Assembly (NCBI RefSeq): GCF_055900595.2
Contig: NZ_CM148325.1
Length of the DNA: 64,000 nucleotides
Reading direction: 5' to 3' (one strand)
Shown piece by piece: positions 1 through 64,000 of the stretch. Positions within the stretch are counted from its first letter, which is position 1. Every line of letters begins with the position of its first letter. The notes under the pieces were generated by a model that searched no databases, was not told where the DNA came from, and saw only the letters and a program-made list of their open reading frames with translations. Both the position numbers and the translations under genes were made by a program.

Positions 1-149
1 AAATTCTTCAGCACGCCTTTGTTCATTTCGGTCGCCATCGCCACAAATGCCTGCTCGACGCCGTCGAGTTTATTTGCACGCGTGGAGATAGACATCAGCG
101 AGACAGAATCAAAATAGGTATTCGGTTTAATGACTATTTTAACTGACAT
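1..149 (-). CDS. yahF: YahF-like protein, N-terminal 49 codons only (gene continues past window start)
   Basis: Minus-strand ATG at 147-149 with GGAGGG SD upstream; reads MSVKIVIKPNTYFDSVSLMS...; overlaps the yahE stop, consistent with the K-12 yahE-yahF operon order (recalled). Confidence 0.5.
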   Translation of the reverse strand, partial: MSVKIVIKPNTYFDSVSLMSISTRANKLDGVEQAFVAMATEMNKGVLKN

Positions 150-1002
150 AATTCCCTCCGTAGGTTTGGCTCAGCGCACAACCATCGGCCATGCCATACA
201 GCATGTCGCAGCCGGAACTGGAGCCAATATGTTTAATTTTTTCTATTGCCTGAGTTGCGTTCCCAGGTATGTCATAAATAATGTTATGAATAAAACGATG
301 AATATTTTCCCGGCAGCGTTGTTGTAATGCGGCTTCCAGCGTTATGGCACTTAATAACGTGGTATTATTTCTGCCGCGTTGCAGACCGAGATAAAATTCC
401 TCTTTGTATTTTTCCGCCGGATGCCCGGGAATAAATAAAATAAGCGCCAGACCTGTTAAATAATCGTCGGCTGATGGCGTAAGGCCAATCCCTAACCCCA
501 TCATACTGACGACCGCTGAGGCGATATTTTGTTTATCGTTTACTGCCTGAATAACTGCCCGTCGTTTAATATGTAATTCTTTATTTAACGCCTGATAAAA
601 CGGATTATCGCCACAATAATTAAACAGGGTTTCATTTTCCCCCAGGTGTTGATGAATAATGTCGTGCCACTGTTGCCAGGCGATAAGGTGAAAATTTTCA
701 GCGGTCATTTGCAAAGCGGGGGACAGCCAACGCTGGCAATGACTCATCTCTATATGAAGATGTTGACCAACCGTAATACCTTGATCATCAAACTGAACCT
801 TATCACCATGACGGAACAGACCATCAAAGTGAGTGAGTGCCAACCGACAACTGTTTGGCGCATTGTCGTACTCTTCACAAAGCAGTGTCAGCAACTGCTG
901 GCGAGCCGGGATTGCGATATTTACCGCTCTGGCAAAGACCTGTTCAACTTGTCCTTGCCCCCGCTGCGCCAGAAAATCAGCATCCGCAGTTAGCGCCCAC
1001 AC
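139..1002 (-). CDS. yahE: YahE-like conserved protein of unknown function
   Basis: 287-aa ORF; length and position next to the ankyrin-repeat yahD match K-12 yahE as recalled. Confidence 0.7.
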   Translation of the reverse strand: MWALTADADFLAQRGQGQVEQVFARAVNIAIPARQQLLTLLCEEYDNAPNSCRLALTHFDGLFRHGDKVQFDDQGITVGQHLHIEMSHCQRWLSPALQMTAENFHLIAWQQWHDIIHQHLGENETLFNYCGDNPFYQALNKELHIKRRAVIQAVNDKQNIASAVVSMMGLGIGLTPSADDYLTGLALILFIPGHPAEKYKEEFYLGLQRGRNNTTLLSAITLEAALQQRCRENIHRFIHNIIYDIPGNATQAIEKIKHIGSSSGCDMLYGMADGCALSQTYGGNYVS

Positions 1003-1041
1003 ACACCGTCTTTCTGGTGTGTTGATAGCAAACCTCCCGGT

Positions 1042-1647
1042 TTATGCGCCTGCGGCAATCAGCAACTGAGCAATCTCTTCAAAGCCCCGTTCCCGCGCCA
1101 GTTCCAGCGGCGTTTTGCCATATTTGTCGGTCAGATGCGGGCTGGCACCGTGCTCCAGCAATAACTGGACAATCGCCTGCTGTTTAATCCCGCCATCGTT
1201 AAGCACAATCGCTTCCAGTAGCGGCGTCCAGCCAACATGGTTGGTCTGGTTAACGTTAATATCCGTATGCGCCAAAAGCTCTTTTACAATACTTAAATGG
1301 CCTTTTTCACAGGCAGGCGTCAGGCCGACACCGCCGAAACGGGTTACACAATTAAGGTCTGGTTTAGCCGGTAAAATAATTCGTAGTAGCGTTAAATCAC
1401 CGTTCAGGCAACTCATTAAAAAAGGATTTAAACAGGTCTGGTCTTGTTTATTAATATCCGCACCGGCATCAATTAACGCCTGAACGCAAGCATATTGCTG
1501 ATATAAACTTGCCAGCGTAATTGCCGTTTTCCCCTGGCGATCGCAGGTATTTATATCTACCCCCAGAGCAAGGCAGGTTTTTACTTTATCGATATCACCC
1601 TGTTGTGCAGCCAATAAATAATCGGCAGGTAGATTTTTTATACTCAT
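1042..1647 (-). CDS. yahD: Ankyrin-repeat protein YahD
   Basis: ORF translation has repeated ankyrin motifs (GADIN, TPL..A, LLEHGA); likely start MSIKNLPADYLLAAQQGD gives 201 aa. Confidence 0.8.
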   Translation of the reverse strand: MSIKNLPADYLLAAQQGDIDKVKTCLALGVDINTCDRQGKTAITLASLYQQYACVQALIDAGADINKQDQTCLNPFLMSCLNGDLTLLRIILPAKPDLNCVTRFGGVGLTPACEKGHLSIVKELLAHTDINVNQTNHVGWTPLLEAIVLNDGGIKQQAIVQLLLEHGASPHLTDKYGKTPLELARERGFEEIAQLLIAAGA

Positions 1648-1904
1648 TAACATTCCCCTGTTTTTTGTGGCTGTTTTCGATGAATTGAGAATAGCAACGA
1701 TAATCTGATAAAAGAACCCGCTTAAATTTAATTCGCCGTATTTCGCCTTTTTGTTGAATGATGTTCAACAATCTTTTCGCAGTGTGCGGTAGTGCAATAT
1801 TTGTTTCTTTGACCCGATACCCTTTCACTCAATCAGGTTTTATTTCTCTATAGTCTGCACATGTAAGAGTAGCTTTCGTCCATGTCTAACCAGAGGGGAA
1901 CAAG

Positions 1905-2402
1905 ATGAACGGACTCACGGCAACGGGTATAACCGTCGGTATTTGTGCAGGGCTTTGGCAGTTAGTGTCTTCACATGTCGGGCTCTCTCAGGGATGGGAA
2001 TTATTAGGAACCATTGGCTTCGTCGCCTTTTGCAGTTTTTATGCCGCAGGCGGCGGTAAATCGGGGTTTATCAGAAGCCTGGCGGTTAATTATTCCGGGA
2101 TGGTGTGGGCGTTTTTCGCCGCGCTGGCTTCCGGTTGGCTGGCCTCGGTGAGTGGGCTTTCCGTGTTCTGGGCAAGCGTGATGACTACCGTGCCTTTCTC
2201 AGCTGTAGTGGTCTGGCAAGGGCGTTTCTGGTTACTGTCATTCATTCCCGGAGGCTTTCTCGGCATGACGCTGTTTTTTGCCAGCGGGATGAACTGGACG
2301 GTGACATTACTGGGTTTTCTGGCGGGTAACTGCGTGGGAATAATTTCAGAATATGGCGGACAAAAATTAAGCGAAGCGACGACTAAACGCGACGGGTATT
2401 AA
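1905..2402 (+). CDS. yahC: Inner-membrane protein YahC
   Basis: 165-aa ORF, strongly hydrophobic with several predicted TM helices; SD AGGGGAA upstream; position matches yahC. Confidence 0.75.
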   Translation: MNGLTATGITVGICAGLWQLVSSHVGLSQGWELLGTIGFVAFCSFYAAGGGKSGFIRSLAVNYSGMVWAFFAALASGWLASVSGLSVFWASVMTTVPFSAVVVWQGRFWLLSFIPGGFLGMTLFFASGMNWTVTLLGFLAGNCVGIISEYGGQKLSEATTKRDGY

Positions 2403-2493
2403 AAGTTATTCAAAAATGATTATCTATCTTTAACCGATACCTCTACAGTCATAGCTGGAGAAATTCATAGTAGATAATGGCGGGAATGGTTTA

Positions 2494-3426
2494 ATGAACT
2501 CAATTTTTACCGAAGAGAATCTGTTGGCATTTACTACCGCTGCGCGTTTTAGCAGCTTCAGTAAAGCGGCAGACGAGTTGGGTTTAACCACTTCCGCCAT
2601 TAGCTACACCATCAAGCGAATGGAAACAGGGCTGGATGTGGTGCTGTTCACTCGCAGTACCCGCAGCATTGAGTTAACGGAGTCCGGGCGTTATTTTTTC
2701 CGCAAAGCTACCGACCTGCTGAATGATTTTCACGCCATCAAACGCAGCATCGATACTATTTCGCAGGGCATAGAAGCGCGTGTGCGTATTTGTATTAATC
2801 AGCTGCTTTATACGCCCAAACACACCGCACGCTTATTACAGGTACTGAAAAAGCAATTTCCAACCTGCCAGATTACCGTCACCACCGAAGTGTATAATGG
2901 CGTCTGGGATGCGATTATTAATAATCAGGCGAATATCGCTATCGGCGCACCCGACACGCTGCTGGACGGCGGCGGCATTGATTACACGGAGATTGGCGCG
3001 ATTCGCTGGGCTTTTGCTATCGCCCCGGATCACCCGTTAGCCTTTGTGCCGGAACCCATCGCCGAAAGCCAACTGCGTCTCTATCCTAATATCATGGTGG
3101 AAGACACCGCGCATACGATTAATAAAAAAGTGGGCTGGTTGCTGCATGGGCAGGAGTCGATTCTGGTGCCAGATTTCAACACCAAATGTCAGTGCCAGAT
3201 TTTAGGCGAAGGAATTGGTTTTTTGCCGGATTACATGGTCCGTGAGGCGATGGCGCAATCCCTGCTGGTTACCCGACAAATCCATAATCCGCGCCAGGAT
3301 TCACGCATGTTACTGGCGACCCAGCACTCTGCCACCGGTCAGGTGACGCAGTGGATTAAAAAACAATTTTCGCCAAATGGCATATTAACGGGGATCTATC
3401 AGGATTTACTGCATCGGGAGAATTAA
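2494..3426 (+). CDS. yahB: LysR-family transcriptional regulator YahB
   Basis: 310 aa; N-terminal LysR HTH (FTTAARFSSFSKAADELGLTTSAISYTIKRME) plus substrate-binding domain. Confidence 0.85.
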   Translation: MNSIFTEENLLAFTTAARFSSFSKAADELGLTTSAISYTIKRMETGLDVVLFTRSTRSIELTESGRYFFRKATDLLNDFHAIKRSIDTISQGIEARVRICINQLLYTPKHTARLLQVLKKQFPTCQITVTTEVYNGVWDAIINNQANIAIGAPDTLLDGGGIDYTEIGAIRWAFAIAPDHPLAFVPEPIAESQLRLYPNIMVEDTAHTINKKVGWLLHGQESILVPDFNTKCQCQILGEGIGFLPDYMVREAMAQSLLVTRQIHNPRQDSRMLLATQHSATGQVTQWIKKQFSPNGILTGIYQDLLHREN

Positions 3427-3467
3427 TCGCTGCCAACCTCCCGATGCGCTGTGAATAGCGGTTTACA

Positions 3468-4556
3468 TCAACCACCTGCTTTCATTACCCATTCAGAGAT
3501 AAATTTATTACCCGGTACCGGCGGAGAGTACAAATAGCCCTGCAAAAAGTGTACGCCTTTACCAATCATTAAATCCGCCTGTTCCTGAGTTTCTACCCCT
3601 TCCGCCACAATACTCAGACCAGGCTTACGCGCCAGTTCGACAATATTGTCCACAATATGACCGGAGATTTCGTCAACACTCGCCATTTGCACAAACGACT
3701 TGTCAATTTTAATAAAATCGACCGGAAACGCCTGCAGATAACGATAGGTCGCATAACCCGTACCAAAGTCATCCAGCGCAAAGGTAATGTTGTGCTGATG
3801 AAGGCTGTCAAATATCGCTCTGGCTTCTGGCGTTACCGGAATGGGGTTGCGTTCCGTTAGCTCAAGAACCAGCTTGATTTTATCGTTACCTAATTTCTTG
3901 ACCAGGTTCAGACACTCTTTTTCAAATCCTGCGGCCAAAAAACATCCTGCCGAGACGTTGATTCCAATATGGAAATTATCCGGCAGCAAATGTTTTACTG
4001 GCATCAGAATATCCGCAGTCTGTTTCATCAGCTGGCGAGTCATTATGACAATAAGACCGGATGACTCCGCCAGAGGAATAAACTGATCCGGTGGGATAAT
4101 TCCCGTTTGCGGATGTTCCCAGCGGACAAGCACTTCACAGCCCGTCAGTACCCCAGTCTGCGCGCAGAAAACCGGTTGGATCCACGGTTTGAATTCGTGA
4201 TTTTCCAACGCCAGACTGATGGCTTCAGGCGTGACGATATGGTGATAGTGATTATCATTAATATATTTGTGACTATTATTACCCGTGGCGGATATGATCT
4301 CCGGATTGTACTGAAAGAAAATATCCCGCCAGAAAGTAATATCGCTCTGAATCCCCAGTTTCTCAAAGAGCTGTTTCTTTTGATGTGAAATGGTCTTTGC
4401 ACTGCGATTTCTGTACTGTGATATTTCTGTTACAGACATTCCCTGCATCAGCAGCTTGAGTAGCAGTCGTTCTTTCTCGGATACGCTACCAGGCAATGAC
4501 AAATGAACCGTTGTACCGAACTCTTGCAGAAAAACACGAAAATCACATGAATTCAT
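3468..4556 (-). CDS. pdeL: c-di-GMP phosphodiesterase PdeL (LuxR-type HTH + EAL domain)
   Basis: N-terminal LuxR-type HTH (LLKLLMQGMSVTEISQYRNRSAKTISHQKK) and C-terminal EAL domain; start taken at MNSCDFRVFLQEF (362 aa). Confidence 0.85.
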   Translation of the reverse strand: MNSCDFRVFLQEFGTTVHLSLPGSVSEKERLLLKLLMQGMSVTEISQYRNRSAKTISHQKKQLFEKLGIQSDITFWRDIFFQYNPEIISATGNNSHKYINDNHYHHIVTPEAISLALENHEFKPWIQPVFCAQTGVLTGCEVLVRWEHPQTGIIPPDQFIPLAESSGLIVIMTRQLMKQTADILMPVKHLLPDNFHIGINVSAGCFLAAGFEKECLNLVKKLGNDKIKLVLELTERNPIPVTPEARAIFDSLHQHNITFALDDFGTGYATYRYLQAFPVDFIKIDKSFVQMASVDEISGHIVDNIVELARKPGLSIVAEGVETQEQADLMIGKGVHFLQGYLYSPPVPGNKFISEWVMKAGG

Positions 4557-5431
4557 GAACACACCTTTTATCTTTTATCGCTGTTCAGTATGAGTGATTA
4601 CCTGTGGATTCCTGAGCACACATAAGGGGTAACCATAAACATTAGCGATGCCATACGTATAACATCCCACATCACTATCAAGAAGATTATCTTTACCTCT
4701 GATGCTCGCTCAAAAACAGTTACGCTAAATACCTTAAAAAGGTAATCACAAGTCAAACTCAGGAGATAATCACGCAAGAATGCAATATTAAAATTCAGAT
4801 ACTCATTTTTGGTAATAAAGAAGTAGTTGGACTATTTCGATATTTATAATTTCCCACTACGTATTGACGCCCATTCATGAGTAAAGGCGCATTATATGAA
4901 TTTAACAATCCAGATCAACTGAAAATACCTCAACCTCATAAACACATAGCGTCAACATTCAATGACATAATGAGTAAAGATGTTGGTTATGCATACACGT
5001 CATTACTCTATGCCAATCCCTTAACAACCTGCTTTTTAAGACTGAATCCATTCAGCAATAGATAGCCAACATTATAACAATGACAATAAAAACAATATTT
5101 AAAACAATCAATAAAATATCAGACACAAACAATTAAACCTTAAACAACAAACAGTTACATTGATTTTAGTTGATTTGCGCTATGCGTTCCCCATGAATAA
5201 AGCGTCATTTCAAATTAGCACCAATATTTACATTAAATAAGACTAAGCTTATTGAACATTCACAACAGTCCAAACGTAGTGTTTGGGCTTCAATAGTTCT
5301 TTTCTTTTTTATTATCTGTTGCCTGGCAATCATCAATCGATACTAAGGGCTTAACTGTACAGATATAACGTATCAAGAGGTAAGAGAAACCGCGCCATAT
5401 GCAGACATGGCGCGGTTTTATGCAATAACAA

Positions 5432-7465
5432 TCACGCGTCCGGGAACATCACGCTATGGCCCGGCGCTTCACGATGGAGATGGATAAAGTTAAGGTGCCG
5501 CTCGTACTGGTCGAGAATATCGGTGATCACCTGCTCTTTGCTGTAGTCCATCAGGTCGTTACCCTGGCTGCCTTCTAACAGGAAGGTTTCCAGCCGGTAG
5601 TAGGTCGATTTACCGCTACGTGCGCGGTAGGTAAAGCCCGGCACCGAATATTGCTGCGGCCAAATCTGATAGACAAAGTTTTGCTCTTCGCCCATATGCA
5701 CCAGCAAATCCAGATGCCCCAGATGTTCGCCCTCTTCCGGCGGCAGGCTTTTTAGCTCGACGTACGCACCGCGCAACCGCAGTTCCTGCGCCACTTCTTC
5801 CATTGCCGGATAACAGACGGTTTCCATCATCTGTTTGGTGTAACGCGTGCCCGGATAATTCATCAGGCGCGAGAGACGTTTTTTCCAGCTCAGGCGATCC
5901 TGAAGCCCCAGCGGTCGCGGTGCGGTATCACGGTTGGCACTTTCACGGCGGTAATCTTCTACCTTCAGAGATTTATACAATCCCGCCATCACGAAGAAAA
6001 TCACAAAGCTGAACGGCAGCCCCATGATTACCGTGGTGTTTTGCAGCGCGGATATCCCGTTGGTCATTAACATACCGAGCGTCAGCAGACCAATGGCAAC
6101 CGACCAGAAGACACGCAGCCAGCCCGGCGCGTCGCTGTTGATATCTTTAAGCTGCGAGGTGAAATTCCCCAGCACCAGCGCGCCGGAGTCCGCCGAGGTC
6201 ACATAAAACAGCAGGCCAGTAATGGTGGCCACGGAGGCGCTAAAGGTAAATGCCGGATACTGCGCCAGCAGGCTGTAGAAGCCGCGCTCCGGATGGACCA
6301 TCGCTTCCTCGGCAAATGCCGCGCCGCCGTGGATGATTTCATACAGCGCGCTATTGCCGAATACCGAGAGCCATAACAGCGTGAAGGTAAACGGAATAAT
6401 CAACGTCCCCAGTACGAACTGGCGAATGGTGCGCCCACGCGAGATACGCGCCAGGAACAGGCCAACAAACGGCGACCAGGCTACCCACCATGCCCAGAAA
6501 AAGAGCGTCCAGTTATTCATCCACTCAACCGGGCGGTCAAAGGCGAAACTGTTGAGCGTCATGCCCATAAAGCGATTCACATAGTCGCCGACGTTCAGCA
6601 CCAGCGCATTGAGCAGGAACGAGGTGTCGCCCATAAACAGCACGAACAGAATCAGCCCCAGCGCCAGTGCGACGTTGAGTTCAGACAATACGCGAATGCC
6701 TTTGTCGACACCAGATGTCACCGAGATAGTCGCGATGATTACCGACAGCGCGATCAGCACCGCTTTCGCCGCCATTGAATCCGGGATATCAAACAGTACG
6801 CTCAGGCCATAGTTAAGCTGCACCACGCCAATGCCGAGCGTGGTGGCAATCCCGAAGATGGTGCCGATCACCGCTGCAATATCCACCGAGTGACCAATCG
6901 GCCCGTTAATCCGTTTACCGAAAATCGGATACAGCGCCGAGCGGATGGTGAGCGGCAAATTATAACGATAGCTGAAGTATCCGAGCGCCATGCCCATCAG
7001 CGCATACATCGACCAGCCCGTTAAGCCGTAGTGAAACAGCGTCCAGACCATCGCCTGACGCGCGGCCTCAATCGTCTGACCCGCGCCTTCCGGCGGCTGC
7101 ATATACTGCGTTACCGGTTCGGCTACGGAGAAGAACATCAGGTCGATACCGATCCCGGCGGCAAACAGCATCGCCGCCCAGCTCAGCAGGCTGAACTCAG
7201 GCTTAGACTGCTCGGGCCCGAGTTTCACCGAACCAAAGCGCGAACAGGCAATGCAGACCACAAAGACAATATAGAGCGTTGCCGCTAACAGATAGTACCA
7301 ACCAAAAGTTTTAGAAACCCAGTCCAGCGTGCGGCCAATCCACAGAGCCGAGAAGTCGCGAAACAGGATCGTTGTCAGGGAAAACAACAAAATCAGTCCG
7401 GCGGAAGTATAAAACACCACCGGATTGATTTTGTCCTTTTCCCTGCTGTGCGAAAGGTCTGTCAT
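5432..7465 (-). CDS. betT: High-affinity choline transporter BetT (BCCT family)
   Basis: 677 aa; polytopic membrane protein with a BCCT-like tryptophan-rich core and hydrophilic C-terminal tail; divergent from betI. Confidence 0.9.
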   Translation of the reverse strand: MTDLSHSREKDKINPVVFYTSAGLILLFSLTTILFRDFSALWIGRTLDWVSKTFGWYYLLAATLYIVFVVCIACSRFGSVKLGPEQSKPEFSLLSWAAMLFAAGIGIDLMFFSVAEPVTQYMQPPEGAGQTIEAARQAMVWTLFHYGLTGWSMYALMGMALGYFSYRYNLPLTIRSALYPIFGKRINGPIGHSVDIAAVIGTIFGIATTLGIGVVQLNYGLSVLFDIPDSMAAKAVLIALSVIIATISVTSGVDKGIRVLSELNVALALGLILFVLFMGDTSFLLNALVLNVGDYVNRFMGMTLNSFAFDRPVEWMNNWTLFFWAWWVAWSPFVGLFLARISRGRTIRQFVLGTLIIPFTFTLLWLSVFGNSALYEIIHGGAAFAEEAMVHPERGFYSLLAQYPAFTFSASVATITGLLFYVTSADSGALVLGNFTSQLKDINSDAPGWLRVFWSVAIGLLTLGMLMTNGISALQNTTVIMGLPFSFVIFFVMAGLYKSLKVEDYRRESANRDTAPRPLGLQDRLSWKKRLSRLMNYPGTRYTKQMMETVCYPAMEEVAQELRLRGAYVELKSLPPEEGEHLGHLDLLVHMGEEQNFVYQIWPQQYSVPGFTYRARSGKSTYYRLETFLLEGSQGNDLMDYSKEQVITDILDQYERHLNFIHLHREAPGHSVMFPDA

Positions 7466-7593
7466 CCAGTATCCCCACTGTTATTGTTACCATTTAAAAT
7501 CAAATTAGTAACAATTAAGACACATTTTATATTGAACGTCCAATCAATAACGGCTTTAATAGATTAACAACGCTGATGAATGGAGTGGCAAAA

Positions 7594-8181
7594 ATGCCCA
7601 AATTGGGGATGCAGTCGATCCGGCGCAGACAACTGATCGACGCCACGCTGGAAGCAATAAATGAAGTAGGTATGCACGATGCGACGATCGCGCAGATCGC
7701 CCGCCGGGCGGGCGTTTCCACCGGGATCATTAGCCACTATTTCAAAGATAAAAATGGTCTGCTGGAAGCAACCATGCGTGATATCACCAGCCAGCTGCGT
7801 GACGCGGTCTTGAACCGCTTACACGCGCTACCGGATGGCAGCCCTGAGCAGCGATTACAGGCGATTGTTGACGGAAATTTCGATGAGACTCAGGTCAGTA
7901 ATGCTGCGATGAAAGCCTGGCTGGCGTTTTGGGCCAGCAGTATGCATCAGCCGATGCTTTACCGTTTGCAGCAGGTGAGCAGCCGCCGCTTGTTGTCGAA
8001 TCTGGTGAGCGAATTTCACCGCGAGTTACCGCGCCAACAGGCGCAGGAAGCGGGCTACGGACTTGCCGCGCTGATTGACGGATTATGGCTGCGCGCGGCA
8101 CTGAGCGGCAAACCGCTGGATAAACCTCTCGCACACTCGCTTACCCGTCACTTTATTACTCAGCATTTACCCACCGATTAA
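7594..8181 (+). CDS. betI: TetR-family repressor BetI
   Basis: Start [26 protein letters not shown]...; TetR HTH; immediately upstream of betB. Confidence 0.9.
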
Positions 8182-8194
8182 CCGAGGAGACGTG

Positions 8195-9667
8195 ATGTCC
8201 CGAATGGCAGAACAGCAGCTTTATATACATGGTGGTTATACCTCCGCCACCAGCGGTCGCACCTTCGAGACCATTAACCCGGCCAACGGTAACGTGCTGG
8301 CGACCGTGCAGGCCGCCGGGCGTGAGGATGTCGATCGCGCCGTGAAGAGTGCCCAACAAGGGCAAAAAATCTGGGCGGCGATGACCGCCATGGAACGCTC
8401 GCGCATTCTGCGTCGAGCCGTTGATATTCTGCGCGAATGCAATGACGAACTCGCTAAACTGGAAACCCTCGACACCGGGAAGGCGTATTCAGAAACCTCA
8501 ACCGTCGATATCGTTACCGGCGCGGACGTACTGGAGTACTACGCCGGGCTGATCCCGGCGCTGGAAGGCAGCCAGATCCCGCTACGCGAAACGTCGTTTG
8601 TTTATACCCGCCGTGAACCGCTGGGCGTGGTCGCAGGAATTGGCGCATGGAACTACCCGATTCAGATTGCTTTGTGGAAATCCGCTCCGGCACTGGCCGC
8701 AGGCAACGCGATGATATTCAAACCGAGCGAAGTTACCCCGCTTACCGCGTTAAAGCTGGCTGAAATCTACAGCGAAGCGGGCCTGCCGGACGGCGTATTT
8801 AACGTGCTGCCGGGCGTAGGTGCGGAAACCGGGCAGTATCTGACCGAGCATCCGGGCATTGCCAAAGTGTCATTTACCGGCGGTGTCGCCAGCGGCAAAA
8901 AAGTGATGGCTAACTCGGCGGCTTCCTCCCTGAAAGAAGCGACCATGGAGCTGGGCGGTAAATCACCGCTGATCGTTTTCGACGATGCGGATCTCGATCT
9001 CGCCGCTGATATCGCCATGATGGCGAACTTCTTCAGCTCCGGCCAAGTGTGTACCAACGGCACCCGCGTCTTCGTTCCGGCGAAATGCAAAGCCGCATTT
9101 GAACAAAAGATTCTGGCGCGCGTTGAACGCATTCGCGCGGGCGACGTTTTCGATCCGCAAACCAACTTTGGCCCGCTGGTCAGCTTCCCGCATCGCGATA
9201 ACGTGCTGCGCTATATCGCCAAAGGTAAAGAGGAAGGTGCACGCGTGCTCTGCGGCGGCGATGTGCTGAAGGGTGATGGCTTCGATAACGGCGCATGGGT
9301 TGCTCCGACCGTATTCACCGATTGCCGCGACGAAATGACTATCGTGCGCGAAGAGATCTTCGGCCCAGTGATGTCGCTCCTCACGTATGAGTCTGAAGAC
9401 GAAGTGATTCGCCGCGCCAATGATACCGACTACGGTCTGGCGGCGGGTATCGTCACGGCGGATCTGAACCGCGCGCATCGCGTCATTCATCAGCTGGAAG
9501 CCGGCATTTGCTGGATCAACACCTGGGGAGAATCCCCGGCGGAGATGCCCGTTGGCGGTTACAAACACTCCGGCATTGGCCGCGAGAACGGCGTGATGAC
9601 GCTCCAGAGTTATACCCAAGTGAAGTCCATCCAGGTTGAGATGGCTAAATTCCAGTCCATATTCTAA
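8195..9667 (+). CDS. betB: Betaine-aldehyde dehydrogenase BetB
   Basis: 490 aa; ALDH family with catalytic Cys region ([12 protein letters not shown]) and ELGGKSP motif. Confidence 0.9.
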
Positions 9668-9680
9668 CCAGGAGGTTTAT

Positions 9681-11369
9681 TTGCAATTTGACTACATCAT
9701 TATTGGCGCCGGCTCTGCCGGCAACGTCCTCGCGACACGTCTGACTGAAGATCCGAACACTACCGTGCTGCTGCTTGAAGCGGGCGGCCCGGACTATCGC
9801 TTTGACTTCCGTACCCAAATGCCCGCTGCGCTGGCGTTCCCGCTACAGGGTAAACGCTATAACTGGGCGTATGAGACCGAGCCGGAACCGTTTATGAACC
9901 ACCGCCGCATGGAGTGCGGACGCGGTAAGGGGCTTGGTGGATCATCACTGATCAACGGCATGTGTTACATCCGTGGTAACGCGCTGGATCTCGATAACTG
10001 GGCGAAAGAACCCGGTCTGGAGAACTGGAGCTACCTCGACTGCCTGCCCTACTACCGCAAGGCCGAGACGCGCGATGTGGGCGAGAACGACTACCACGGC
10101 GGTGATGGCCCGGTAAGCGTGACCACCTCAAAACCGGGTGTCAATCCGCTGTTTGAAGCAATGATTGAGGCGGGCGTGCAGGCCGGTTATCCGCGCACGG
10201 ACGACCTTAACGGGTATCAGCAGGAAGGTTTCGGCCCGATGGACCGCACCGTCACGCCACAGGGCCGTCGCGCCAGCACCGCGAGGGGTTATCTCGATCA
10301 GGCCAAATCGCGCCCGAACCTGACGATTCGTACTCACGCTATGACCGATCACATCATTTTTGACGGCAAACGCGCGGTGGGCGTCGAGTGGCTGGAAGGC
10401 GACAGCACCATTCCGACCCGCGCGGCGGCGAATAAAGAAGTGCTGTTATGTGCAGGCGCGATTGCCTCACCACAAATCCTGCAACGCTCCGGCGTCGGCA
10501 ACGCTGAACTGCTGGCGGAGTTTGATATTCCGCTGGTGCATGATTTGCCCGGCGTGGGCGAAAATCTTCAGGATCATCTGGAGATGTACCTGCAATACGA
10601 GTGCAAAGAACCGGTTTCCCTCTACCCTGCCCTGCAGTGGTGGAATCAGCCGAAAATCGGTGCGGAGTGGCTGTTTGGCGGCACCGGCGTGGGTGCCAGC
10701 AACCACTTTGAAGCAGGCGGATTTATTCGCAGCCGTGAGGAATTTGCGTGGCCGAATATTCAGTACCATTTCCTGCCAGTGGCGATTAACTATAACGGCT
10801 CGAACGCAGTGAAAGAGCACGGCTTCCAGTGCCATGTCGGATCGATGCGCTCGCCAAGCCGTGGGCATGTGCGGATTAAATCCCGCGACCCGCACCAGCA
10901 TCCGGCGATTCTGTTTAACTACATGTCGCACGAACAGGACTGGCAGGAGTTCCGCGACGCGATTCGCATCACCCGCGAGATCATGCATCAACCGGCGCTG
11001 GATCAATACCGTGGCCGCGAAATCAGCCCCGGCGCGGAATGCCAGACAGATGAGCAGCTCGATGAGTTCGTGCGTAATCACGCCGAAACCGCCTTCCACC
11101 CATGCGGTACGTGCAAAATGGGGTACGACGAGATGTCCGTTGTGGATGGCGAAGGCCGCGTGCACGGGCTGGAAGGATTACGCGTAGTCGATGCGTCAAT
11201 TATGCCGCAGATTATCACCGGCAATCTGAACGCCACGACCATTATGATTGGTGAGAAAATGGCGGATATGATTCGCGGACGAGAAGCGTTGCCGAAGAGT
11301 CTGGCGGCGTATTTTGTGGCGAATGGGATGCCAGTAAGAGCGAAAAAACTGAATCGCGATTTGAACTAA
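9681..11369 (+). CDS. betA: Choline dehydrogenase BetA (GMC oxidoreductase); apparent TTG start
   Basis: GMC flavoprotein with N-terminal FAD fold ([18 protein letters not shown]); AGGAGG SD at 9670-9675 then TTG at 9681 encoding (M)QFDYIII. Confidence 0.85.
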
Positions 11370-11660
11370 CGCAGGAACTTATAAGCTTGAGAGTTACCGT
11401 TCTACGATAAGGACCGAATCCTTATATAAAAAACATAGGTAACACTCATGCTTCATATCCAGTATTCATGATGCTGGTTTTTTGCTGATGTTTTTACCAG
11501 AATATTCCTGATACAGACTATTAATTCAAGCTTATCTGCGACAGATTTCATTTTCTGGATATATTATGAGTGACAAATCAAACAGGATATCGATCTGATT
11601 GAAATTTTATTTTATCTGAAGAAAAAGATTCGTGTTATTCTGTTTATTATAGCTGTTTGT

Positions 11661-12076
11661 ATGACAATGGTGCTATTATTTCTGTACATCAATAAAGACA
11701 ATATAAAGCTGAGTTACAGCCTAAAAATAAACCACACAACATCAGGCATACTTGTAAGCTGTGATAGCAATAATAACTTTGCCTGTCAGACCACAATTAC
11801 TGAAGATGTTATTCAGCGAATTACGAGTTTTTTAGACCAGTACTAATGCTAAAAATTGCCTTGTCAAAAAAATGGTAGATGAATACCAACAAAACTCTGG
11901 GCAGTAATAAACAGCATTCTGATAGAGAGTGCCTGTATAAAGCTGAAGTGACAATGACCGGGAAGGGAGCCCGTCTTCAGGAATGGATTCCTGTCTTTTT
12001 CACTGTAAATATCCTGGCATTATTAATGTCAGGATATTTACAGAAGTGCAGCATAACCATGACGGAACGGGGTTAA
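11661..12076 (+). pseudogene. Possible degraded ykgH-like membrane-protein gene (short ORFs in three frames)
   Basis: AT-rich ~780 bp gap between betA and ykgG has only 61-70-aa ORFs in different frames, where K-12 (recalled) has ykgH. Speculative. Confidence 0.2.
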
Positions 12077-12149
12077 GTCAGGTTGTCCTTAACGCTATTC
12101 ACAACCTCGTATACCGCCTTCAGGTTTATGTCCAGACTTCATATCTCTC

Positions 12150-23000: not shown

Positions 23001-24326
23001 ATTGCCTTTGTTATCGTAGGCAACTGCTGAAATCGCATAATAATTGTCTTTGCCTGGACGGTAAGCCGGGAGCGTTACTTGCCACTGACTCCCCTGCCCG
23101 GTAATTTTGCCACCTTCAGCCAGTAATGATGGTGCTTCCCACTGCACATTTTTCAGACCGTGAGTCGCTTTGCTGACCACCAGCCCCAGGGAAACAGTCT
23201 GCCCGCCCTTGCCTTCAATACGCTCAGGCAGAGCAATACGGATCACTTCTGATTTGCGGTACTCAAGAATGATATTGTTATTACGCTCAACCAGGTCATA
23301 GCGGCTGCCTGCCAGCATTCGACGCTCGCGAATGCTGTCTGTATCGAGTTGTTTTTCCAGAGGTTCGCCAATTCGGTAGTTAACTTCCAGGCCAAAGCGA
23401 GTGTCATTCTCACCACTCTTGCCCTGCTTATGCCCGGCGCTCAGTGTCAGAAGAGGCACTGGTGTATAGGTTACCTCGGCAGAAATAGCATGCGGGTCTT
23501 TCTGGCGTTTATCTTTACCAAACAGCCCGACTTCATCGCCATAATACTGCTCATACATCAGGCTTGCGCCAAGCTGCGGCCAGGCAGGTAAATAGCCCTC
23601 AGCACGAATATCCCAGCCATTCGCCGGGCGTTCCTGATAATCCTCAACATCCGGTGATTTTTTCCAGCCAGAAGCCCGGATATAACCATTGGCGCTCAGT
23701 TTCAAATAATCACGCCAGTATTCCGCACCAACACCAATGCGGGTATGACTACGGGATAAATCATGATCGATAAAAGTATTCACCCCCGCCATCCAGTCAT
23801 TTCCTGAAAAATGACGCCAGCCAAAACCAATATTTGACTGAGTACGATCGTCGGTACGATGTATTGCCCCCTGAGTGAACAACATATTTGTCGGCGTGTC
23901 ATAAATCGGATAAAGCATTTCCAGCGAAGAATCCTTCAGCGAGAAATCTTTATCGACATTCAGTTTGACGCGCGCTGTACCATATTTCCCGAGCCACTCC
24001 TGTATTTCCTGGTTAGCTTTAGCGGTGGCCATTCCGGTAATAAAATTACGTGTCGCATCGCTATCTGGCTGACTGCTTAAAAATGTCCCGGCATTCGCGG
24101 CAAGCGACGCGACATTTTTCTCCACGTTATTATCAGCAGTTACCGTAGTATTTTCCATGCTCAATCGTGGCTGAACCGCATGCTGCGCATGTGCCGCCAT
24201 TACTGGGGTAAAAGTGACTGCGAGTGGGAAAAGAACCTGAACAGAGATATTTGCCCACGCCACGCAGCGGGCCAGAACTGAATAACGAAATCGTGGTTGT
24301 TTATGACCTGTTTTATAACGTGACAT
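20073..24326 (-). CDS. eaeH: Intimin/invasin-like outer-membrane adhesin, full length (EaeH/FdeC type)
   Basis: 1417-aa uninterrupted ORF: N-terminal beta-barrel-like region then many ~90-aa Ig-like repeats (T/V/A-rich). Confidence 0.85.
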   Translation of the reverse strand: MSRYKTGHKQPRFRYSVLARCVAWANISVQVLFPLAVTFTPVMAAHAQHAVQPRLSMENTTVTADNNVEKNVASLAANAGTFLSSQPDSDATRNFITGMATAKANQEIQEWLGKYGTARVKLNVDKDFSLKDSSLEMLYPIYDTPTNMLFTQGAIHRTDDRTQSNIGFGWRHFSGNDWMAGVNTFIDHDLSRSHTRIGVGAEYWRDYLKLSANGYIRASGWKKSPDVEDYQERPANGWDIRAEGYLPAWPQLGASLMYEQYYGDEVGLFGKDKRQKDPHAISAEVTYTPVPLLTLSAGHKQGKSGENDTRFGLEVNYRIGEPLEKQLDTDSIRERRMLAGSRYDLVERNNNIILEYRKSEVIRIALPERIEGKGGQTVSLGLVVSKATHGLKNVQWEAPSLLAEGGKITGQGSQWQVTLPAYRPGKDNYYAISAVAYDNKGNASKRVQTEVVITGAGMSADRTALTLDGQSRIQMLANGNEQKPLVLSLRDAEGQPVTGMKDQIKTELSFKPAGNIVTRTLKATKSQAKPTLGEFTETEAGVYQSVFTTGTQSGEATITVSVDGMSKTVTAELRATMMDVANSTLSANEPSGDVVADGQQAYTLTLTAVDSEGNPVTGEASRLRLVPQDTNGVTVGAISEIKPGVYSATVSSTRAGNVVVRAFSEQYQLGTLQQTLKFVAGPLDAAHSSITLNPDKPVVGGTLTAIWTAKDANDNPVTGLNPDAPSLSGAAAAGSTASGWTNNGDGTWTAQITLGSTAGELEVMPKLNGQDAAENAAKVTVVADALSSGQSTVSVAADRVKAGESTTVTLVAKDAHGNAISGLSLSASLTGTASEGATVSSWTEKGDGSYVATLTTGGKTGELRVMPLFNGQPAATEAAQLTVIAGEMSSANSTLVADNKTPTVKTTTELTFTVKDAYGNPVTGLKPDAPVFSGAASTGSERPSAGSWTEQSNGVYVATLTLGSAAGQLSVMPRVNGQNAVAQPLVLNVAGDASQAEIRDMTVKVDNQLANGQSANQVTLTVVDSYGNPLQGQEVTLTLPQGVTSKTGNTVTTNAAGKADIELISTVAGELEIAAAVKNSQKTVTVKFNADASTGQANLQVDTAVQKVANGKDAFTLTATVEDKNGNPVPGTLVTFNLPRGVKPLTGDNVWVKANDEGKAELQVVSVTAGTYEITASAGNSQPSNTQTITFVADKATATVSSIEVIGNYALADGKAKQTYKVTVTDANKNLVKDSEVTLTASPASLNLEPNGTTTTNEQGQAIFTATTTVAATYTLTAQVSQNNGQVSTKTAEAKFVADDKNAQLTASSNVPSLVADGKSTAKLEVTLMSANNPVGGNMWVDIQTPEGVTEKDYQFLPSKNDHFVSGKITRTFSTSKPGVYTFTFNALTYGGYEMKPVTVTITAVEANTATGEEAMK

Positions 24327-24603
24327 TGAGATAATTTCCTGATGAACGAATTAACGAACATAGGCAGACACAAATAATGGCGTCTGCTTGTCAGAAAAAC
24401 CGGGATTTCCCGGTTTCCTTTTCCGCAGAAAAGGAAATACCTTTATGTAAGAAAGTACACCGCCACCTAATATATCCAGTGCCTGTAGCCACTCATCAGG
24501 TGGTTGGGCGCGGGATTATATTTTTATTTATGGGTGAAAATTTAGCTTTTTGTGCAAGTCATTAAATAGATACCTATGTTATATTTCTTACTCTGCGGAC
24601 AGT

Positions 24604-24619
24604 GAATAATTCATTATTC
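24604..24619. promoter_or_regulatory. AT-rich palindromic operator-like site (GAATAAT-TC-ATTATTC) between divergent eaeH and AKR genes
   Basis: Perfect 7-bp inverted repeat with 2-bp spacer plus a third TGAATAAT half-site 6 bp downstream; resembles Fur-type hexamer repeats. Regulator unknown. Confidence 0.3.
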
Positions 24620-24875
24620 AGAGTGAATAATAATGACCTGCTTTTAATTTACCACGATTGGAAATACGTCGAAGTAGGTATATACCCCAGGATAAACCGA
24701 TATATTTTTTATGGATATTCATTTTCCTTCGTCGGACTGTAAATTCCGGGGATATCGAACTTGCACGACTAATCTCAACCCTCAAACAGATTTATGAATT
24801 TTGTTCATAACCCCTGACAAATCCTGCCGTCTAATCGAGCTTTTCCCTTTACGTTATGCTTCTCATGAACGATAA

Positions 24876-27751
<2,876 letters not shown>

Positions 27752-27883
27752 TTAACCACATTATTAGTAACAATGATAATCTGGCTGTATCGAAAATAAT
27801 TCTAAACTTTCAGGAGATTTATTATGAATAAACGTATCCTCACGATTGCGTCATTCTTCTTACCGATATTCTGACACACATCA

Positions 27884-28810
27884 TTAACTTTCTATTTTTA
27901 CTCTTTTCTCCACCATAAAATCAATAAAAGCACGAACTTTAGAGGGCATTCTCACCCGTGATGAAACATATATATAAAATCCAGAAAATGAAACGGCCCA
28001 ATCCTCAAGAATCGGCTGTAACTTGCCCGCATTGATATGTTCAGCGATTGCAAAATCCAGATGTTGAATGATACCCGTTCCATTCAGCGCCATTCGTATC
28101 ATGCTTTCGTCATCATTAGAAATATACTTACCTGACACCTCTATTTCGAACTCTTCATTACCCCCCACAACATTCGAAAACTCCCATGCTGAGAGTGCAC
28201 CGCTACTTTTATGCCGCAACCGAAGACAATTATGGTTACTCAATTCCTGAGGAGTTTCAGGAATACCGTGTTCTTTTAAATAATCTGGCGATGCCACAGT
28301 AACCAGTTTTATAAGCGGAGAAACAGGAACGGCAGTCATATGCTCATCCAGTCCTTGCTCAAGACGTATGCCCACATCACAGCCGTCCGCAATAATGTTA
28401 GATAAACCGTCATCCATAATGAGTTCTATCTTTGTTTTGGGGTAACGAGTAAGAAACTCGCCAATATGAGGCTCAATAAGCATCCTTGCTGCAACACGGG
28501 AGGAATTTATTCTCAACAGTCCTGTAGGTTCAAGTTGGGTATCACCGACATCTTTCAACGCATCATCAATTTGCCCCAAAGCCGACACCAGCACTTCATA
28601 CAGATGCTGTCCTTCCTCAGTAAGCGACATATTGCGGGTCGTACGGTATATCAGCTTGGTGTTAAGACGTTCCTCAAGAGATTTTAAATTCTGGGACAAT
28701 GCGGCCCGCGTAATACCCATTTCAGAGGCTGCCCTGGAAAAACTGCCGGCACGAACAATCAGCGCAAACCAGGCAAGAGAAGGCAAAATTGAAGGCTCTA
28801 TTTTCATCAT
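27884..28810 (-). CDS. LysR-family transcriptional regulator
   Basis: Start taken at MMKIEPSILPSLAWFALIVRAGSFSRAA; LysR HTH and C-terminal effector domain. Confidence 0.8.
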   Translation of the reverse strand: MMKIEPSILPSLAWFALIVRAGSFSRAASEMGITRAALSQNLKSLEERLNTKLIYRTTRNMSLTEEGQHLYEVLVSALGQIDDALKDVGDTQLEPTGLLRINSSRVAARMLIEPHIGEFLTRYPKTKIELIMDDGLSNIIADGCDVGIRLEQGLDEHMTAVPVSPLIKLVTVASPDYLKEHGIPETPQELSNHNCLRLRHKSSGALSAWEFSNVVGGNEEFEIEVSGKYISNDDESMIRMALNGTGIIQHLDFAIAEHINAGKLQPILEDWAVSFSGFYIYVSSRVRMPSKVRAFIDFMVEKRVKIES

Positions 28811-28966
28811 TGTAAACCTTAACTTAACACTGTGATAGATATTAGACCATTGATGATAACCAATACAAGTCATACTATTACGCCGTTCGCGATATGAACA
28901 CGAATGCCAGTTGCGGATAATAGAAATGATATTTAAATCTGTTTAGGCAAATCCCTGGAGCTTGAA

Positions 28967-29887
28967 ATGAAAACGGTTTCGATAAAACACACTTACTGGG
29001 ATATAGCTGCTGATATCTATTTCCCTGACGATTTTAATAGTGAAAAAAAGTATCCTGCCATTATCAGTGCCCATCCAATTGGAAGCTGCAAAGAACAGAC
29101 ATCGGGTAGTGTGTATGGTGCCGCCCTGGCAAAAGCTGGCTTTATCGTCATTGCTTTTGATGCCAGTTTTCAGGGAAGCAGCGGTGGAGAACCGCGTTAT
29201 CTGGAAGATCCAACAATGCGAGTAAAAGACTTCAGCATTGTCGTTGATTACCTTACCACCTTACCTTACGTTGATGCCGGGCGTATTGGTGTACTGGGTA
29301 TTTGTGGTGGAGGTGGATATGCCATTAATGCCGCAATGACAGAACGTCGGATTAAAGCCATTGGTACTGTCACGGGTGCAAACTACGGGCGTCTTATGCG
29401 TGAGGGATTTACAGCGTTTAATCCTATCGGAGCACTCGAAGCAATGGCGCAACAAAGAACAGACGAAGCTAACGGCGCAAAACTTCGCGTAGATGATTTG
29501 CTCCCTTCTTCTCCGGAAGCAGCTCTTGAAGCGGGATTAACAGAAATAGACCTTTTTGAAGCAACAGAATATTATCGTTCACCACGAGGCTGTGCGCCTA
29601 ATGGGGTAAATCGTTCGCTATTTTCACATCAGACTGTTGCCGTGGGCTGGGATGCTTTTCATCTTGCAGAAGTCCTGTTAACTCAACCACTAATGGTTGT
29701 AGTGGGCGATAGAGTGGGCGCTTTTGGTGCCTATCGTGACGGCTGCGAAATTATTGGTCGTGCAGCCTCAAAACATAAAGAGTTGGTCGTGGTTGAAGGT
29801 TATTCACATTACGACCTGTATGATAAGCCAGAACCTGTGAAACAGGCGCTCGATAAATTAATTCCTTTTTATAAAACACATTTGTAA
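28967..29887 (+). CDS. Alpha/beta hydrolase, dienelactone-hydrolase-like (Cys nucleophile)
   Basis: 306 aa; nucleophile elbow GICGGGGYA typical of DLH-family hydrolases; divergent from the LysR gene. Confidence 0.7.
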   Translation: MKTVSIKHTYWDIAADIYFPDDFNSEKKYPAIISAHPIGSCKEQTSGSVYGAALAKAGFIVIAFDASFQGSSGGEPRYLEDPTMRVKDFSIVVDYLTTLPYVDAGRIGVLGICGGGGYAINAAMTERRIKAIGTVTGANYGRLMREGFTAFNPIGALEAMAQQRTDEANGAKLRVDDLLPSSPEAALEAGLTEIDLFEATEYYRSPRGCAPNGVNRSLFSHQTVAVGWDAFHLAEVLLTQPLMVVVGDRVGAFGAYRDGCEIIGRAASKHKELVVVEGYSHYDLYDKPEPVKQALDKLIPFYKTHL

Positions 29888-30131
29888 TAATCTTACAGGG
29901 AGATTCCTTATCTCCCTGACATTTATCCTTTATTGACTACACAACAATAATGAAATTACTCAAAAAGAAATTTCATTAAAGAAACAAAAAAGCAGTAACT
30001 CAATCATTAAGATTATTAGAAACCCTTTGAAGGGATTATAAATAAAGCCAGAAATCTTGGTTCCAAAGCTGGCAACAACTAACCAGTTAAAACATACGCA
30101 TCAAAATCAGATAAACATTTGAGGTATTGTT

Positions 30132-31274
30132 ATGACAAATAAACACCCATCATTGTTTTCTCCTTTTATGCTGACAGAAAAAATAAAGCTACGTAATCGT
30201 ATCGTTATGGCTCCTATGACAACCTGGTCAGCTAATCCTGATGGAACCATCTCTGAGCAAGAACTCGAATTTTATAAACGTCGCTCACAAAATGTTGGTT
30301 TAGTAATAACAGGATGCACCTATGTCACGCCAAGCGGCATTGGGTTTACTCATGAATTTGCCGCGTATGACGACCGTTTCATTAACAGCCTTGAAAAGTT
30401 AGCTGCTGCAGCCAAAAGTGGCGGTGCTCCGGCTATTTTGCAGATTTTCCACGCCGGTAATAAAGCCATCCCGGAGCTTGTGCCAAATTACGATGTTATT
30501 AGTGCCAGCGCATCAAGCGTAAAATCTGGTGACTTTATGAAGAGAGTGGTACAAAGCAGGGAAATGACTGAAAACGAAATTCAGGAAACCATTAGAGCAT
30601 TCGGAGATGTCACAAAAAGGGCGATTAAAGCAGGTTTTGATGGCGTTGAACTTCATGGTGCGCACGGATTCCTTCTGCAGAATTTCTTCTCCCCTCTATT
30701 TAACCAGCGTAATGACCGATGGGGAGGAGATCTTGAAGGACGTATGCGCTTCCCGCTGGCCGTATTACAGGAAGTAAAAAATGTAGTCTATGAATATGCG
30801 ACAAAGCCCTTTGCCATCGGTTACAGAATATCTCCTGAAGAATCTGTAACAGGGGGTCTGCGGATAGAGGATACTTATAAACTCCTTGATCGGCTCATTT
30901 CATCCGGTATTTCGTATATACATACCTCGCTGGTCAGTATTAACGATAGCTACCCTGTTGAGTCGCCAAATGGCCCCCGAACTATTGAATTGATTTTAGA
31001 TCATATTGCAGGCAGAGTGCCGGTAATCGCCGCAGGTAAAATACGCACACCGTCTCAGGCTCAAGAAGCAATTTCCGCTGGCCTGCCACTTGTTGCAATC
31101 GGTAAAGGGCTGGTAATAAATCCAGAATGGGTGACTTTAGCTGAATCAGGTAGAAGTCATGAAATTCAAACAGCCCTTAATCCACAACGCGTTCCTGAAT
31201 TAACCATTCCGGATAAACTATGGGATCAAATTCAGGCATCGAAAGGAACTGGCTGGTTTCCGTTAATGGATTAA
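30132..31274 (+). CDS. NADH:flavin oxidoreductase (Old Yellow Enzyme family)
   Basis: 380 aa; OYE motifs (MAPMTTW, LHGAHGFLLQNFFSP...NxRxDxWGG). Confidence 0.8.
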   Translation: MTNKHPSLFSPFMLTEKIKLRNRIVMAPMTTWSANPDGTISEQELEFYKRRSQNVGLVITGCTYVTPSGIGFTHEFAAYDDRFINSLEKLAAAAKSGGAPAILQIFHAGNKAIPELVPNYDVISASASSVKSGDFMKRVVQSREMTENEIQETIRAFGDVTKRAIKAGFDGVELHGAHGFLLQNFFSPLFNQRNDRWGGDLEGRMRFPLAVLQEVKNVVYEYATKPFAIGYRISPEESVTGGLRIEDTYKLLDRLISSGISYIHTSLVSINDSYPVESPNGPRTIELILDHIAGRVPVIAAGKIRTPSQAQEAISAGLPLVAIGKGLVINPEWVTLAESGRSHEIQTALNPQRVPELTIPDKLWDQIQASKGTGWFPLMD

Positions 31275-31746
31275 ATATCTATTACTCTCCCGAGAGTAAA
31301 ACTATCAAACCAATGAGTAACCGATACAGCCTCGCAAATTCTTTCAGATAATTAACCCGTCACTGCGGCACGTTCTCTCATAAGGCGTGCCTGCTGTGTA
31401 ATCCAGTATGTATCCGGCATACTTGACGGTTTAATAGAACTCAATTCCTTTCCCAGGTTACCAACAACGATATCTTGTATAACACCCCAGGAGATACGAC
31501 ATTATGATGAGATGAGGTATGCTCCTCAGCGCCAATCAACGCCAGGGCTGGGCCAGTTTTGAGATCAGACTCATTCCCGGACTGACTTCAGGCGACATAT
31601 ATCAATGACATTGGGGCAATAAAAGATAGCCGATGTAATACATCTATTCAAATTTGTGATACATGTCAAAAAATTGGTTGACCAAACTCGTTATTTATAT
31701 AAGGGCACTTACGAAGTGCACTCTTTTTTAAAGCGAGGAAGTACCA

Positions 31747-31848
31747 ATGAAAGAGAATAAAGTACAGCAAATCAGTCATAAACTGATTAATATCGTTGTT
31801 TTGGTAGCAATTGTAGAATACGCCTATTTATTCCTCCATTTCTATTAA
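31747..31848 (+). CDS. ykgR: Small membrane protein (33 aa), YkgR-like
   Basis: SD GAGGAAG 7 nt before ATG; MKENKVQQISHKLINIVVLVAIVEYAYLFLHFY with one hydrophobic helix. Not in the ORF track because under 60 aa. Confidence 0.5.
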   Translation: MKENKVQQISHKLINIVVLVAIVEYAYLFLHFY

Positions 31849-32183
31849 TAACGGCAATAAACTGTTCATTTCAGCAATATTCAAAAGATGCATCCTCTCC
31901 CTTTTTTTTAAGTAATTATTATATCCGTGGGAGAGGAATACACGCTGTCAGGTAATCAATCAAACTGCGATAAATCATCGGCCAGTAAAGTGGAGATAGC
32001 CTCCATTCTCGAAAAATTCATACTCTCAGCGAAACCATCATCAATCACTCATCCAGGCGTTTATGGGAGCGTCGCCAATGGCTGCTAACAATGCCAGACT
32101 TCCCCGTTGCCGAAATTCCACATACCACAAATGGTCACAGGGATTGGGTGTTGAAATGATCCGGATGAGCATGTATCTTTATA

Positions 32184-32201
32184 GTTATGTTATAACATAA
32201 C
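32184..32201. promoter_or_regulatory. Zur box (zinc-uptake-regulator operator) upstream of ykgM
   Basis: Perfect 18-bp palindrome GTTATGTTATAACATAAC 12 bp before the ykgM start; ykgM-ykgO are the zinc-independent L31/L36 paralogs known to be Zur-repressed. Confidence 0.7.
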
Positions 32202-32212
32202 AGGTAAAAATG

Positions 32213-32476
32213 ATGAAACCCAATATCCATCCTGAGTATCGTACTGTGGTGTTCCATGACACCAGTGTTGATGAGTACTTTAAAATCGGCTCGACTATCA
32301 AAACAGACCGTGAGATTGAGCTGGATGGCGTAACGTATCCGTACGTGACAATTGATGTCTCTTCGAAATCGCACCCGTTCTATACAGGGAAGCTGAGAAC
32401 AGTGGCATCAGAAGGAAATGTTGCACGGTTCACCCAACGTTTTGGTCGTTTTGTTAGCACGAAAAAGGGGGCGTGA
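32213..32476 (+). CDS. ykgM: 50S ribosomal protein L31 type B (zinc-independent paralog)
   Basis: [59 protein letters not shown]... lacks the Zn-binding cysteines. Confidence 0.9.
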
Positions 32477-32616
32477 TGAAAGTCCTTAACTCTCTGCGTA
32501 CCGCAAAAGAACGCCATCCAGACTGTCAGATTGTGAAGCGAAAAGGACGGCTGTATGTGATTTGTAAATCTAATCCACGTTTTAAGGCCGTTCAGGGGCG
32601 TAAGAAAAAGCGTTGA
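32476..32616 (+). CDS. ykgO: 50S ribosomal protein L36 paralog (46 aa)
   Basis: ATG overlaps the ykgM stop (ATGA); [46 protein letters not shown]. Not in the ORF track because under 60 aa. Confidence 0.85.
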
Positions 32617-32644
32617 TTCATAATTCGCCGGATTAACGATATTT

Positions 32645-32697
32645 GTCTGATTAATAATCAGACCGGATTAATGTTGGTGTGTTTATAACACCAACAT
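32645..32697 (+). terminator. Tandem hairpins after ykgO (possible terminator)
   Basis: GTCTGATT-AAT-AATCAGAC (8-bp stem) then ATGTTGGTGT-GTTTATA-ACACCAACAT (10-bp stem), followed by TTAATTTCC. Confidence 0.4.
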
Positions 32698-33134
32698 TAA
32701 TTTCCTGGGGATATATTCTTCCTGTTCATTTAAAGCCAACTGCCTGACGTTTCTCTCCGAATATTCCATTATATTAATGTTGATTTGTTGACCAGCTTCG
32801 CCCCTGTATGCTGGTATCAACTCTCTTTTAGACTGAACAAGCCACTCCGCCCCCTCCCTTTGCGGAGCAGCCTGCATTTACACTCAAACTGTTAAGATGA
32901 TAAATGTGGTAAATCTGTTGGTACTAACATAAAAACGTTTACGCCACAGGAACAGCCTGATCCACCAGTAACCCCATCGCCGACGTTCGAGTGCCAGTTA
33001 GAGTAACGCGCACAGATGACTGCACGCAGTGCCCTGTCAAAGAGGCCATCGTTCCTGTGACAGCTGGCAGCCTTCGTTTAACTTCACTTAATTTGGCTCT
33101 TGGGGGGCTTACCGAACAGGGTAATGACTCCAAC

Positions 33135-33638
33135 TTATTGATAGTGTTTTATGTTCAGATAATGCCCGATGACTTTGTCATGCAGCTCCACCGATTTTGA
33201 GAACGACAGCGACTTCCGTCCCAGCCGTGCCAGGTGCTGCCTCAGATTCAGGTTATGCCGCTCAATTCGCTGCGTATATCGCTTGCTGATTACGTGCAGC
33301 TTTCCCTTCAGGCGGGATTCATACAGCGGCCAGCCATCCGTCATCCATATCACCACGTCAAAGGGTGACAGCAGGCTCATAAGACGCCCCAGCGTCGCCA
33401 TAGTGCGTTCACCGAATACGTGCGCAACAACCGTCTTCCGGAGCCTGTCATACGCGTAAAACAGCCAGCGCTGGCGCGATTTAGCCCCGACATAGCCCCA
33501 CTGTTCGTCCATTTCCGCGCAGACGATGACGTCACTGCCCGGCTGTATGCGCGAGGTTACCGACTGCGGCCTGAGTTTTTTAAGTGACGTAAAATCGTGT
33601 TGAGGCCAACGCCCATAATGCGGGCAGTTGCCCGGCAT
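33135..33638 (-). CDS. insB: IS1 transposase InsB (expressed as InsAB' by frameshift)
   Basis: 167 aa, [64 protein letters not shown]... Confidence 0.95.
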
Positions 33639-33832
33639 CCAACGCCATTCATGGCCATATCAATGATTTTCTGGTGCGTACCGGGTTGAGAAGCGGTGTA
33701 AGTGAACTGCAGTTGCCATGTTTTACGGCAGTGAGAGCAGAGATAGCGCTGATGTCCGGCGGTGCTTTTGCCGTTACGCACCACCCCGTCAGTAGCTGAA
33801 CAGGAGGGACAGCTGATAGAAACAGAAGCCAC
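33557..33832 (-). CDS. insA: IS1 protein InsA
   Basis: 91 aa, [43 protein letters not shown]... (zinc finger + HTH). Confidence 0.95.
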
Positions 33833-33949
33833 TGGAGCACCTCAAAAACACCATCATACACTAAATCAGTAAGTTGGCAGCATCACCAAAACCTGCAAAA
33901 ACTCTTAGATCTTTTACAGAGCGAAGATGGATTCAGTAGCAATAAGAAG

Positions 33950-36949
33950 TTGATTGGCAAATTTCGTTTGTTACCGAAAAAATTAACCACAAAGAAAAAA
34001 CATGAATCCCAAAATGGACACGTCCACTTTTCTAATCCTAAACGAGCAGCCGACCATTTATTTAATAATTTTGATCTGATACCAGAGTTTCGTATTATTG
34101 GTGACTTCCCGGTTGATAGTCACATTATCTCTGCACTATGGATTAACATGGTCGGGCATAAATTTGATGCCAGCTTAGATAACTGTTGCTATGGCGCGCG
34201 GCTAAAGCGTATTCGTAATGATGAATTATTTAGCAATGAGCAGGATAATCCATTCCATATCAGTGCAGTGGGTTCTTTTAGCCCCTACTTCCAGCCCTAC
34301 CAAAAATGGCGTGGTGATGGCTTAAAAGCTATACGTGACGAGTTGGAAAAAGATCGTGACATTATCGCCGCCTCACTGGATTTAAAAAGTTACTATCATT
34401 TTATTGATCCACTGGCTATAACCTCTGATGATCTCTATAACACACTAAACATAAAACTGACTGAGGATGAAAAAGCGTTTACTGCACAGTTAGCAGTATT
34501 CTTAAAGCACTGGTCTGACGGCGCAGCGGCATTTGGAAAGAAAATAGCGTACAAAACACCTGTTATTAATGGTGGTCTGGTCATTGGATTAACAGCCAGT
34601 CGGATCATTTCAAATATATTGCTACACCATTGGGATAAATTAGTCATTGAAAAACTATCACCAATTCACTACGGTCGTTATGTCGATGATATGTTCCTTG
34701 TAATACGCGATACAGGGAAAATTACTAATAATCACGAATTTATGTTATTGCTGCAAGATAGGCTTGGCAATGATTGCGTTTATTTGAAAAACGAGCAAAA
34801 ACAAATATGGCAAATACAGCAGGGCGAGCATTTCCAGGGTAAGACCACCATCCAGTTACAATCCGATAAGCAAAAACTTTTCGTGCTTCAAGGGAGGGCT
34901 GGAATAGACCTGCTCGACAGTATCGAAAAGGAGATCTACGAGCTTTCTAGTGAACACCGCTTGATGCCTTCACCGGATCAACTGGAACACTCAACCGCAG
35001 CTAAAGTCCTTTCCGCTGCCGGTAGTGTAGGTGAAAATGCCGATACTCTGCGCCGTGCAGATGGATTAACCATTCGTCGTTTGGGCTGGTCACTGCAATT
35101 ACGCTACGTTGAAACACTGGCACGAGATCTGCCTCCAAGTGAATGGAAAGAACAGCGGGAAGAGTTTTATCAGTTTGCCTACAACCATATTCTTAGGGCT
35201 GATAATCTATTTGCACATTTTAGTTATCTGCCAAGGCTGCTTGGCTTTGCTATCAGTATGAATGAATGGCAGCACGCGGAAACAATTGTACTTAAAGCTT
35301 ACGAATCCATCAACCTGTTGGCATCGGTGATTACTTCAGGTAAGGAAGTGAATATAAATGGTTGCAAAACTCGAGCAGTAAATGATCTTTGGCGCTGTAT
35401 AAAAGGCACATTAAGCTGGCTATTTGTTGATGCAGCGACACGATATTACAGTCCTGACAGATTATTTCTTGATAAACGTTCAAAGAAAGAAGAGTGCCTT
35501 GCGGATACATTTTTTAATCATATTTCACAAAGTCTGACGAATCTAAAGGATTTACTGGATCTTCGCTTTGATTCAGCAGATTTTTATTTAAAAGCGCCAT
35601 TGGTAGCTCGAGCTGATTTAGCAAAGGAACCTTATAAACAGATCGTAAAGAGTCAGTCGGCAGAAAAACTTGTTAATCAGCGTGATAGTAAAAAAGAAGT
35701 TAAAATACTGAAATTAATGAGCGACTCATCGCTTATTGATATTGACGTTATTAAGCTATTTTTGAAATCAACCAAGAATACCCGACTGGAAAAAGTGGCT
35801 AAAGGAAATCGTAAGAACGAAAGTTACCTACCTTACATTTTCCCTACACGTCCTTTAACACCCGCTGAAATATCAGAACTGGCCCCCGAATGTGTTGGAT
35901 TACCCTCCACATCCGACAAAAAACCAGATGAGAGACCGTCCACCATTTGGGCAAAATATACTCAAGCATTACGCGGAGTATGGATCAAACCGACGTTGCT
36001 AGCATCGGAGCAGGACTCAGATGAAGCGACAAAAAAAGCTCGGCCTAAGAAATTCATTCATATTGGCACAGACAGGAAACATAAAGTTGTCGTTGCGCTA
36101 ACCAGCATTAAAACAGAGGAGGACGACTGGGCTAAAATGGCCTGCAATAAATCTAACTTGTCCCGTTCAAGGTACCAGCGGATTTCTGAACTGGTTAATG
36201 CAACATTGAAACTATCTCCTAAACCTGATTATGTTTTATTCCCTGAGCTTTCAATCCCGTTACGCTGGGTTAACAGTATTGCTGATCGTTTGAGTTCGGC
36301 GGGTATCAGTCTAATTGCGGGAACAGAATACCGCCACTTAGACGATAATCAACTGAAGAGTGAGGCCGTACTTGTCCTTTCAGATAACAGACTCGGCTAT
36401 CCAGCGAGTGTCAAAATATGGCAACCCAAGCTGGAACCCGCCGTAGGTGAAGATGAGGCATTATTTTCAACTTATGGTAAGTCTTGGGACTCGACACTTA
36501 ATGTTAAACAACGTAAGCCGGTATATATTCATCATGGCGTCAATTTTGGCGTTATGATTTGCTCTGAACTCCAGAATAGTAAAGCGAGGATCCGTTTTCA
36601 GGGCGCACTCGATGCATTAATGGTATTGAGCTGGAATAAAGATCTAGATACGTTTGCATCGTTGATTGAATCAGCAGCGCTGGATATTCATGCCTATACT
36701 ATTTTAGTGAATAACCGAAAATACGGCGATAGTCGCGTACGTTCCCCGGCAAAAGAACCCTTTATGCGTGATATTGCTCGTGTGAAGGGCGGTGATAATG
36801 ACTTTGTGGTCGCTGCAACGCTGGATATCGACTCGTTAAGGGCATTTCAGAGCAGGGCAAAACGCTGGCCTAAAGGCGGCGATAAATTCAAACCGTTACC
36901 TGAAGGATTCCAGTTGGCAAAGAACCGCAAAAAGCTACCGCCAAAATAA
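33950..36949 (+). CDS. Reverse transcriptase with C-terminal nitrilase (C-N hydrolase) domain; defence-associated RT, DRT type 1 / UG1-like; possibly 5'-truncated by IS1
   Basis: RT motifs in order: A (ASLDLKSYYHFID), B (GGLVIGLTASRIISNILL), C (YGRYVDDMFLV). C-terminus has a nitrilase-type Glu/Cys pattern (YVLFPELSIP ... GVMICSELQ). ORF begins at TTG 63 bp after IS1 and the frame is open into IS1. Confidence 0.8.
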   Translation: MIGKFRLLPKKLTTKKKHESQNGHVHFSNPKRAADHLFNNFDLIPEFRIIGDFPVDSHIISALWINMVGHKFDASLDNCCYGARLKRIRNDELFSNEQDNPFHISAVGSFSPYFQPYQKWRGDGLKAIRDELEKDRDIIAASLDLKSYYHFIDPLAITSDDLYNTLNIKLTEDEKAFTAQLAVFLKHWSDGAAAFGKKIAYKTPVINGGLVIGLTASRIISNILLHHWDKLVIEKLSPIHYGRYVDDMFLVIRDTGKITNNHEFMLLLQDRLGNDCVYLKNEQKQIWQIQQGEHFQGKTTIQLQSDKQKLFVLQGRAGIDLLDSIEKEIYELSSEHRLMPSPDQLEHSTAAKVLSAAGSVGENADTLRRADGLTIRRLGWSLQLRYVETLARDLPPSEWKEQREEFYQFAYNHILRADNLFAHFSYLPRLLGFAISMNEWQHAETIVLKAYESINLLASVITSGKEVNINGCKTRAVNDLWRCIKGTLSWLFVDAATRYYSPDRLFLDKRSKKEECLADTFFNHISQSLTNLKDLLDLRFDSADFYLKAPLVARADLAKEPYKQIVKSQSAEKLVNQRDSKKEVKILKLMSDSSLIDIDVIKLFLKSTKNTRLEKVAKGNRKNESYLPYIFPTRPLTPAEISELAPECVGLPSTSDKKPDERPSTIWAKYTQALRGVWIKPTLLASEQDSDEATKKARPKKFIHIGTDRKHKVVVALTSIKTEEDDWAKMACNKSNLSRSRYQRISELVNATLKLSPKPDYVLFPELSIPLRWVNSIADRLSSAGISLIAGTEYRHLDDNQLKSEAVLVLSDNRLGYPASVKIWQPKLEPAVGEDEALFSTYGKSWDSTLNVKQRKPVYIHHGVNFGVMICSELQNSKARIRFQGALDALMVLSWNKDLDTFASLIESAALDIHAYTILVNNRKYGDSRVRSPAKEPFMRDIARVKGGDNDFVVAATLDIDSLRAFQSRAKRWPKGGDKFKPLPEGFQLAKNRKKLPPK

Positions 36950-37111
36950 GAAACTGATTTTCGCTATTAATAATCAGGGTATTTTTGCGTGAGATGTCGG
37001 TAAACATGATGTAGCTCTTGCCACTCATGACCAATCGCAGTATCTTTCTCCCGCGTCTGCAAAATCAGGCGTCGGGATTAGCCTCCTGAAGAAATCTTAT
37101 CGGCGACACAT

Positions 37112-37132
37112 GACGCGCCAGCGTCTTTTTTT
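37112..37132 (+). terminator. Putative intrinsic terminator downstream of the RT-nitrilase gene
   Basis: GACGC-GCCA-GCGTC hairpin followed by TTTTTTT. Confidence 0.45.
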
Positions 37133-37295
37133 GTGTTGTTCGCACGGTTACACCTCAATGGTGGGCCGGGCGGGGGCGTCGCAAGACGCGCCAGTGTCCG
37201 ATAAGGCTGGTAAGGCTAACCCTGCCCGGTTCCACCACCCGCGAGATTAGCCTCTCCGGTGGTGGCTTGAACACCCACTTATCGGAGGTTGCCCT

Positions 37296-37766
37296 ATGGC
37301 TACAATCCTCACCACTGACAGCGATTTACTCGATCTATTGACCGTCCCCTTCAATGCCACCACGGATTTCACTGTCCTTGCTGACTACTGCGCCCGCTTT
37401 GCCGAAACCCTGATTGAAACCGACGATCCCGCGCTACGACTGGCGCTCTGCGGGCGGCTTCACGCGGCTCTTGCGCTATTGCAACCCACACTACACGACC
37501 CCATCCCACCGCATCTTACCGAAAGCCTGACCGTGGATACCCTTCCCGCCACACCAGAGCACTTTATTTCCGAACCTGATTCCTTGTGCGAATACTGCCT
37601 CGCACTACTCCAGCTTCTGCTGGAACGTCCGGCGGAACCAAAAATGGAGCAAACCCTGACCGGGCTGCTGTGTGAGCTGGTCTGGTATTTCACGGAAGGA
37701 CTCAAAGCCCCGCGCTGGATGCGTACCGCCGACGGCGTAAAATTTATCAGCGAGGTGGCCGCATGA
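37296..37766 (+). CDS. Hypothetical protein (156 aa), Leu/Ala-rich, acidic
   Basis: ORF preceded by GGAGG SD; no recognisable motif; stop overlaps the start of the ner-like remnant. Confidence 0.45.
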   Translation: MATILTTDSDLLDLLTVPFNATTDFTVLADYCARFAETLIETDDPALRLALCGRLHAALALLQPTLHDPIPPHLTESLTVDTLPATPEHFISEPDSLCEYCLALLQLLLERPAEPKMEQTLTGLLCELVWYFTEGLKAPRWMRTADGVKFISEVAA

Positions 37767-38103
37767 TGCAACAGGACTGGCATTCCGCCGACATTATTGC
37801 GGTGCTGAAAAAGCGGGGAACGCCTCTGGCGGCACAGAGAAAAACTCATTGCGGAAGCGCTGTAAATATCGCCAGAAATCATCTGGTCCTCAAGGTACTT
37901 TGATAGCAAAGGCAAGCTGGCTGGTTCAGTCCGGAGTCTCTCTTCTTGCACTTAAAGAGATGGGAGGATGGGAAACTCTCAAAAAGGTTCAGAGATACGC
38001 TCACCTTTCAGCCGGGCATCTCACCGAGCACGCAAGCAAAATCGGCACGATCATAAGTCGCAATGGCACAAATACGGCACAGGAGGAAGCGTGGTGTATT
38101 TAA
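37763..38103 (+). pseudogene. Frameshifted Ner/Nlp-like HTH gene fused to the 3' end of a tyrosine-integrase gene (deletion scar)
   Basis: Frame A reads MMQQDWHSADIIAVLKKRGTPLAAQ (Ner/Nlp-like N-terminus); frame B reads ...GPQGTLIAKA (Ner-like C-part) joined in frame to SWLVQSGVSLLALKEMGGWETLKKVQRYAHLSAGHLTEHA, a typical integrase C-terminus with the catalytic Tyr. Confidence 0.6.
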
Positions 38104-38121
38104 ATATGGGGTAACTACTTG

Positions 38122-38144
38122 ATTTAAATGGTGCGATAATAGGA
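38122..38144. repeat. Partial copy of the thrW 3' end: distal att repeat of the thrW-integrated element
   Basis: TTTAAATGGTGCGATAATAGGA matches TTTGAATGGTGCCGATAATAGGA at 58841-58863 (tRNA 3' end plus 6 bp) with 1 mismatch and 1 indel. Confidence 0.75.
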
Positions 38145-38205
38145 ACAATACACATAGGCGATAAGCTTTGTTTTTGTTGCCTTTTTTATTGTTCATTTTT
38201 TATAG

Positions 38206-38227
38206 ATACCCCCAAAAGTACCCCCAT
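38206..38227. repeat. Putative integrase arm-type site (ATACCCCCAAAAGTACCCCCAT), left end of element
   Basis: 22-mer differs by 1 nt from the copy at 58713-58734 near the int start; each holds two TACCCCCA half-sites. Confidence 0.45.
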
Positions 38228-38345
38228 ATCTTTTTCCGCCCCTGAAATTTGGTTGTTATTCATACAGCATATCAGGCGGTAACGCTCTCCCTTTAACCCA
38301 CTTATTGTATGATAGTGCTATCCCACAATAAGGAATCAGCCAGCC

Positions 38346-38705
38346 ATGAGAATGACCAGCCGTAAAAAAGAGATACTCAGTTATTTTGAGCCGGATAACC
38401 TAGAATGGGTGACAGGTGAGATTGGTGCGCCGCCGTTCGATGTGTCGGGCGTGGCCTACCTGCTTCATGGCATGGTGTCGTTCGATAAGCGCCACCAGCT
38501 CGAATCAACCCGGCGCACACTGGAAAGCATGGTTGCTGGTGGACTGCTTGAGCGGGTGACAGTGTATGAATCGCGTCAGGTACGGCGCGGCGGTGAGACT
38601 AACGCAACGGTCGTGCGCTACGGTTTACCCGGTCACTGCGCTGTTATGCGCGATACTGGCGGCGCTGATAACGCAATATCAGGCGAATACATGCGGGTCA
38701 GTTAA
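38346..38705 (+). CDS. Hypothetical protein (119 aa)
   Basis: ORF only; no recognisable motif. Confidence 0.35.
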   Translation: MRMTSRKKEILSYFEPDNLEWVTGEIGAPPFDVSGVAYLLHGMVSFDKRHQLESTRRTLESMVAGGLLERVTVYESRQVRRGGETNATVVRYGLPGHCAVMRDTGGADNAISGEYMRVS

Positions 38706-39240
38706 GAGCCTGCAATCTGTCGTTAATGTTGTTCAGGTCGTAAACCCGGCGTTCAATATCCAGCATCAGGAAATCGTGGATCTCGGCCTGTTCAGGATTA
38801 TCAGACTCTCTGGCCTGTAAGAGCAATTCATTGTAACCATGCAAACCACCCGAATTTTCCGCCGGGGTAGTGCCCTTCCCGCGCAAACAGCTAACAGGCT
38901 GGATACTGGTATCATGTGTTTGCTTCTCCAGCACAACAAGGCAATCCCACCAGTCGCCAAAGTCATACGTGTAAACCAGCTTGTCACCCTCATTCTGGAG
39001 CGCCGCCCATAGTGGCGTGATTGCCGCGTTACCCATGCTTTCATCCTCACCCCATACGCGATACTCGCTACCTGGATCACCTTTACGCCCTTTCTCGAAC
39101 ATATACAGGTGTTCGTCATTCCAGCCAAAAGCTAACTGGATCACGGCATGAAGTTTACTAAAGGGGATTTGCTCTGGAACCAGCACACGCCGCCATATTG
39201 GTGGTTTGCTGTCTCGGATGGTTATCTTTATCTGGTACAT
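38698..39240 (-). CDS. pRiA4b ORF-3-like family protein
   Basis: N-terminus MYQIKITIRDSKPPIWRRVLVPEQIPFSKLHAVIQLAFGWNDEHLYMF is the recalled hallmark of this family. Confidence 0.6.
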   Translation of the reverse strand: MYQIKITIRDSKPPIWRRVLVPEQIPFSKLHAVIQLAFGWNDEHLYMFEKGRKGDPGSEYRVWGEDESMGNAAITPLWAALQNEGDKLVYTYDFGDWWDCLVVLEKQTHDTSIQPVSCLRGKGTTPAENSGGLHGYNELLLQARESDNPEQAEIHDFLMLDIERRVYDLNNINDRLQALN

Positions 39241-39283
39241 GCGTCGTGAACCAATAGTGTACGTTTAGGTGGGTATTTTTCTG

Positions 39284-39718
39284 CTACTGACCAGGATAGA
39301 GCTGATGTGCCGGGTCAAGCCAGACAATATGGAATACATTACCGATGAAAAATCCATGTATGCGACCATATTCATTGCGCGATATGGCAAATTGATAAGG
39401 TGTATAACTCTGAAACTGTTCATTCAAATGCTGAAATCCCTTAGGTTCAGATGTAGTTTGCCAATCAATCGGATGTGACTTCAACGAACCACCGCGATCG
39501 GTGGTGAACTCTCGTTCAGTCATAGTGGAAAGGTCTTTGAGGCGGTCTAACACCTTGCAAAAATAAACAGGATTCTGAGCGCTGAAAGTAAATTTCTCAT
39601 GCGCCGCATCGATATACCGAAAAGAAAAGTTGATGGTCGTTATGCCTGAACCTGTTCCCCCAGGCACTATTTTTGTTTGCGAGGGTGCAATCTTCGACGC
39701 CCTGATTCTTTTCGCCAT
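39284..39718 (-). CDS. Hypothetical protein (144 aa) coupled to the Panacea-domain gene; candidate toxin/effector partner
   Basis: ATG 2 nt after the upstream stop with no SD of its own (translational coupling); no recognisable motif. Confidence 0.5.
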   Translation of the reverse strand: MAKRIRASKIAPSQTKIVPGGTGSGITTINFSFRYIDAAHEKFTFSAQNPVYFCKVLDRLKDLSTMTEREFTTDRGGSLKSHPIDWQTTSEPKGFQHLNEQFQSYTPYQFAISRNEYGRIHGFFIGNVFHIVWLDPAHQLYPGQ

Positions 39719-39720
39719 AT

Positions 39721-40176
39721 TTAGGAAGCCATCGAACGATAAAACTCAGCCGTTACACTTTTATCAATAACATTCTTGCACGGCGCATCTGATGGAACCC
39801 CTTCACGGGCCTCCAGCCACGGCTTTTCTTGGTGCGTCATCTGCTCCAGCTCATAAGCTGTATAACCGCCAAATACCTCATAGATTTCCTTTAGATGCTT
39901 TGACACATTCGCAGGTAACTCAGGGCAGGCAATCTCTTCGTCTATTGAGCGCCATTTGTAATCTGCAAATCTGGTATACAAATCTCTGGCTACAGGGCCA
40001 TGTACCCATGCTTCAAACTTGTCAGCAACCAGTTCTTCGCCATCATTCAGCGCCATGAACCAAGCATCAGCATAGAACACCATTTTTTGCAGTTTCAGCG
40101 GCGTCATAACATCCCCATGCTCTTGAGCAAAGCAAAGCAGGTAATCCGCTACGCTGTTAAGGGTTGTAACTGCCAT
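39721..40176 (-). CDS. Panacea-domain (DUF4065, SocA/GepA-like) protein; putative antitoxin
   Basis: AGGAG SD before ATG at 40176 (MAVTTLNSVADYLL...); LKLQKMVFYADAWFMALNDGEELV...FEAWVHGPV is characteristic of the domain. Longer ORF 39721-40407 is probably upstream read-through. Confidence 0.6.
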   Translation of the reverse strand: MAVTTLNSVADYLLCFAQEHGDVMTPLKLQKMVFYADAWFMALNDGEELVADKFEAWVHGPVARDLYTRFADYKWRSIDEEIACPELPANVSKHLKEIYEVFGGYTAYELEQMTHQEKPWLEAREGVPSDAPCKNVIDKSVTAEFYRSMAS

Positions 40177-40497
40177 TATCCAATCTCCTGCCGTATGTTT
40201 TCGTCTATAACTGTCCACTACCGTTAATAATCGCATATAACCACGGGTATTGCCCATCGTAAAATGCCATTTAAAGATTCTGCGTGATGGCTCACCATCC
40301 ACCGCGCAAGATACCCGGTGCGTTTGGCTGATAATCCGCAATTTGGTTGAAACCGTCCTGGAAACCTCAAGTTTGGAAACCAGCGACTTGCATCGTAGCT
40401 TTGCCATTCGGCGGTCATAGTTACTGCTATATCCCTTTATTGGCGAGACCTGCGAGAGGTTTTGTTGTTCGAATATATAAAGGTGAATAAAGGTAAT

Positions 40498-40683
40498 CTA
40501 CCTGCGCGGCGCAGGCTTCTTCCACTGGTAGGCGGGTGATCGCATCATTTCGCGAAATTTGTCACGCCGGGCTATATTGGCATTAACTGAGCGTTCTATC
40601 TCCCGTTGATCTGCCGGGGTTAGCTGGTGGCCTTCGTGCTCCAGTTTGGCGGTGGTCAATAAAGCTATTTCGCGTGGTGTCAT
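40498..40683 (-). CDS. Hypothetical small protein (61 aa)
   Basis: ORF only; charged, helical. Confidence 0.25.
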   Translation of the reverse strand: MTPREIALLTTAKLEHEGHQLTPADQREIERSVNANIARRDKFREMMRSPAYQWKKPAPRR

Positions 40684-40910
40684 ACGTCATACCCTCTGGA
40701 AGGATGAAACACGCCCGGATTAAATTTCATTTTTCGCGGGTATAAAAAAACGATGGGGCGGGCAGTCCCGGATAGTCAGGGCTGTAGAGATTTGACTACC
40801 CCCTCCCCACTGGATTCAGGTTACTGCTATTCCGTTAAGCGCTGCTTACGGGGATAGCTGCGTTGTGATTTTGACCATTCAGGTCGCCGCTATTTCCTCA
40901 CCGATTGGGT

Positions 40911-40942
40911 GCTACGCGCGCGCGTACTTGTCCCGAAATACC
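40911..40942. repeat. Copy 1 of a GC-palindrome motif (GCTACGCGCGCGCGTACTTGTCCCGAAAT)
   Basis: One of three same-orientation copies (with 42303 and 42589); core TACGCGCGCGTA is a perfect palindrome. Confidence 0.5.
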
Positions 40943-40980
40943 AGAAACCGCCAGCCAGAGGATGATTTCCCTCTGGTGGT

Positions 40981-41262
40981 CTACCTTTGCCTCTTGCCGC
41001 CATTTAACCGGAAGGCGTTACCGTTCGGTTGCGCTATCCCCATGCGGTGTTGCGTTTCGGTAACAGCTTTATGCAGGTCGCCAAATTCCTCAACCTTCAC
41101 GGGCGGGCGCTTCACGTTCTCCAGACACGTTTCACGGCGGCGCTTTATCCATTCCCGATCATCGTCCTCGCTGCATAACAGCATGACTTCCATCCATCGT
41201 GCGGCAGCTCTCCGGTATAGCCCTTTTGACACCAGCTCTTCAGCTTTCCTGTCCCTTATCAT
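40981..41262 (-). CDS. PerC-family transcriptional activator-like protein
   Basis: 93 aa; MIRDRKAEELVSKGLYRRAAARWMEVMLL matches the conserved PerC/Pch N-terminal signature (recalled). Confidence 0.55.
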   Translation of the reverse strand: MIRDRKAEELVSKGLYRRAAARWMEVMLLCSEDDDREWIKRRRETCLENVKRPPVKVEEFGDLHKAVTETQHRMGIAQPNGNAFRLNGGKRQR

Positions 41263-41295
41263 TTCTGCCTCTCAGATTATATAGATAAGCAAAAA

Positions 41296-41420
41296 GGTGT
41301 TGGTTCAGTTGGTTCAGTTGGTTCAATTTGTAAAGATCGTTGTTTTTATTATGTTTTTTCTAAAATATTGAACCAACATCAACTCATTTTGAACCAACAC
41401 AGCCCAGCTCTGAACCAACA
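41296..41420. repeat. Iteron array I: 3 direct + 3 inverted GTTGGTTCA repeats around an AT-rich spacer (origin-like)
   Basis: GGTGTTGGTTCAGTTGGTTCAGTTGGTTCAATTTGTAAAG ... TTGAACCAAC, TTGAACCAACAC, TGAACCAACA; the first 40 nt are the exact reverse complement of 49541-49580. Confidence 0.7.
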
Positions 41421-41521
41421 ACACAGCGATAGCTTTGTGATTGGCCCGTTATTTTCTGGCTGATATTTGAGCGTATAACAGTGTTATACAGTGATATACT
41501 GTATGGATATTACTCACTGAT

Positions 41522-41977
41522 ATGGTCTTTGCAATGAGCAAATCTAATCTGGTCGCGTTCCGCATCCCATCTGAATTGCAGGATGAGTTTAATCGGTCTG
41601 TTCTCGCTTCTGGAGGGGATAAAACCTCCTGGCTTGTTGATGCGATTCGCATGAAGCTGGGACAGCCGGAAAAGTCTATTGATTCACGAATGTTTGGGCT
41701 GGTGGAGCGCATGGAAAAAGCTGCTGCGTCGCTTATTGCCGGAAAGCCGAACATCCCACCAAAGCCATATAACGAAACGGCAGTTATAAAGATCATTGCC
41801 GATACCATCCGACAGGGATTTGATAATGGGCGTGTGATAGCTGAACGGATCAATGAAGCAGGCTATCAAACAAAAGCTGGTAAAGCGTGGGATAAAGATA
41901 TTTACAGCGCGTGGAAGCGTCAGGGAAGCAATGCTGAAAAGTTAAAAGCGGTGATTGATTGTAAGGTCAGCGTATAA
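41522..41977 (+). CDS. Hypothetical protein (151 aa)
   Basis: ORF just downstream of iteron array I; no recognisable motif. Confidence 0.4.
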   Translation: MVFAMSKSNLVAFRIPSELQDEFNRSVLASGGDKTSWLVDAIRMKLGQPEKSIDSRMFGLVERMEKAAASLIAGKPNIPPKPYNETAVIKIIADTIRQGFDNGRVIAERINEAGYQTKAGKAWDKDIYSAWKRQGSNAEKLKAVIDCKVSV

Positions 41978-42056
41978 ACATGAGTGCCCATTGGAAAGCT
42001 GCTTGGGCCAATACCTTTATACACCAGCAGGTGGTGACGATAGGTGAGGATCAGGA

Positions 42057-42278
42057 ATGAAAGGCAGAACGCCACACATTGAACATCAAGCCAACCACTT
42101 CTCGGATGTTCGCAATGAGATGATTGCCATTCGCGGTGATATGCACGGCTTGGAGCGTCGAATTATTGATAAGATTGATGAAAATAGAGATAAGGCCAGT
42201 GAAAATCAAAAGTGGATCATCGGCCTGTTGATTTTATCAATTCTTATCCCGCTACTTATCGCATTGGTCACAAAATGA
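42057..42278 (+). CDS. Small membrane-anchored protein (73 aa), XhlA/holin-like architecture
   Basis: Charged N-terminal helical segment then C-terminal TM helix (WIIGLLILSILIPLLIALV). Confidence 0.4.
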   Translation: MKGRTPHIEHQANHFSDVRNEMIAIRGDMHGLERRIIDKIDENRDKASENQKWIIGLLILSILIPLLIALVTK

Positions 42279-42302
42279 ATATCCAATGTGTATGCTGTCG
42301 AT

Positions 42303-42332
42303 GCTACGCGCGCGTACTTGTCGCAAAATATC
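42303..42332. repeat. Copy 2 of the GC-palindrome motif (GCTACGCGCGCGTACTTGTCGCAAAAT)
   Basis: Same orientation as copy 1; one CG unit shorter. Confidence 0.5.
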
Positions 42333-42588
42333 AGGCAAAGGCCAGATTCAGAACGTCGTGATAACCACCAGCACAACATGAGATGTCATGTAACGCGATT
42401 TATCACGTCAGATACATGTGATTGGTGTACCCGCATAAAACATTGTCATAGCGCGTCCTGTGCGCATATACGCCGATAATCAACACATCACCACCACTCT
42501 GTCTCATGTAGAGAACACTTTTATGGTATCCCCCGCCATCGTGTGCGTACTGGTCGGACGCAGTTGCAAAAAATTTTGCAACTGATAC

Positions 42589-42619
42589 CCCTCGCGCGCG
42601 TACTTGTCTCGAAATTGGT
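42589..42619. repeat. Copy 3 of the GC-palindrome motif (CTCGCGCGCGTACTTGTCTCGAAAT), preceded by a TTGCAAAAAATTTTGCAA palindrome
   Basis: Third same-orientation copy; separate 18-bp inverted repeat at 42564-42581. Confidence 0.5.
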
Positions 42620-42822
42620 GTTTTGCTGTGGCAGTGATATCAGAAAAATCTTCCTGTTTCACATAAAGCGGATATGCGCGTACTGTAACGGCCCCATCAA
42701 CTGGGAGCGGATTTGAGCCCCGAATGTGTAGGCAATGTCACTTAACGTTTGTCGCATACCTTCCAGAAAAAGCGATTCATGAATAATAGGGGCATGAATG
42801 CCCGGCGTACCGGGCTTATTAG

Positions 42823-43521
42823 TTAATTTGGTGCTTTAGGGTCAACATTAAAAGTTATATCACCTTCTGTATTTTTCCCGGCATAGCTAGCGGCTATTCT
42901 CGCCAACCCTTTGTAATCAGCAATTCCATCAGACTGTTGCGAGACGACTGAGCTACCAACTTTCCATAACATATTAATCTGCCGATTATTGAGATAAGCC
43001 TTGGCATCAAACGACTGGAGTATCACCCCTGCGCCGTAGAACGTGTCCGTCACAGTTGTGTTATACGCGCCAGTAATTCCATAAGTAGGCGTATAAACTG
43101 TTGTTGCCGTTCCAGTGGTATTAGCTGTACCGTAGCCACCACCATAACTATTGAACGTGGTGTTCGAGTTTCCGTACGTTGTTGCTGAGCTCACACCAGT
43201 TTGCCCGTATATTGGGATGGTTACATTACGAGTATTTGAAATGGCCCCGCTTCTCAAAAAGTTCAAGAGAATTACCTGGTCAGCCAATTTTTCATCTTTA
43301 ACTTGTGTATATCCTTGGCTTGATAAACTGGCGGCTACTACCGTAGCTATTTGAGTGTATTCAATCTGTTTGGTGTTCCAAAGTTCTTGGCTTGCGGGGA
43401 TGATCAAGAACTTCTTACCGACAGATTGCCCGGAAGATAAAGCATTGACCGTTACTAACGGTTTTTGTACGCATCCAGCCAATAATGACAGGGATAATAT
43501 TAAAAGAAGATTTTTAATCAT
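42823..43521 (-). CDS. Lipoprotein, Gly/Thr/Asn/Tyr-rich
   Basis: Signal peptide with lipobox (MIKNLLLILSLSLLAGC); low-complexity central region. Confidence 0.6.
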   Translation of the reverse strand: MIKNLLLILSLSLLAGCVQKPLVTVNALSSGQSVGKKFLIIPASQELWNTKQIEYTQIATVVAASLSSQGYTQVKDEKLADQVILLNFLRSGAISNTRNVTIPIYGQTGVSSATTYGNSNTTFNSYGGGYGTANTTGTATTVYTPTYGITGAYNTTVTDTFYGAGVILQSFDAKAYLNNRQINMLWKVGSSVVSQQSDGIADYKGLARIAASYAGKNTEGDITFNVDPKAPN

Positions 43522-43671
43522 GATAATCTCACCTAAGAATTGCGTGGTTATAAATTATCATCACTGTAAGCGAATGTAAGCCACAGACTCGTAATGTGAT
43601 ATGGAATTTTGATAGTTGGCTCAATATCAGTATGCCGTCCTTGGCTATTATGGTTTTGTTAGTTAGAGCGT

Positions 43672-46398
43672 CTATTCCCATTCGCTAACATCTTTCATGC
43701 CACTGAGGGTAGCTACAATCCCGGCCCTTGTCAGTTTCACGAATTCTTCAGCCCCAACGGCATCACGAATTGCTTTCATGGCAATTTTATTGGCCGAAAA
43801 TCGTTTCTCTGCTGCGGCGATCGCTGCTGGTGATGCCCCTGCGCGCACTGCTTTTGTAGCTTCCTGAACGGCTTTCTCTATCGCATATCGACCACTTCTT
43901 GTCGCCCCAATCTTAGCCACAGCATTTCTTAGCGCGCCACCAGCAACCAAACCACTAATCGAACCAATTACACCACCGCCAAAGCCTCCAGCGATCGCAC
44001 CTGACTGTTGAACACCGTTCATAATCACGCCGACGATCTTTGGAAGGCCTGAATCGAGCGTTTTGAGAGCCTCAGTTGTTCTTCCCGTGCGCTCTACGTA
44101 TCGCTGCGGTCTGGTACTGGCTTTAGCGAGTACACCGAACTCTTTCATCATTCTACCGAGATCTGGCGCATGACGACTGATGGCGTTTACATTCTGCTGG
44201 GTCATGAGCTTGGCAAAATACTGGATACCTGACTCTTCACCGATTCCTCCCTTCTCTCCCTGCGCCACAGCATGCTGAAGAATAGATGCTATTGCAGGTT
44301 GGCGTTCTGCTTCCGGCAGCGCGGAGATAAGACGGTGAAAAGCTCCCGTTCCAGTGTTTGCGGATGCCTTAAGCGTATCGGCACCTTTTCTTACCATAGC
44401 GTCTGATGCGAGATCTCGACCAAAAACAGATTCGGCATTTTGTTTGGCGATAATGTAACTTTTAGAGAGATCGTTAGCTTTCTGCCATTCTGTGAGGAAG
44501 TTTCCTTTTTCAGCCATGATGCGCATGTCATCAGTGATAGCTCTGCGCATTTCTCCGGCAATCCGGGCGGCATTGGCCTTACCTGCCCGGGTGTTTGCTT
44601 GTTCAGCATCAGCAAACTTAGCACGCCATGCCTTCATCCCGTCGAAGGTTATGCCGCCACCTTGGTTGTTGGCAGCCTGAAACTGTTTCATCTCCGGGCT
44701 GAGTGGAACATTGGCTGCTTTTTCTGCTTGGACGACAGCCATTCCATTACTCATTTTCATCCTTTCGCGTGGCATCGTGCTTCGCAGTTCTGCCCATGCC
44801 ATATTCTCTGCTGTTTTCATATCACTGAGGCTCGCGATGATGCGCTCTTTAATTGCTGCGCTTTTTTCTGATGCGCTTCCAGACTCAGCACCGAAATCAG
44901 ACAACTGCTTATTCAACTTTGAGGATATTTCATTGAAGGCCGTAAGGTGAGCATCCTGAACATTCCCAGGAGTTGATGCCAGAACACCTTCTGCTTGGGC
45001 AATTCCACGACTACCTGAGCGCATTCCAGGCGTCAGGGTGTTGATATTAATACCAGTGATTTTCGCCGCCTTAGCGACATCATCTCTGACGTTTGATGCC
45101 TGCGATGCGATATGCTCTCGGCCTACGGCAGAACGCGCTGCTTTCGATACATCATTGGCGGTTTCCAGAGTATTTGCTGCCCCTAACACATGGCCTGATT
45201 GATTTGTATTACTCCGCAATACATCTCGCATTACGTCACTGGCTGTCTGTCCGCTCTTTATTAAAGCGCGTGCTCCTAGCGATCCTGCTAGGCCAATACC
45301 TGTCTCTTTTGCTAGGTCTTCTGGGCTGATCTGCCCGTTCTTTTGGGCGTTCACCAATGTACCTGGCAGGTTTTCTGCCAACATACTAGCCACCTTTGTG
45401 GCCGCACGTTCAGCACGTGGAGCGTTGGCAACTGAAGAAGCTGCGGTAGCTGCCTTTCCTGCACCTAATCCTGTAATAAGGTAAGGTGCTAGCTGCTCAC
45501 CAGCCTGCGCGTATGGATCTGTAGGTTGGTCTACTGGGCGAAAGACAGGTGATATGGGCGTGTATGTGCCATCACCCACACCAAGCTTCTGAGCTGCCCA
45601 TGCTCCGGCTGATTGCGCCGCATTGACTACCCCCACGCCTGCGTCCATTACATCAAACGGTATATTAGCAATCCCTCTGGCCATCTGCTCTGGCGCAGCT
45701 TTCAGTCCTGGCGAAAGATATTCCATCTCAGGATTAAGGTTAGACTTGGCTACTTGCTGCTGCGGTTCCCCGGCATTTTCATCGGCGAGAAACTGAGCTC
45801 TTTTCTGCTCCCATGAACTGGCTGTTGGTAGTCCTGCTTCTATGTTCTTAAATTGCTGACGTTTTGCTTCCCATGCAGAAATATCTCCCACCTGAGAGAT
45901 TTCTTTATCAAGCTCTGAGTAGTCAGGCTGCTGAAGATTGCGATGTTGACTGGTTTGTGCAAACTGCAAGATTTCACTGTCATCAGGGATTATTCCGGCA
46001 TCTGCAAATTTACTTACGTAATTAGCCGTTTCATCTGGCAGTGTAGATTTACCGTTTCTGACGGCATTAATACGAGCATAGCCAGAATTATACCCAGCCA
46101 ATGCCATACCTATATCACCAAATCGCTTCATTCCTTTATTGAGATGGTTTGCTGCGATATCCATTTGCTTTTCAAATGGCAGTGAGCGCGGATCTGTTCC
46201 ACGATAACCAGCATCACTCATTACTGAGGGCATCAGTTGAGCAAATCCTCTAGCTCCTTTCGGTGACTCGGCACTTCCGTTACCACTAGATTCATTGCCA
46301 ACTAATGTTTCCATCGTCCCTGATGGGAAACCATATTTTTCATCGAGATGACGGGAATAGGCTTTCTGTTTTTCTGTCAGTTGTGCCATCATTGCCAT
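43672..46398 (-). CDS. Large protein with N-terminal lytic transglycosylase (SLT) domain; podovirus gp16-like internal virion/ejection protein
   Basis: 908 aa; SLT motifs (GARGFAQLMPSV ... ALAGYNSGYARI) then long helical region and C-terminal hydrophobic segment. Confidence 0.65.
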   Translation of the reverse strand: MAMMAQLTEKQKAYSRHLDEKYGFPSGTMETLVGNESSGNGSAESPKGARGFAQLMPSVMSDAGYRGTDPRSLPFEKQMDIAANHLNKGMKRFGDIGMALAGYNSGYARINAVRNGKSTLPDETANYVSKFADAGIIPDDSEILQFAQTSQHRNLQQPDYSELDKEISQVGDISAWEAKRQQFKNIEAGLPTASSWEQKRAQFLADENAGEPQQQVAKSNLNPEMEYLSPGLKAAPEQMARGIANIPFDVMDAGVGVVNAAQSAGAWAAQKLGVGDGTYTPISPVFRPVDQPTDPYAQAGEQLAPYLITGLGAGKAATAASSVANAPRAERAATKVASMLAENLPGTLVNAQKNGQISPEDLAKETGIGLAGSLGARALIKSGQTASDVMRDVLRSNTNQSGHVLGAANTLETANDVSKAARSAVGREHIASQASNVRDDVAKAAKITGININTLTPGMRSGSRGIAQAEGVLASTPGNVQDAHLTAFNEISSKLNKQLSDFGAESGSASEKSAAIKERIIASLSDMKTAENMAWAELRSTMPRERMKMSNGMAVVQAEKAANVPLSPEMKQFQAANNQGGGITFDGMKAWRAKFADAEQANTRAGKANAARIAGEMRRAITDDMRIMAEKGNFLTEWQKANDLSKSYIIAKQNAESVFGRDLASDAMVRKGADTLKASANTGTGAFHRLISALPEAERQPAIASILQHAVAQGEKGGIGEESGIQYFAKLMTQQNVNAISRHAPDLGRMMKEFGVLAKASTRPQRYVERTGRTTEALKTLDSGLPKIVGVIMNGVQQSGAIAGGFGGGVIGSISGLVAGGALRNAVAKIGATRSGRYAIEKAVQEATKAVRAGASPAAIAAAEKRFSANKIAMKAIRDAVGAEEFVKLTRAGIVATLSGMKDVSEWE

Positions 46399-47708
46399 CC
46401 CTTAAGTTTTGCCTGATAGTAACTTTCCGGCAGATAGCCATGTGCGGTCACATAATCCTTAACCAGTGAAGGATCCTGCAACAGCATTTTGGTATCAGTT
46501 TCTTCGTCCTTAGATTTGGTTACAGGAATACCGAGCCCGGCAATCTGTCGTTTCTGCATTCGAATAATTACGTCCTGCGCTTTATTCAACTCTCGCAAAA
46601 ATGCCTCATTGCTGGTTGCTGACTTAATGCCATTTTGAGATTGCATAAGGGCAGCCCTTTCCCCTTCGGTTGGGTTAGAGCCAAAAGTCCCTTTGAGGCT
46701 AGGCAGAATAACCTTTAGGTTGTATTCATCAGCTTTGGCGCGTAGGCTTCGTGTGTCTTCTGCTACATCAGGAAGGAATCCAAACCCCAGCGTCAGGGGG
46801 TTATAGTTCTGCGAGCGGGTAACGGCCGAAGGATGTTTCCCTACAATTCCCGCCAGTTCATGACCCACTTCAAGCGCAGAGTTCAAGGAGTCGATGTTAC
46901 CTGCAACAGTATTAATTTTATCGTTCATCTTCTCCACTTTCGCCTGCTGTATCTTGCTCAGTTCAGCATTGAGCTTGTCTCTCTCGATGTCATTTTGAGC
47001 ACGTCCAAGTCGTGCTTTCAGAACCATTTCTCTCGTGCGTAGTTGGTTATCGGATAGGACTTTGAACTGCTCCATATCGAGACGTCGATTACCCTGTTCC
47101 GCATTAACCTGAGCATTATATGCGGATGTATCTGCGTTCTGCTGTGCAATGCTCTGCCCTTGCTGCTTCTCTTGAACACTAAAGTAACTATTTGGATCAG
47201 CATGGAGGTGGATGAGGTCAGTGATTCTGTTGAATTCCTGTGGGTCATTCTGCCAAGACTGATAAACCTCTTCAGCAGGAAGACCAAATCGCTGTAATAC
47301 TGGATTTGCCTGCTGAATGGCCTTCTGCATGGTCAGTGGATCTCCAGTTTGTGACGCAAGACGCAGATTCATGGCAGCGTCAGCGGTCTGTCGATTTTGC
47401 TCAGCATCAATGAATCCCATCTGTTTTTGAGAATCAGCCATAAACTGGGGATACTGGGCCATTAACTTCTGCACGCCAACACGATCATTATTAGCTACCG
47501 CACTACCCAACCGTGCCTGATATTCTTTTAACTGCTGGGAAATTTGCGCCTGCTGATTAATCTCAGCAACGCCTCTTAGCCCCTGTAGCGCCATTAAACC
47601 TACGTTTGGCTGCTGCTGATACTGCACAGGCTGAGGAACGGAAGAACGAGGAGCATTATCATTTTGCGGTGCCATGCTAGGCAGCCCGCCAAGTTGCCAT
47701 GTCGCCAT
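46389..47708 (-). CDS. Gln-rich coiled-coil protein (439 aa); gp15-like by size and position
   Basis: Overlaps neighbours by 1-10 bp; no enzymatic motif. Confidence 0.5.
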   Translation of the reverse strand: MATWQLGGLPSMAPQNDNAPRSSVPQPVQYQQQPNVGLMALQGLRGVAEINQQAQISQQLKEYQARLGSAVANNDRVGVQKLMAQYPQFMADSQKQMGFIDAEQNRQTADAAMNLRLASQTGDPLTMQKAIQQANPVLQRFGLPAEEVYQSWQNDPQEFNRITDLIHLHADPNSYFSVQEKQQGQSIAQQNADTSAYNAQVNAEQGNRRLDMEQFKVLSDNQLRTREMVLKARLGRAQNDIERDKLNAELSKIQQAKVEKMNDKINTVAGNIDSLNSALEVGHELAGIVGKHPSAVTRSQNYNPLTLGFGFLPDVAEDTRSLRAKADEYNLKVILPSLKGTFGSNPTEGERAALMQSQNGIKSATSNEAFLRELNKAQDVIIRMQKRQIAGLGIPVTKSKDEETDTKMLLQDPSLVKDYVTAHGYLPESYYQAKLKGWQ

Positions 47709-48385
47709 TAGAATCCAAGCCCCCCAACAAGACCAATAAGCCCACCACCAATAGCGCCGGCCGCAGTTCCTATTCCAGGAACAACGGAACCAAGTTGCGC
47801 ACCCGCTAAAGCGCCTGATGCTGCCCCACCAATACCACGCGCAAGACTGGATGGCTGCTGCGCCTGACCTGCACGAATAGCGCCAAGCCCCTGCAAGAGT
47901 TGTCCGGTATTATTGGCGTAGTTTTGCCCTGCCGTTGCCTGCCCTGATGCCGCATTCATCCCGACATTTAGCAGGTTTCCATAATTTTGCATTTGCCCAC
48001 TGAGCCAATTGTTATAAAGCATGGGCGCAATGGAAGATAACTGGTTACTGGTAGCTGTTGAGCCAAGCCCCCCGGTAGCTTCTGCTGAGACAAGGTTCTG
48101 ATAACGGGCCTGATCTGCCTGTGTTTTATATAAACCAGAACCAAAGAAATCATTCGCGGCTTTATTCTGCCCTTCCAGAGTCATCAGTCCTTGTAGTTGT
48201 TGTAAAGCAGGCAATCCGACTTCTGCATACGGCTTGAGATTATTCATCACCGTATTCCACTGCTCGCGCTGCAAATCAATTGCCTGCTGCTGGGCCTTCG
48301 CCTGAGCTTTAGAGGCACCACCATCACCGCCTTTTTCGTATACGGCACGATTGAGATGTTTATGAGCTATGTGGGTAATTAACAT
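47708..48385 (-). CDS. Protein with C-terminal glycine-zipper membrane segment (225 aa); gp14-like
   Basis: C-terminus GIGGAASGALAGAQLGSVVPGIGTAAGAIGGGLIGLVGGLGF. Confidence 0.5.
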   Translation of the reverse strand: MLITHIAHKHLNRAVYEKGGDGGASKAQAKAQQQAIDLQREQWNTVMNNLKPYAEVGLPALQQLQGLMTLEGQNKAANDFFGSGLYKTQADQARYQNLVSAEATGGLGSTATSNQLSSIAPMLYNNWLSGQMQNYGNLLNVGMNAASGQATAGQNYANNTGQLLQGLGAIRAGQAQQPSSLARGIGGAASGALAGAQLGSVVPGIGTAAGAIGGGLIGLVGGLGF

Positions 48386-48840
48386 TCGCTGAATTCCTTA
48401 TATTGTTGCCGAGTTAACTGATAAAGCGTTACGCCGACGGGTTTACCACATCTGATATAAGCATCATCAAGGTGACCAACACGGGTAGCGCCAAGCAAAC
48501 GGATAATTGCCCGTCCGTATTTGGTGGTGTCAGGAACCATGGTAATGCTGTTAAGGAATGGTGAGTTTTCGAGAAGCCATTTGCAGAATAATCGATGCCC
48601 TTGCAGTGCATATTCACCACGGAATCCGGGGTCGTACACCGCATGGCATTCAACAACGCTATGCCAGAAGTTACGCACTTCATGAACGCCAGCCAGCACT
48701 AATCCTTCGTAGATGCCGAGATATACCGCATCAGGCTTGATGTAGTACGTGTGCCCCGGCTCAACAATATTTTCGGTATTGCCTGGCTCGTTAAGAAAGG
48801 CCTGTAATCGCACAGGGTTATCAATAAATTTTAGTTCCAT
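48379..48840 (-). CDS. Hypothetical protein (153 aa); first gene of the four-gene module (gp13-like position)
   Basis: ORF with coupled start; no recognisable motif. Confidence 0.5.
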   Translation of the reverse strand: MELKFIDNPVRLQAFLNEPGNTENIVEPGHTYYIKPDAVYLGIYEGLVLAGVHEVRNFWHSVVECHAVYDPGFRGEYALQGHRLFCKWLLENSPFLNSITMVPDTTKYGRAIIRLLGATRVGHLDDAYIRCGKPVGVTLYQLTRQQYKEFSEC

Positions 48841-48850
48841 GCGATGCCAT

Positions 48851-49018
48851 CCATTTTCACATACAGCCTGCCAGCGCCTTATCTATTAACCCTCGTGCAA
48901 TTTCATGCAGAGTTGGCGCTACTCCAATTCCTGATTTTTTACGCTGCTCTTCCTGAATTTTCTTTATCGCTTCCATTTGCTTCTCACTTATCAATACCGG
49001 CTTTACTGAAATAGCCAT
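48851..49018 (-). CDS. Small protein (55 aa), possible ribbon-helix-helix DNA-binding protein
   Basis: AGGGGG SD then ATG; MAISVKPVLISEKQMEAIKKIQEEQRKKSGIGVAPTLHEIARGLIDKALAGCM. Not in the ORF track because under 60 aa. Confidence 0.35.
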
Positions 49019-49465
49019 AACGCCCCCTTAGAACTGTATAAAACAACAGTTATTATAGTTTCACAAATCGCAATATTCATCATCGTAATTGCAAAATATG
49101 AAACAAATAGCACAAAAAAATGCCACCGCTCAGTAGCTGGTGGCATCGTTCTGTGTGTCAGGTTTTGACAGGTTTTTTATGGACTCTAAAAACTATATTT
49201 ATGGTGTCGCATTACTCTTCACGGCAGGCGCTTTTCAGTTCTGCCCTTGCTTCTGGCTCCATTGGTAATTTGATTCGCGATCAGCTATGCGGATGGTTTG
49301 CTGAACAGGCATAACAACTTCTCAGAGGCTGTTTTTTGAACTACGAAAATTTCGTAGTGCTCACTTTCAAAAACGTCACGCCCTTGTACACAGGATTTTA
49401 CGAAAGTCTCGTAAAACACTCTCTGATGCCAGCCAGGTGTTGTGCGCATCAATTCAGTCACATTG

Positions 49466-49580
49466 TGTTGGTTCAAAATACCGTGTTGTTGGTTCAGTGT
49501 TGGTTCAATAAAAAGAATAAAATCCTTATAAAACAATACTCTTTACAAATTGAACCAACTGAACCAACTGAACCAACACC
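49466..49580. repeat. Iteron array II: 3 direct + 3 inverted GTTGGTTCA repeats around an AT-rich spacer, next to the primase gene
   Basis: Same architecture as array I; 49541-49580 is the exact reverse complement of 41296-41335. Confidence 0.7.
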
Positions 49581-49602
49581 TTTTCTACGCACATGAAGAA
49601 GC

Positions 49603-52362
49603 TCATTCTTCAGATGAGTTATAATCTCCTGGCTGGTAATTGAGTACATAAACGTTTATTTGTCGTCCCTGAATACGTGGTGATTTTCTTTGGTATCCAC
49701 GACCGCTGTTTGGTGGGGTTAGCATCCCGGCTTTTTTCAACACTTCAGCAAACTGTTTTGCGTTGAAACCACATGCGATCTCCTTTTCAAATGTGGCCGG
49801 GAATGTGTAGAAAATCATTGGGCTTTCGTCATGTTCTCCACGCTGACGGTATCCGGCTAAATCTTTGATGGGCAAATCTGCCGGGCTGTATGGAAATGGT
49901 GCAAAACGGCTAAGCCCATAGGCATTAAGAAATGCCTCCGTTTGTTCAATAATCTGCTGATGTTCTTTGTTACCTGTGCCGAACTCGCGCAACCATGCGT
50001 TATAGCTGTGCTGTATCGCATCACGGCATGTCTGAGCATCCCAGCCTGTTACAACCTCGCCTAACAGCAATGCGGCCTCCAGAATGGCAAATCGCGCGGC
50101 TACACGGTGAACCTGCTCACCATAATCGGATGGGATCAGGCTTCTCCATCTGCTTTCGCAATCACGAACGGTTTTAATAGCCTGTTGCTGGTGGTCTGCC
50201 AGCCATTTAATCCACTCACGCCCGGACGCGCCGTGGTGATGCTGGTAAGCGTCTTTCAGTGCGTCTGCGTGCTGTTTTCCGTTCTGGTAATCGTGAAAGC
50301 GTACTGCTTTACTCAACGGAATATTCAGCAGTCGCACCAGTTGCCCGGCTTTGGTTTTTCGCCCGGAAGTAGCGATAAATGTTTCTAAATCCATTTCTCC
50401 GGTGCTGATTGCCACTGTACGCCAACGTTTTAGATCCCGGTTTCCACCATCTTTAGCGCCTTGCAGTTTCCCTACACCGTTAAATAACGCATAGGCAGAC
50501 TGTGAAACGCTGACAGGATCAGCGCCCTGACCAACTTCATCAAGCGGCATTAGTCCGTCATTGTGGGCGGCGGCCTCATTTGCCAGCCCCAGCGCGGTTC
50601 CGTACCACGTCAGCCGCAGTAAATCAGGGTTGCCGTATAAGCTGCTCGCCACGTTTGCCGTGGTGGTCTTACCTGCGCTCGACTGCTCATAGAAATGAAT
50701 GCCGAACCCGTCAGCGCCCACCAGCCCAATCAATGGCGCTGCCAGTGCTGCGCCGATCCCGGTCATCATTGAATAGTTACCAAAGGCCAGACGCGCCACG
50801 TTATCACGCCAGCTTTTCGCGCTCCCTGAGACGGTATATCCGGCTGCGGCTGAGCTTCTCCCGCTGAACAGCACAGGATTTTCAGGTGTTCCGATGATTT
50901 CCCCATCAGGCATGATGTACGCTCCGCATTGCCAGCCAGTGGCATGAGCAACACGCCACAATTCACGAGAGCCACTGCGTTGTAGCCAGTCTGCCAGTAT
51001 TGCTCTGAGGCTGCTTTTGGTCGTGACATTTACCCCACCAGCTTTAAGTGTGCGCCATCCTTCACGTTCACCAATATCAGCCAGTGGAATGGCAGCGGTT
51101 GTCGGCGTTTCAGAACCAAACGACAGCCAGCGAAGAATGAGATACTGGTCTTTATCGTCTCTGCCAGTACCGATAACGCTTAACGGAGAACATAACCAGC
51201 TTTCGTTATTGATGATTTCTCCACTCTGGCTGTCAGCTCTCGGAGATACCCAATAAATACCATCCTCGCGGCTTTCTATTCTTGGTTTCAGTGGGTCGGT
51301 ATCCATAACCTTAAAATCGCTTCCCTCAATGGTCTGTGGCTCCTGTTTCACGCCATTACCCTGTGGTTGGTACATTGACTTATTGAACGCTTCTGTGGCG
51401 CATTTAATGCCGTGTTTTTGGTGGTAATCATTCCAGTCTGCTTTGTGATCTGTCGGGGGTAATGCCACCCATCCAGAAACAGATAAAGCTGCTTTTTCTG
51501 CTGCTATTCTCCCCGTGTTTTGTCTTCCTTCGCTGTGGTCGTTATCCGCAGCAATGATGATTTGTGCTGAAGGATATTTATCCCGCAGTACCTGGGCGAC
51601 ATATAACAGGTTCCCGGCATCAATCGCCGCCACTGTCAGCGCCTCTGGACGAATTAAATGGGCAGATAATGCCGTTGCCAGCCCTTCTGCGATTAAGATG
51701 CTCTGTGTTGTTTCTGGTGCGTTTATGGCGTGATATGCCCCCCGCTTTGCTGAACCTGTCAGGAGTCTTTTTTCACCATGTGAGGTAATAGTCTGTGCTG
51801 CTGTGACTGCGCCGGATTTATCCACCAGCGCCAGCAACAGAGATCCATCGGGCAACACGGGGAATGTAAAATCACCTACCCCTTTCGCAACCAGATAATC
51901 AGATTTGCCGTTTACAGCCTTTCTGCGCATGTCATCAAACTGACGGGAAAACGTATCCCGTCTTTGTTGTTCGTCCTTCTCTGCCCTTTTCAGGCGCTCC
52001 TGTTCGCGTCGCTGGCGCTCGGTTTCCAGTTGTTCCCGTTTCTGGCTGGTGGCTTCTGGTGTTTCCGTTGTCCGGTAATCAATACCCAGAACATCAGCGG
52101 CAAGAAGCGCCGCCTCTGTTGTGTCGCAGTTATTTACGCGTTTAATTAAATCCAGCCCATCACCAGCGCCGCACTGATTACAGATGAAGCTACCGCGCCC
52201 GTTGTCATCGAACCGGAATCGATCTTTGCCCCCACATGCAGGGCAGGGAGCATGACGGCGCGGAGAGTCAGGGACATTTATGTTCAGGCAGCCCAGCACA
52301 TGAGGCCAGTTGTTTTCAGACGCACTGATAACCTGACGGATAAGATCAATGTTTCGCATCAC
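49603..52362 (-). CDS. Primase-helicase (P4 alpha-like: Zn-binding primase + TOPRIM + P-loop NTPase)
   Basis: 919 aa; N-terminal zinc ribbon (CPACGGKDRFRFDD...CNQCGAGDGLDLI), TOPRIM-like acidic region (IIIAADNDHSEGRQNTG), Walker A-like SSAGKTTT. Confidence 0.85.
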   Translation of the reverse strand: MMRNIDLIRQVISASENNWPHVLGCLNINVPDSPRRHAPCPACGGKDRFRFDDNGRGSFICNQCGAGDGLDLIKRVNNCDTTEAALLAADVLGIDYRTTETPEATSQKREQLETERQRREQERLKRAEKDEQQRRDTFSRQFDDMRRKAVNGKSDYLVAKGVGDFTFPVLPDGSLLLALVDKSGAVTAAQTITSHGEKRLLTGSAKRGAYHAINAPETTQSILIAEGLATALSAHLIRPEALTVAAIDAGNLLYVAQVLRDKYPSAQIIIAADNDHSEGRQNTGRIAAEKAALSVSGWVALPPTDHKADWNDYHQKHGIKCATEAFNKSMYQPQGNGVKQEPQTIEGSDFKVMDTDPLKPRIESREDGIYWVSPRADSQSGEIINNESWLCSPLSVIGTGRDDKDQYLILRWLSFGSETPTTAAIPLADIGEREGWRTLKAGGVNVTTKSSLRAILADWLQRSGSRELWRVAHATGWQCGAYIMPDGEIIGTPENPVLFSGRSSAAAGYTVSGSAKSWRDNVARLAFGNYSMMTGIGAALAAPLIGLVGADGFGIHFYEQSSAGKTTTANVASSLYGNPDLLRLTWYGTALGLANEAAAHNDGLMPLDEVGQGADPVSVSQSAYALFNGVGKLQGAKDGGNRDLKRWRTVAISTGEMDLETFIATSGRKTKAGQLVRLLNIPLSKAVRFHDYQNGKQHADALKDAYQHHHGASGREWIKWLADHQQQAIKTVRDCESRWRSLIPSDYGEQVHRVAARFAILEAALLLGEVVTGWDAQTCRDAIQHSYNAWLREFGTGNKEHQQIIEQTEAFLNAYGLSRFAPFPYSPADLPIKDLAGYRQRGEHDESPMIFYTFPATFEKEIACGFNAKQFAEVLKKAGMLTPPNSGRGYQRKSPRIQGRQINVYVLNYQPGDYNSSEE

Positions 52363-52717
52363 CGTACCCCACGTGGTCTATAGCGTTTGCGATATGGCTA
52401 ACCAGCATCTGCCACTTGGTTATTCCGTAATCAGTCAGCATGCCATCATTGTTTAGCCACATATCAAATTCAGCGGTTGTCGCAAGTTTCCACTTATCGC
52501 CGTGGGCAGTCCTCATTGCTGGGTACATGAATGCGCAAATCAGATCACAAACATCTGACGGCTTCAGAGATGTAGTAATGATGCGTCCCTCTGGCGTCTG
52601 AATTGCCATTTTCTCTTCACCAGTAGAATGAAGGTTATGAATCCACACAGCACCAGCAATCTTTGCCACCTGCTCTCCGATTGCGGAGCTAAGCGCCATT
52701 TCTGCATTTTCACGCAT
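52346..52717 (-). CDS. Hypothetical protein (123 aa)
   Basis: ORF with overlapping stop/start coupling in a run of small minus-strand genes. Confidence 0.4.
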   Translation of the reverse strand: MRENAEMALSSAIGEQVAKIAGAVWIHNLHSTGEEKMAIQTPEGRIITTSLKPSDVCDLICAFMYPAMRTAHGDKWKLATTAEFDMWLNNDGMLTDYGITKWQMLVSHIANAIDHVGYGDAKH

Positions 52718-53051
52718 GAGAACCTCCCGCTACAGTTGCGCCCATGTCATTAACCATGCTTTGCCATATCTCACGCCCGACGTCAGTCAATCCGTCCTTA
52801 GTGACGCAACGATCAAGAAGCTCGATCCCCACGGTTTCCCACTGCGGGTAGAACACTTTCATGGCTGCCAGTGTGTAGCTATCGATCAGGCTGCGAACGC
52901 CTTTTACTCCATTGACGATTTCCACACGGACGGCCTCGCCGTCCGCATCAACCATGAAATAGTCCCCGCCGCTGGTGGAGGTAATGTGGTTATACAGTGC
53001 CGACGCATACTTATTTGCCAGCGCATTCAGTCGGAAATTTTTAGTAATCAT
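52710..53051 (-). CDS. Hypothetical protein (113 aa)
   Basis: ORF, coupled to neighbours. Confidence 0.4.
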   Translation of the reverse strand: MITKNFRLNALANKYASALYNHITSTSGGDYFMVDADGEAVRVEIVNGVKGVRSLIDSYTLAAMKVFYPQWETVGIELLDRCVTKDGLTDVGREIWQSMVNDMGATVAGGSHA

Positions 53052-53061
53052 GGTTCCATCC

Positions 53062-53664
53062 TCAGTGCGTCACTGGTTCCGCTGGCATGCCGTTTTCATT
53101 CAGTTCAGCTATAAAGCTGTTGTGAAGTTCAGCAAGCGTTTCACGACCAAATGGAGTCAGTGCTCCTTGTTCCACATCCATCATGGCTCTGTAGAAAATG
53201 ATGGCGCGTTCTGTGCCAGACTCGATGCCAAAACGTTCTATCATCGCGCCCTCAATGTTGTTTGCCATAGCGAGGCGCTCTGCTACTGGATACAGCGGCA
53301 TGGCGACGATGCCGTTGGAATAAACAGCCACTTCGGAAGGGTTGCCAGTATCATCAATGATGCTGACAGTGCCGTTTTCCTCTCTCATTTCCAGCATGAA
53401 TACTGTTGCGATCAGCCATCTCCACATAATGACGTTATGCTGTGATGTGTAATCGAAATATCCCTGGTTGCCGCCATCGGCTATAGCGAGATGTATTGAC
53501 ATACCTTCATCTGGTTTATCGTCATAATCCCCGGCATCCAGACGATTTACGGCATCAATATATGAGACGGCCTCAACGCGTTCTGTCATGCCATCGTTGC
53601 TGCGGTACATGATGTTTACGCCGTCAGGCGTTGCTTCTGCATGGAAAGTTAAGAAATTATTCAT
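53062..53664 (-). CDS. Hypothetical acidic protein (~200 aa)
   Basis: Start taken at MNNFLTFHAEAT (GAGGCGA SD); the longer 235-aa ORF overlaps the upstream gene. Confidence 0.4.
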   Translation of the reverse strand: MNNFLTFHAEATPDGVNIMYRSNDGMTERVEAVSYIDAVNRLDAGDYDDKPDEGMSIHLAIADGGNQGYFDYTSQHNVIMWRWLIATVFMLEMREENGTVSIIDDTGNPSEVAVYSNGIVAMPLYPVAERLAMANNIEGAMIERFGIESGTERAIIFYRAMMDVEQGALTPFGRETLAELHNSFIAELNENGMPAEPVTH

Positions 53665-53878
53665 GTTTCGCCTCGCCTGAATGATTCTGTAACTCATATT
53701 TGCCCAACAATTCGTCTGCTTCCTGAATAGCTTCTGGTACGCCATTGAGCAGTGACATAACCGCGCCAATCATTAACTTGTCTCTGTTGCTGGGGCTGGC
53801 CCCTTCAAGCCAGAACCCTAAAACAGTCTGAACCTGTTCGATGCGACATTGTGCTTCAATGAGCTGGATGTTGGTCAT
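53657..53878 (-). CDS. Hypothetical small protein (73 aa)
   Basis: ORF, coupled. Confidence 0.35.
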   Translation of the reverse strand: MTNIQLIEAQCRIEQVQTVLGFWLEGASPSNRDKLMIGAVMSLLNGVPEAIQEADELLGKYELQNHSGEAKHE

Positions 53879-54138
53879 TTCGCACTCTCCGCATCGATTA
53901 AACTGATATCTATCAGAGAGGTAACTTTTTGTAGCCAGCTAGTGATTACTGTCGCCTGTTCCCCTCCCACCGATGGAAGAATCTCATTCATCACATGAAG
54001 CAGACCTGTGCGCGCCCTGGTAAGCCGTTCAGTCGTGCGATCTGCAAGAGTGAATGTGTCTGGATATGGCTCTTCACGGCTCAGCAATGATTCAATTTCC
54101 AGCTCACACGGATGACGATAAATTAAGTTGATATTCAT
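53875..54138 (-). CDS. Hypothetical small protein (87 aa)
   Basis: ORF, coupled. Confidence 0.35.
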   Translation of the reverse strand: MNINLIYRHPCELEIESLLSREEPYPDTFTLADRTTERLTRARTGLLHVMNEILPSVGGEQATVITSWLQKVTSLIDISLIDAESAK

Positions 54139-54329
54139 TTTTCACCACCAAGAATTACCAGCTCTGCACGAGCATCGTTAACCAAAGATGAGCACGCTTT
54201 AATCGCATCCACGACATCAGCAGCGTCCATTTCTTCAGCCGAAAGACTGACAGCAACCAGGACAGCCGCTGCTTGCTCGATTAATTGAAGTGCGGACGTA
54301 AGTCGAGGGGCATTAATTGAGTTATTCAT
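54135..54329 (-). CDS. Hypothetical small protein (~64 aa)
   Basis: Start taken at [10 protein letters not shown]; Ala-rich helical. Confidence 0.3.
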   Translation of the reverse strand: MNNSINAPRLTSALQLIEQAAAVLVAVSLSAEEMDAADVVDAIKACSSLVNDARAELVILGGEK

Positions 54330-55389
54330 TGGTTGCCCCCGTTTTTCCTGGCATTTCGCCACCTTCCAGCAGGAAATGAACGTCACGAACGGCGAGATCC
54401 AATATCGCGAGTAACGCCTTCAGTCTTTCGTCTCGTGAGGGAGAGTTGCTCACCAGAATGTCGTTAATCACTTCTGTCAGTGTGATGATCTGGCTTGTGC
54501 GTTCGAGGGGATCCATATGCACATCGTAGGTTTTAATCATGTGCCACCTCCATGCGGATACGACCAGCAAAAAAGCAGACGTGATCGCGCACCAGAGAAC
54601 GGCGAGCATCGCGTTCAGACTCGGCAGCAATATGATGAATTTTGGCGGTAATTGTCGGGCAATCGCGGCGAACTGCGGCGATAATCCAGATAAATTGCGG
54701 TTTTTGGGTAGGGGTAGTAGCCAGCATGTGGCAGCCTCCTTGTACTGGGAATTCTTCCCACCACCGGAGCTGCGAAACTCGCTGGTGGTGGACTGAACAG
54801 AGTTCGCAGTACCGGCGTACAAGGAAACCGGCCAGCCTTTCGGCTGCCCTGTCCAGCCCACCATAATTTTGCAAGCGACGCGGATTATAACCACATCACT
54901 GAAAAAAGTGTGAGTCTGGCTAACGGCACAAAAAAAGACGCTCGGCGCGTCATGTGTCGCCTCGTACATTTCCGGGCTGCGAAACCCGGCACCCGTTTTA
55001 TGAGGTGCCTTATAACCATAAACCGTGTTGCCGCATAACGGCAAGCTCTTTTTTATGGACTCCGAAAACTCACTATTGGAAGAACCAGAAGCACAGTACA
55101 TCGCGCTCATTTCGTTAACGTCACGCGCGTGGACGAATGTTTTTGTGGAGTCACTACACGAGCGGAAGACATCATCTACGACCAGAAATTTTCTGGCGCA
55201 GCCGCTGACCTTCTCAAGGCTAATATCATCGCCCGAGATTTCTGGTATGGTTAAGGCATCCGTTCCGGCCACCAGCAAATGATAAACTTTGCTTGTATCT
55301 GCTGTATTAATGCCTGACTTTGCCGTCATATTTCTGGATTTTGGCGACATACCAGCCAGTGAAAATGTCTTCTTCTGGATGGGTATCAT
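54322..55389 (-). CDS. Uncertain ORF (355 aa); may be two genes, with an internal start at 54540 behind a strong GGAGGTG SD
   Basis: Continuous frame, but upstream two-thirds is low-complexity and a well-placed SD+ATG at 54540 suggests a separate 73-aa product ([19 protein letters not shown]...). Confidence 0.3.
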
Positions 55390-55565
55390 TGGTTAACCTC
55401 CGCGAACTCCTTCATGAAACGCGCCAGCGGTTGTACGCATGGCGATTGATACCCGTCGCGATAAAACGTCACTCGGTTGTGAGACACGCTTTCGACAGTA
55501 ACGAGTGCTCCGTGGGCATCTTTGTAGCGTTTTTGAGGTTGTGGTGTTCCTGTCGGCTTAAACAT
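55386..55565 (-). CDS. Hypothetical small protein (~59 aa)
   Basis: Start taken at MFKPTGTPQPQ with GGAGG SD; the longer 88-aa ORF overlaps the upstream gene. Confidence 0.35.
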   Translation of the reverse strand: MFKPTGTPQPQKRYKDAHGALVTVESVSHNRVTFYRDGYQSPCVQPLARFMKEFAEVNQ

Positions 55566-56391
55566 GGACCGCCTCCAGACGCTTGGCGAGCCAGCGTTGC
55601 GACAGGCGGGTGAGTTCTCCTTTACGCTGCTCATATTCCATGCCCATATCAATTAACGTGATATTGGTGCTTTCGAGATATGAGAGGTGCTCAAGCTGTT
55701 CTGCGTTCATATGGTCGCGAGGTTCGCCAGAATAGCCATTTATCCGCGCCCACTGTTTAGCAGTTAGCCCACCAAGAACGATACGAGAAATCATATTGCT
55801 CTCGTTTGTGTAGTGGTGTTGCTGCGTCGTTTTACCCATCTCGGCACGGGCCATATTCAGCGCATCGCACATTGGCTTAAAGTTGTTTGCGGCACTGATA
55901 CGGGCTTTTAGCTGGCGACGATAGCGGGCGGCGATTTCAGGCACGCTACGCTGTAATTCTTCCTCGCACTGGATGAAATAACGGCGGATAGCGCGCCCCT
56001 GATCATTGCGTTCGATCATTGCCAGTTCTTTCGCCATTCCGACACTTAACAGATAGTCTTTGCCGGGTCTGCCAGACTGCTTAATCTTGCTGTAAGCCGC
56101 GTCATTCGGGCTTTTCCCCAAATTTGGGGAAATTGTTTTATGGACTGAGTAATCGTGCCCAATGGTGAAGTCATATTCAGAGATGCGATCAGTGATCCAT
56201 GTAGAGAAGTCTTTTCCCACGCCCAACGCTTTGTGTAACGCTTTTGCGCTAACAATATTGGTTTCACGCCCACCGATATGACCAGGAATAACCGGGACAA
56301 TTGCGGCAAATTCATTACCGTTAATTGTGCCCAGAGAGGCGTTCAGATGAGGGGCAGCCTCAGAAATTAATCTGCTTTTTTCGATGTTCAT
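55558..56391 (-). CDS. Phage antirepressor-like protein (AntA/KilAC-type)
   Basis: 277 aa; LHKALGVGKDFSTWITDRISEYDFTIGHDY resembles the AntA N-terminal region (recalled); basic C-terminal helical region. Confidence 0.45.
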   Translation of the reverse strand: MNIEKSRLISEAAPHLNASLGTINGNEFAAIVPVIPGHIGGRETNIVSAKALHKALGVGKDFSTWITDRISEYDFTIGHDYSVHKTISPNLGKSPNDAAYSKIKQSGRPGKDYLLSVGMAKELAMIERNDQGRAIRRYFIQCEEELQRSVPEIAARYRRQLKARISAANNFKPMCDALNMARAEMGKTTQQHHYTNESNMISRIVLGGLTAKQWARINGYSGEPRDHMNAEQLEHLSYLESTNITLIDMGMEYEQRKGELTRLSQRWLAKRLEAVHV

Positions 56392-56403
56392 TTTCAGTCT
56401 CCG

Positions 56404-56835
56404 TTAGGCGGCGTTAAACGCGTCCGGGTAGAGTTTCAGAATGTCGGCAATTTCCTGCTGAGAAAGTCCGTTGTGATCATTTATGTTCGCAAGATGGTTA
56501 ACATGAGTGATCACTTTCAGAACATCACCACGGCAGGAGAAACGGTAGCGAAGGTGTGTTCCGATACCATCAGGATTCTTTTCGTCGATACGCTCCAGAG
56601 TGATTCCAAGCTGGCGTTCTAACTCTGTTGCATAGTTACGACCAGAAGACAGACGGCAGTAGCGAAGAATGTCATTTTCTGTCCATCCCTCTATACCAGT
56701 ACGCAGCATATAGACTCTGGCACGATGCTTTTTCGGTGTGCGCTTTGGTGCTTGAAGGGATTTTGTAAGGGGCGTAACATCAGATACACGAATATCTGAA
56801 TTAGCCGCCTGTAATGGGCGGTTTTTCTTTTCCAT
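56404..56835 (-). CDS. Hypothetical protein (143 aa)
   Basis: ORF between alpA and the antirepressor-like gene; its stop overlaps the alpA start. Confidence 0.4.
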   Translation of the reverse strand: MEKKNRPLQAANSDIRVSDVTPLTKSLQAPKRTPKKHRARVYMLRTGIEGWTENDILRYCRLSSGRNYATELERQLGITLERIDEKNPDGIGTHLRYRFSCRGDVLKVITHVNHLANINDHNGLSQQEIADILKLYPDAFNAA

Positions 56836-57038
56836 CAGGCCACCTCGTCTCTAGATTCTAATATACACTTCTCAATCCATTCATCTATTTCAGACTCAAC
56901 AAAAGCAATTGCCCGACTTCCAATTTTTACCTGTTTAGGGAACCTCCCCTGACTAATAAGACGATAAATCCATGCTTTGCTATAACCAGTTCGCCTTTGA
57001 ACTTCAGAGAGACGAATTAATGAATTGTAATTAGCCAT
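56835..57038 (-). CDS. alpA: AlpA-family phage transcriptional regulator / excisionase-like protein
   Basis: 67 aa; LIRLSEVQRRTGYSKAWIYRLISQGRFPKQVKIGSRAIAFVESEIDEWI is the AlpA HTH signature. Confidence 0.85.
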   Translation of the reverse strand: MANYNSLIRLSEVQRRTGYSKAWIYRLISQGRFPKQVKIGSRAIAFVESEIDEWIEKCILESRDEVA

Positions 57039-57466
57039 TTATTAATATCCTGTACTAATGACGCAATAACCCCCTCCTGCAACGAATGGCGAGAGTTTTA
57101 TTTGCGTCAAATGTCGAATACGCCAAAGACCACAATATGAAAAACATATTGCGGTCTTTTATAAAAGATAGTCAGATTGTTTTGGTTTGTTTGCTCCACA
57201 AGGGTAGAGCTACCCTGCATTTCGGCAGGATCACGCTATTAGGCGTGACATCCAGTAGTTTTAAAGAACAATTGCGCTTTGTCAGCGCCAAAGCCTGTTA
57301 AAGAACATTCCGCTTTGTCAGCGACGTAGAAGGCTCAATACACCTTCGTTTATAAAAGAGCGATTGCCCTTCTCCAGGGCTAACTGTTAAATAGCAATCC
57401 TCTGTGAGTTTTTATCAATCTACTCCCCTATACTTTAGTAAACCTCTGTATACTTGTCCAGTTGTT

Positions 57467-58681
57467 TCATGCGTGTTTTTCAAACACCATATGCACCACA
57501 TTTCCGCCATGCTCGAGAGAATCCATATAGTCGGCATACCATTGAAGCATCTCCCGCCTTCCATCCAGATATTGCGCATGGTTGTATGTGCCACGAATTG
57601 AGTTCTTATCAACGTGAGCGAGCTGCGTTTCTATCCACGCGGTGTTATAGCCCTGCTCATGCAAAATCGTACTCATAGTGTGCCGGAACCCATGACCAGT
57701 TACACGTCCAGCGTAGCCAATGCGCTTAAACACTTGGTTTATGCTGGCCTCGCTCATTGTTTTCCTTGGATCATTGCGCCCGGGAAACATAAGAGGGTAA
57801 TTGCCTGTTATTTCTCTAATCTTCCCAATAAGCGAAAGAGCCTGCTCAGACAATGGCACAATATGAGGCCGCCGCATTTTCATACGTGAAGCGGGTATCT
57901 CCCAGATAGCCTTGTTGAAATCAATTTCATCCCATAATGCGCCACGTAGTTCGCCAGTCCGCAAGCCGGTGATAATCAGTAGACGAGCCGCCATAACAAC
58001 CAATGCGCTTCCTGAGTAACTGGACAATGCCTTGAAAAAATCAGGTAATTCTTTGGCTGTAAGGAAAGGGTAATGATTAGATTCATGGCCTTGCATCGCG
58101 CTAGTAAGGTCTGGTGCAGGGTTATACTCTGCGCGACCAGTGACTATTGCATAGCGGAAAACTTCCCCGCACCGTTGCCTCACTTTTTTGGCTTTTTCTG
58201 TAGCACCGCGCCCCTCGATGCGACGCAGCACATTCAGAAGTTCAAGTGGTTTGATTTCGGCGATGGGTTTTTTGCCAATGTAAGGGAACACATCTTTGTT
58301 GAAGGCTTCGAGGATGTCTGAAGCATAACCAGCAGACCATTTTTTTAATTTGCTGCTGTGCCACTCAAGGGCAATATCTTTGAAGGTGTTGTTTAACTGC
58401 GTTTCCCGGGCAATCTTTTCCTCTCGTTTCGCTTCCATCGGATCGATACCACCAGCGATACCTCTTTTCGCATCTTCACGTTTTGCCCGAGCATCGGCTA
58501 GAGTAACCTCAGGATAAACACCTAGTGCCAATAGCTTCTCTTTACCAGCTACACGATATTTAAGTCGCCAGTATTTACCTCCATTAGGTTTTACCAAGAG
58601 ATACAAACCGCCACCATCGGCCAGCTTGTAAGCCTTCTCTTTTGGCTTGGCTGTGTCTATTTGACGGGCATTGAGTTTCAC
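57467..58681 (-). CDS. int: P4-type tyrosine integrase
   Basis: 404 aa; N-terminal MKLNARQIDTAKPKEKAYKLADGGGLYLLVKPNGGKYWRLKYR; catalytic region HGFRHT...(Y); directly downstream of thrW, same orientation. Confidence 0.9.
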   Translation of the reverse strand: MKLNARQIDTAKPKEKAYKLADGGGLYLLVKPNGGKYWRLKYRVAGKEKLLALGVYPEVTLADARAKREDAKRGIAGGIDPMEAKREEKIARETQLNNTFKDIALEWHSSKLKKWSAGYASDILEAFNKDVFPYIGKKPIAEIKPLELLNVLRRIEGRGATEKAKKVRQRCGEVFRYAIVTGRAEYNPAPDLTSAMQGHESNHYPFLTAKELPDFFKALSSYSGSALVVMAARLLIITGLRTGELRGALWDEIDFNKAIWEIPASRMKMRRPHIVPLSEQALSLIGKIREITGNYPLMFPGRNDPRKTMSEASINQVFKRIGYAGRVTGHGFRHTMSTILHEQGYNTAWIETQLAHVDKNSIRGTYNHAQYLDGRREMLQWYADYMDSLEHGGNVVHMVFEKHA

Positions 58682-58712
58682 TTGGGGGTACCTCCACTAA
58701 ACCGAACAGCAA

Positions 58713-58734
58713 ATACCCCCATAAGTACCCCCAT
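58713..58734. repeat. Putative integrase arm-type site (ATACCCCCATAAGTACCCCCAT), int-proximal end
   Basis: Direct repeat of 38206-38227 (1 mismatch); an inverted GTACCCCCAA copy at 58683-58692. Confidence 0.45.
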
Positions 58735-58846
58735 CTGACCGTAGATTTTGAGGGACTTTAGTAGACGTCAAAAGACGAACGGGGCTTTAATACGCGGATT
58801 ATAAGGGGTTTTGAAAGACTTTAGTAGACTTGGGGAGATGTTTGAA

Positions 58847-58922
58847 TGGTGCCGATAATAGGAGTCGAACCTACGACCTTCGCATTACGAATGCGCTGCT
58901 CTACCAACTGAGCTATATCGGC
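58847..58922 (-). tRNA. thrW: tRNA-Thr (anticodon CGU), thrW; integration site
   Basis: 76-nt minus-strand sequence GCCGATATAGCTCAGTTGGTAGAGCAGCGCATTCGTAATGCG...GGCACCA folds as a cloverleaf with CGT anticodon and CCA end. Confidence 0.9.
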
Positions 58923-59036
58923 CCTGAAAGGACATGTTCACGAACGTGAATCACGGTGGACAAGGTTAAAACTAACCGGGCGATGCGTCAATGGCCTTGT
59001 GAATCAAATGGCTACTTTTGCATCACCCGGTTTTAT

Positions 59037-60290
59037 TTATGCACGAATGGTGTAATCACCAATGCCGATCCACTTGTAGGTGGTCAGAGCTTCCAGCCCC
59101 ATTGGGCCGCGCGCGTGGAGTTTTTGTGTGCTTACCGCAACTTCCGCCCCCAGACCAAACTGGCCGCCGTCGGTAAAACGCGTAGAGGCGTTAACGTAAA
59201 CAGCGGAGGAATCCACTTCGTTAACAAAACGCTGGGCGTTGCGCATATCGCGGGTCAGGATCGCATCGGAATGTTGCGTGCCGTGTTCACGAATATGGGC
59301 GATGGCATCGTCAAGATCGCTGACGATTTTAACGTTCAAGTCTAATGACAGGAACTCATCGTCATACTCTTCGGCTTTAACAGCCACCACCTTCGCTGGG
59401 CCTGCCTGCAACTGCGCCAGCGCAGTTGCGTCAGCGTGTAATGTCACGCCGCTTTCCGCCATTTGCTTGCTTAATGCGGGCAGGAAGCTATCTGCGATGT
59501 TTTTATTTACCAGCAACGTTTCTACCGTATTACACGTGCTCGGGCGCTGAGTTTTCGCGTTGACAATCACTTTCAATGCTTCAGCGATCTCTGCACTTTC
59601 ATCAACGTAAATATGGCATACGCCTATACCACCTGTGATTACCGGAATCGTCGACTGCTCGCGGCACAGTTTATGCAACCCAGCCCCGCCGCGTGGGATC
59701 AGCATGTCGATGTATTTATCCATACGCAGCATTTCACTGACCAGCGCACGGTCAGGATTATCAATCGCCTGCACGGCACCCGCCGGTAAGCCACAGGATT
59801 TCAGGGCGTCCTGAATCACCGCCACCGTTGCCGCGTTAGTGCGACACGTTTCTTTGCCGCCGCGCAGGATCACCGCGTTACCTGTTTTCAGGCACAGCGA
59901 AGCAACATCTACCGTCACGTTCGGGCGCGCTTCATAAATCACGCCAATCACCCCCAGCGGCACGCGACGGCGTTCCAGACGCAGGCCGCTGTCCAGCACC
60001 CCGCCATCAATTACCTGCCCCACTGGATCGGCGAGGTTACACACCTGGCGCACATCATCGGCAATGCTTTTCAGCCGTGCGGGCGTCAGTGCCAGGCGGT
60101 CAAGCATCGCTTCGCTAAGGCCATTGGCACGCGCGTCAGCAACATCCTGGGCGTTAGCATTGAGGATGCTTTCGCTTTGTGCTTCCAGTTCATCGGCGAT
60201 TTTTTCCAGCACGCGATTTTTTTCGCGGCTGGAGAGTTGCGCTAATTTATACGAGGCTTGCTTCGCGGCAATGCCCATTTGTTCCAGCAT
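59037..60290 (-). CDS. proA: Gamma-glutamyl phosphate reductase ProA
   Basis: 417 aa; [36 protein letters not shown]...; ALDH-like fold. Confidence 0.95.
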
Positions 60291-60301
60291 CGGCCTGCTC
60301 C

Positions 60302-61405
60302 TTAACGGGTAATCATATCATCACGGTGAACGGCAACCGGGCCGTATTCATATCCCAGTATTGCATCAATTTCTTGCGAGTGGTGTCCGGCAATACGGCG
60401 TAATGCATCGCTGTTGTAACGACTAACGCCGTGGGCGATATCGCGACCTTCGAGGTTGCAAATGCGGATGACTTCACCACGCGAGAAATTGCCAGTCACG
60501 CTTTTAATGCCTTTCGGCAACAGGGAGCTGCCGCGTTCAAGAATGGCGGCGGTTGCCCCTTCATCTACCGTGATTTCACCCGCAGGCGGCGCACCGAAAA
60601 TCCAACGTTTGCGGTTTTCAAGCGGAGTCGCCTGGGCATGGAACAGCGTACCGACGGAAATACCTTCCATCACATCACCAATGACACCCGGCTTACTGCC
60701 CGCGGCAATAATGGTGTCGATACCCGCACGGCAAGCCACGTCCGCGGCCTGCAATTTAGTGCTCATGCCGCCGGTTCCAAGACCTGAAACGCTGTCACCA
60801 GCAATCGCGCGCAGAGCGTCATCAATGCCGTACACATCTTTAATCAGTTCTGCCTGCGGATTGCTACGCGGATCAGCGGTATACAAACCTTTTTGATCGG
60901 TCAGCAACAACAGTTTATCGGCACCCGCCAGAATCGCCGCCAGCGCCGAAAGGTTATCGTTATCGCCGACTTTAATCTCTGCAGTAGCGACAGCATCGTT
61001 CTCATTGATTACCGGAACGATGTTGTTATCGAGCAGCGCACGCAAGGTGTCGCGGGCGTTCAGGAAGCGTTCACGGTCTTCCATATCAGCACGAGTTAGC
61101 AGCATCTGCCCGACGTGAATGCCATAAATCGAAAACAGCTGTTCCCACAGTTGAATCAGTCGACTCTGCCCTACCGCCGCCAGAAGTTGTTTCGAGGCAA
61201 TAGTCGCTGGCAGTTCCGGGTAACCCAGGTGCTCACGTCCGGCGGCAATCGCCCCCGACGTCACAATTACAATCCGATGCCCGGCGGCATGTAGCTGCGC
61301 GCACTGGCGAACAAGTTCAACGATATGGGCACGGTTCAGGCGGCGCGATCCGCCTGTTAGCACACTGGTGCCGAGTTTTACCACCAGCGTCTGGCTGTCA
61401 CTCAT
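60302..61405 (-). CDS. proB: Glutamate 5-kinase ProB
   Basis: Start taken at [19 protein letters not shown] (367 aa); amino-acid kinase domain plus C-terminal PUA. Confidence 0.95.
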
Positions 61406-61692
61406 GATTCTCTGCCATTCAATTTTAGGGAAAATGATATCAAACGAACGTTTTAGCAGGACTGTCGCCGGTTGCCAACCATCTGCAAGCAAAGCATGGC
61501 GTTTTGTTGCGCGGGATCAGCAAGCGTAGCGGCAGTTGTTTACGCTTTTATTACAGATTTAATAAATTACCACATTTTAAGAATATCATTAATCTGTAAT
61601 ATATCTTTAACAATCTCAGGTTAAAAACTTTCCTGTTTTCAACGGGACACTCCCGCTGAATATTCGCGCGTTAATTAAAATCAGGAATGAAA

Positions 61693-62748
61693 ATGAAAAA
61701 GAGCACTCTGGCATTAGTGGTGATGGGCATTGTGGCATCGGCATCCGTACAGGCCGCAGAAATATATAACAAAGACGGTAATAAACTGGATATCTATGGC
61801 AAAGTTAAAGCCATGCATTATATGAGCGATAATGACAGTAAAGATGGCGACCAAAGTTATATCCGTTTTGGTTTTAAAGGCGAAACACAAATTAACGATC
61901 AACTGACCGGTTATGGTCGCTGGGAAGCAGAGTTTGCCGGAAATAAAGCAGAGAGTGATACTGCTCAGCAAAAAACGCGTCTTGCCTTTGCCGGGTTGAA
62001 ATATAAAGATTTGGGTTCTTTCGACTATGGTCGTAACCTGGGGGCGCTGTATGACGTGGAAGCCTGGACCGATATGTTCCCGGAATTCGGCGGCGATTCC
62101 TCCGCGCAGACCGACAACTTTATGACCAAACGCGCCAGCGGACTGGCAACGTATCGGAACACCGACTTCTTCGGCGTTATCGATGGTCTGAACTTAACCC
62201 TGCAATATCAAGGAAAAAACGAAAACCGCGACGTTAAAAAGCAAAACGGTGATGGCTTCGGCACGTCATTGACATATGACTTTGGCGGCAGCGATTTTGC
62301 CATTAGTGGGGCCTATACCAACTCCGATCGCACCAACGAGCAGAACCTGCAAAGCCGTGGCACGGGCAAGCGTGCAGAAGCATGGGCAACAGGCCTGAAA
62401 TACGATGCCAATAATATTTACCTGGCAACTTTCTATTCTGAAACGCGTAAAATGACGCCAATCTCTGGCGGCTTTGCCAATAAGACGCAGAACTTTGAAG
62501 CAGTCGCTCAATACCAATTCGACTTTGGCCTGCGTCCATCGCTGGGTTATGTCTTATCGAAAGGGAAAGATATTGAGGGCATCGGTGATGAGGATCTGGT
62601 CAATTATATTGATGTCGGTGCTACATATTATTTCAACAAAAATATGTCAGCGTTTGTTGATTATAAAATCAACCAACTGGACAGCGATAACAAATTAAAT
62701 ATTAATAATGATGATATTGTCGCGGTTGGGATAACCTATCAGTTTTAA
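61693..62748 (+). CDS. phoE: Phosphate-starvation outer-membrane porin PhoE
   Basis: [21 protein letters not shown] signal peptide then porin sequence ending ...VAVGITYQF. Confidence 0.95.
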
Positions 62749-62756
62749 TGGAGATT

Positions 62757-62777
62757 GCCGGATGCGGCGCATCCGGC
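62757..62777. terminator. Bidirectional hairpin between convergent phoE and crl
   Basis: GCCGGATGCG-G-CGCATCCGGC inverted repeat followed by ACTTTTCAC. Confidence 0.5.
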
Positions 62778-62786
62778 ACTTTTCAC

Positions 62787-63245
<459 letters not shown>

Positions 63246-64000
63246 TTAACACAATCGTTTTTCGATCCAGCTCGTGATTTCCTGAAGACCTTTGTCAAAA
63301 TTCCGATACACCGGATTAAACGGAATCTCTAACAATTTACCATCAGCAGATGATGAGGTGATTAAGCGTGAGTCCTCTTCCGGGCTGAACGGATCGTTCT
63401 TCCAGTAGCCTGATAACATTGGCGTTGGGCAGCGACGGCCCAGCAATCCTTGCACTTTTAATGAATAACGATTCAGTTCCACACGCAACGCTTCATCGGA
63501 AGCATCATGCATCCCCAAACGACTCGCCAGAACGTCAAGATACATTTCCGGCACCTGTTGCTGGCACTTAAAATCACTCAACAGGGTATGAACTACCGGA
63601 CCAAGACAGGCAACCGCTTTCAGACGCGGCGATTCAAGATATGCCAGACGCACAGCAACGTTAGAGCCAAAACGGAAACCAAAGGCCGCGACACGGGTGT
63701 GATCCACCCACGGGACGTTAGGCAGCGCCTTTAAGACGTGCTGATGCAACAGGCTGGAGTCCTGGGTGAGCTTCCATTTTGAAGAAAAGCCCACCGACGG
63801 CATATCAATAGTCAGCATCGCAATGCCGCGCGGGGCAAAATAACGTTCATACAGACTGTAATAATCCGTCTGCATCGCATCCAGACCACCACACATTAAT
63901 ACCGTCGGGAACGGGCCATCGCCTTTCGGCATATGCAAAAAGCCGGTGATGGGCGCACCGCCTGGTACGGTAAACTCCATCTGCCGCATCGTGCCCGGCA
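63246..64000 (-). CDS. frsA: Esterase FrsA, C-terminal part (N-terminus beyond window end)
   Basis: Alpha/beta-hydrolase sequence ending ...[13 protein letters not shown]; frame runs open to the window edge. Confidence 0.85.

Follow-up and report, generated by a model that had tools for sequence, protein, structure and literature searches.

The open reading frame at positions 40981-41262 (minus strand) of the 64-kb stretch of DNA analysed here, referred to as the window, is best explained as a PerC-family gene that is orthologous to EcCIMP1_025 and carried by an EcCIMP1-like phage-inducible chromosomal island (PICI) at thrW, and it represents the E11V allele deposited as WP_251120496.1. Its product would most likely alter transcription by binding regulators or nucleoid proteins, not by reading the DNA sequence itself, and the gene is probably expressed from a weak promoter of its own. 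Taken jointly, the assignment of the gene and the proposals on its partners and its expression have, in our estimate, a probability of about 0.75. It should be noted that earlier publications cover the gene, its carrier island and the effect of a nearly identical protein on a virulence promoter, that the gene is also annotated already, and that what the window adds to this work is small: a duplicated origin array beside perC and the rare E11V allele.

Family membership of the perC product

According to the list of open reading frames, the interval is filled exactly by an intact reading frame encoding 93 amino acids, and a Shine-Dalgarno motif, GAGG, can be read 7 nt ahead of the ATG. The earlier note had proposed a PerC homologue at this position and had named a search with the family profile as the way to check it. 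That search returned a significant match over the full length: residues 1-85 of the protein align with positions 1-85 of the 90 in the Pfam model PF06069 (PerC), with an E-value of 3.3e-29 and a score of 101.4 bits. The protein also matches PHROG 994 over its full length (E 1.4e-36), and in a BLASTP comparison it is 37% identical over 75 amino acids to the PerC protein of the enteropathogenic E. coli (EPEC) plasmid pMAR2 (E 5e-20). In an alignment of 23 family sequences that includes the founding member, EPEC PerC, all 13 invariant columns are kept (D4, K6, A7, L10, G14, R17, R18, A19, A20, R22, C46, G75 and F84). In RefSeq the orthologue carries the product name 'PerC family transcriptional regulator', and, as a small helical protein of 93 residues encoded on a PICI between att repeats, the product has the general traits of the family. 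By sequence comparison, then, it is a genuine member of the PerC family, on evidence far beyond what chance would give, and the homology proposed earlier holds.

The carrier island

The window corresponds to the E. coli chromosome around thrW, with proA, proB, phoE and crl on the right side. The island occupies 20,729 bp (38135-58863), from a tyrosine integrase gene at the tRNA-Thr gene to the distal att core. Using the core sequence given in PMC11773190, TCCTATTATC, we found exactly two copies in the window where 0.07 would be expected. The distal one is an exact match at 38135-38144 (minus strand), and the other, at 58854-58863, lies inside thrW, the tRNA-Thr (CGT) gene that is the target of integration (58847-58922, minus strand).

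Reading inwards from thrW, the minus strand carries the integrase gene (57467-58681); alpA (56835-57038), just downstream of it, whose protein is identical to that of the HTH gene at the same position in E. coli MP1; and the gene for a 919-aa primase/replication initiator with zinc ribbon, TOPRIM and DUF927 regions (49603-52362). Beyond these, and between the two iteron arrays described below, are four P22-like genes for DNA-ejection or virion-associated proteins (43672-48840, minus strand), which encode a DUF2824 protein, a 225-aa protein, an ejection protein and a 908-aa lytic transglycosylase/injection protein; related loci match the Pfam families Inj_translocase and Phage_P22_gp16. A variable module on the plus strand (41534-42278), divergent from perC, holds a 147-aa gene (41534-41977) and a 73-aa gene (42057-42278). 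Downstream of perC, and again on the minus strand, lie a 61-aa gene conserved with the island (phrog_7271, 40498-40683) and an insert (39284-40176) composed of a Panacea/SocA-like gene of the antitoxin type (39721-40176) and a 144-aa MAG6450-family gene (39284-39718).

The sequence features by which Gram-negative PICIs are recognised are found here, namely an integrase at the att site, direct repeats around an element of roughly the usual 10-20 kb, alpA downstream of int, a primase and an origin 3' of the initiator gene. The closest described element is EcCIMP1 of E. coli MP1, a PICI for which excision, dependence on AlpA and transduction by a P22-like helper phage, Kapi1, have been demonstrated (Pick, Stadel & Raivio, ISME J 2025; PMC11773190), and whose gene at the alpA position, EcCIMP1_003, is its master activator (PMC11773190). 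Both islands are of the same type and share the thrW site, the att core, the 61-aa flanking gene and the iteron array. The window is 98.6% identical to the MP1 locus over 17.9 kb (42298-60183), 96% over the perC segment (40496-41399) and 95.8% over the distal end (38124-39242). They differ upstream of perC, where window positions 41400-42297, with the 147-aa and 73-aa genes, take the place of an MP1 segment that carries alpA_1, and downstream of perC, where positions 39243-40495, with the Panacea-type two-gene insert, are unique to the window. We conclude that the element is a variant of EcCIMP1, that is, a PICI at thrW, which is known here from its sequence.

The expectation that perC lies on a mobile element was therefore correct, given the att-bounded 20,729-bp island with its integrase, alpA and primase, whereas this carrier is neither a plasmid nor a prophage, the types that the earlier note mentions for PerC/Pch-type proteins in general, but a phage satellite. 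We rejected an identity as plasmid or prophage after a megablast search against phages gave no match and a tblastn search against phages gave three weak ones. DNA matches in the plasmid collection were limited to two, one record of chromosome size and one circular record of 12 kb. A query with the perC region (40400-42300) gave a DNA match in 672 of 5,426 complete genomes. No match was obtained with Rfam over 38000-50000, or with PADLOC for perC and the eight adjoining open reading frames.

A few observations on the island and its relatives can be added. The insert at 39243-40495 resembles a PanA-type toxin-antitoxin or defence pair, although PADLOC gave no match for it. The P22-type DNA-ejection genes match the podovirus helper of the island, and a related Klebsiella island on plasmid pVA126-339 (locus L012, 9037-11748) has, at the corresponding place past the PerC gene, a gene for a tape measure protein; satellites of the EcCIMP1-like family may carry DNA-delivery proteins of their helper type. 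The record NZ_CP148430.1 (L011; 12,152 bp, circular), deposited as an E. coli 'plasmid', looks like an excised circular PICI. We read it in this way because of its gene content, which consists solely of an integrase, perC, array A, a 146-aa gene, a primase, array B and Icd-like, DUF4222 and AntA genes.

A duplicated origin module

The window contains 12 copies of the word GTTGGTTCA, where 0.64 would be expected, and none of 100 shuffled sequences reached this count. The copies are arranged in two arrays. Array A (41299-41419) begins upstream of perC, 36 bp from its start codon, and contains six copies: three in tandem with a spacing of 9 bp, separated by a 43-bp spacer (84% AT) from three inverted copies with a spacing of 21 bp. 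Array B (49467-49577) lies 25 bp past the primase stop codon and has the same architecture, with 3+3 iterons around a 43-bp spacer of 84% AT. The two arrays are inverted duplicates, and the 8,047 bp that separate them hold cargo genes.

The origin of Gram-negative PICIs, in which two sets of iterons flank an AT-rich region immediately 3' of the initiator gene, has been described, with a functional test in the case of EcCICFT073 (Fillol-Salom et al., ISME J 2018; PMC6092414). Array B lies at the canonical origin position, 3' of the initiator gene, and corresponds to the origin expected of a PICI. The window differs from the published organisation in that the module is doubled, inverted and separated by 8,047 bp, and an inverted duplication of the origin is mentioned neither in PMC11773190 nor in PMC6092414. 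The origin-like array that the earlier note had seen beside perC is thus real, being built of 3+3 copies of GTTGGTTCA around an AT-rich spacer and of the same word as the array past the primase. Its reading as the origin stands for the architecture but not for the position: array A is the second, inverted copy, and the canonical place belongs to array B.

We also considered that array A might be an operator for the divergently encoded 147-aa protein, whose N-terminus resembles a ribbon-helix-helix by eye. This possibility was rejected for several reasons: MP1 keeps the full array A without having the 147-aa gene; the GTTGGTTCA word tracks the primase, with an array right after it, and not the 147-aa gene; related species have the array without such a gene; and the protein itself found no support in Pfam, NCBIfam or the PDB. 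Two further observations concern the arrays. The breakpoint with respect to MP1, at 41399, falls inside array A, which suggests that the arrays are recombination points between islands, and PerC alleles occur that have the same N-termini and differing C-termini (for example those of L011 and L017), as would fit recombination at the arrays.

Repression of LEE1 and the possible mode of action

The only experiment on this clade was done with EcCIMP1_025. When overexpressed in Citrobacter rodentium, it repressed a LEE1-lux fusion in a dose-dependent manner, whereas EPEC perC activated the fusion in the same assay (PMC11773190). This result refers to overexpression in a heterologous species and to the E11 allele of EcCIMP1_025.

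The AlphaFold (AF2) model of the window protein, made on the family alignment, predicts four helices (residues 5-13, 16-29, 33-50 and 57-74) with a mean pLDDT of 79.8, which exceeds 90 for residues 1-50 and is lower in the C-terminal part. Neither the sequence search of the PDB nor Foldseek gave a significant match, and no HTH fold was among the matches; the best structural matches were MIT-type helical bundles with E-values of 0.6 or worse. The product would accordingly appear in this model as a small four-helix protein that has no recognisable DNA-binding fold, which tentatively hints that it acts via protein partners instead of by sequence-specific DNA binding. By analogy, candidate partners are the H-NS complex, as for Pch proteins, or AraC-type activators, as for ANR (AraC negative regulator) proteins; these candidates are extrapolated from relatives with at most 37% identity to the window protein.

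A more specific view is that the protein functions as an ANR-type anti-activator, which would bind activators of the AraC/XylS type (and H-NS) and so lower virulence expression. Pick et al. suggest that EcCIMP1_025 may act like an ANR anti-activator (PMC11773190), and the repressing phenotype of EcCIMP1_025 in their assay agrees with it. With the NCBIfam ANR model NF033650, residues 9-50 of the window protein give a match of 24.4 bits (E 1.9e-5), and the MP1 protein scores 31.1 bits. Like the ANR protein Aar of enteroaggregative E. coli (EAEC), the window protein is small and helical, has an N-terminal helical hairpin (residues 9-50) that resembles the ANR model and belongs to a clade that lowers virulence expression. 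However, all scores stay below the curated cut-off of 32 bits, and EPEC PerC, an activator, matches the same region of the model as well (18.2 bits), so that the likeness is family-wide and silent on the direction of regulation. Moreover, the window protein is longer than ANR proteins, with a PerC-type C-terminal half: the fourth helix and the C-terminal tail lie beyond the 54 positions of the ANR model, whereas the PerC match runs from end to end. We think this view unlikely, while granting it some weight; it overlaps with the protein-partner mechanism of the preferred explanation and the two are not exclusive.

The position of perC in related islands

In order to place perC among related islands, we sampled 64 loci with a primase query from contigs representing one genome per species; downstream sequence could be used for 47 of them, all from Enterobacterales. 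Most of these 47 have an array of a repeated word that begins 27-50 bp past the primase gene. The iteron words are specific to lineages and comprise GTTGGTTCA, TGAGACAAC, TCGGTTCA, ACGGGTTA, GTGGGTTA, TGGGATAA and others. Many loci have a second array, which is either adjacent (L008, L023, L037, L044, L052 and L057) or 5-8.5 kb away with variable genes in between (L028, L032, L033, L036, L041, L070 and L074). The last ~100 residues of the primase diverge most where the iteron word differs; however, some loci with the same word are equally divergent, and a clean covariation between primase C-terminus and iteron word is therefore not upheld and remains merely suggestive.

Scored with a profile built from the PerC alignment, a PerC gene is present in 15 of the 47 loci, and in all 15 it lies downstream of the primase gene and has the same orientation. 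It begins ~45 bp past the origin in Erwinia, Pantoea, Lonsdalea and Chimaeribacter, and abuts the array in loci L028, L033, L040, L047, L055 and L064. In Enterobacter and Klebsiella an SSB gene stands between the origin and perC, leaving a gap of 12 bp ahead of perC. In the Salmonella enterica loci L013-L016 (6520-7276) a 162-aa ProQ/FinO-domain gene overlaps the start of perC by 8 nt, so that in these islands an RNA-chaperone-type protein is paired with PerC directly past the origin. PerC is thus a frequent yet dispensable gene in a fixed slot just past the origin. The idea that it is a universal core gene of these islands was discarded, since its presence in only 15 of the 47 primase-sampled loci indicates that it is not required for island function; this agrees with the variable presence of perC reported for EcCIMP1-like islands (PMC11773190).

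These data bear on another explanation, in which perC is mainly a gene of the satellite life cycle that is expressed with the replication module and acts on genes of the island or the helper phage, for instance by relieving H-NS silencing of AT-rich promoters, the effect on LEE being a side effect. The co-oriented slot right past primase and origin, which is kept in Erwinia, Pantoea, Lonsdalea, Enterobacter, Klebsiella, Salmonella and E. coli while the cargo varies, speaks for it, as do the coupling to SSB or to the ProQ/FinO-domain gene and the location of the proximal iteron at the -35 position of perC. The occurrence in 15 of the 47 loci and the variability among EcCIMP1-like islands mentioned above speak against it, and no deletion phenotype has been published (PMC11773190). 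On balance we regard it as rather unlikely, and prefer the reading of perC as the EcCIMP1_025 orthologue whose product would most likely work through regulatory partners.

Expression of perC

In the relatives with the simplest arrangement, where perC begins ~45 bp past the origin, transcription of the AlpA-driven replication operon probably runs on into the gene. In the window, perC is cut off from that operon by the 8-kb cargo and by two convergent genes. A perfect TATAAT hexamer, a putative -10 box, is located 12 nt upstream of the perC ATG (41274-41279, minus strand), and, with a spacer of 17 nt, the -35 element would coincide with the final 6 nt of the proximal iteron, ACCAAC, which bear no -35 consensus. 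Judged from this arrangement, perC of the window probably uses its own weak promoter, composed of TATAAT without a -35 element and with the proximal iteron at the -35 position, and occupancy of that iteron by the initiator could set the level of perC expression. A strict sigma-70 scan around perC found no full promoter, just the isolated TATAAT, and no terminator; the promoter and its coupling to the iteron consequently depend on one hexamer.

It can be speculated further that the inverted origin copy upstream of perC is a regulatory site and not a passive duplication: the initiator (primase) bound to the -35 iteron would couple perC transcription to the replication state of the island, or the two arrays would pair with each other ('handcuff'), bridging the 8 kb of cargo. 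On this view PerC would serve the life cycle of the satellite by remodelling the H-NS-type silencing of genes of the island or the helper phage, with the effects on LEE being collateral. Although we consider this elaboration quite improbable, the duplicated origin beside perC offers a concrete handle on the role of PerC for the satellite in LEE-negative hosts.

The E11V allele

The window protein is identical to EcCIMP1_025 of MP1 at 91 of 93 residues (98%), the substitutions being E11V and T31S. From the common RefSeq allele WP_000617442.1 it differs by E11V, which corresponds to a change from GAG to GTG in codon 11 (window position 41232). Residue 11 is E in 22 of the 23 aligned family members, the window protein having V, and the activity of the window allele may therefore differ from that of the assayed EcCIMP1_025. 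One could suppose that E11V, in the first helix, has left a weakened or inactive protein. Besides the conservation of the position, the lower score with the ANR model (24.4 bits with E11V and T31S, against 31.1 bits without them) would fit this, and so would the rarity of the allele, whose identical sequence (WP_251120496.1) is found on 22 public contigs, compared with at least 1000 contigs for each of the two common perC alleles. Yet the reading frame is unbroken and has a good ribosome-binding site, E11V recurs on those 22 contigs, and a single change of conservative size in a surface helix is frequently without effect. We give little credence to an impaired allele.

PerC relatives and the activator label

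PerC alleles had already been noted on some PICIs of E. coli (PMC6092414). EPEC PerC resembles the window protein in Pfam family, length class and 75 colinear residues at 37% identity. It differs in being encoded on a plasmid (the EAF plasmid pMAR2), in an operon (perABC) with the AraC-type PerA, and in activating LEE1, whereas the nearest assayed relative of the window protein represses it. The Pch proteins of enterohaemorrhagic E. coli (EHEC) O157:H7, that is, the activators PchA, PchB and PchC together with PchD and PchE, are likewise PerC homologues on horizontally acquired elements. Pch of EHEC activates by relieving the silencing of LEE1 by H-NS, StpA and Hha, through alteration of H-NS nucleoprotein complexes (PMC4764244), and PchE (group 3) works against the activators of group 1 (PMC7369912), a behaviour like that of EcCIMP1_025. 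It follows that the PerC family holds members of both signs. With regard to sequence, ~32% identity to the window protein was seen for a Pch-like fragment in a phage record from O157, the named Pch proteins being compared here by their descriptions. Two other PICIs, EcCIEDL933 and EcCICFT073, have PerC-like genes whose products are ~40% identical to EcCIMP1_025 according to published values; PMC11773190, citing Porter 2005, reports that these genes had no effect on LEE1 fusions.

That the window protein is an activator of the PerC/PchABC type, acting on ler (LEE1) or on other H-NS-silenced chromosomal virulence genes, as the earlier note had assumed, is very improbable: it shares the Pfam family and the invariant residues with the activator EPEC PerC, and Pch proteins do activate by lifting H-NS silencing, but its 98%-identical relative EcCIMP1_025 represses LEE1-lux in the sole experiment on the clade, the EDL933 and CFT073 homologues are described in the cited account as having no effect, and PchE shows that family members can oppose activation. 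The term 'activator' is accordingly unsupported for this clade, and an automatic 'virulence activator' flag on genes of the PerC family can be wrong in sign. The carrier, moreover, is a phage satellite that is widespread in commensal and pathogenic E. coli alike. Both points matter for annotation and for risk calls.

The flanking chromosome

Past the distal att site, a second island remnant follows in tandem (33135-38134). It includes a remnant of the C-terminal part of an integrase (~37296-38100) and a fragment of an IS1 transposase (33135-33638). A 999-aa open reading frame at 33950-36949 has a weak match to a reverse transcriptase model (retron St85 RT, E 3.5e-8) and could encode a defence-type reverse transcriptase. 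Further away, in the chromosomal flank and unrelated to the island, positions 20073-24326 hold the gene for a 1,417-aa inverse autotransporter that is intimin/invasin-like and of the EaeH type.

Follow-up and report, generated by a model that had tools for sequence, protein, structure and literature searches.

Two clusters of a 9-bp iteron in an integrated island of E. coli are probably the mirror-image units of a single compound replication origin of the SaPI/PICI type, which is split by cargo genes and read by the island's own initiator, a primase-helicase (Pri-Rep). The origin type is an already known one; its layout is unusual. The 64-kb stretch of DNA that was analysed (the window) consists of E. 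coli chromosome and a phage-satellite-like island of ~20.7 kb integrated at a tRNA-Thr gene (thrW). The right end of the island carries the integrase gene (57467–58681, minus strand), which adjoins thrW (tRNA-Thr(CGU), 58847–58922, minus strand). An AlpA-like gene (56835–57038) encodes a 67-residue product that matches 'excisionase and transcriptional regulator' PHROGs, the backbone genes all lie on the minus strand (PGAP annotation of the identical locus L001), and the island contains a C4/CI-type antisense RNA. The integrase at thrW, the AlpA-like gene and the one-way transcription of the backbone are features of Gram-negative PICIs (Fillol-Salom 2018). Family scans of the island genes recognised no terS, cos or capsid-remodelling gene, and the best direct repeat of the thrW end at the left boundary, a match of only 12 nt, is not convincing. 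Roughly 10% of complete E. coli genomes carry an island of this family. Full-text literature searches on satellites or PICIs with ejection or tape-measure genes and on thrW/DUF927 islands yielded no published description of this element. None of 36 IMG/VR contigs with the core motif has the terminal repeats of a circular or excised form; most are prophage calls from isolate genomes.

The iteron, GTTGGTTCA, occurs in 12 exact copies in the window (~0.5 expected by chance for an exact 9-mer, both strands counted), and all 12 lie inside array I (41299–41419) or array II (49467–49577). As the earlier note had described, each array comprises three direct and three inverted repeats around an AT-rich spacer. 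The anatomy of both units is a tandem iteron triple, followed by a 43-bp spacer (83.7% AT in each, in an island of 52% AT overall) and three phased inverted iterons. In the distal unit (array I), the outer triple (41299–41325) has a 9-bp period, with plus-strand copies at 41299, 41308 and 41317. The spacer (41326–41368) is the putative melting site, and the three inverted iterons (41369–41419) are found on the minus strand at 41369, 41390 and 41411, i.e. at offsets of 70, 91 and 112 with a 21-bp phasing. In the proximal unit (array II), the outer triple (49551–49577) is on the minus strand, with copies at 49551, 49560 and 49569, and its outermost iteron is 25 bp from the Pri-Rep stop codon, close enough to the ~20 bp given previously. 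The proximal spacer spans 49508–49550, and the three inner iterons (49467–49507) are on the plus strand at 49467, 49488 and 49499, at offsets of 70, 81 and 102 from the outer triple.

The two arrays are inverted copies of each other with ~77% identity over ~130 bp. The exact inverted identity that had been noticed between 41296–41335 and 49541–49580 is in fact 45 nt long (41292–41336 is the exact reverse complement of 49540–49584); its copy I, read on the plus strand, consists of AAAAGGTG, three consecutive GTTGGTTCA iterons and ATTTGTAAAGA. This core is also kept in the distal units of other genera. A recent duplication as the source of the 40-bp identity was considered and rejected, the identity being a conserved, putatively functional core of both unit types in many genera. 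The inner edge of the proximal unit carries a CCTGGCTGGCA motif on the minus strand (49427–49437), which recurs, as CTGGCTGGCAG, in the middle of the contiguous compound origins of four relatives (loci L008, L020, L027 and L037).

The Pri-Rep gene (49603–52362, minus strand; PHROG 1139) encodes a 919-residue protein with Zn_Ribbon_Prim, Toprim_3 and DUF927 helicase domains (Pfam) followed by a C-terminal tail. Residues 403–814 match a 'Pathogenicity island protein' (PDB id: 8tch, E = 1.4e-11, phmmer against PDB), so the DUF927 helicase appears similar to that of SaPI Rep. The N-terminal part (residues 8–362 only, the Zn-ribbon/Toprim primase domain) is 33% identical to the alpha protein of phage P4 (BLASTP). 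The earlier note had likened the arrays to the ori/crr pair of P4, and the likeness stands for the layout of two iteron clusters several kilobases apart, one of them directly 3' of the primase-helicase gene: in P4 itself, 45 bp separate the end of crr from the alpha stop codon, and ori is 4.7 kb away (P4 record). P4 is also a small integrative satellite, its primase domain is homologous to that of Pri-Rep, and the C4/CI-type antisense RNA and the AlpA-like gene of the island point in the same direction. Taken further, the likeness would make the island a P4-family satellite with a true P4-type ori/crr, made up of two octamer clusters and served by an alpha protein that binds both. Such an identity is very improbable, and membership in the P4-type replicons is largely refuted. 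Beyond residue 362, BLASTP finds in Pri-Rep no similarity to the alpha helicase or to the C-terminal origin-binding part of alpha, and the helicase is instead of the SaPI-Rep-like DUF927 kind. The 9-bp iteron and the unit architecture differ from the annotated 'ori type 1' repeats of P4, whose crr consists of two direct 120-bp repeats, whereas the units in the window are inverted. Furthermore, the second cluster of P4 is located upstream of the replication operon, and the far unit in the window is downstream. Family scans of the island genes returned no homologue of P4 sid, delta or psu.

That Pri-Rep reads the arrays is suggested by a comparison of 46 homologous loci from different Enterobacterales species. 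In about 41 of the 46, the array begins 26–99 bp past the Pri-Rep stop codon, and across the set the iteron sequence tracks four residues within positions 892–897 of the C-terminal tail. Proteins with RKSPRIxGRQ in this region are paired with TGAACCAAC iterons (at least 28 loci), those with GRVRE(D/G)GRQ with TGAGACAACA (six loci), those with LRIDGKQ or RKTPRIDGRQ with TGAACCGAC, those with GGKQH with TAACCC(G/A), and those with HLNNAR with TTATCCCA or TTAGCCCA. Only six of ~900 aligned columns discriminate the TGAACCAAC-class proteins from the TGAGACAAC-class ones, and four of these six fall at residues 892–897. The corresponding codons of the window gene (RKSPRI; 49672–49689, minus strand; from the alignment columns) thus encode a candidate determinant of iteron specificity. 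In an AF2 model of the C-terminal 160 residues, residues 892–897 are on the C-terminal β-hairpin; the best fold match of the model, a winged-HTH protein in complex with oriT DNA, is weak (Foldseek, E ~0.1). The four-residue switch from RKSPRI to GRVRED goes together with a two-base iteron change from TGAACCAAC to TGAGACAAC, and the covariation as a whole offers a way, at the level of sequence, into how an initiator of the SaPI-Rep type recognises its origin.

Two loci (L002 and L003) represent a natural chimera, in which the C-terminal half of the protein and the adjacent iterons have been swapped together. Their proteins are 86% identical to the window Pri-Rep over the first 350 residues and then continue into a DUF5906 C-terminus. 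Iterons of the sequence GGTAYAGGT replace array II in these loci, and homology to the window returns ~45 bp outside the array. Taken together, the covariation and the chimera point to the arrays as cognate sites of the initiator, specifically of its C-terminal part, an assignment made by computation; they lend support to the earlier proposal of origin-like iteron clusters read by the element's own primase-helicase. About one third of the E. coli genomes with a GTTGGTTCA array carry no cognate DUF927 C-terminus, so the array is orphaned. Such orphans are kept beside the PerC gene in elements with a non-cognate initiator, and one of them has lost an iteron. The far unit can therefore outlast its initiator, for evolutionarily short periods at least. 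In a separate case (locus L004), descent of the array from a recombination between arrays I and II was rejected because the sequence past the third iteron matches neither.

The arrangement of initiator and proximal unit is that of SaPI and PICI replicons. The C-terminal winged-helix domain of SaPI Reps binds iterons that flank an AT-rich region directly 3' of rep (Ubeda et al., summarised in PMC9371898), and E. coli PICIs have the same layout with a functional pri-rep-ori (PMC6092414). Pri-Rep, a predicted member of the self-loading Rep helicase class fused to a primase (Pfam and the match to PDB 8tch), has a helicase homologous to SaPI Rep. Its putative origin starts a few tens of bp past the stop codon, directly 3' of the gene, with three iterons on one side of the AT-rich centre and three opposed ones on the other, a layout shared by about 41 of the 46 homologous loci, and the specificity determinant would likewise be in the C-terminal part of the protein. 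The island, too, resembles these elements in its int gene, AlpA-like gene, PerC gene and backbone of one direction. Unlike them, it is larger (~20.7 kb), it carries virion DNA-delivery genes while terS, capsid-remodelling genes and cos were not identified, and it has two complete mirror-oriented units with 8 kb of genes in between. Neither PMC9371898 nor PMC6092414 describes a dual or split origin.

The mirror-symmetric plan itself is found in the ori of EcCICFT073 (CFT073 NC_004431, around 1384009–1384235), which was experimentally validated in a ts-plasmid maintenance assay (PMC6092414). There, a tandem iteron pair just past the pri-rep stop codon leads into an AT-rich stretch and then inverted iterons, and an inverted tandem pair ~210 bp away closes the far end of the compound. 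However, the EcCICFT073 iteron is CTGTCTACC, its Pri-Rep has no similarity to the window Pri-Rep (BLASTP) and is not its homologue, and its origin is contiguous, with no cargo split.

The distal unit is present in at least seven other genera and is inverted every time. In nine distal arrays from eight genera or lineages, the iteron columns are 92% identical and the spacer columns 58%, the spacing is fixed, and the length of the spacer and its ATTTGTAAAG and TTGTTTT motifs are conserved; the far unit thus appears to be under selection. Its geometry is its own. Offsets of 70/81/102 are confined to arrays beside the gene (30 of the 37 that adjoin a primase stop codon), and offsets of 70/91(/112) characterise 38 arrays away from the primase gene. 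The far unit is therefore not a recent copy of the proximal one, which, together with the constant mirror orientation and the conservation of iterons and spacing against diverging spacers in at least eight lineages, makes a relic without function, left by a duplication or by recombination between two elements, a highly unlikely account of the far array. What a relic would explain are the orphan arrays, one of them short of a repeat, and the degenerate distal array of one relative (L011).

In two relatives (L074 and L079), both complete units stand back-to-back within ~330 bp. In six others (L006, L008, L020, L027, L035 and L037), an extended origin is closed by an inverted triple whose sequence follows the iteron class, and the distal outer triple of the window is the positional equivalent of this far-end triple. 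Relatives with the shared backbone also exist without the cargo block (L008, L010 and L044), and in cargo-less relatives PerC comes directly after the compound origin. Given the conserved far-unit geometry and the back-to-back units of cargo-less relatives, the E. coli pair is therefore probably one compound origin that has been split by cargo. All split pairs found are of the major iteron class, and for the far unit the covariation with the protein comes only from the far-end triple of contiguous origins. Not all loci have a far unit: at ~10 with a compact proximal unit, no second array is located within the 10-kb flank.

In such a compound origin, Pri-Rep, a fusion of a primase domain like that of P4 alpha and a DUF927 helicase like that of SaPI Rep, would recognise the 9-bp GTTGGTTCA via its C-terminal tail around residues 892–897. 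The unit beside the gene (49467–49577) would be the primary origin and the far unit (41299–41419) its conserved partner, with 5–10 kb of cargo lodged between them in E. coli and several other genera. Each unit would suffice for the two-sided initiator binding and the melting that a SaPI-type origin requires. Once the island is induced and excised, Rep may occupy both units, and the far unit may either initiate replication as a second site or be looped to the primary unit as its partner in cis. If so, a PICI-type origin can be a mirror-symmetric compound that tolerates kilobases inserted at its centre, which bears on how PICI-type elements load two helicases. The prediction of satellite origins would also be affected, as half of the origin escapes a search that is confined to the sequence 3' of rep.

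The surroundings of the far unit allow a different role. Its outer triple borders on a conserved stretch rich in TATATA, immediately upstream of a PerC-family regulator gene (40981–41262, minus strand; NCBIfam and PHROG matches, PGAP annotation), which reads away from the unit, and may overlap the PerC promoter. The far array could thus be a Rep-dependent control element rather than an initiation site, which limits copy number by titration or handcuffing or serves as an operator that ties the divergent promoters of PerC and orf151 to the level of Rep. The junction of triple and TATATA also precedes the downstream genes of cargo-less relatives, orphan arrays are retained beside PerC despite a non-cognate initiator, and many relatives have no separate far unit. 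There is precedent in plasmids, where extra iteron clusters (incA of P1, incC of F) exert negative control. Like the far unit, these are second clusters of initiator sites outside the minimal origin of the same replicon. They lack an AT-rich melting region, however, and belong to initiator families unrelated to Pri-Rep, while the far unit keeps the full origin anatomy, which a pure binding or titration site does not need. A consensus scan found no match to a sigma-70 promoter around either array, the region 40900–42900 included. Moreover, orf151 has an operator-like set of direct repeats and a palindrome of its own (41474–41504, plus strand; sequence inspection), and the repeats, in the form TGTCTTAC-N2-TGTCTTAC, recur upstream of orf151 homologues in seven other loci whether the array is present or absent. 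A role in control alone is accordingly unlikely.

The earlier note had also raised the inversion of the module between the arrays, which finds no support in the genomes. A search of 5,426 complete E. coli genomes retrieved 655 with matching sequence, and in none of the 655 did the predicted inversion junction reach at least 80% coverage; isomers at low frequency within a culture may still occur. The orientation of the bracketed genes is fixed across genera, in that orf53 invariably points the same way as the primase gene and orf151 the opposite way (more than 30 loci in other genera), and family scans found no recombinase or invertase gene among the genes between the arrays. These observations also make it improbable that the inverted arrays are mainly recombination substrates, whether as an invertible switch of ejection genes or as homology arms for cargo exchange. 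The 45-nt exact inverted identity is indeed longer than the minimum commonly given for RecA recombination, the cargo is wholly different between genera while the bracketing units are conserved, and the replicon swap of L002 has its breakpoint at the edge of array II. Cassette exchange, however, leaves both the covariation of iteron and protein and the conserved origin geometry unexplained, and it need not compete with origin function, of which it could be a by-product.

The cargo of the split origin (41420–49466; PHROG 770, 917/2534, 598 and 651, PGAP annotation of the identical locus L001) was previously called structural-like, and it does encode homologues of the P22-type DNA-ejection proteins. 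All are on the minus strand: a gp16-like protein with a lytic transglycosylase (43672–46398), a gp20-like protein (46389–47708), a gp7-like protein (47708–48385) and a gp14-like DUF2824 protein (48379–48840). The P22-like ejection genes suggest a P22-like helper for the island. In other genera, the same position holds tape-measure proteins (Chimaeribacter and Leclercia) or lytic TMP-like proteins (Cedecea and Rosenbergiella). It is conceivable, though only tentatively proposed, that the origin centre is a dedicated cargo slot, which recurrently holds a virion DNA-delivery protein in a widespread family of satellite-like islands of Enterobacterales. If so, these satellites would combine their own genome-delivery protein with the capsid and tail of the helper, a strategy not described before, and delivery would be coupled to an origin layout that replicates or regulates the slot from both sides. 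Helper-matched DNA-delivery genes in the slot of several genera point to a satellite lifestyle for which no description was found in the literature. Defence genes are located in the slot as well. A defence-system reading of the E. coli cargo was rejected, PADLOC being negative on those genes, with matches in other genera only.

The remaining cargo genes are orf53 (48857–49018, minus strand), a lipoprotein gene (42823–43521, minus strand), a small membrane ORF (42057–42278, plus strand) and orf151 (41522–41977, plus strand). The product of orf151 has a weak PHROG match only and no Pfam family; by eye, its N-terminus resembles a ribbon-helix-helix motif.

The source DNA is an E. coli chromosome, and an identical locus is found in strain APEC E19025. 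The two iteron arrays sit in a ~20.7-kb island integrated at the tRNA-Thr gene thrW (58847–58922). On the minus strand, the island starts with genes for an integrase and for AlpA-like, Ant-like and Ash-like proteins, followed by several small ORFs, the gene of the 919-aa primase-helicase (49603–52362), which is the putative initiator, and array II. Next come orf53, homologues of P22 gp14, gp7, gp20 and gp16 (the last carrying a lytic transglycosylase domain), a lipoprotein gene, the plus-strand orf73 and orf151, array I, PerC and accessory genes. The 9-bp iteron GTTGGTTCA has 12 exact copies in the 64-kb window against a chance expectation of ~0.5 per exact 9-mer, and 12/12 lie inside two clusters. 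Array I consists of a tandem triple (41299–41325), a 43-bp spacer and three inverted iterons that start at 41369, 41390 and 41411. Array II mirrors this order: three iterons that start at 49467, 49488 and 49499 come first, then a 43-bp spacer, then the inverted tandem triple (49551–49577). Aligned as inverted copies, the arrays are 77% identical across ~130 bp, and the AT content is 83.7% in each spacer versus 52% across the element. The exact inverted match of 40 bp reported in the earlier note is correct and extends to 45 nt (41292–41336 versus 49540–49584). It is made up of the iteron triple and ATTTGTAAAG and is a predicted functional core, conserved and common to both unit types in many genera.

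The iterons covary with the initiator. The comparison set comprised 64 loci encoding initiator relatives, one genome per species, of which 46 were usable. In ~41 of the 46 loci an iteron array begins 26–99 bp past the initiator stop codon. The iteron sequence varies by lineage, following a short C-terminal motif of the protein: RKSPRIxGRQ is paired with the iteron TGAACCAAC, GRVRE(D/G)GRQ with TGAGACAACA, LRIDGKQ or RKTPRIDGRQ with TGAACCGAC, GGKQH with TAACCC(G/A), and HLNNAR with TTATCCCA or TTAGCCCA. Proteins of the RKSPRI type go with GTTGGTTCA arrays and those of the GRVRED type with GTTGTCTCA arrays. Overall, GRVRE(D/G)GRQ-class proteins are ~80% identical to the E. coli protein, nearer to it than many members of the RKSPRIxGRQ class, and the two classes are separated by 6 of ~900 aligned columns, four of which are residues 892–897. 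In an AlphaFold2 model of the last 160 residues (pLDDT 77), residues 892–897 fall on a C-terminal β-hairpin; a fold search with this model ranks a winged-HTH protein in complex with oriT DNA first, with a weak score.

Two other E. coli loci, L002 and L003, amount to a natural experiment in which the protein C-terminus and array II appear to have been exchanged together. Their proteins are 86% identical to the initiator over the first 350 residues and then have a DUF5906 C-terminus; at this switch GGTAYAGGT arrays replace array II, and ~45 bp beyond the array the sequence is again homologous to that of the window. We take the arrays to be the likely cognate sites of the C-terminal part of the initiator. 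The DUF5906-type relatives have two GGTAYAGGT clusters (20467–20562 and 21571–21673 in L002, with the equivalent in L003), one directly after the stop codon and the other ~1 kb off, past two small genes. A two-cluster origin is thus also found in combination with an unrelated helicase module, and in these elements a GTTGGTTCA array is kept as an orphan beside PerC.

The initiator contains primase Zn-ribbon, Toprim and DUF927 domains according to Pfam. Its sole solved relative found by sequence is 8tch ('Pathogenicity island protein', E = 1.4e-11, aa 403–814). The P4 alpha protein is 33% identical to it over aa 8–362, the N-terminal primase domain, and nothing aligns past aa 362. The 8tch and DUF927 matches, with similarity to P4 alpha confined to the primase domain, argue that the protein joins a primase domain of the P4 alpha kind to a helicase/initiator of the SaPI Rep kind. 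Through a C-terminal winged-helix domain, initiators of this class read iterons that directly follow rep; at least two stand on each side of an AT-rich centre, those on one side pointing opposite to those on the other (PMC9371898). E. coli PICIs have the same iteron plan and a functional pri-rep-ori, and some carry PerC (PMC6092414). Each array of the window shows the layout described for the class in SaPI/PICI origins, and by its predicted mechanism and its helicase homology the element is a SaPI/PICI-type replicon. The parallel with the P4 ori/crr pair drawn in the earlier note holds for the two-cluster layout (in P4, 45 bp separate crr from the stop codon of alpha, and ori is 4.7 kb away), but membership in the P4 ori/crr family is rejected because the origin-binding part and the iterons differ.

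Many relatives have no separated far unit and carry instead a single extended origin of 250–330 bp. In L074 and L079, the proximal unit stands back-to-back with a complete distal-type unit that has its own AT-rich stretch, ATTTGTAAAG motif and outer triple. In L006, L008, L020, L027, L035 and L037, the extended origin closes with an inverted triple, which varies with the iteron class, and then ACACCTTTTTnCTTATATA, an ending that matches the outer flank of array I. The inner edge of array II (49427–49437) bears CCTGGCTGGCA, the central motif of the extended origins. In L008, L010 and L044 the backbone (primase, origin, PerC and a pRiA4b-family gene) is shared and the 8-kb block is missing. Most simply, the two arrays in E. 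coli would be mirror-image halves of a single compound origin whose centre holds the cargo (41420–49466). The PICI EcCICFT073 of E. coli CFT073 has a published origin (L107 34010–34236) that was validated by experiment, and its initiator is non-homologous to that of the window. In this origin, a tandem iteron pair follows the stop codon and is matched ~210 bp further on by a tandem pair in inverted orientation (18 nt, 89% complementary, 190 nt apart). Origins outside the DUF927 family can thus also have the mirror-symmetric compound plan. A split mirror-image origin enclosing genes is not described in PMC9371898, PMC6092414 or elsewhere in the literature searched. Of note, an CTGGCTGGCA(G) motif is conserved at 49427–49437 and at the centre of the contiguous origins of L008, L020, L027 and L037, and a similar CAGCCAGCCAG is found at ~21545 in L002, beside the unrelated GGTAYAGGT array.

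A mirror-oriented far unit with the triples outermost is found 4.8–8.8 kb downstream in Rosenbergiella, Chimaeribacter, Cedecea, Serratia, Enterobacter and Leclercia, and as a degenerate copy in Lonsdalea. IMG/VR contigs show the same '+ then −' array pair, spaced 7.4–10.4 kb, and all split pairs found carry the major iteron class. Across all loci compared, iterons of gene-adjacent arrays have offsets 0, 9, 18 / 70, 81, 102 (30 arrays) and those of arrays away from the gene 0, 9, 18 / 70, 91(, 112) (38 arrays). None of the latter has the (70, 81, 102) spacing, while the 91/112 type also occurs in three proximal arrays (L024, L029 and L047). The far array is not a recent copy. In nine distal arrays, spacing is fixed and iteron columns are 92% identical versus 58% for spacer columns, which argues that selection maintains the far unit as a group of binding sites.

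Every genus examined encodes a virion DNA-delivery protein in the slot between the units. E. coli has the P22-type ejection proteins gp14/7/20/16 (window 43672–48840), Chimaeribacter (L016 14632–18042) a tape-measure protein of 1,136 aa and Leclercia (L057 16198–18912) one of 904 aa, and Cedecea and Rosenbergiella have lytic TMP-like proteins (L019 16258–18012 and L015 14448–16250). Defence-like genes (PD-Lambda-2_C, SoFic) accompany them, and no capsid, portal or terminase genes were seen in the elements examined. This gene content suggests a family of satellites that supply their own protein for genome delivery, of which the literature searched gave no description.

The earlier note had also proposed that the intervening module could invert. 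The predicted array I/array II junction was built and searched in all complete E. coli genomes: none of 655 matching genomes covers ≥80% of it, and the best coverage, 60%, corresponds to the native arrangement. In >30 loci of other genera, orf53 and the primase gene invariably share one orientation and orf151 has the opposite one, and no recombinase gene was found between the arrays. Fixed inversion isomers are thus absent, while assemblies could miss rare in-culture isomers.

The anatomy of the far unit is complete, which favours an origin-like role. It may fire as a second origin or, by analogy with P4, where crr is the looped cis partner of ori, may be such a partner here. Its junction with the TATATA-rich upstream region of PerC and its persistence as an orphan speak for control instead, in which it may be a negative element or serve PerC and orf151 as an operator. 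The GTTGGTTCA array occurs in 564 of 5,426 complete E. coli genomes (median two places per genome) versus 367 with a DUF927-type C-terminus and 130 with the DUF5906 type, so about one third of array-bearing genomes are without the cognate initiator. One orphan array is missing an iteron.

The product of orf151 (41522–41977) has no Pfam family and, by eye, a ribbon-helix-helix-like N-terminus. In all genera, the gene is preceded by two direct repeats, TGTCTTAC-N2-TGTCTTAC, and a TAAAAT box; in E. coli (41474–41504) the repeats are TATAACAGTG / TTATACAGTG with a palindrome. They are present with or without the far array (window, L015, L016, L018, L019, L020 and L035). Situated at the far end of the cargo slot, orf151 probably encodes a regulator that controls its own expression.

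Elsewhere in the island, Rfam places a C4 antisense RNA (54781–54868, minus strand, 81 bits) and isrK (54931–55008, minus strand, 69 bits) within the PGAP 'ash family protein' ORF, directly downstream of the Ant-like gene. Together they resemble an RNA immunity module of the P1/P7/P4 style, and the ORF may be over-called in its 5′ part. At the accessory end, a Panacea/SocA-antitoxin-like gene beside a MAG6450-family gene (39284–40407, minus strand) may form a toxin–antitoxin pair. The 232-aa lipoprotein gene (42823–43521, minus strand) lies directly after the gp16 homologue inside the cargo; PADLOC gave zero matches for these three genes. Immediately left of the island is a C-terminal fragment of a tyrosine recombinase ORF (37849–38103 and ~38100–38350), and no thrW-derived direct repeat >12 nt was found at the island's left side. 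L004 (E. coli RM9131, 3515–13140) is a degraded, IS1203-interrupted thrW island without the primase and ejection genes, in which the PerC–array block is on the strand opposite to that in the window relative to int/thrW. Iterons and spacing are perfect in its single array, but the spacers have diverged; Leclercia L057 carries this same variant.

Follow-up and report, generated by a model that had tools for sequence, protein, structure and literature searches.

A tail-anchored small protein and a lipoprotein with a modelled TraT-like core as independent cargo of a satellite-like Escherichia coli island, with a possible role in phage exclusion

The window analysed here is a 64,000-nucleotide stretch of contig NZ_CM148325.1 (NCBI RefSeq assembly GCF_055900595.2). 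It holds an E. coli island integrated at thrW, adjoining proA. The island has an integrase, a primase and a P22-type ejection-protein module, lacks capsid, terminase and tail genes, and is satellite-like; it also encodes a PerC-family virulence-type regulator. It is found in APEC, ExPEC and NC101-type strains, adjoining the gene for the toxin vat in NC101, and also in isolates from deer and sediment and in livestock commensals. The P22-type module (43672..48840, minus strand) consists of gp14-like (48379-48840), gp7-like (47708-48385), gp20-like (46389-47708) and gp16-like (43672-46398) genes, all on the minus strand; the 908-aa gp16-like product has an N-terminal SLT lytic transglycosylase domain (Pfam SLT). 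The module matches phrog_651, 598, 917/2534 and 770, and homologous loci carry the Pfam families DUF2824, P22_gp7, Inj_translocase and Phage_P22_gp16.

Directly downstream of this module, on the same strand, a reading frame (42823..43521, minus) encodes a 232-aa lipoprotein with a signal peptide and the lipobox L-A-G-C(17). A second reading frame (42057..42278, plus) encodes a 73-aa protein with a charged, helical N-terminal part of about 50 residues and, as the initial annotation noted, a C-terminal transmembrane (TM) helix; residues 54-72 (IIGLLILSILIPLLIALVT, mean Kyte-Doolittle value 2.95) form its only hydrophobic segment and a single residue lies beyond it, the arrangement of a tail-anchored membrane protein. 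In RefSeq the 73-aa and 232-aa products (WP_001378274.1 and WP_000594596.1) are both labelled hypothetical protein. The dN/dS ratio is 0.039 for the lipoprotein gene, with synonymous sites near saturation, and 0.21-0.24 for the 73-aa gene; this purifying selection identifies both as real genes rather than chance reading frames.

The two genes had been presented as one unit; they are separate modules that assort independently. The full two-gene region occurs in 35 genomes, the lipoprotein gene in 75, and the 73-aa gene paired with the ribbon-helix-helix (RHH) candidate upstream of it in 165; at related loci neither gene accompanies the other. Homology with two related islands restarts exactly at 42298, and the interval 42298..42322 (plus), which includes a copy of the GC palindrome CGCGCGCGTACTTGTC (42307-42322), is a recurrent junction between variable cargo and a conserved lipoprotein block. 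A functional pair is ruled out by this breakpoint, the genome counts and the separate occurrence. The variable slot beside the lipoprotein block is filled by the 73-aa gene, an Abi gene or an HTH gene; in sister islands an Abi gene or nothing replaces the 73-aa gene. CGCGCGCGTACTTGTC is present at 40917, 42307 and 42593, with a degenerate copy at 42540 (four matches against 0.45 expected), and the copies at 42307 and 42593 lie between the two genes. The earlier placement of both genes between palindrome copies is right for the 73-aa gene (40917 to 42307) and wrong for the lipoprotein gene, which lies outside all of them. No phage genome matched 41400-43700 by megablast, and an Rfam search of 40400-43800 returned only a chance miRNA match over the iteron region.

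The 73-aa gene is preceded at 80 bp, on the same strand, by ORF151 (41522..41977, plus; 151 aa, or 147 aa from the RefSeq start at 41534). The N-terminus of ORF151 has a β-α-α pattern like that of Arc/Mnt RHH proteins, and one homologue carries the name 'Arc-like DNA binding domain protein' in its source; Pfam gave no match for ORF151. In the AF2 monomer model, helices 17-29 and 34-47 have a pLDDT of 52-60, a low N-terminal value of the kind that monomer modelling gives for an obligate dimer, and the helical C-terminal domain reaches 85-91. Judged by its sequence, ORF151 may be an RHH protein, and it is probably the regulator of a small operon with the 73-aa gene; the overlapping palindromes TATAACAGTGTTATA and ACAGTGATATACTGT, read from the sequence at 41473..41505, 17 bp upstream of ORF151, look like operators. 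The 73-aa protein matches the uncharacterised family phrog_6324 (E 3e-11) and, weakly, the holin family phrog_689 (E 4e-3; 4e-5 for a 77-aa prophage homologue); neither is an exclusion family. Its homologues were found in E. coli only. In P22-like E. coli prophages the 77-aa homologue belongs to mnt-orf123-orf77-orf75, an operon convergent with gene 16.

An AT-rich spacer (43522..43671, minus strand; 37% GC) separates the lipoprotein start from the gp16-SLT stop codon. Its 61-nt block at 43522-43582 contains CTTACA-N6-CTTACA and the Shine-Dalgarno sequence AGGTGAG, and is kept in the window and at two other loci even though the flanking DNA is only 75-78% identical. A promoter scan gave one putative σ70-like site, a weak one (43674-43647, 9/12). 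Overlapping GC-rich hairpins with T-runs on both strands (42790..42815) lie directly past the lipoprotein stop codon and resemble a bidirectional terminator; the terminator-like sites at 42800-42815 (plus) and 42803-42790 (minus) are consensus matches only. The GC content of the lipoprotein gene is 42.5% versus 49.5% for gp16. Lower GC, an AT-rich spacer with a conserved block and a terminator-like hairpin are features that would be expected of a moron.

The lipoprotein begins with MIKNLLLILSLSLLAG-C17-VQ. It has a lipobox of the form L-[AS]-[GA]-C and Val, not Asp, at +2, as signal-peptidase-II/Lol processing requires, and is predicted to be exported and sorted to the outer membrane. The cysteine is invariant in 128 of 128 family representatives and is preceded by G, S or A, which bears out the original call of a lipoprotein; there is no TM segment after the signal peptide. 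The protein had also been described as low-complexity and Gly/Thr/Asn-rich. The composition stands (residues 95-165 are 28% Thr, 17% Gly, 11% Tyr and 10% Asn), while the term low-complexity is misleading: this is the most conserved part of the family, with G106, Q107, T108, G109, T115, G117, G127, T141, P145, Y147, G148 and G151 invariant or nearly so, and AF2 models it as an ordered β-hairpin of about 65 residues (roughly 95-160) that projects from the core, with strands at 82-124 and 132-172 and no helix within the insertion. A disordered linker is ruled out by the conservation and the structural model. A canonical CsgG-like transmembrane β-hairpin is not supported, as an alternating hydrophobic face is absent; hydrophobic residues occur only at the isolated positions 102, 104, 110, 119 and 149, which makes the hairpin too polar for a lipid-exposed transmembrane barrel. 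The hairpin weakly resembles the stems of β-pore-forming toxins (Foldseek E 1e-3 to 1e-2). Modelling places the α/β core in the fold class of LptE, PelC, TraT and DUF4136, and the structural matches are ring-forming outer-membrane lipoproteins, TraT among them.

The family comprises 3,840 clusters, is functionally uncharacterised, and reaches into Verrucomicrobia, Planctomycetes, Nitrospirae, Chlamydiae and Leptospira. The lipoprotein has no match in PHROGs, an NCBIfam search gave nothing useful, and none of the three proteins (73, 232 and 151 aa) matched a PADLOC-DB v2 model at E values up to 0.1. A tblastn search of 50,697 sequenced phage genomes and 72,556 plasmids turned up no homologue of the lipoprotein, and the BFVD viral fold search returned no significant match; consequently, nothing can be transferred from a studied phage. 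A profile search of PDB sequences gave only chance matches to β-glucanases via the PTYGITG motif. Literature searches on the protein accession, on DUF4136 function and on satellites with ejection proteins returned nothing relevant; a paper on the UG5 reverse transcriptase mentions DUF4136 as a mere domain label.

Among 5,426 complete E. coli genomes, 75 carry the lipoprotein gene, always in the same island family; the SLT-gp16 gene is also present in 75, and the two adjoin at every E. coli locus inspected. The earlier view of the gene as cargo is upheld by this distribution, and carriage by only 1.4% of genomes rules out a core envelope protein. Enterobacteriaceae relatives of the island share the synteny and encode a lipoprotein of 89% identity. 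In a complete P22-like Serratia prophage the gene order is gp4-gp10-gp26-gp14-gp7-gp20-gp16SLT-lipoprotein-Arc/Mnt-tailspike; the Serratia and E. coli lipoproteins are 63% identical, compared with 24-55% for the adjoining ejection proteins. Prophages with T7-type internal virion proteins (phrog_1044/992, 342, 1145 and 684) encode a lipoprotein of 34-43% identity, whose gene directly adjoins or overlaps the virion gene before it (gap 0-12 bp) and is followed by the tailspike gene. Across several settings, 0-170 bp separate the last ejection or internal-virion gene from the lipoprotein gene that follows it on the same strand. Where an island variant lacks the lipoprotein, a 131-aa multi-TM protein takes its slot.

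Every lipoprotein context examined in Enterobacterales is a prophage or an island. Distant relatives are cargo of P4-like satellites (two loci) and of an island with integrase, RT and KilA-N genes; others adjoin AbiU2, Tn3 or integrase genes. Housekeeping genes flank some members in distant phyla, at one locus SecA/AddB; the family is therefore not intrinsically phage-related.

The reading that we favour, at a probability of about 40%, is that both genes are independent cargo in a region equivalent to the ant-moron/sieA region, with the lipoprotein most likely excluding podoviruses and the 73-aa protein a separate effector. The lipoprotein would be a moron at the 3' end of the ejection or internal-virion operon in temperate podoviruses and in the present island, and would have the carrier cell's own envelope as its site of action. 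By analogy with its ring-forming relatives it may form a homo-oligomeric ring, with the hairpins joined into a β-sheet collar or barrel; among those relatives, PelC is a dodecamer and CsgG a nonamer. Blocking of incoming phages by the lipoprotein is plausible, and the step blocked would be one after adsorption, at the outer membrane or in the periplasm: assembly of the ejection-protein conduit, or its transglycosylase action. It would do this by engaging a conserved feature of the host or ejectosome, as a functional counterpart of SieA, TraT, Llp or Cor. We infer how the lipoprotein assembles and when it is expressed, and likewise any exclusion activity of either protein. The 73-aa protein, a tail-anchored inner-membrane protein that would be transcribed with the Arc/Mnt-like regulator, is most likely a separate small membrane effector of exclusion or abortive infection.

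The recurrent sieA slot, the mobile-element contexts, the TraT-like fold, the moron-like features, the accessory distribution and the dN/dS of 0.04 would all speak for an exclusion role of the lipoprotein, as would the envelope or defence genes found in its slot (131-aa multi-TM) and in the neighbouring variable one (73-aa TM, Abi or HTH). Other observations point the opposite way. The 0-12 bp gaps in T7-type prophages suggest late co-transcription rather than expression in the lysogen, and the predicted promoter upstream of the lipoprotein gene is weak. Conservation of the lipoprotein above that of the adjoining ejection proteins is unlike an arms-race specificity determinant aimed at those proteins, and neither protein has an annotated exclusion homologue or PADLOC family. 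A bolder version, which we regard as doubtful, is that the lipoprotein represents a new class of entry-exclusion complex encoded by phages and satellites: a TraT-related outer-membrane ring whose invariant Thr/Gly/Tyr hairpins would form a long β-barrel or collar and cap or jam the site of the podovirus ejection channel across the envelope, which would be built by P22 gp7/20/16 or by T7-type internal proteins, together with the transglycosylase. If this were true, a single ancient protein architecture would underlie both surface exclusion by plasmids and superinfection exclusion by phages, and the 3,840 clusters of this family, whose function is unassigned, would gain a role.

Host-directed and lytic functions of the lipoprotein have to be weighed against exclusion. 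It is rather doubtful that the lipoprotein is a fitness or virulence moron for serum resistance, adhesion or envelope robustness, like TraT or Bor/Iss; the Bor/Iss lipoprotein of phage lambda alters the cell surface for complement (serum) resistance. The TraT-like fold, the PerC-family regulator, the APEC, ExPEC and NC101-type hosts and the adjacency to vat favour such a function, and strong conservation fits a host-directed protein. However, the recurrent adjacency to ejection proteins is left unexplained, serum resistance would be meaningless for the relatives in environmental bacteria and metagenomic satellites, and the deer, sediment and livestock commensal carriers do not fit. TraT is also a complement-resistance protein (Pfam name; PMC9243006). 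An unlikely alternative is that the lipoprotein is made late with the ejection proteins and serves the lytic cycle of the element itself; it lies directly downstream of the ejection operon on the same strand, with the 0-12 bp gaps in T7-type prophages. Possible roles are to shield peptidoglycan from the gp16 SLT domain, to stop progeny from ejecting into debris or to breach the outer membrane at lysis; MliC and PliC are membrane-bound lysozyme inhibitors, T4 Sp acts likewise against gp5, and T5 Llp keeps progeny virions from ejecting into debris. Each internal-virion module that precedes the lipoprotein includes a transglycosylase, island variants and P22-like prophages in which gp16 lacks SLT also lack the lipoprotein, and the Thr/Ser-rich hairpin has its weak likeness to pore-forming stems, although it is too polar for a lipid-exposed barrel. 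The equal counts of the lipoprotein and SLT-gp16 genes (75 E. coli genomes each) may only mirror the recent spread of one block (at least 99% identity), and no SLT gene adjoins the members found in P4-like satellites and at non-phage loci. Moreover, gp16 has no signal peptide and is cytoplasmic and packaged, so that contact with a periplasmic lipoprotein is not expected in the producing cell. Lysis genes are absent from the island, and in prophages carrying the lipoprotein complete lysis cassettes sit elsewhere.

Two further explanations are improbable. One holds that the lipoprotein is an ordinary DUF4136/LptE-like envelope lipoprotein, for example a glycan- or LPS-binding scaffold, merely picked up by mobile elements; the very large and taxonomically broad family, the members among housekeeping genes and the lack of a conserved partner gene are what such a protein would show. 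Prophage and island contexts throughout the Enterobacterales examined, recurrence of the same slot in two unrelated ejectosome types and strong purifying selection that persists within mobile elements argue otherwise. The other holds that the 73-aa protein is a holin- or XhlA-like leftover of a phage lysis module, on account of its small size, single TM segment and weak phrog_689 match. The stronger match, however, is to phrog_6324. The gene is never beside an endolysin or spanin gene, lies in P22-like prophages within the mnt-side operon between mnt and gene 16, and gives way to an Abi gene or nothing in sister islands; the TM segment forms the very end of the protein and is followed by no charged tail. 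An o-spanin is ruled out for the lipoprotein on size and context: it is 232 aa long with a folded domain, where o-spanins have about 60 aa, and has no i-spanin, endolysin or holin neighbour. The lysis-related role proposed in the initial annotation is weak on the same points, with no lysis cassette near, a lipoprotein unlike spanins and only a marginal holin match for the 73-aa protein; a lysis role is unlikely for either gene.

The slot between the ejection proteins and the tailspike has a known function in a minority of P22-like phages, 22 of 66 of which carry sieA (PMC10461980). The lipoprotein is a different, strongly conserved occupant of this slot, found with two unrelated ejectosome types and in satellites, and the nearest functionally understood structural relative of its family is the exclusion protein TraT. 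If the lipoprotein does exclude phages, it would provide an entry block at the level of the outer membrane against podoviruses, whose step of DNA delivery is poorly understood; it would also offer a mechanistic handle on TraT-like proteins, whose mechanism is still undefined, and would be a factor in phage therapy and in prophage competition in APEC, ExPEC and STEC. If it does not, it is an ordinary accessory lipoprotein.

Several known proteins invite comparison. The lipoprotein scores 14.2 bits against DUF4136 (PF13590; BT2437, PDB 4f54), for which the gathering threshold is 32.8, and its invariant hairpin motifs P-x-[YWF]-GQTGVSS and [YF]-x-PTYGITG fall outside the 173-aa BT2437 domain. The LptE/PelC/CsgG class shares the fold, but the lipoprotein has no Pel, curli or Lpt operon context.

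TraT resembles the lipoprotein in having an LptE-like core with a long β-hairpin. The polar hairpin of about 65 residues in the lipoprotein is presumably at the TraT insertion point. By sequence the relationship is weak: hhalign gave a probability of 86% over just 86 columns in the N-terminal third, signal peptide included; the Pfam score for TraT (PF05818; PDB 9e2v, 9fs5 and 9fsm) is 12.9 bits (E 0.091) against a cut-off of 31. The TraT hairpin forms an inter-subunit β-sheet ring on the LptE-like core, and the decamer is anchored in the outer membrane by Gly/Ala-rich transmembrane helices (bioRxiv 10.1101/2025.05.27.656304). This helix pair is absent from the lipoprotein, whose AF2 model has only strands in that place. 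TraT, a surface-exclusion lipoprotein, is carried on IncF plasmids and is partnered by a type IV secretion system, whereas the lipoprotein was never found on plasmids (72,556 searched) and would have phage ejection proteins as its partners.

In P22, sieA and its homologues fill the interval between genes 16 and 9, and SieA acts on gp16 and gp20 (PMC10461980); the 'ant moron' region that holds sieA is a known moron (PMC10461980; PMC2629481). The Serratia lipoprotein gene occupies the same slot, after the ejection genes and beside Arc/Mnt and tailspike genes; the island in the window lacks a tailspike gene, and its lipoprotein gene still follows gp16. Both are envelope proteins of temperate podoviruses. 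They share no sequence similarity, however, and SieA is a multi-TM inner-membrane protein that blocks DNA injection, whereas the lipoprotein is a predicted outer-membrane protein without TM segments, encoded on the late-operon strand. The 73-aa gene, on the mnt side, is positionally closer to sieA than the lipoprotein gene is.

T5 Llp and φ80/N15 Cor are receptor-blocking phage lipoproteins that inactivate FhuA. Both have been reviewed (PMC11436027). They are about 60-80 aa long, compared with 232 aa for the lipoprotein, and are unrelated to it in sequence and fold, in keeping with its lack of a PHROG match; their carriers are siphoviruses that use FhuA. What they have in common with the function proposed here is that they are phage-encoded outer-membrane lipoproteins whose protection, of the carrier cell or of progeny, operates at the outer-membrane step.

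The 232-aa product of 42823..43521 (minus strand) is best described as a TraT/DUF4136/LptE-like lipoprotein, predicted to lie in the outer membrane, and as a putative prophage moron. What sets it apart is an invariant hairpin and the unusual regularity with which the gene is placed after ejection-protein genes. The ORF is present as described in the initial annotation, with a lipoprotein signal; the N-terminus is MIKNLLLILSLSLLAG-C, with Val at +2. Under the Lol sorting rule of E. coli, Val at this position predicts the outer membrane. The Gly/Thr/Asn richness noted earlier is found in residues 95-165 (28% T, 17% G, 11% Y, 10% N), but the label 'low-complexity' does not apply, as no other stretch of the protein is so conserved. 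Two motifs, P-x-[YWF]-G-Q-T-G-V-S-S and [YF]-x-P-T-Y-G-I-T-G, vary little or not at all among 29 homologues, and are as strongly conserved in 131 cluster representatives (50% identity clusters).

Among homologues, the close ones (38-90% identity) all belong to Enterobacterales and the weaker ones (23-34% identity) bear Pfam DUF4136; the E. coli lipoprotein falls below the Pfam thresholds for both DUF4136 and TraT. A profile run against 1.84 billion cluster representatives returned 3,840 clusters at E <=1e-3, 648 of them at <=1e-30, and a pattern scan of species-representative genomes found members in Verrucomicrobia, Planctomycetes, Nitrospirae, Desulfobulbia, Chlamydiae, Leptospira and Proteobacteria. 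No literature on the lipoprotein or its hairpin motif was found.

The AlphaFold model (pLDDT 86) consists of an α/β core and a very long β-hairpin of two strands (82-124 and 132-172) that extends from it. Its structural relatives are PelC (score 10.7), TraT (9.6), the DUF4136 protein BT2437 (4f54; 9.1), CsgG (8.8), a flagellar LPHT-ring protein (8z5n; 7.8) and LptE (about 7.5). The hairpin is inserted between two core strands, at what we take, on our reading of the TraT sequence, to be the insertion point of the TraT helices. TraT itself adds a long β-hairpin and a pair of transmembrane helices to an LptE-like core, and in the decamer its hairpins build a continuous β-sheet ring (bioRxiv 10.1101/2025.05.27.656304; PMC11733297). 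Foldseek aligned the hairpin weakly (E 1e-3 to 1e-2) to pore-state stems of β-pore-forming toxins. Across the family, both faces of the hairpin are polar, hydrophobic positions are no more than isolated, and the tip is of variable length; because both faces are polar, we read it as a probable solvent-exposed collar or barrel, not lipid-embedded. By analogy with its relatives, the lipoprotein may oligomerise.

The DNA of the window is chromosomal, from E. coli, and the gene lies in an island of ~20 kb (~38300-58700) integrated at tRNA-Thr (thrW), adjoining proA; a second integration site of the same island is beside dinD/yicG-ligB. An integrase (57467..58681), an HTH regulator, AntA/AntB and Ash occupy one end, followed by a TOPRIM/DUF927 primase (49603..52362) and a P22-type ejection module (43672..48840, minus strand) of gp14 (DUF2824), gp7, gp20 and a 908-aa gp16 with an N-terminal SLT transglycosylase domain (gp16-SLT). 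The lipoprotein gene is 150 bp 3' of gp16-SLT, on the same strand. On its other side are a 73-aa gene (42057..42278, plus strand), a 151-aa gene (ORF151; 41522..41977, plus strand), PerC, a Panacea/SocA-domain protein and a pRiA4b-ORF3 protein. The island contains no capsid, terminase or tail genes. In its integrase, regulators, primase and full gp14-gp7-gp20-gp16 set it resembles a phage satellite, with related forms in other Enterobacteriaceae. A satellite with its own ejection proteins might evade SieA-type exclusion, because such exclusion targets gp16 and gp20; no literature on satellites bringing their own ejection proteins was found.

The PerC end behaves like a defence-gene hotspot. 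Its cargo (38698-40407) includes the Panacea/SocA-domain protein (a toxin-antitoxin antitoxin domain) and the pRiA4b ORF-3 family protein; near PerC, the AR_0085 island (L030) adds an Abi-family protein (12143-13105). Between PerC and ORF151 lies an array (41299-41420) of three direct GTTGGTTCA copies and then three inverted ones (TGAACCAAC); these may be origin iterons or regulator-binding sites. By blastn, L030 and a further island, L031, have sequence similar to 41292-41401 in the interval that separates primase from ejection-module genes.

Genomic company is the strongest evidence in the analysis. A complete P22-like prophage of Serratia surfactantfaciens carries a homologue at 63% identity, in the order gp4-gp10-gp26-gp14-gp7-gp20-gp16(SLT)-lipoprotein-Arc/Mnt-tailspike. 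The homologue thus occupies the gene 16-gene 9 interval, as does sieA in P22 and other P22-like prophages (PMC10461980); this interval is the 'ant moron' (PMC2629481). Further homologues (34-43% identity) occur in Serratia nevei and four IMG/VR prophages. In these T7-type prophages, two or three genes for large internal virion proteins (matching phrog_1044/992, with transglycosylase, phrog_342/16310, phrog_1145 and phrog_684) precede the lipoprotein gene; a gap of 0-63 bp separates it from the last of them, and the tailspike gene follows it. Two unrelated ejectosome types thus share one slot. Moron-like features of the E. coli gene are its GC content (42.5%, vs 49.5% for gp16), a spacer of 37% GC, a 61-nt upstream block that is conserved among loci with flanks only 75-78% identical, and terminator-like hairpins 3' of the stop codon; its promoter match is weak.

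The lipoprotein gene and the 73-aa gene are independent modules. In alignments of sister islands, homology always resumes at 42298, at a copy of a palindrome motif, and continues through the lipoprotein gene. Sequence to the left differs among variants: ORF151 and the 73-aa gene in the window, ORF147 and an Abi-family gene in AR_0085, and a 61-aa HTH gene in NC101. A third variant retains ORF151 with a 66-aa form of the small protein; a 705-aa gp16 without SLT and a 131-aa multi-TM protein replace gp16-SLT and the lipoprotein. Genome counts agree: among 5,426 complete E. coli genomes, 75 carry the lipoprotein, 165 the ORF151/73-aa pair (coverage at least 80%) and only 35 the whole region holding both the lipoprotein and the 73-aa gene. 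The 131-aa protein (6684-7079 in the dinD-site variants L027-L029) has several hydrophobic segments and no PHROG family match. It is encoded beside the 705-aa gp16 and is possibly analogous to SieA.

The GC-rich motif CGCGCGCGTACTTGTC occurs at 40917, 42307 and 42593. In the extended form CGCGCGCGTACTTGTC-N-C-R-AAAT (40917-40932, 42307-42322 and 42593-42608, plus strand; degenerate copy at 42540), 4 matches are observed vs 0.45 expected. Both genes had been placed between copies of this palindrome; the lipoprotein gene is in fact outside all copies, and two copies separate it from the 73-aa gene. The 42307 copy falls on the recurrent breakpoint between variants, which suggests a cargo-exchange junction. 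Downstream of the lipoprotein gene, a 544-bp 'intergenic' region with 94-99.8% conservation in sister islands contains three small ORFs (32, 52 and 34 aa; 42403-42757, minus strand) that overlap each other by 4 nt and may represent either coupled micro-ORFs or a decayed gene.

The ORF of the 73-aa protein is likewise present as described. In line with the C-terminal TM helix ascribed to it, its sole hydrophobic segment, residues 54-72 (mean hydropathy 2.95), is at the extreme C-terminus, after a charged part of ~50 residues. Homologues were not found outside E. coli. A 77-aa form lies in the mnt(Arc family)-orf123-orf77-orf75 operon of genuine P22-like prophages, which converges on gene 16 and adjoins arc-ant-tailspike; P22 has mnt, orf59a and sieA on that moron side. 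The best match is phrog_6324 (uncharacterised), with a weak match to a holin PHROG. The gene starts 80 bp past ORF151, whose N-terminus reads like a candidate Arc/Mnt ribbon-helix-helix; one homologue is labelled 'Arc-like' in its source, and the monomer model is uninformative for this domain. Palindromes (41473-41505) precede ORF151. Its family (~143 aa) is widespread at the ends of related islands, and ORF151 is also found where the 73-aa gene is missing. The simplest view of the 73-aa protein is that of a separate small membrane effector, encoded in a slot that can hold an Abi gene instead.

RefSeq labels both products hypothetical protein (identical island, strain APEC E19025). Both genes are under purifying selection, with dN/dS of 0.039 for the lipoprotein (vs two homologues, synonymous sites nearly saturated) and 0.21-0.24 for the 73-aa gene. 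The lysis-related role first proposed is unlikely for either. For the lipoprotein, our tentative reading (probability roughly 0.4) is a stand-alone, ring-forming outer-membrane moron product which would hinder a post-adsorption step of incoming podoviruses via the envelope. Between E. coli and Serratia it is more conserved (63% identity) than gp7 (55%), gp16 (45%), gp20 (25%) and gp14 (24%), which suggests that its target would be a conserved part of the host envelope or the transglycosylase step, not a rapidly evolving phage surface.

One rival is a function in the element's own lytic cycle, tied to gp16-SLT. SLT-type gp16, like the lipoprotein, is found in 75 E. coli genomes, and in some prophages the tight coupling to late virion genes suggests late expression, a caveat on exclusion. 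Relatives also occur in two P4-like satellites, adjoining primase (L010, L022), in a Vibrio island (L008) that also encodes integrase, reverse transcriptase, KilA-N and resolvase, and in a myovirus tail cluster (L013); the loci of others adjoin AbiU2, Tn3 or integrase genes, and one relative lies between SecA and AddB. No partner gene is conserved. Another rival is a hitch-hiking housekeeping lipoprotein. Some distant-phylum relatives have housekeeping-like contexts, a further caveat. A third rival is a moron for serum resistance or fitness. Homologues were detectable neither in 50,697 sequenced phage genomes nor in plasmids. On the exclusion reading, the lipoprotein would be to the outer membrane what SieA is as an exclusion protein, and would be structurally akin to TraT.

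Follow-up and report, generated by a model that had tools for sequence, protein, structure and literature searches.

What are four phage-like genes, the last encoding a protein of 908 residues, doing in an element that carries no capsid, terminase or tail genes? The genes occupy positions 48840–43672 (minus strand) of the window, the whole 64,000-nucleotide stretch of contig NZ_CM148325.1 (assembly GCF_055900595.2) that was analysed. A preliminary description had reported coupled genes of 153, 225, 439 and 908 aa, an N-terminal lytic transglycosylase domain on the largest product and a glycine-zipper membrane segment in the 225-aa protein, and each of these features was recovered. The ORFs lie at 48840–48379, 48385–47708, 47708–46389 and 46398–43672, all on the minus strand, and are translationally coupled, with stop/start overlaps of 7, 1 and 10 nt between neighbours. 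Their products are homologs of gp14, gp7, gp20 and gp16 of phage P22, in the P22 order 14-7-20-16. The module is far beyond chance, since the PHROG and Pfam E-values range from 1e-21 to 1e-121 and 71 complete E. coli genomes carry all four genes intact. Profile searches matched the P22 ejection families and placed none of the proteins in a non-phage family, and the matches of all four support the earlier proposal of podovirus ejection or internal-virion proteins within a satellite. Judged by these homologies, the four genes make up a full ejection-protein cassette of the P22-like podovirus type, in which gp16 has gained an SLT domain at its N-terminus.

The 153-aa gp14-like protein (phrog_651, E=1e-66; Pfam DUF2824, E=1.7e-61) is 84% identical to Kapi1_055 of the P22-like phage Kapi1 and 23% identical to P22 gp14. 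The family carries the database label 'head morphogenesis', and we take it to be an assembly factor in P22. The 225-aa protein matches Pfam P22_gp7 over residues 16–223 (E=8.5e-73) and phrog_598, 'DNA ejection' (E=3e-70), and is 58% identical to Kapi1_056 and 56% identical to P22 gp7. Its C-terminus is a Gly/Ala-rich hydrophobic tail, kept in the gp7 proteins of P22 and Kapi1 when these are aligned, and is a predicted membrane segment; a bacteriocin-like role, raised earlier for this protein, is left unsupported by so strong a P22_gp7 match. The 439-aa gp20-like protein matches Pfam Inj_translocase, of the P22 injectosome (E=1.2e-21, residues 34–196), and phrog_917/2534 (E=4e-44), and resembles P22 and Kapi1 gp20 only in its N-terminal ~190–300 residues, at 26–28% identity. 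In the 908-aa protein a Pfam SLT domain (residues 17–119, E=3.8e-12) retains the catalytic Glu-Ser (E36-S37), together with QLM at 54 and YNSG at 103, and is a predicted lytic transglycosylase; this N-terminus also matches the T7-gp16-type phrog_342 (E=2.5e-16). The body (residues 189–864) is a gp16-type 'DNA transfer protein' (phrog_770, E=5e-121). Alignment to gp16 of phages Dewey and Huey covers 97% of the protein, SLT included, and identities are 47–52% across gp16 of Dewey/Huey, CUS-3, epsilon34 and HK620 (48–52% for the last three).

These genes reside in an island of 20,719 bp (38135–58863) at the tRNA-Thr gene thrW. It is bounded by the core repeat GATAATAGGA, the reverse complement of the core TCCTATTATC published for the satellite EcCIMP1 (PMC11773190), with attL at 38135–38144 and attR at 58854–58863, both on the plus strand and the latter inside tRNA-Thr(CGU) (58847–58922, minus strand). 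Just two copies of the core occur in the window, against 0.04 expected by chance. The minus strand encodes a tyrosine integrase (57467–58681; phrog_1, E=1e-77, and annotation), an AlpA-type HTH regulator or excisionase-like protein (56835–57038; WP_000035054, the same protein as in EcCIMP1, with a weak 'excise' domain match) and a primase with TOPRIM and DUF927 domains (49603–52362; phrog_1139, E=6e-179, and RefSeq annotation) immediately upstream of the module. The immunity region, within the satellite control region, contains P1 immI-like regulatory RNAs on the minus strand, a C4 antisense RNA and isrK (54781–55008; Rfam C4 81.1 bits, E=8e-15; isrK 69 bits, E=4e-13). An antirepressor gene is also present, and the backbone reads int-alpA-ant-ash-primase. 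Iteron-like repeats read from the sequence at 49467–49577 (three copies of GTTGGTTCA and three of TGAACCAAC) are probably the replication origin.

Among the element's other ORFs, neither PHROGs nor the RefSeq annotation of near-identical copies revealed capsid, terminase, portal, tail or lysis families, in agreement, as to capsid, terminase and tail, with the preliminary description. At ~20 kb, with att repeats, with int followed by alpA and then by primase and putative origin, and with no structural genes, the island has the layout of a PICI, and its sequence places it in the EcCIMP1 family of these satellites. It had been called P4-like, a term that, strictly taken, does not apply: PHROG families revealed no Sid, Psu or Delta among its ORFs.

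EcCIMP1 itself is a PICI of E. coli MP1 (Pick, Stadel & Raivio, ISME J 2025, PMC11773190; GenBank OR778291). The two elements share the integration site (tRNA-Thr beside proA), the att core and the backbone; EcCIMP1 aligns to 89.6% of the element in the window, the core being 98.9% identical at the nucleotide level, and the same four genes (98–99.7% protein identity) are followed by the same 232-aa protein. They differ in size, 20,719 bp vs. 19,963 bp for EcCIMP1, and in cargo, a SocA/Panacea-like cassette and ORFs of 151 and 73 aa replacing alpA_1 of EcCIMP1. EcCIMP1 excises only in the presence of Kapi1, by a process that depends on Int and on AlpA, its master regulator, and Kapi1 transduces it (PMC11773190). 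Transduction is inefficient, at ~5e3 particles/ml (PMC11773190), a point against the ejectosome reading given below, and the natural helper may therefore be a phage other than Kapi1.

The transcription unit of the module opens with a 53-aa ORF (48857–49018, minus strand; WP_001018524, annotated in all copies) that is kept in all satellite variants, as a 57-aa version in locus L007, and that returned no match in family searches, PHROGs among them. Upstream of it, at 49137–49052 on the minus strand, a terminator scan and sequence reading identified a terminator-like hairpin (49137–49122), which closes the primase/origin unit, and after it a perfect -10 TATAAT (49057–49052) with a poor -35, probably an activator-dependent promoter for the module. 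Directly downstream of gp16 lies a predicted lipoprotein of 232 aa with the lipobox LAGC (42823–43521, minus strand). It found no match in PHROG, PADLOC, NCBIfam or phage databases, and differs from the MP1 copy by 0 nonsynonymous and 4 synonymous changes.

Is the module a lasting part of such satellites? We surveyed 5,426 complete E. coli genomes, counting the primase as present at 80% coverage or more, and found it in 357. Ejection genes directly follow the primase in every satellite with this primase (about 357 genomes): gp14 adjoins the primase in 239 genomes and gp20 does so in 120, the latter junction marking 120 satellites that have gp20 and gp16 only and lack gp14. Two unrelated gp20/gp16 allele pairs sit on the same satellite backbone, the window carrying type A, and an identical module is carried at yicC/dinD by an island whose integrase differs; at either integration site the type-A module is trailed by WP_000594596, identical to the 232-aa lipoprotein. 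Elsewhere, gp7 homologs lie in canonical P22-like late operons at 13 of 14 loci. The module's ejection genes are under purifying selection at the level of the primase (dN/dS 0.08–0.12 for gp7, gp20 and gp16; 0.15 for the primase), and the module belongs to the satellite core maintained by selection. Of the two readings that the preliminary description had offered, a satellite supplying its own ejection proteins is favoured; a heavily reduced temperate podovirus runs counter to the gene layout, which is that of a PICI and is retained in about 357 genomes, and to the helper-dependent excision and transfer of the near-identical EcCIMP1.

The slot downstream of gp16 varies between satellites in a moron-like manner. 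In type-B satellites it holds, on the opposite strand, a homolog of SieA, the position that sieA has in P22. The copy in locus L006 (5002–5616) matches phrog_7745 (E=4e-4) and is 29% identical to P22 SieA over 108 aa (pairwise E=8e-8), sharing the motif RYPGEA. The window's lipoprotein is unrelated to SieA and is a candidate exclusion factor. Identity between satellite and Kapi1 proteins falls from gp14 (84%) and gp7 (58%) to gp20 (26%, N-terminal only) and gp16 (25%). New in this analysis are the universal placement of ejection genes after the primase in the family, the two allele pairs, the satellites with gp20 and gp16 only, dN/dS of about 0.1, satellite gp20/gp16 alleles only 25–26% identical to the helper's, and the SieA homolog of type-B satellites.

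The best reading of the module, to which we give a probability of roughly 60%, is a satellite-encoded ejectosome, a P22-like ejection cassette resident in an EcCIMP1-family PICI. Because the element has no capsid, tail or packaging genes, the satellite would probably supply its own DNA-delivery channel to helper-built particles. We infer incorporation into particles, use in satellite DNA entry and a selective advantage along the following lines. On induction of a P22-like helper such as Kapi1, the satellite would excise and replicate from its primase and iterons, and its own promoter would drive the operon of 53-aa ORF, gp14, gp7, gp20 and gp16. Conserved N-terminal regions would bring the satellite's proteins into helper-built procapsids; in P22, gp7 and gp20 attach to procapsids through their N-terminal parts, with scaffold as the intermediary (PMC8402733). 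Headful packaging would load the satellite DNA as a concatemer of 2 or more copies, and at the next cell gp7, gp20 and gp16 would be ejected to form a trans-envelope conduit, the SLT domain cutting murein.

The helper brings its own ejection proteins; the need for a satellite set is not obvious, which counts against an ejectosome, and the selected benefit is then most likely a different delivery specificity. Foreign gp7/gp20/gp16 sets function in P22, gp20 and gp16 need to be cognate there, and SieA is escaped by gp16/gp20 changes or by the HK620 set (PMC10461980). Since the cognate gp20/gp16 pair sets SieA-type sensitivity, alleles specific to the satellite could give satellite particles access to cells, such as lysogens, from which helper-type particles are excluded. 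No recognisable sieA was found in Kapi1, which counts against a SieA-evasion rationale for the Kapi1/satellite pair.

Interference with helper phages is a common trait of satellites, and the same divergent alleles could serve it: satellite gp20 and gp16 would co-assemble into helper virions and the mismatch would make these non-infectious, to the benefit of the satellite or the host population. P22 hybrids with non-cognate gp16 or gp20 do yield non-infectious virion-like particles (PMC10461980 Table 4), and the satellite alleles share only 25–26% identity with the helper's. We nevertheless consider this unlikely, as EcCIMP1 left Kapi1 titres from induced lysogens unchanged (PMC11773190 Fig. 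4B) and a mixed pool still offers each protein type its cognate partner.

Could the cassette instead, together with the downstream lipoprotein or SieA gene, have been taken from a P22-like phage chiefly for that exclusion gene, the ejection genes being passengers or decoys aimed at incoming phage? Kapi1 lysogens gain additional superinfection immunity from EcCIMP1 (PMC11773190), and both the syntenic SieA homolog and the moron-like slot fit such host protection. It is the downstream gene that varies, however, while the ejection genes are universal and as constrained as the primase. Their products also have no signal peptides, judging by the N-terminal sequences, so resident copies would be unlikely to reach the periplasm, and we regard this explanation as quite improbable.

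Still less to be expected is a role in packaging or capsid morphogenesis, in which the proteins would steer helper packaging or assembly to satellite DNA. Such a role was proposed for EcCIMP1, whose authors labelled the module genes 'DNA transfer'/DUF2824 and in whose text 'ejection' and 'transglycosylase' do not appear (PMC11773190); that they favoured it counts against the ejectosome. The position downstream of the primase is the usual place of PICI packaging genes, the gp14 homologs carry their morphogenesis label, and the element shows no further recognisable packaging gene. P22 particles without gp7, gp16 and gp20 nonetheless package DNA, and in larger amounts (PMC8402733), which leaves these families with no known part in packaging, and gp14 is absent from the 120 satellites described above. 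A decaying remnant without current function, be it a heavily pared-down P22-like prophage or a dead piece brought into the island by recombination, fits a site, thrW, where P22 itself integrates and other degraded elements adjoin, in MP1 among them an integrase fragment and pseudogenes, but has next to no probability and is already largely refuted by the intact ORFs in 71 genomes, ejection genes in about 359 satellites, the low dN/dS, the same module with a different integrase and site, and the functional, helper-dependent, near-identical EcCIMP1.

How does the satellite cassette compare with known systems? The P22 cassette 14-7-20-16 (NC_002371, 8911–13313) has the same four families, order and gene coupling, and homologous cassettes occur in Sf6, HK620, CUS-3, epsilon34, Kapi1, Dewey and Huey. 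The module keeps the Gly-rich C-terminal tail of gp7 and the 'MATWQ' N-terminus of gp20, and type-B satellites also keep the opposite-strand sieA downstream. In contrast to P22, where portal, coat, gp4, gp10 and needle genes precede the cassette, the module follows a satellite primase and origin. The gp16 proteins of P22, HK620 and CUS-3 have no SLT domain, unlike that of the module; the same SLT-gp16 fusion is shared by phages Dewey and Huey and by Yersinia and Tatumella prophages.

The parallel with T7 gp13-gp14-gp15-gp16 drawn in the preliminary description stands as functional analogy and in the shared SLT domain but not as sequence homology, the families being P22-type: a PHROG search matched no T7-type family to the 225-aa and 439-aa proteins or to the 908-aa body. 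Sizes rise along both operons, and the SLT transglycosylase is at the N-terminus of the largest protein. T7 has a small protein in the membrane, a second that forms a periplasmic tunnel and a large one in the inner membrane whose N-terminus is an SLT domain, and this functional analogy has appeared in the literature before (PMC8954989). A literature search found no satellite described as encoding ejection proteins, and we know of none. P4 (Sid, Psu), SaPIs (CpmA/B, TerS) and capsid-forming PICIs are likewise helper-dependent islands that supply some virion-associated proteins, and theirs are capsid-size, decoration, packaging or capsid proteins.

All four ORFs lie at exactly the positions that the preliminary description had claimed, on the minus strand, with stops overlapping starts. 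In profile searches of PHROGs and Pfam, which served for family assignment, all four proteins fell into P22-type phage families. The 153-residue gp14-like protein (48840..48379) matches phrog_651 (E=1e-66) and DUF2824 (E=1.7e-61), and the 225-residue gp7-like protein (48385..47708) matches phrog_598, 'DNA ejection' (3e-70), and P22_gp7 (8.5e-73). The 439-residue gp20-like protein (47708..46389) matches phrog_917 and 2534 (4e-44) and Inj_translocase, 'of phage P22 injectosome' (1.2e-21), and the 908-residue gp16-like protein (46398..43672) matches phrog_770, 'DNA transfer protein', over residues 189-864 (5e-121). The proposed lytic transglycosylase (SLT) domain at the start of the last protein was recovered (Pfam, residues 17-119, E=3.8e-12), with the catalytic Glu-Ser (E36-S37) and the QLM and YNSG motifs present, as was the Gly/Ala-rich hydrophobic tail at the C-terminus of the 225-residue protein. 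A bacteriocin role for this glycine-zipper protein was rejected because it is a full-length member of the P22_gp7 family. P22 itself has gene 14 (151 residues), 7 (229), 20 (471) and 16 (609), then sieA on the opposite strand. Since gene order and families both match P22, the module is, by homology, a complete P22-type 14-7-20-16 ejection cassette. A phmmer search of PDB sequences found no relative of the gp7-, gp20- or gp16-like protein, and we found no statement of P22 gp14 function in the literature searched.

The island carrying the cassette is inserted at a tRNA-Thr(CGU) (58847-58922) that adjoins proA/proB. The 10-nt att core GATAATAGGA occurs in the window only at 38135 and 58854 (chance expectation 0.04), which bounds the island at 20,719 bp. 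Read along the minus strand, it starts with an integrase, an AlpA-type HTH protein, a 143-residue ORF, an AntA/AntB antirepressor and DUF4222, and continues with isrK and C4 antisense RNAs (Rfam), an Ash-family protein, small ORFs and a TOPRIM+DUF927 primase. Iteron-like repeats, a terminator-like hairpin and a -10 element of perfect sequence paired to a poor -35 lie 3' of the primase, followed by a 53-residue ORF, the four module genes and a 232-residue lipoprotein; after these comes cargo, of which PerC and a SocA/Panacea-like pair are part. As first described, no capsid, terminase or tail families were found in the ORFs of the element, and neither were portal or lysis families. The element is not P4-like, as had been thought, but a PICI of the EcCIMP1 family.

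EcCIMP1 (Pick, Stadel & Raivio, ISME J 2025) is a 19,963-bp PICI in tRNA-Thr, with proA and yagU on either side and an att core of TCCTATTATC. Its excision takes place only in the presence of the P22-like phage Kapi1 and requires alpA and int; it is transduced by that phage at low frequency (PMC11773190). It does not lower the Kapi1 titre, and lysogens gain added superinfection immunity from it (PMC11773190). Our element aligns with EcCIMP1 over 89.6%, with a 16.6-kb core 98.9% identical, and the four module proteins are 98-99.7% identical. The element and the existence of its module genes are therefore already published. There, the genes were labelled 'DNA transfer'/DUF2824 and put forward as packaging candidates, and the terms 'ejection' and 'transglycosylase' do not appear (PMC11773190); their P22-type ejection identity corrects that packaging guess. 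What goes beyond the publication is their recognition as a complete ejection cassette that is universally conserved and swaps alleles, accompanied in some lineages by a SieA homolog. We found no satellite described with its own DNA-ejection proteins in the literature searched.

Several other features of the island were observed. The C4 antisense RNA (Rfam, 81 bits) and isrK (69 bits) lie at 54781-54868 and 54931-55008 on the minus strand, in a region that also has a weak a1/b1 target match; from these matches, they are predicted to form an RNA switch like that of P1 immI, placed between the satellite's antirepressor and its ash/icd-like genes. The iteron-like repeats at 49467-49577, directly past the primase stop (GTTGGTTCA three times, TGAACCAAC three times), are probably the satellite origin; near perC (41292-41399) they recur as a partial, inverted copy. 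A 22-nt direct repeat, ATACCCCCA(A/T)AAGTACCCCCAT, at 38206-38227 and 58713-58734, ~60-120 bp inside each att end, is a candidate for integrase arm-type sites. A second 22-nt repeat, TTTTTTATGGACTC(T/C)(A/G)AAAACT, at 49173-49194 and 55049-55070, is upstream of the ejection operon and of the isrK/C4 region, respectively, and could link the two units as a common operator or promoter element. A late promoter/qut common with the helper was discarded, as the region upstream of the module has no DNA similarity to Kapi1. Cargo unlike that of EcCIMP1 (38698-40407, minus strand) comprises a SocA/Panacea-domain antitoxin-like protein (39721-40407), its 144-residue partner (39284-39718) and a pRiA4b ORF-3 family protein (38698-39240), and is likely a toxin-antitoxin or defence cassette. 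Just outside attL, a neighbouring island carries a 999-residue reverse transcriptase-nitrilase defence gene (33950-36949, plus strand; PADLOC RT_UG5-nitrilase / DRT, E=8e-288).

We then asked how widely the arrangement is kept among 5,426 complete E. coli genomes. The EcCIMP1-type primase (at least 80% coverage) occurs in 357, so that the satellite family is present in about 6.6%. A primase-to-gp14 junction was found in 239 genomes and a primase-to-gp20 junction, lacking gp14 and gp7, in 120, the two queries having ~79% of their sequence in common, slightly less than the 80% coverage by which the classes are told apart. The junction totals (359) against 357 primase genomes place ejection genes directly downstream of the primase in essentially every such satellite, as read from totals rather than genome by genome. 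In the 16.8-kb variant of the 120 genomes, as in E. coli WL7562 (locus L007, 5400-8971), gp20 and gp16 alone follow the primase.

Two sets of alleles were distinguished. Type A, the four-gene module of the window, is found in 71 genomes, with a gp20 of 439 residues and a gp16 of 908 residues bearing the SLT domain; the type-B pair, in 301 genomes, has a gp20 of 473 or 488 residues and a gp16 of 701 residues lacking it. No similarity is detectable between type-A and type-B gp16, and the gp20s are alike only in their N-terminal ~190 residues; gp20/gp16 alleles are exchanged as pairs. In E. coli AR_0085 an identical module belongs to an island that has another integrase and lies at another site (yicC/dinD). 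The ejection genes are under purifying selection: Nei-Gojobori dN/dS between the window and MP1, the strain carrying EcCIMP1, is 0.12 for gp7, 0.11 for gp20 and 0.08 for gp16 (primase, 0.15), and in the type-B pair it is 0.30 for gp20 and 0.14 for gp16. Identity of the window proteins to those of the helper Kapi1 is 84% for gp14, 58% for gp7, 26% for gp20 (N-terminus only) and 25% for gp16. When one genome per species was scanned, 13 of 14 loci with gp7 homologs were canonical P22-like late operons and one, in Escherichia sp., was a satellite; none beyond Escherichia had a satellite context, weak evidence of absence since the scan used only two peptide patterns.

The genes beside gp16 also differ. 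In type-B satellites, gp16 is followed by a SieA homolog encoded on the opposite strand, an arrangement shared with P22. In E. coli 03_3013 (locus L006, 5002-5616, plus strand) it is 204 residues long, matches phrog_7745 (E=4e-4), is 29% identical to P22 SieA over 108 residues (pairwise E=8e-8) and ends in RYPGEA, as P22 SieA does. The type-A module is always followed by the 232-residue lipoprotein (42823-43521, minus strand; lipobox LAGC), which has no nonsynonymous changes relative to MP1. It has no PADLOC, PHROG or NCBIfam match and no tblastn match in 50,697 phage records, and these three annotation sources gave no defence annotation for the other satellite cargo. The lipoprotein may underlie the superinfection immunity described for EcCIMP1.

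What might a satellite gain from such proteins? In P22, gp7, gp20 and gp16 enter procapsids by way of the scaffold, through the N-terminal regions of gp7 and gp20. DNA packaging does not need them, and they exit the virion first to form a trans-envelope conduit (PMC8402733). Complete foreign sets work in P22, where gp20 and gp16 must be cognate and gp7 can be swapped alone; the injection block imposed by SieA, the superinfection-exclusion protein, is escaped by changes in gp16 and gp20, or with the HK620 set (PMC10461980). The satellite alleles fit this biology: the parts that have to match helper components (gp14, gp7, the gp20 N-terminus) remain like those of the helper, and gp20/gp16, predicted to face the envelope of the recipient and exclusion proteins, form a satellite-specific pair that is exchanged as a unit and retained as the minimal set. 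We therefore propose that the satellite's own ejectosome would be loaded into helper-built particles, the benefit being altered entry specificity, which might mean escaping SieA-like blocks, reaching more kinds of recipient or crossing the murein by way of the SLT domain.

Other explanations fare less well. Mismatched satellite ejection proteins interfering with the helper is plausible in principle, but the Kapi1 titre is unaffected by EcCIMP1. An exclusion cassette would account for the gene neighbouring the module, but leaves selection on the ejection genes and their universality unexplained. A role in packaging conflicts with the normal packaging of P22 without these proteins (PMC8402733) and with the absence of gp14 from 120 satellites. 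A decayed prophage is contradicted by the module in 71 genomes and ejection genes after the primase in 239 + 120, by low dN/dS, by the identical module with a different integrase and site, and by the EcCIMP1 experiments (PMC11773190).

For the satellite-encoded ejectosome in full, we put the probability at about one in four: helper-built virions would be re-armed with a satellite channel, and gp20/gp16, with or without SLT, would be swapped among lineages against SieA-type blocks. Satellite particles could then enter helper-excluding cells, including lysogens carrying future helpers, and the SieA of some satellites would shut the door behind them. If true, this offers a natural system for finding the determinants of ejection-protein/SieA specificity. 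The satellites would also provide a natural panel of interchangeable ejection-protein sets and a SieA homolog for studying how the P22-type conduit is built and blocked.

As to what such particles would contain, we infer that a ~43-kb P22-type headful would hold at least two satellite copies plus terminal redundancy. A rule of 'exactly half a headful' was dropped, as family members span 16.8-20.7 kb, and the claim is limited to at least two copies. Three 28-nt direct repeats (D1; core CGCGCGCGTACTTGTC) lie at 40917-40944, 42307-42334 and 42593-42620 and are kept in every satellite variant fetched; the second copy is at breakpoint 42298, where the cargo of all variants diverges. D1 matches 17 of 18 nt within the Kapi1 small-terminase gene (L004 18875-18892), and its minus/coding-strand reading, FRDKYA(R/K)A, resembles 'FRDKYAKA' of TerS, with weak statistics (2-4 of 200 shuffles reach the score). 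It could be, on this resemblance, a pac-site mimic, a relic of the TerS gene or a recombination anchor. With these shuffles and no match in a phage-database search, we treat pac-site mimicry as a lead, not a finding; the literature searched gave no definition of an Sf6-type pac site.

The preliminary description had likened the module to T7 gp13-gp16. This does not hold as homology, all four proteins belonging to P22-type families, and does hold for the SLT domain, common with T7 gp16. Apart from phrog_342, 'internal virion protein with endolysin domain', to which the SLT N-terminus is related, the module proteins match no T7-type family in PHROGs, so the parallel is one of analogy. T7 gp14/15/16 have already been equated with P22 gp7/20/16 on synteny and role, in a review according to which the transglycosylase domain of gp16 is missing from P22-like phages (PMC8954989). 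The SLT-gp16 fusion is also present in Dewey and Huey, which are true P22-like phages (97% coverage, 47% identity), and gp16 of Yersinia proxima and Tatumella prophages has SLT-like N-termini too, which corrects that statement. The main interpretation of the preliminary description, a satellite with its own podovirus-type ejection proteins, is supported once amended on two points: these proteins are of P22 and not of T7 type, and the element is a PICI. Phage satellites known so far subvert capsid size, packaging specificity or tails. If the ejection proteins are used, the entry step would be a further layer of conflict among helper, satellite and host, and a virion re-armed in this way would be the first with a satellite-encoded ejectosome.

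Follow-up and report, generated by a model that had tools for sequence, protein, structure and literature searches.

The primase-helicase gene described here very probably encodes the predicted self-loading replication initiator of a phage-inducible chromosomal island (PICI) of the EcCIMP1 type. It is located in a 20.7-kb island (38135-58863) at tRNA-Thr within the window, by which we mean the whole 64-kb stretch of DNA that was analyzed. Both the gene and the island are already known from the published EcCIMP1 of Escherichia coli MP1, and the island is a PICI, not a P4-type satellite. The primase of MP1 (WP_001244111) was identical to the primase-helicase of the window at 913 of 918 residues (99.5%), EcCIMP1 showed 98.9% nucleotide identity to the island over 16.7 kb, and both iteron modules described below were present in MP1 too. 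EcCIMP1 occupies the same tRNA-Thr site and has the same att core, TCCTATTATC. EcCIMP1 measures 19,963 bp and, unlike it, the island of the window contains two additional genes (39243-40495), one for a Panacea-domain protein and one of 144 aa. The segment at 41400-42297 also differs, with MP1 having an alpA_1/xis-like gene there.

EcCIMP1 is induced by the P22-like podovirus Kapi1, and its helper-dependent excision, circularization, and low-frequency transfer are documented in the original report (Pick, Stadel and Raivio, ISME J 2025, PMC11773190). Its authors regard EcCIMP1 as phylogenetically distant from EcCICFT073. The paper labels the gene only as DNA primase and describes neither an origin, iterons, nor the type of helicase (PMC11773190). 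Relative to the searched passages of the paper, the change of the iteron word among relatives, an inverted second origin module, and a 107-bp copy of a terS pac region are additions of the present analysis. The positions of all features are collected in Table 1.

Table 1. Features of the primase-helicase gene and its island, in window coordinates (residues in 918-aa numbering)
Feature	Position	Strand	Description
Primase-helicase gene	49603..52359	-	918 aa from ATG 52359; listed ORF 49603..52362, 919 codons from GTG 52362
Cys4 primase zinc ribbon	52153..52260	-	aa 34-69; CPAC...CNQC at aa 39-63; PF08273
TOPRIM catalytic domain	51406..51699	-	aa 221-318; EGLATA 225-230, AADNDH 270-275; PF13362
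DUF927 helicase core	50431..51267	-	aa 365-643; Walker A K564, Walker B D607/E608; PF06048
C-terminal winged-helix-like domain	49606..49992	-	aa 790-918; putative iteron-binding domain
Origin module B (putative)	49467..49577		six GTTGGTTCA copies; first one 25 bp past the stop codon of the primase
Origin module A (putative)	41299..41419		other six GTTGGTTCA copies; 3 tandem, 43-bp A+T-rich spacer, 3 spaced
Intrinsic-terminator-like hairpin and T-run	49111..49155	-	inverted repeat; terminator scan match 49137-49122; pattern match only
att core TCCTATTATC, right end of island	58854..58863	-	inside tRNA-Thr(CGT) 58847-58922
att core TCCTATTATC, left end of island	38135..38144	-	2 matches versus 0.07 expected
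Integration zone	56835..58681	-	tyrosine integrase 57467-58681 and AlpA regulator 56835-57038; Pfam
P4-type immunity RNAs in Ash-family gene	54781..55008	-	upstream of replication genes; C4/CI-like 54781-54868, isrK-like 54931-55008
Late zone between origin modules	43672..48840	-	P22-type gp14 (DUF2824), gp7, gp20-like, and gp16-like+SLT ejection genes; Pfam, PHROGs

ATG 52359 is codon 2 of the listed open reading frame. It is the start used by RefSeq and by 2,326 database members and is likely the start of the primase-helicase. Pfam searches detected Zn_Ribbon_Prim (PF08273) at aa 35-70 (E = 2.8e-15), Toprim_3 (PF13362) at aa 222-319 (E = 1e-14), and DUF927 (PF06048) at aa 366-644 (E = 3.5e-47), all in the numbering of the 919-codon GTG frame, from which 1 is subtracted to obtain the 918-aa numbering. 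A Walker A motif (SSAGKTT, aa 560-566) and a Walker B motif (LMPLDEV, aa 603-609) were read from the sequence. In an alignment of 59 primase-helicase sequences reaching down to ~27% identity, D272, K564, D607, and R676 were invariant, and E225 and E608 were nearly invariant. A preliminary description had reported a primase-helicase with zinc ribbon, TOPRIM, and P-loop domains at 49603-52362, and the Pfam matches and motifs bear this out, the TOPRIM domain being present with intact EGLATA and AADNDH motifs. The CHC2 zinc finger (PF01807) for which it had proposed a check was not detected at E ≤ 0.01; the finger is a Cys4 ribbon of the kind found in T7 gp4 and P4 alpha (PF08273).

The protein consists of two lobes with a disordered linker (aa 334-350) between them, and its AF2 model had a pLDDT of 92. 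The fold of the N-terminal lobe matched fragments of DnaG and T7 gp4 primase (2au3 and 1nui). When aligned with residues 5-339 of P4 alpha, the N-terminal primase showed 33.7% identity. P4 alpha contains a CPVC...CNQC ribbon and an EGYATA-type motif, and the pattern CPxCGGxDRFRFDD...CNQC is common to both proteins. Judged by sequence and model, this lobe belongs to the DnaG-superfamily primases of the P4 alpha/T7 gp4 type and has predicted priming activity.

The helicase half had been expected to be of the D5 type, and this expectation failed. No D5_N, DUF5906/Pox_D5, or Primase_Cterm domain was found in the primase-helicase by Pfam, whereas D5_N, DUF5906, and Pox_D5 were all present in P4 alpha. 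A tblastn search of the window with residues 340-777 of P4 alpha also gave no match. By contrast with this lack of detectable similarity to the helicase and origin-binding half of P4 alpha, residues 403-814 of the primase-helicase matched SaPIbov1 Rep (PDB 8tch) by sequence at E = 1.4e-11, and a sequence match to SCCmec Cch (PDB 5dgk) was obtained at E = 0.012. In a Foldseek search with the AF2 model, the best PDB match was Cch (E = 9.5e-23, target TM 0.75), and SaPIbov1 Rep was matched at E = 2.6e-22 with a target TM of 0.69; target TM values for the Rep/Cch fold matches were in the range of 0.69-0.77. The SF3 structures 7ola, 8xj7, and 6k9e were weak fold matches (E = 5e-5 to 7e-4). On this evidence, the helicase half is not of the D5/P4 type and groups with the self-loading helicases SaPIbov1 Rep and SCCmec Cch, the C-terminal lobe being a predicted DUF927 AAA+ helicase with a winged-helix end. 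Rep and Cch are DUF927 self-loading, MCM-like initiator helicases, although only 16-18% identical to the primase-helicase. They also differ from it in lacking a fused TOPRIM primase: SaPIbov1 relies on a stand-alone AEP-type primase, and no partner primase is known for Cch, whereas here a primase of the P4 alpha type is fused at the N-terminus.

The fold of the C-terminal domain resembled the C-termini of Rep and Cch as well as the oriT-binding winged-helix protein TcpK; only fold comparison gave such matches, and a profile search of the domain against PDB sequences returned nothing significant. In SaPI Rep helicases, the C-terminal domain binds iterons directly downstream of rep (PMC7581432). 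A C-terminal winged-helix domain with an iteron origin directly downstream, which is a feature of Rep/Cch helicases, was also found here, and by analogy with SaPI Rep the domain may be the iteron binder. When identity was calculated for each domain, the C-terminal domain alone did not track the iteron changes described below, and all domains diverged together. Because per-domain identity singles out no domain, the proposed iteron binding by the winged helix draws on the fold match and the SaPI Rep analogy.

We counted 12 exact copies of the 9-bp iteron GTTGGTTCA in the window, compared with 0.64 expected; a count of 12 was not attained in any of 100 shuffles. The iteron array beside the primase-helicase, also part of the preliminary description, is therefore real and exceeds chance by a wide margin. 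Starting at the stop codon of the primase, module B consists of three tandem copies of the iteron, a 43-bp spacer (84% A+T), and three inverted copies spaced at 11 and 21 bp. Module A is a complete second copy, inverted relative to module B and 8.1 kb away from it. It was conserved in L001, L002, L010, and L018. The primase was present in 551 of 5,426 complete E. coli genomes, and module A co-occurred with it in the same 551. All PICI origins have two iteron sets around an A+T-rich spacer, and the pri-ori of EcCICFT073 is functional (Fillol-Salom et al. 2018, PMC6092414). Each module of the window shows this layout of two iteron sets flanking an A+T-rich region. The order of the pri-rep-ori module of EcCICFT073, a primase and then an origin made up of two iteron sets (PMC6092414), is the same in the island. 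The hairpin downstream of module B is likely the end of the replication operon. A promoter scan found no sigma-70-like promoters around either module, and a literature search for the iteron words returned unrelated papers only.

Across Enterobacterales, the iteron word shifts with the divergence of the primase, and the layout of the array is kept. Relatives with ~80% identical primases (Klebsiella, Salmonella, and Pectobacterium) retained GTTGGTTCA, and relatives with primases of 59%, 49%, and 43% identity had GTTGTCTCA, GTCGGTTCA, and GTGACCGG/CCGGTCACA, respectively, with position and layout unchanged. The first iteron was always found ~25-60 nt after the primase stop codon, whether the next gene encoded SSB, ProQ, PerC, or gp14. 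An alternative function of the GTTGGTTCA arrays would be that of operators, at which an island transcription factor (e.g., PerC, AlpA, or an Ash/Bro protein) controls perC and the late genes, in place of origins. In favor of this, module A occupies the region 37-160 bp ahead of the perC start codon, module B separates the replication operon from the late genes, and the negative promoter scan makes activator-dependent promoters conceivable. An operator role is nevertheless improbable, given that the distance of the first iteron from the primase stop codon is maintained whatever gene follows, that the word changes with the primase, and that three iterons, an AT-rich spacer, and three inverted iterons constitute the documented origin layout of PICIs and SaPIs.

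With the arrays taken as origins, the role of module A is the weakest part of our model. By analogy with crr and ori of P4, module A is most likely a second binding or loading site, and it could also, or instead, act in regulation. In P4, crr directly follows alpha and ori is 4.5 kb away; here, module B follows the gene and module A is kilobases off. In the Salmonella relative, the same two-module arrangement was observed around different cargo, with the modules 6.6 kb apart. Relatives from Klebsiella and Pectobacterium carried their second iteron set next to the first, and this second set had a spacer rich in G+C, not in A+T; a second module thus does not have one and the same role throughout the family. 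The two complete, inverted origin modules, split by the late zone, distinguish the island from EcCICFT073 and from the published PICI plan. We tentatively raise the possibility, which we consider rather doubtful, that the island uses a split two-site origin whose inverted modules bracket a captured cassette of P22-type ejection genes. If both modules were loaded by the primase-helicase, looping cooperation like that of P4 ori and crr would be possible; alternatively, the bracketed late cassette could be selectively over-replicated or allowed to invert. Neither module looping nor over-replication or inversion of a cassette is known from PICIs.

The island itself has the organization of a Gram-negative PICI. 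Its border was found only with the 10-bp att core taken from the EcCIMP1 paper; no repeat of the tRNA 3' end longer than 13 bp was detected. The left limit of homology with APEC E19025 was at ~38061. As in Gram-negative PICIs (10-20 kb), int and alpA are adjacent and co-oriented at one end, the genes are unidirectional, and the att site is specific. Its genes run in the order int, alpA, Bro zone, primase, ori, and late zone, in line with the published plan of int-alpA, a Bro/Ash zone with C4/isrK RNAs, primase, ori, and late zone (Mageeney et al. 2023, PMC10111431). That study counts DUF927 and Prim_Zn_Ribbon among the Pfam families it groups under PICI "Primase" (PMC10111431). The Rfam scores were 81.1 bits for the C4 RNA (gathering score 45) and 69 bits for the isrK RNA (gathering score 50). 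The late zone departs from the plan, with ejection-protein genes in place of capsid, terS, or rpp genes. In the island ORFs that were scanned, Pfam and PHROG detected no capsid, terminase, or lysis genes, and four virion ejection-protein genes were present; gp14, gp7, gp20-like, and gp16-like were 84, 58, 26, and 25% identical to their Kapi1 counterparts, respectively. PADLOC gave no hits among the distal cargo genes. Separately, we observed that a 999-aa ORF left of the island is a UG5-nitrilase defence reverse transcriptase; it showed no similarity to the large late-zone proteins of relatives or to Vat.

We then consider whether the gene could encode an alpha-type replicase from a true satellite of the P4 family, as the preliminary description had proposed; such a replicase would have a D5-type SF3 helicase, serve an element with a P2-like helper, and work through ori/crr. 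Besides the alpha-like primase with its shared ribbon and EGYATA-type motifs, the island encodes an integrase resembling that of P4 (42.5% identity to P4 Int) and has C4 and isrK RNAs, an Ash-family gene, and two separated iteron sites that recall crr and ori. As in P4 alpha, primase, helicase, and, putatively, origin binding reside in one polypeptide. The helicase half contradicts this assignment, with DUF927 and a Rep/Cch fold in place of D5_N, DUF5906, and Pox_D5, as do the other genes. Sid, Psu, Delta, Epsilon, Gop, Beta, and cII were not detectable in the island (tblastn, E ≤ 1), and when all P4 proteins were searched against the window by tblastn, sid, psu, delta, and epsilon gave no match better than E = 0.08. 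The late zone carries P22-type ejection genes, the putative packaging site is a pac region of the P22 type, not a cos site of the P2 type, and the nearly identical EcCIMP1 is mobilized by a P22-like podovirus and not by a P2-like phage. The P4 iteron is of the TGTTCACC type. It differs from GTTGGTTCA, and the helpers and late genes of the two elements differ too. Membership of the P4 family is thus largely refuted and very unlikely. What holds of the earlier proposal is a predicted primase-helicase of a phage satellite with a P4 alpha-like primase and a putative origin downstream; the D5 helicase and the P4-type satellite itself give way to a DUF927 helicase and an EcCIMP1-like PICI.

Least likely of all is that the gene is a functionless remnant of a decayed P22-like prophage, as its neighbors gp14, gp7, gp20, and gp16 and the first naming of the region in strain MP1 as an incomplete prophage (PMC11773190) might suggest. 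Against this, the ORF is intact and its catalytic residues are conserved. Besides its spread among E. coli genomes, the primase has 360 records with at least 99% identity, and another chromosomal site (yicC/dinD) carries the same module set together with a different integrase. The island is bounded by precise att repeats, the gene order is that of Gram-negative PICIs and not of P22, and EcCIMP1 excises, circularizes, and transfers with its helper.

The EcCIMP1-type island also contains a 107-bp copy of a P22-type terS pac region, at 55135-55241. A search for the P22 pac 22-mer with up to three mismatches found nothing; the pac-like site, which was located through the 107-bp terS homology, is identical to P22 pac at 15 of 22 positions. 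The terS of Kapi1 is unrelated to the P22 gp3 type, which is found in IME10, Bas106-type, and P22-like phages. The split origin and the P22 gp3-type pac region lead to the tentative prediction that efficient helpers would be phages with a P22-type small terminase, not Kapi1, and capture of this pac region might account for the very low frequency of transfer with Kapi1.

From these results, we propose the following model. A P22-like helper phage would induce the island, and AlpA-driven transcription would override the C4/CI-type RNA immunity. The winged-helix domain of the primase-helicase would bind the GTTGGTTCA iterons 25 bp past its own stop codon, and oligomers would form on both iteron sets, opening the 43-bp A+T-rich spacer that lies between them. 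Helicase rings could then load onto the single-stranded DNA, and the TOPRIM domain would prime for host DNA polymerase III. The excised circle would thereby be amplified for packaging in helper capsids.

The replication genes first called P4-type are thus reassigned to the replication module of EcCIMP1, a PICI with experimental support. The protein family, annotated as "TOPRIM and DUF927 domain-containing protein" and comprising 20,711 clusters of 50% identity at E ≤ 0.001 (~2,600 clusters at E ≤ 1e-30), combines a P4 alpha-like primase with a helicase of the staphylococcal Rep/Cch type. Because of this fusion, a match to a zinc-ribbon/TOPRIM primase alone cannot separate P4-like elements from PICIs; they are told apart by the helicase half and the late genes. 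The covariation of iteron and primase, the duplicated and inverted origin around the late cassette, and the captured P22-type pac region are testable in MP1 and Kapi1.

The primase-helicase ORF was present exactly at the position given in the preliminary description, as 919 codons read from a GTG (see the table below). Codon 2 is an ATG (52359), the start used by RefSeq and by a 2,326-member protein cluster, giving a protein of 918 aa. The zinc ribbon, TOPRIM domain and P-loop helicase that had been proposed were identified as Zn_Ribbon_Prim, Toprim_3 and DUF927, with Walker A and B motifs. In an alignment of 59 homologues, down to ~27% identity, D272, K564, D607 and R676 were invariant, and E225 and E608 were nearly so. 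Two expected domain types were replaced by others: zf-CHC2 by a finger of the T7 gp4/P4 alpha type, and a P4-like D5 helicase half by DUF927, with its matches to SaPIbov1 Rep and Cch. A single long helix rich in charged residues (QKREQLETERQRREQERLKRAEKDEQQRRD...) is predicted for aa 101-147 (window 51919-52059), which separate the zinc ribbon from the TOPRIM domain; conservation within the protein is lowest here, with 47-53% identity in relatives that are ~80% identical overall.

Features of the island and of its primase-helicase
Feature	Position	Strand	Remarks
att core TCCTATTATC	38135-38144		one island end
Distal cargo	38346-40683
PRiA4_ORF3 protein	38698-39240		distal cargo
144-aa ORF	39284-39718		distal cargo
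Panacea/SocA-domain protein	39721-40407		distal cargo
perC	40981-41262		adjoins module A
Module A	41299-41419		six GTTGGTTCA copies; just upstream of perC
P22-type cassette	43672-48840	-	gp14/DUF2824, gp7, gp20-like, gp16-like with N-terminal SLT lytic transglycosylase domain
Terminator-like hairpin	49111-49155	coding strand	beyond module B
Module B	49467-49577		other six GTTGGTTCA copies; begins 25 bp from primase stop
Primase-helicase	49603-52362	-
Zn_Ribbon_Prim	aa 35-70		919-codon numbering; Pfam, E 2.8e-15
Toprim_3	aa 222-319		919-codon numbering; Pfam, E 1e-14
DUF927	aa 366-644		919-codon numbering; Pfam, E 3.5e-47
Cys4 ribbon			CPAC...CNQC
TOPRIM-region motif	225-230		EGLATA
TOPRIM-region motif	270-275		AADNDH
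Walker A	560-566		SSAGKTT
Walker B	603-609		LMPLDEV
C4 (CI) antisense RNA, P4/P1-type	54781-54868	-	Rfam 81 bits, above gathering threshold
isrK-like RNA	54931-55008	-	Rfam 69 bits, above gathering threshold
107-bp terS-like segment	55135-55241	+	antisense to Ash-family ORF 54322-55389; sharp edges
att core TCCTATTATC	58854-58863		inside tRNA-Thr; other island end

The N-terminal third and P4 alpha are homologues (33.7% identity across alpha residues 5-339) with identical ribbon and EGYATA-type motifs, whereas alpha continues into D5_N, DUF5906 and Pox_D5 and the window protein has DUF927 instead. By sequence, residues 403-814 matched SaPIbov1 Rep (PDB 8tch, E 1.4e-11) and residues 552-781 matched SCCmec Cch (5dgk); the Cch1 model was the only helicase match in NCBIfam. 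An AlphaFold2 model built from the 59-sequence alignment (mean pLDDT 92) showed two lobes separated by a disordered linker (334-350). Its best fold match in the PDB was Cch (E 9.5e-23, target TM 0.75-0.77), alongside SaPIbov1 Rep (E 2.6e-22, target TM 0.69); DnaG and T7 gp4 primase fragments matched the N-terminal lobe, and MCM and SF3 helicases matched weakly. These sequence and fold matches indicate that the protein is a P4 alpha-type primase fused to a Rep/Cch-type self-loading helicase. The family comprises 20,711 clusters (50% identity) at E<=0.001 and 2,591 at E<=1e-30, and many members span the full length.

The island spans 20.7 kb between its att cores, and APEC E19025 carries it as a clean insertion at the tRNA-Thr site. 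From the tRNA end, the order is integrase, AlpA, AntA antirepressor, DUF4222, Ash-family gene, small ORFs, primase-helicase, module B, P22-type ejection genes, module A, PerC and distal cargo. This is the four-zone plan of Gram-negative phage-inducible chromosomal islands (PICIs), namely integration, a Bro zone with immunity RNAs, replication and captured late genes (Mageeney et al. 2023, PMC10111431). A tblastn search of the window with every P4 protein found only Int (42.5%), the alpha N-terminus and a cI-region ORF; Sid, Psu, Delta, Epsilon, Gop, Beta and cII gave no match. The island and EcCIMP1 of E. coli MP1 share 98.9% identity across 16.7 kb and 913 of 918 primase residues, and the two have the same tRNA-Thr site and att core (PMC11773190). 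According to its 2025 description, EcCIMP1 is a PICI that undergoes excision, circularisation and transduction only when the P22-like podovirus Kapi1 is present; the available part of that paper labels the gene 'DNA primase' and mentions no origin, iterons or helicase type (PMC11773190). The element is a PICI, EcCIMP1, already known both as an element and through its annotated protein family. Of the proposed P4-type satellite replicase, the satellite replicase with its origin stands; the module belongs to a PICI, however, and its helicase is of the Rep/Cch type instead of the P4-type D5 kind.

The iteron array expected beside the gene was found as module B. The 9-mer GTTGGTTCA occurs in 12 exact copies in the window against 0.64 expected, a count reached by none of 100 shuffles. 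Read from the primase stop, module B opens with a tandem triplet, followed by a 43-bp spacer (84% A+T) and a further three copies in inverted orientation, spaced 11 and 21 bp. In Klebsiella, Salmonella and Pectobacterium islands with ~80% identical primases, GTTGGTTCA is repeated 12-13 times, and directly after the primase stop comes the first module. More distant relatives have other words, GTTGTCTCA at 59%, GTCGGTTCA at 49% and GTGACCGG/CCGGTCACA at 43% primase identity, and keep the position and layout of tandem triplet, spacer, inverted copies and second set. Iterons at the canonical position thus covary with the primase-helicase. Per-domain identity did not set the C-terminal domain apart as one tracking iteron change, so we infer the iteron-reading domain from fold and analogy, which point to the winged-helix C-terminus.

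Module A reproduces the whole module B layout in inverted orientation relative to B. Both modules were also found in MP1, ABU 83972, APEC E19025 and FDAARGOS_1256, the last with its island between yicC and dinD and a different integrase. Among 5,426 complete E. coli genomes, the 551 that carried the primase were also the ones with the module A region. In a Salmonella relative, the two modules of the same inverted pair are separated by 6.6 kb and enclose other cargo (ProQ, PerC and a TMP_2-domain protein). In Klebsiella, Pectobacterium and more distant relatives the second iteron set adjoins the first, and its spacer is G+C-rich in Klebsiella and Pectobacterium. P4 offers a precedent for two sites, with crr directly after alpha and ori 4.5 kb away. 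Module A may be a crr-like site, a second loading site, a perC regulator or a cassette-capture scar.

The protein combines domains with intact motifs, homology to primase and self-loading helicase families and a winged-helix C-terminus; an A+T-rich spacer separates the iteron sets, and the island is near-identical to an experimentally established satellite. In the mechanism we propose, the winged helix would bind the iterons, oligomers would melt the spacer, the helicase part would load itself and the TOPRIM lobe would prime for the host polymerase, with expression probably gated by AlpA and the C4-type RNA. The Ash-family gene, located upstream of the replication genes, contains the C4 and isrK RNAs; their presence points to P4-type RNA-based immunity inside a PICI.

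The four-gene P22-type cassette lies between modules A and B, and identity to Kapi1 proteins drops along it (gp14, 84%; gp7, 58%; gp20-like, 26%; gp16-like, 25%). Related islands of Klebsiella (L005/L006), Salmonella (L007) and Pectobacterium (L009) keep int, alpA, Bro, primase, ori and PerC; their late zones differ, the P22 ejection cassette being replaced by SSB or ProQ and then either proteins of ~1,000 aa (in one case with a TMP_2 tape-measure domain) or an SLT protein of 594 aa. In the distal cargo, the 144-aa ORF and the Panacea/SocA-domain protein may be a toxin-antitoxin or defence pair; no distal cargo gene had a PADLOC match, and EcCIMP1 of MP1 lacks segment 39243-40495. Just outside the left att site, a 999-aa ORF (33950-36949, +) with no Pfam match was a full-length PADLOC match to the RT_UG5-nitrilase defence reverse transcriptase (E 7.7e-288, profile 79-901/907). 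With an IS1 transposase gene (33135-33638) directly upstream of it, its N-terminus or promoter may be disrupted. Farther away, 20073-24326 (-) encodes a 1,417-aa intimin-like inverse autotransporter adhesin (NCBIfam IatC, Ilp and intimin N-terminal models).

The 107-bp segment was 91.6% identical to nt 268-374 of the small-terminase gene (489 nt) of coliphage Bas106, and IME10 was among the further phages with a match; against P22 gene 3 the identity was 86%. The start of the segment coincides exactly with the position annotated as P22 pac (gene 3 nt 268-289), where the window 22-mer GAATGTTTTTGTGGAGTCACTA is identical to P22 pac at 15 of 22 positions. E. coli islands L001, L002 and L010 have the segment, and the relatives in Klebsiella, Salmonella and Pectobacterium lack it. 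Kapi1 terS (429 nt) is unrelated, and the island has no similarity to it. Judged by sequence, the segment is a candidate captured pac site, in which case preferred helpers would have P22-type terS; the very low transfer of EcCIMP1 reported for Kapi1 (PMC11773190) fits such a preference. What is added here to the known element is modest and testable: iterons that covary with the primase-helicase, a split inverted origin and a pac-like segment.

Follow-up and report, generated by a model that had tools for sequence, protein, structure and literature searches.

A probable counterpart of P4 eta spanning a predicted RNA immunity cassette in a phage satellite

In the window (the whole stretch of DNA analysed, 64,000 nucleotides of contig NZ_CM148325.1, assembly GCF_055900595.2), a minus-strand ORF of 355 codons is in all probability a counterpart of P4 eta and not a conventional protein gene. 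Selection keeps its frame open without constraining the peptide, and its middle third appears to be an RNA immunity cassette of the P4/P1 type, composed of a leader, a hairpin and a C4/CI antisense RNA. As part of the same explanation, to which we assign this confidence as a whole, the region is taken to be the regulatory and replication operon of the PICI EcCIMP1, integrated at tRNA-Thr. The genes and other features of the island are as follows.

58847-58922, minus strand: tRNA-Thr(CGU) attachment site, marking the island end
57467-58681, minus strand: integrase, marking the island end together with tRNA-Thr(CGU)
56835-57038, minus strand: AlpA (Phage_AlpA, 71 bits), upstream part of the coupled operon
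56404-56835, minus strand: orf143, upstream part of the coupled operon
55558-56391, minus strand: AntA antirepressor (Pfam AntA, 77 bits), upstream part of the coupled operon
55386-55565, minus strand: DUF4222 gene, 59 aa (Pfam PF13973, 87 bits); its stop overlaps the eta-like start codon
54322-55389, minus strand: eta-like long ORF, 355 codons, ATG start (PGAP 'ash family protein', WP_021527546.1)
55021-55389, minus strand: variable 5' third of the eta-like ORF, without similarity to distant relatives
54533-54727, minus strand: Icd/Kil-like gene, 64 aa (NCBIfam NF033153, 71.7 bits, cut-off 25)
54322-54540, minus strand: orf72, small gene lying in frame within the 3' end of the eta-like ORF; ATG at 54540-54538 after GGAGG, 8-nt overlap with the icd stop
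54135-54329, minus strand: orf64, PGAP hypothetical protein
53875-54138, minus strand: orf87, PGAP hypothetical protein
53657-53878, minus strand: orf73, PGAP hypothetical protein
53062-53664, minus strand: orf200, PGAP hypothetical protein
52710-53051, minus strand: orf113, PGAP hypothetical protein
52346-52717, minus strand: orf123, PGAP hypothetical protein
49603-52359, minus strand: primase/helicase (TOPRIM + DUF927; PGAP annotation; Pfam DUF927 162 bits, Zn_Ribbon_Prim and Toprim_3 also matching)

Judged by sequence comparison, the island at tRNA-Thr is the same element as the published EcCIMP1, a phage satellite. Positions 42298-59037 of the window share 98.9% identity with EcCIMP1 of E. 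coli MP1, the gene content of the two is equal and several protein accessions are identical; the variable 5' third of the eta-like ORF is a different allele in the window copy. In the portion of the article considered here (PMC11773190), EcCIMP1 is described as a PICI of E. coli MP1 mobilised by phage Kapi1, and 'Ash family protein' is named only as a conserved gene, without an analysis of the RNA cassette. A preliminary description of this DNA had reported a run of about ten short minus-strand ORFs with overlapping stop and start codons, and ten are indeed found within 52346-55652, between alpA and the primase gene. At nine junctions the overlap is 4 nt (ATGA) or 8 nt (ATGAnTAA); the junction from orf200 to orf113 is a 10-nt gap instead of an overlap. 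The coupled gene chain as a whole begins with alpA (57038) and reaches the primase gene, which starts at 52359. The same description had considered the run typical of phage early genes; it does belong to an early/replication operon, but to that of the phage satellite EcCIMP1 and not of a phage.

The ATG-started ORF at 54322-55389 is present as originally described; its ATG overlaps the DUF4222 stop (ATGA), and it shares its own stop codon with orf72. In APEC E19025, PGAP lists it as a full-length CDS; in strains 83972 and MP1 it is treated as a pseudogene and Icd is annotated instead. The 5' third shows 9.5% divergence among close relatives, compared with about 1.7% in the flanking genes, and no alignment of it was obtained with diverged loci or between subfamilies. 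The middle third (55020-54728) corresponds to an RNA cassette that is structured and highly conserved, and the last 72 codons, from the ATG at 54540, constitute orf72. Of the low-complexity N-terminal two-thirds reported initially, the first third is fast-evolving and unconserved, which agrees with that view, but the middle third does not fit it. The elements of the cassette and its targets are listed below.

55015-55044, minus strand: candidate constitutive promoter (PLE-like), TTGCCG-18 nt-TATGGT, suggested by sequence reading
54931-55008, minus strand: isrK-like leader RNA (P4 seqA / P1 a1-b1 target region; Rfam RF01394, 69 bits, gathering 50)
54983-54977, minus strand: a1 site UUCGCAG, complementary to C4
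54968-54960, minus strand: b1 site UGUACGAGG, complementary to C4
54874-54900, minus strand: conserved hairpin with a UUAUAAU loop, between terminator and C4; folds in every unique variant, mean z -3.0
54781-54868, minus strand: C4/CI-type antisense immunity RNA (Rfam RF01695, 81.1 bits, gathering 45)
54827-54816, minus strand: C4 b' loop UUUCCUUGUACG, part of the C4/CI-type RNA
54809-54803, minus strand: C4 a' segment CUGCGAA, part of the C4/CI-type RNA
54735-54776, minus strand: downstream C4 target region a2/b2, by complementarity to C4
54776-54770, minus strand: a2 site UUCGCAG, C4 target
54745-54735, minus strand: b2 site GUACAAGGAGG, C4 target and icd Shine-Dalgarno sequence
54765-54757, minus strand: GGUGGUGG(G), potential alternative stem with the C4 3' arm; 97% paired, four pairs changed on both sides

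Conservation of pairing is evident throughout the cassette, with 95.3% of cells paired overall and compensatory changes in 25 pairs. Such changes accompany both the leader hairpins (99-100% paired) and the C4 stems (99.8-100% paired), and in the UUAUAAU-loop hairpin at 54874-54900, which no Rfam model covers, 8 of 10 pairs have changed on both sides. Within the window, C4 and the downstream targets can form duplexes of 7 and 11 nt. Complementarity of a'/b' to both a1/b1 and a2/b2 was found in all 46 unique loci, which carry 22 distinct b' loops, and the mean duplex lengths are 8.9 and 9.5 nt for cognate versus 5.1 and 5.2 nt for non-cognate combinations. Six nucleotides separate the candidate promoter from the 5' end of the isrK-like leader. 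This promoter was aligned by eye with a P4 sequence at the same position (TTGCCT-18-TATAGT); it matches 8 of 12 consensus positions and scored too low to be called by the consensus scan. The terminator scan places a good intrinsic terminator (stem 54951-54937 and a T7 run) at the end of the isrK-like element; therefore, transcripts from the candidate promoter would need to read through to C4, or C4 would have its own promoter at the TATAAT hairpin.

Downstream of the RNA, the Icd/Kil-like gene lies wholly within the eta-like ORF in a different frame. P4 Kil also matches NF033153, and the Icd-like product and Kil are 44% identical (E=4e-11). The 5' half of icd is C-rich and G-poor (C/G ratio 1.3-2.3) and resembles the Rho-dependent terminator timm of P4, which is located at X51522 8365-8209, inside the kil ORF (PMC3177188). 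The strong internal Shine-Dalgarno sequence and ATG noted earlier at 54540 are confirmed (GGAGGTGGCACATG), and orf72 is a real small gene: its homologues are recognisable at the amino-acid level with a median pN/pS of 0.46, and family searches returned no match for it. The suggestion that the long ORF might be two genes, a fusion or partly non-coding was essentially sound, as all three hold at once, given the isrK-like leader and C4 antisense RNA, the complete Icd/Kil-like gene in another frame and the nested in-frame orf72.

The frame was compared across 79 related loci, which were retrieved by means of a single 18-nt motif at the 3' end of isrK and represent one subfamily. Among 45 unique homologous cassettes, the eta-like frame has 0 stops where column shuffles give 83, and the control frames are at expectation (134 observed vs 128 expected, and 232 vs 238); the sampled loci are phylogenetically related, so that shuffle statistics overstate independence. 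The frame is free of stops in 56 of 59 unique loci, and in 56 of 59 the isrK-C4 spacer lengths (97 or 85 nt) differ by multiples of three. Avoidance of stops also reaches upstream, where the median open length is 271 nt in the eta-like frame versus 33 and 60 nt in the others, and over icd it is seen only in loci with an out-of-frame icd: 38 of these 39 loci are open over icd in the eta frame (third frame 0 of 39), whereas the same shifted frame is stop-free in only 5 of the 20 loci with icd in frame, P4 included. In addition, in 36 of 52 unique contexts the start codon either overlaps the stop of a preceding ORF (50 codons or longer) or lies directly next to it, and these coupled starts are typically preceded by GGAGG or a G-rich SD-like sequence. 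It is thus improbable that the long ORF is an annotation artefact, with 55385-54728 as a non-coding leader, icd and orf72 as separate genes and an openness due to chance or inheritance, even though Rfam places two RNA genes inside it, PGAP prefers a pseudogene and Icd in 83972 and MP1, the 'cI protein' CDS of P4 is known to be an RNA gene that was mis-annotated in the past, and cassettes without such an ORF occur. Because of this openness and of the translational coupling to the gene upstream, the ORF is probably the homologue of P4 eta.

Openness is not accompanied by constraint on the peptide. No codon periodicity was detected over the RNA cassette (position entropies 0.57/0.58/0.56), and over icd the pN/pS is 1.5 in the eta-like frame versus 0.29 in the Icd frame; together with the stop avoidance, this means that the frame is selected for openness and not for its peptide. 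A single conserved protein under purifying selection throughout, which the preliminary description had named as the contrary outcome, is not what was found, the pN/pS of the 5' third being 0.63-0.72 among close relatives with no frame preferred. Accordingly, we give little credence to a conventional functional protein, whether of the 'Ash family' or a Bro-network regulator, whose sequence would matter and which the RNA genes would merely overlap. Pfam PF10554 does match the ORF with 99.7 bits (aa 124-232, nt 55020-54694), but in the window, P4 and nine other loci this domain maps exactly, base for base, onto the RNA elements, whose covariation explains the conservation, and the third-position excess is absent there. 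Such a protein could account for the full-length PGAP CDS, the open frame with its coupled start and Shine-Dalgarno sequence, and the short N-terminal motif M-I-x-x-Q-K-x-x-S-L-A-G-L-M that recurs across loci and in P4; it is at odds with a 5' third that cannot be aligned between subfamilies and with a C-terminal polypeptide that differs by locus, being Icd itself, a +1 reading of icd plus orf72, or integrase. A domain search of ten such ORFs found none besides PF10554, except where the frame continued into an integrase gene downstream. The preliminary description, whose interpretation is partly supported overall, had missed that the entire frame is actively maintained as open and is coupled upstream.

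The six small genes at 52346-54329 are, by junction reading, translationally coupled down to the primase gene, and most have low pN/pS among close relatives (0.07-0.09 for orf200, 0.17 for orf64). They may encode anti-defence or helper/host-takeover proteins, a reading of the genes between icd and primase that is compatible with the eta-like explanation and that we consider unlikely, if less so than the two above. P4 carries cnr and epsilon, a derepressor of the helper prophage, at the equivalent position; the small genes are mostly under purifying selection and conserved across Enterobacteriaceae; and the Icd-like product, alone in the set, belongs to a family with a host-directed annotation (cell-division inhibitor). 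However, none of the seven small proteins (orf72 and the six) matches P4 epsilon, cnr, orf151 or any family of known function, PHROG matches of the six are to families of unknown function only, and PADLOC and PDB gave no informative match for them. One weak lead, orf200 versus P4 Cnr, failed profile comparison (probability 1.8%), and the structure model of orf200 (pLDDT 44) was unusable.

Among known systems, P4 is one of the closest, its nested eta/kil genes with CI RNA, seqA/seqC and timm following the model of Forti et al. 1999 (Ghisotti/Dehò laboratory) in the summary given by PMC10111431. There, a long ORF (8168-8812, eta) is coupled to an upstream regulator gene, extends over the leader target, CI/C4 RNA and downstream target, covers isrK and C4, and ends with kil; in both elements an Icd/Kil-family gene comes first after the RNA, followed by small genes and then primase, both ORFs match PF10554 and their N-terminal motifs are similar. 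The two differ in that kil is in the same frame as eta, whereas in the window icd occupies another frame and is read across by the eta-like frame, which merges in frame with orf72. The window ORF also has an extra variable 5' part of about 120 codons, its leader-C4 spacer is 97 nt with a conserved hairpin (142 nt without this hairpin in P4), and the downstream small genes are unrelated to P4 epsilon, orf151 and cnr. The P1/P7 immI operon (c4 antisense RNA, icd, ant; Rfam RF01695 and RF03163, clan CL00128) is another close known system, where C4 a'/b' likewise pair with two sets of sites, a1/b1 on the upstream side and a2/b2 covering the ribosome-binding site of icd, and the first gene is of the Icd family and overlaps the start of the next. 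In P1, however, the controlled gene is an antirepressor rather than a replication operon, and in P1-like RCS47 the corresponding frame extends no further than the isrK-like part, ending before C4, so that an eta-type ORF is absent. The leader belongs to the same Rfam family as that of the Gifsy-1 isrK locus of Salmonella (Hershko-Shalev et al. 2016, PMC4825925), where termination yields a short RNA and read-through a long mRNA, and where alternative pairings of mid-IsrK with downstream sequence control the translation of a small ORF and the next gene. The alternative stem of the window is comparable to these pairings by description; the short RNA of Gifsy-1 is a trans activator, with an antirepressor and the antiterminator AntQ as the output, and a long spanning ORF is not described.

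A working scheme can be proposed that borrows three components from P4: the promoter, termination by Rho, and the way in which translation affects immunity. In the resident state, the constitutive promoter within the eta-like ORF would yield leader and C4, and C4 would pair with its targets and block the icd ribosome-binding site; with the C-rich icd region untranslated, Rho would terminate transcription and the small genes and primase would stay off. Upon induction, the upstream alpA-antA operon would be switched on, ribosomes would enter the eta-like frame by coupling, and their passage across the cassette would prevent C4 pairing and termination, so that the chain to primase is expressed. 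Cassettes lacking an eta-type ORF exist, namely a second copy in the window, related locus L081 and P1-like phage RCS47; therefore, ribosome transit is not a universal requirement of C4 systems. In EcCIMP1, the primase/helicase gene would be the last gene of an operon under cassette control, and translation from the upstream transcript may override RNA immunity, as in the P4 eta/kil model.

The long ORF (54322-55389, minus strand), a 355-aa frame that we call eta-like after the eta gene of satellite P4, lies in an island whose genes are all on the minus strand and run from an integrase through AlpA, a 143-aa ORF, an AntA antirepressor and a DUF4222 protein to the long ORF itself. Inside the latter sit icd (54533-54727, minus strand) and orf72 (54322-54540, minus strand), and six further small ORFs and a TOPRIM/DUF927 primase gene follow. 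Almost all junctions between alpA and the primase gene are overlaps of 1, 4 or 8 nt (ATGA or ATGAnTAA), the exceptions being two short gaps with a Shine-Dalgarno (SD) sequence. These overlaps bear out the run of about ten short overlapping ORFs in the preliminary description, and the internal SD and ATG that it placed at 54540 are present as well. Positions 42298-59037 share 98.9% identity with EcCIMP1, a phage-inducible chromosomal island (PICI) of E. coli MP1 whose mobilisation by phage Kapi1 has been demonstrated by experiment (PMC11773190). As in Gram-negative PICIs, a tRNA site, an integrase, AlpA and a primase are found and a full set of virion genes is absent. The island is the Gram-negative PICI EcCIMP1, and helper mobilisation of this copy is predicted from its identity to EcCIMP1.

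Scanning of the region with Rfam models, a terminator search and comparison of relatives located an RNA cassette within the long ORF. The attachment site and the RNA elements are as follows.

58847-58922: tRNA-Thr(CGU), attachment site of the island
55008-54931, minus strand: isrK-family leader (Rfam RF01394, 69 bits against a gathering threshold of 50)
54900-54874: hairpin with a UUAUAAU loop between terminator and C4, conserved in structure and without an Rfam model
54868-54781, minus strand: C4 antisense RNA (Rfam RF01695, clan CL00128; 81.1 bits against 45, full length 1-87)

The 3' end of the leader is an intrinsic terminator (stem plus a run of seven T), so that both marks of isrK/c4-a1b1 leaders (RF01394, RF03163), a score above gathering and an intrinsic terminator, are found. 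In C4/CI systems, RNase P and PNPase release the antisense RNA from a longer precursor, and it represses in trans. In the window, the 3' single-stranded segment of C4 (a') can form a 7-nt pairing with each of a1, in the leader, and a2, whereas the C4 loop (b') can form a 9-nt pairing with b1 and an 11-nt pairing with GUACAAGGAGG. The latter, b2, is the SD sequence of the next gene, icd, and a2 and b2 lie just upstream of that gene. The 3' arm of C4 also has an alternative pairing with downstream GGUGGUGG, in a stem that is 97% paired and covaries. A putative constitutive promoter inside the long ORF and upstream of the leader, TTGCCG-18-TATGGT (55044-55015), can be aligned with the corresponding position of P4; it agrees with the consensus at only 8 of 12 positions, and the consensus scan did not call it.

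We compared this cassette with 79 loci, taken from viral contigs by an 18-nt motif of the leader 3' end and including related members. The C4 stems are 99.8-100% paired in relatives, with compensatory changes. When 35 distinct cassettes are aligned without gaps, 95.3% of the proposed pairs hold, compared with 35-46% in slid controls, and 25 pairs have changed on both sides. Complementarity of a' and b' to a1/b1 and a2/b2 is retained in all 46 unique loci, and 22 variants of the b' loop covary with their targets. Among P1-like, Stx, phiP27 and SfV phages, conservation is confined to a cassette block of about 340 nt and does not extend into the flanks. Two features that mark C4/CI systems, namely the covariance model score and target pairs upstream and downstream, the downstream one over the ribosome-binding site of the first gene, are found, and by these comparative criteria the RNA cassette is predicted to be functional.

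The long frame runs across the entire stretch from leader to C4 (55008-54781). It opens with an ATG (55389) that is preceded by GGAGG and shares an ATGA with the stop codon of the DUF4222 gene. Such an ORF might be purely spurious translation of RNA genes, or it might encode a conserved protein, and the comparative data bear on both readings. Over the cassette, the long frame is free of stops in 56 of 59 unique loci, compared with 1-6 stops in the other frames. Among 45 sequences, drawn from mutually related loci that share one sequence motif, column shuffling predicted 83 stops in the long frame and none was observed, while the control frames had 134 against 128 expected and 232 against 238. 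Spurious translation was dropped as an explanation because the frame is stop-free far above expectation. Further, leader and C4 are separated in 56/59 loci by 97 or 85 nt, two lengths that differ by 12, and upstream of the leader the median open length is 271 nt in the long frame compared with 33 and 60 nt in the others. In 36 of 52 unique contexts, an upstream ORF of 50 codons or more has its stop overlapping or directly adjoining the first ATG of the long frame, and this ATG is typically preceded by GGAGG or by a G-rich SD-like sequence.

A constrained peptide would leave a different imprint from the one observed. Variability at codon positions 1, 2 and 3 of the long frame is equal (0.57, 0.58 and 0.56), and pN/pS of this frame over icd is 1.5. 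The 5' third of the ORF shows 9.5% divergence among close relatives, compared with about 1.7% in neighbouring genes, with pN/pS of 0.63-0.72 and no preferred frame. Judged from the comparative data together, the long frame is real and its peptide is unconstrained.

Two further observations concern the 5' part of the ORF. The 5' third (55021-55389) has diverged about five times faster than its flanks, exceeding even their synonymous sites (9.5% against a pS of about 0.05), and is free of indels. In addition, a motif EF-x-ESIKKG recurs just upstream of the leader in the translations of many loci, with three tandem copies in one compared locus (L048, 7427-8653); since its DNA is A-rich followed by TTGCC, what recurs may be promoter or UP-element sequence and not a motif of the peptide.

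The product of icd (64 aa) matches NCBIfam NF033153, 'host cell division inhibitor Icd-like', with 71.7 bits against a cut-off of 25. P4 Kil scores 76.1 bits with the same model and shares 44% identity with the window protein, which is a predicted Icd/Kil-like cell-division inhibitor, toxicity and FtsZ targeting being likewise predicted. A tblastn search of phages with this short query gave nothing at E<=1e-3 and is uninformative. The gene is read in a different frame from the long ORF, and pN/pS in its own frame is 0.29 among diverged relatives. Its ATG (54727) falls on codon position 3 of the long frame, which ends 211 nt past icd at the stop of orf72. The latter encodes 72 aa from the ATG at 54540 in the frame of the long ORF, overlaps the icd stop by 8 nt, has clear homologs at the amino-acid level and shows a pN/pS of 0.46.

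Two layouts were distinguished among the relatives. In 20 unique loci including P4, icd is in frame and the long ORF ends at the icd stop in all 20. In 39 unique loci including the window, the icd ATG is one nt earlier and icd is out of frame; the long frame crosses it and reaches its stop, shared with the next gene, after another 172-868 nt. Over icd, this shifted frame lacks stops in 38/39 out-of-frame loci but in only 5/20 in-frame loci, and the third frame lacks them in none of the 39 and in one of the 20. Stops are therefore kept out of the frame wherever it serves the long ORF. A subfamily of viral contigs (loci L004, L005 and L010 and their relatives) has an 81-aa Icd-like protein; here the eta-like frame runs 375 more codons, in frame, into a tyrosine-recombinase gene, giving apparent 517-aa 'Ash-integrase' fusion ORFs.

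P4 provides the closest known system. Its ORF at 8168-8812, which is eta, begins where the alpA-like ORF88 stops, crosses isrK and C4 and has kil at its end; the coupled start, the ORF across leader and C4, and a frame kept open in relatives are shared with the window. As PMC10111431 relates the work of Forti et al. 1999, a constitutive promoter within eta gives a transcript that is terminated via CI/seqA interactions and processed to CI, and Kil is a truncated Eta. Full-length Eta, in the same account, is translated only from the upstream late promoter, coupled to the alpA homolog, and its translation stops termination so that downstream genes are read. The same source also reports that several PICIs are matched by the Rfam C4 and isrK models. 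A Rho-dependent terminator of P4, timm, lies at 8365-8209 within kil (PMC3177188), and the 5' half of icd in the window is similarly C-rich and G-poor. One defining difference separates the window layout from that of P4: kil shares the frame and stop of eta, whereas icd is not nested in frame. The spanning-ORF layout of the window also occurs at SfV orf37, which carries the annotation 'immunity region', and at phiP27 L16, whereas in the P1-like phage RCS47 the corresponding frame ends before C4. Taken on sequence evidence, the region is of a known kind and belongs to a known element: it is a predicted P4-type RNA immunity system that an eta-like ORF spans.

The alternative of a conserved protein draws apparent support from PF10554 (Phage_ASH), which matches residues 124-232 (nt 55020-54694) with 99.7 bits against a gathering threshold of 26 and from which the PGAP name 'ash family protein' derives. 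The span covers exactly the leader, C4, the SD sequence that follows and the first codons of the next gene. Since the residues in question are what an RNA cassette yields when translated, the match says little about protein function. In P4, PF10554 matches the old 'cI gene product' CDS, and Rfam C4, isrK and c4-a1b1 fall at the same position. It is the sole protein domain in ten eta-like ORFs examined, one of which also continues in frame into an integrase gene. PF10554 appears to represent a translated RNA immunity cassette, its conservation being accounted for by RNA structure. This doubt matters since the family is in wide use for protein naming and, in one study, as a marker of P4-like satellites: a survey took PF10554 as the profile for P4 epsilon ('Ash') (PMC8628076). 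In the P4 genome (NC_001609, 7888-8584), PF10554 matches the eta/'cI' ORF and epsilon matches PF25738, so the marker detects the RNA immunity cassette rather than the helper-derepression gene.

PGAP is also inconsistent on this locus (window 54322-55389) in near-identical genomes, as seen in four compared records (L001, L002, L084 and L088). The annotation of APEC E19025 gives a 355-aa 'ash family protein'. In strains 83972 and MP1, each with an intact frame, the 'ash family protein' is called a pseudogene and an Icd-like gene is annotated beside it, and in FDAARGOS_1281 a 57-aa 'ash family protein' lies over a second cassette. None of these genomes carries an annotation of the C4 and isrK RNAs. 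An RNA cassette with an open frame settles this inconsistently annotated locus.

This second cassette is present in the window too, with a spacing of just 56 nt between leader and C4 and without an eta-type spanning ORF. It and its neighbours are as follows.

33950-36949, plus strand: 999-aa RT_UG5-nitrilase defence reverse transcriptase, directly upstream of the second cassette (PADLOC, 956 bits)
37053-37242, plus strand: second isrK (66.5 bits) and C4 (71.1 bits) cassette (Rfam)
37296-37766, plus strand: 156-aa ORF 3' of the cassette, its SD pairing with the C4 loop

In strain FDAARGOS_1281 the same module is found at thrW, where its neighbours are an AbiEii/AbiEi pair and the remnant of an integrase; a second thrW island has therefore left remains in the window. 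Between this cassette and EcCIMP1, accessory cargo (38346-41400) encodes a pRiA4b ORF-3 family protein, a Panacea/SocA antitoxin-domain protein, which is missing in the MP1 copy, and a PerC-family regulator. An inverted repeat of about 87 bp (about 88% identity), with copies near the PerC gene (41292-41378) and directly 3' of the primase gene (49498-49584), may be an origin or a packaging-related site. The late region (43672-48840, minus strand) has ejection-protein-type genes, putatively P22-like: a 908-aa ORF (PGAP: 906-aa lytic transglycosylase), a DNA ejection protein, a 225-aa protein and a DUF2824 protein. Capsid and terminase genes are absent from it, and EcCIMP1 is likewise described with ejection-type genes and without capsid or terminase genes (PMC11773190).

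For orf72, orf64, orf87, orf73, orf200, orf113 and orf123, function could be assigned to none of the seven. PADLOC returned nothing meaningful for the small proteins, and PDB sequence searches with orf200 and orf123 gave chance-level matches only. A relationship of orf200 to P4 Cnr (DUF5375), raised by faint precomputed Pfam marks on three homologs and a BLASTP stretch (E=0.015), was rejected after a negative fresh Pfam scan and an hhalign probability of 1.8%. The AlphaFold model of orf200 (20-sequence alignment) is unusable because its pLDDT is 44.

What is conserved in 'Ash family proteins' is the RNA cassette plus an open frame, a pattern that fits ribosome passage, not the peptide, as the function. 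By analogy with P4, translation of the long ORF from the upstream transcript would prevent Rho-dependent immunity termination, and both the open frame without peptide constraint and the C-rich, G-poor 5' half of icd, as in P4 timm, are consistent with such an override. We tentatively propose, with somewhat less than even confidence, that the eta-like ORF is a 'ribosome conduit' selected only for end-to-end translatability. The RNA immunity switch would then be physically overridden by ribosomes that were loaded upstream, in the helper-induced operon. With the out-of-frame layout, the common one and that of the window, the same ribosomes would cross the putatively toxic icd without making Icd and would deliver translation straight to orf72 and the replication genes; one nucleotide between SD and ATG would toggle between this layout and that of P4, where Kil is the C-terminus of Eta. 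If ribosomes do use the ORF as such a conduit, PF10554 describes an RNA cassette and not a protein domain. The out-of-frame icd offers a second, testable architecture, for which EcCIMP1 and its helper Kapi1 form an experimentally tractable system. More broadly, dozens of satellites and lambdoid phages lend comparative support to the 1999 genetic model, in which translation across the RNA switch, and not the protein made, decides the expression of the satellite replication operon.
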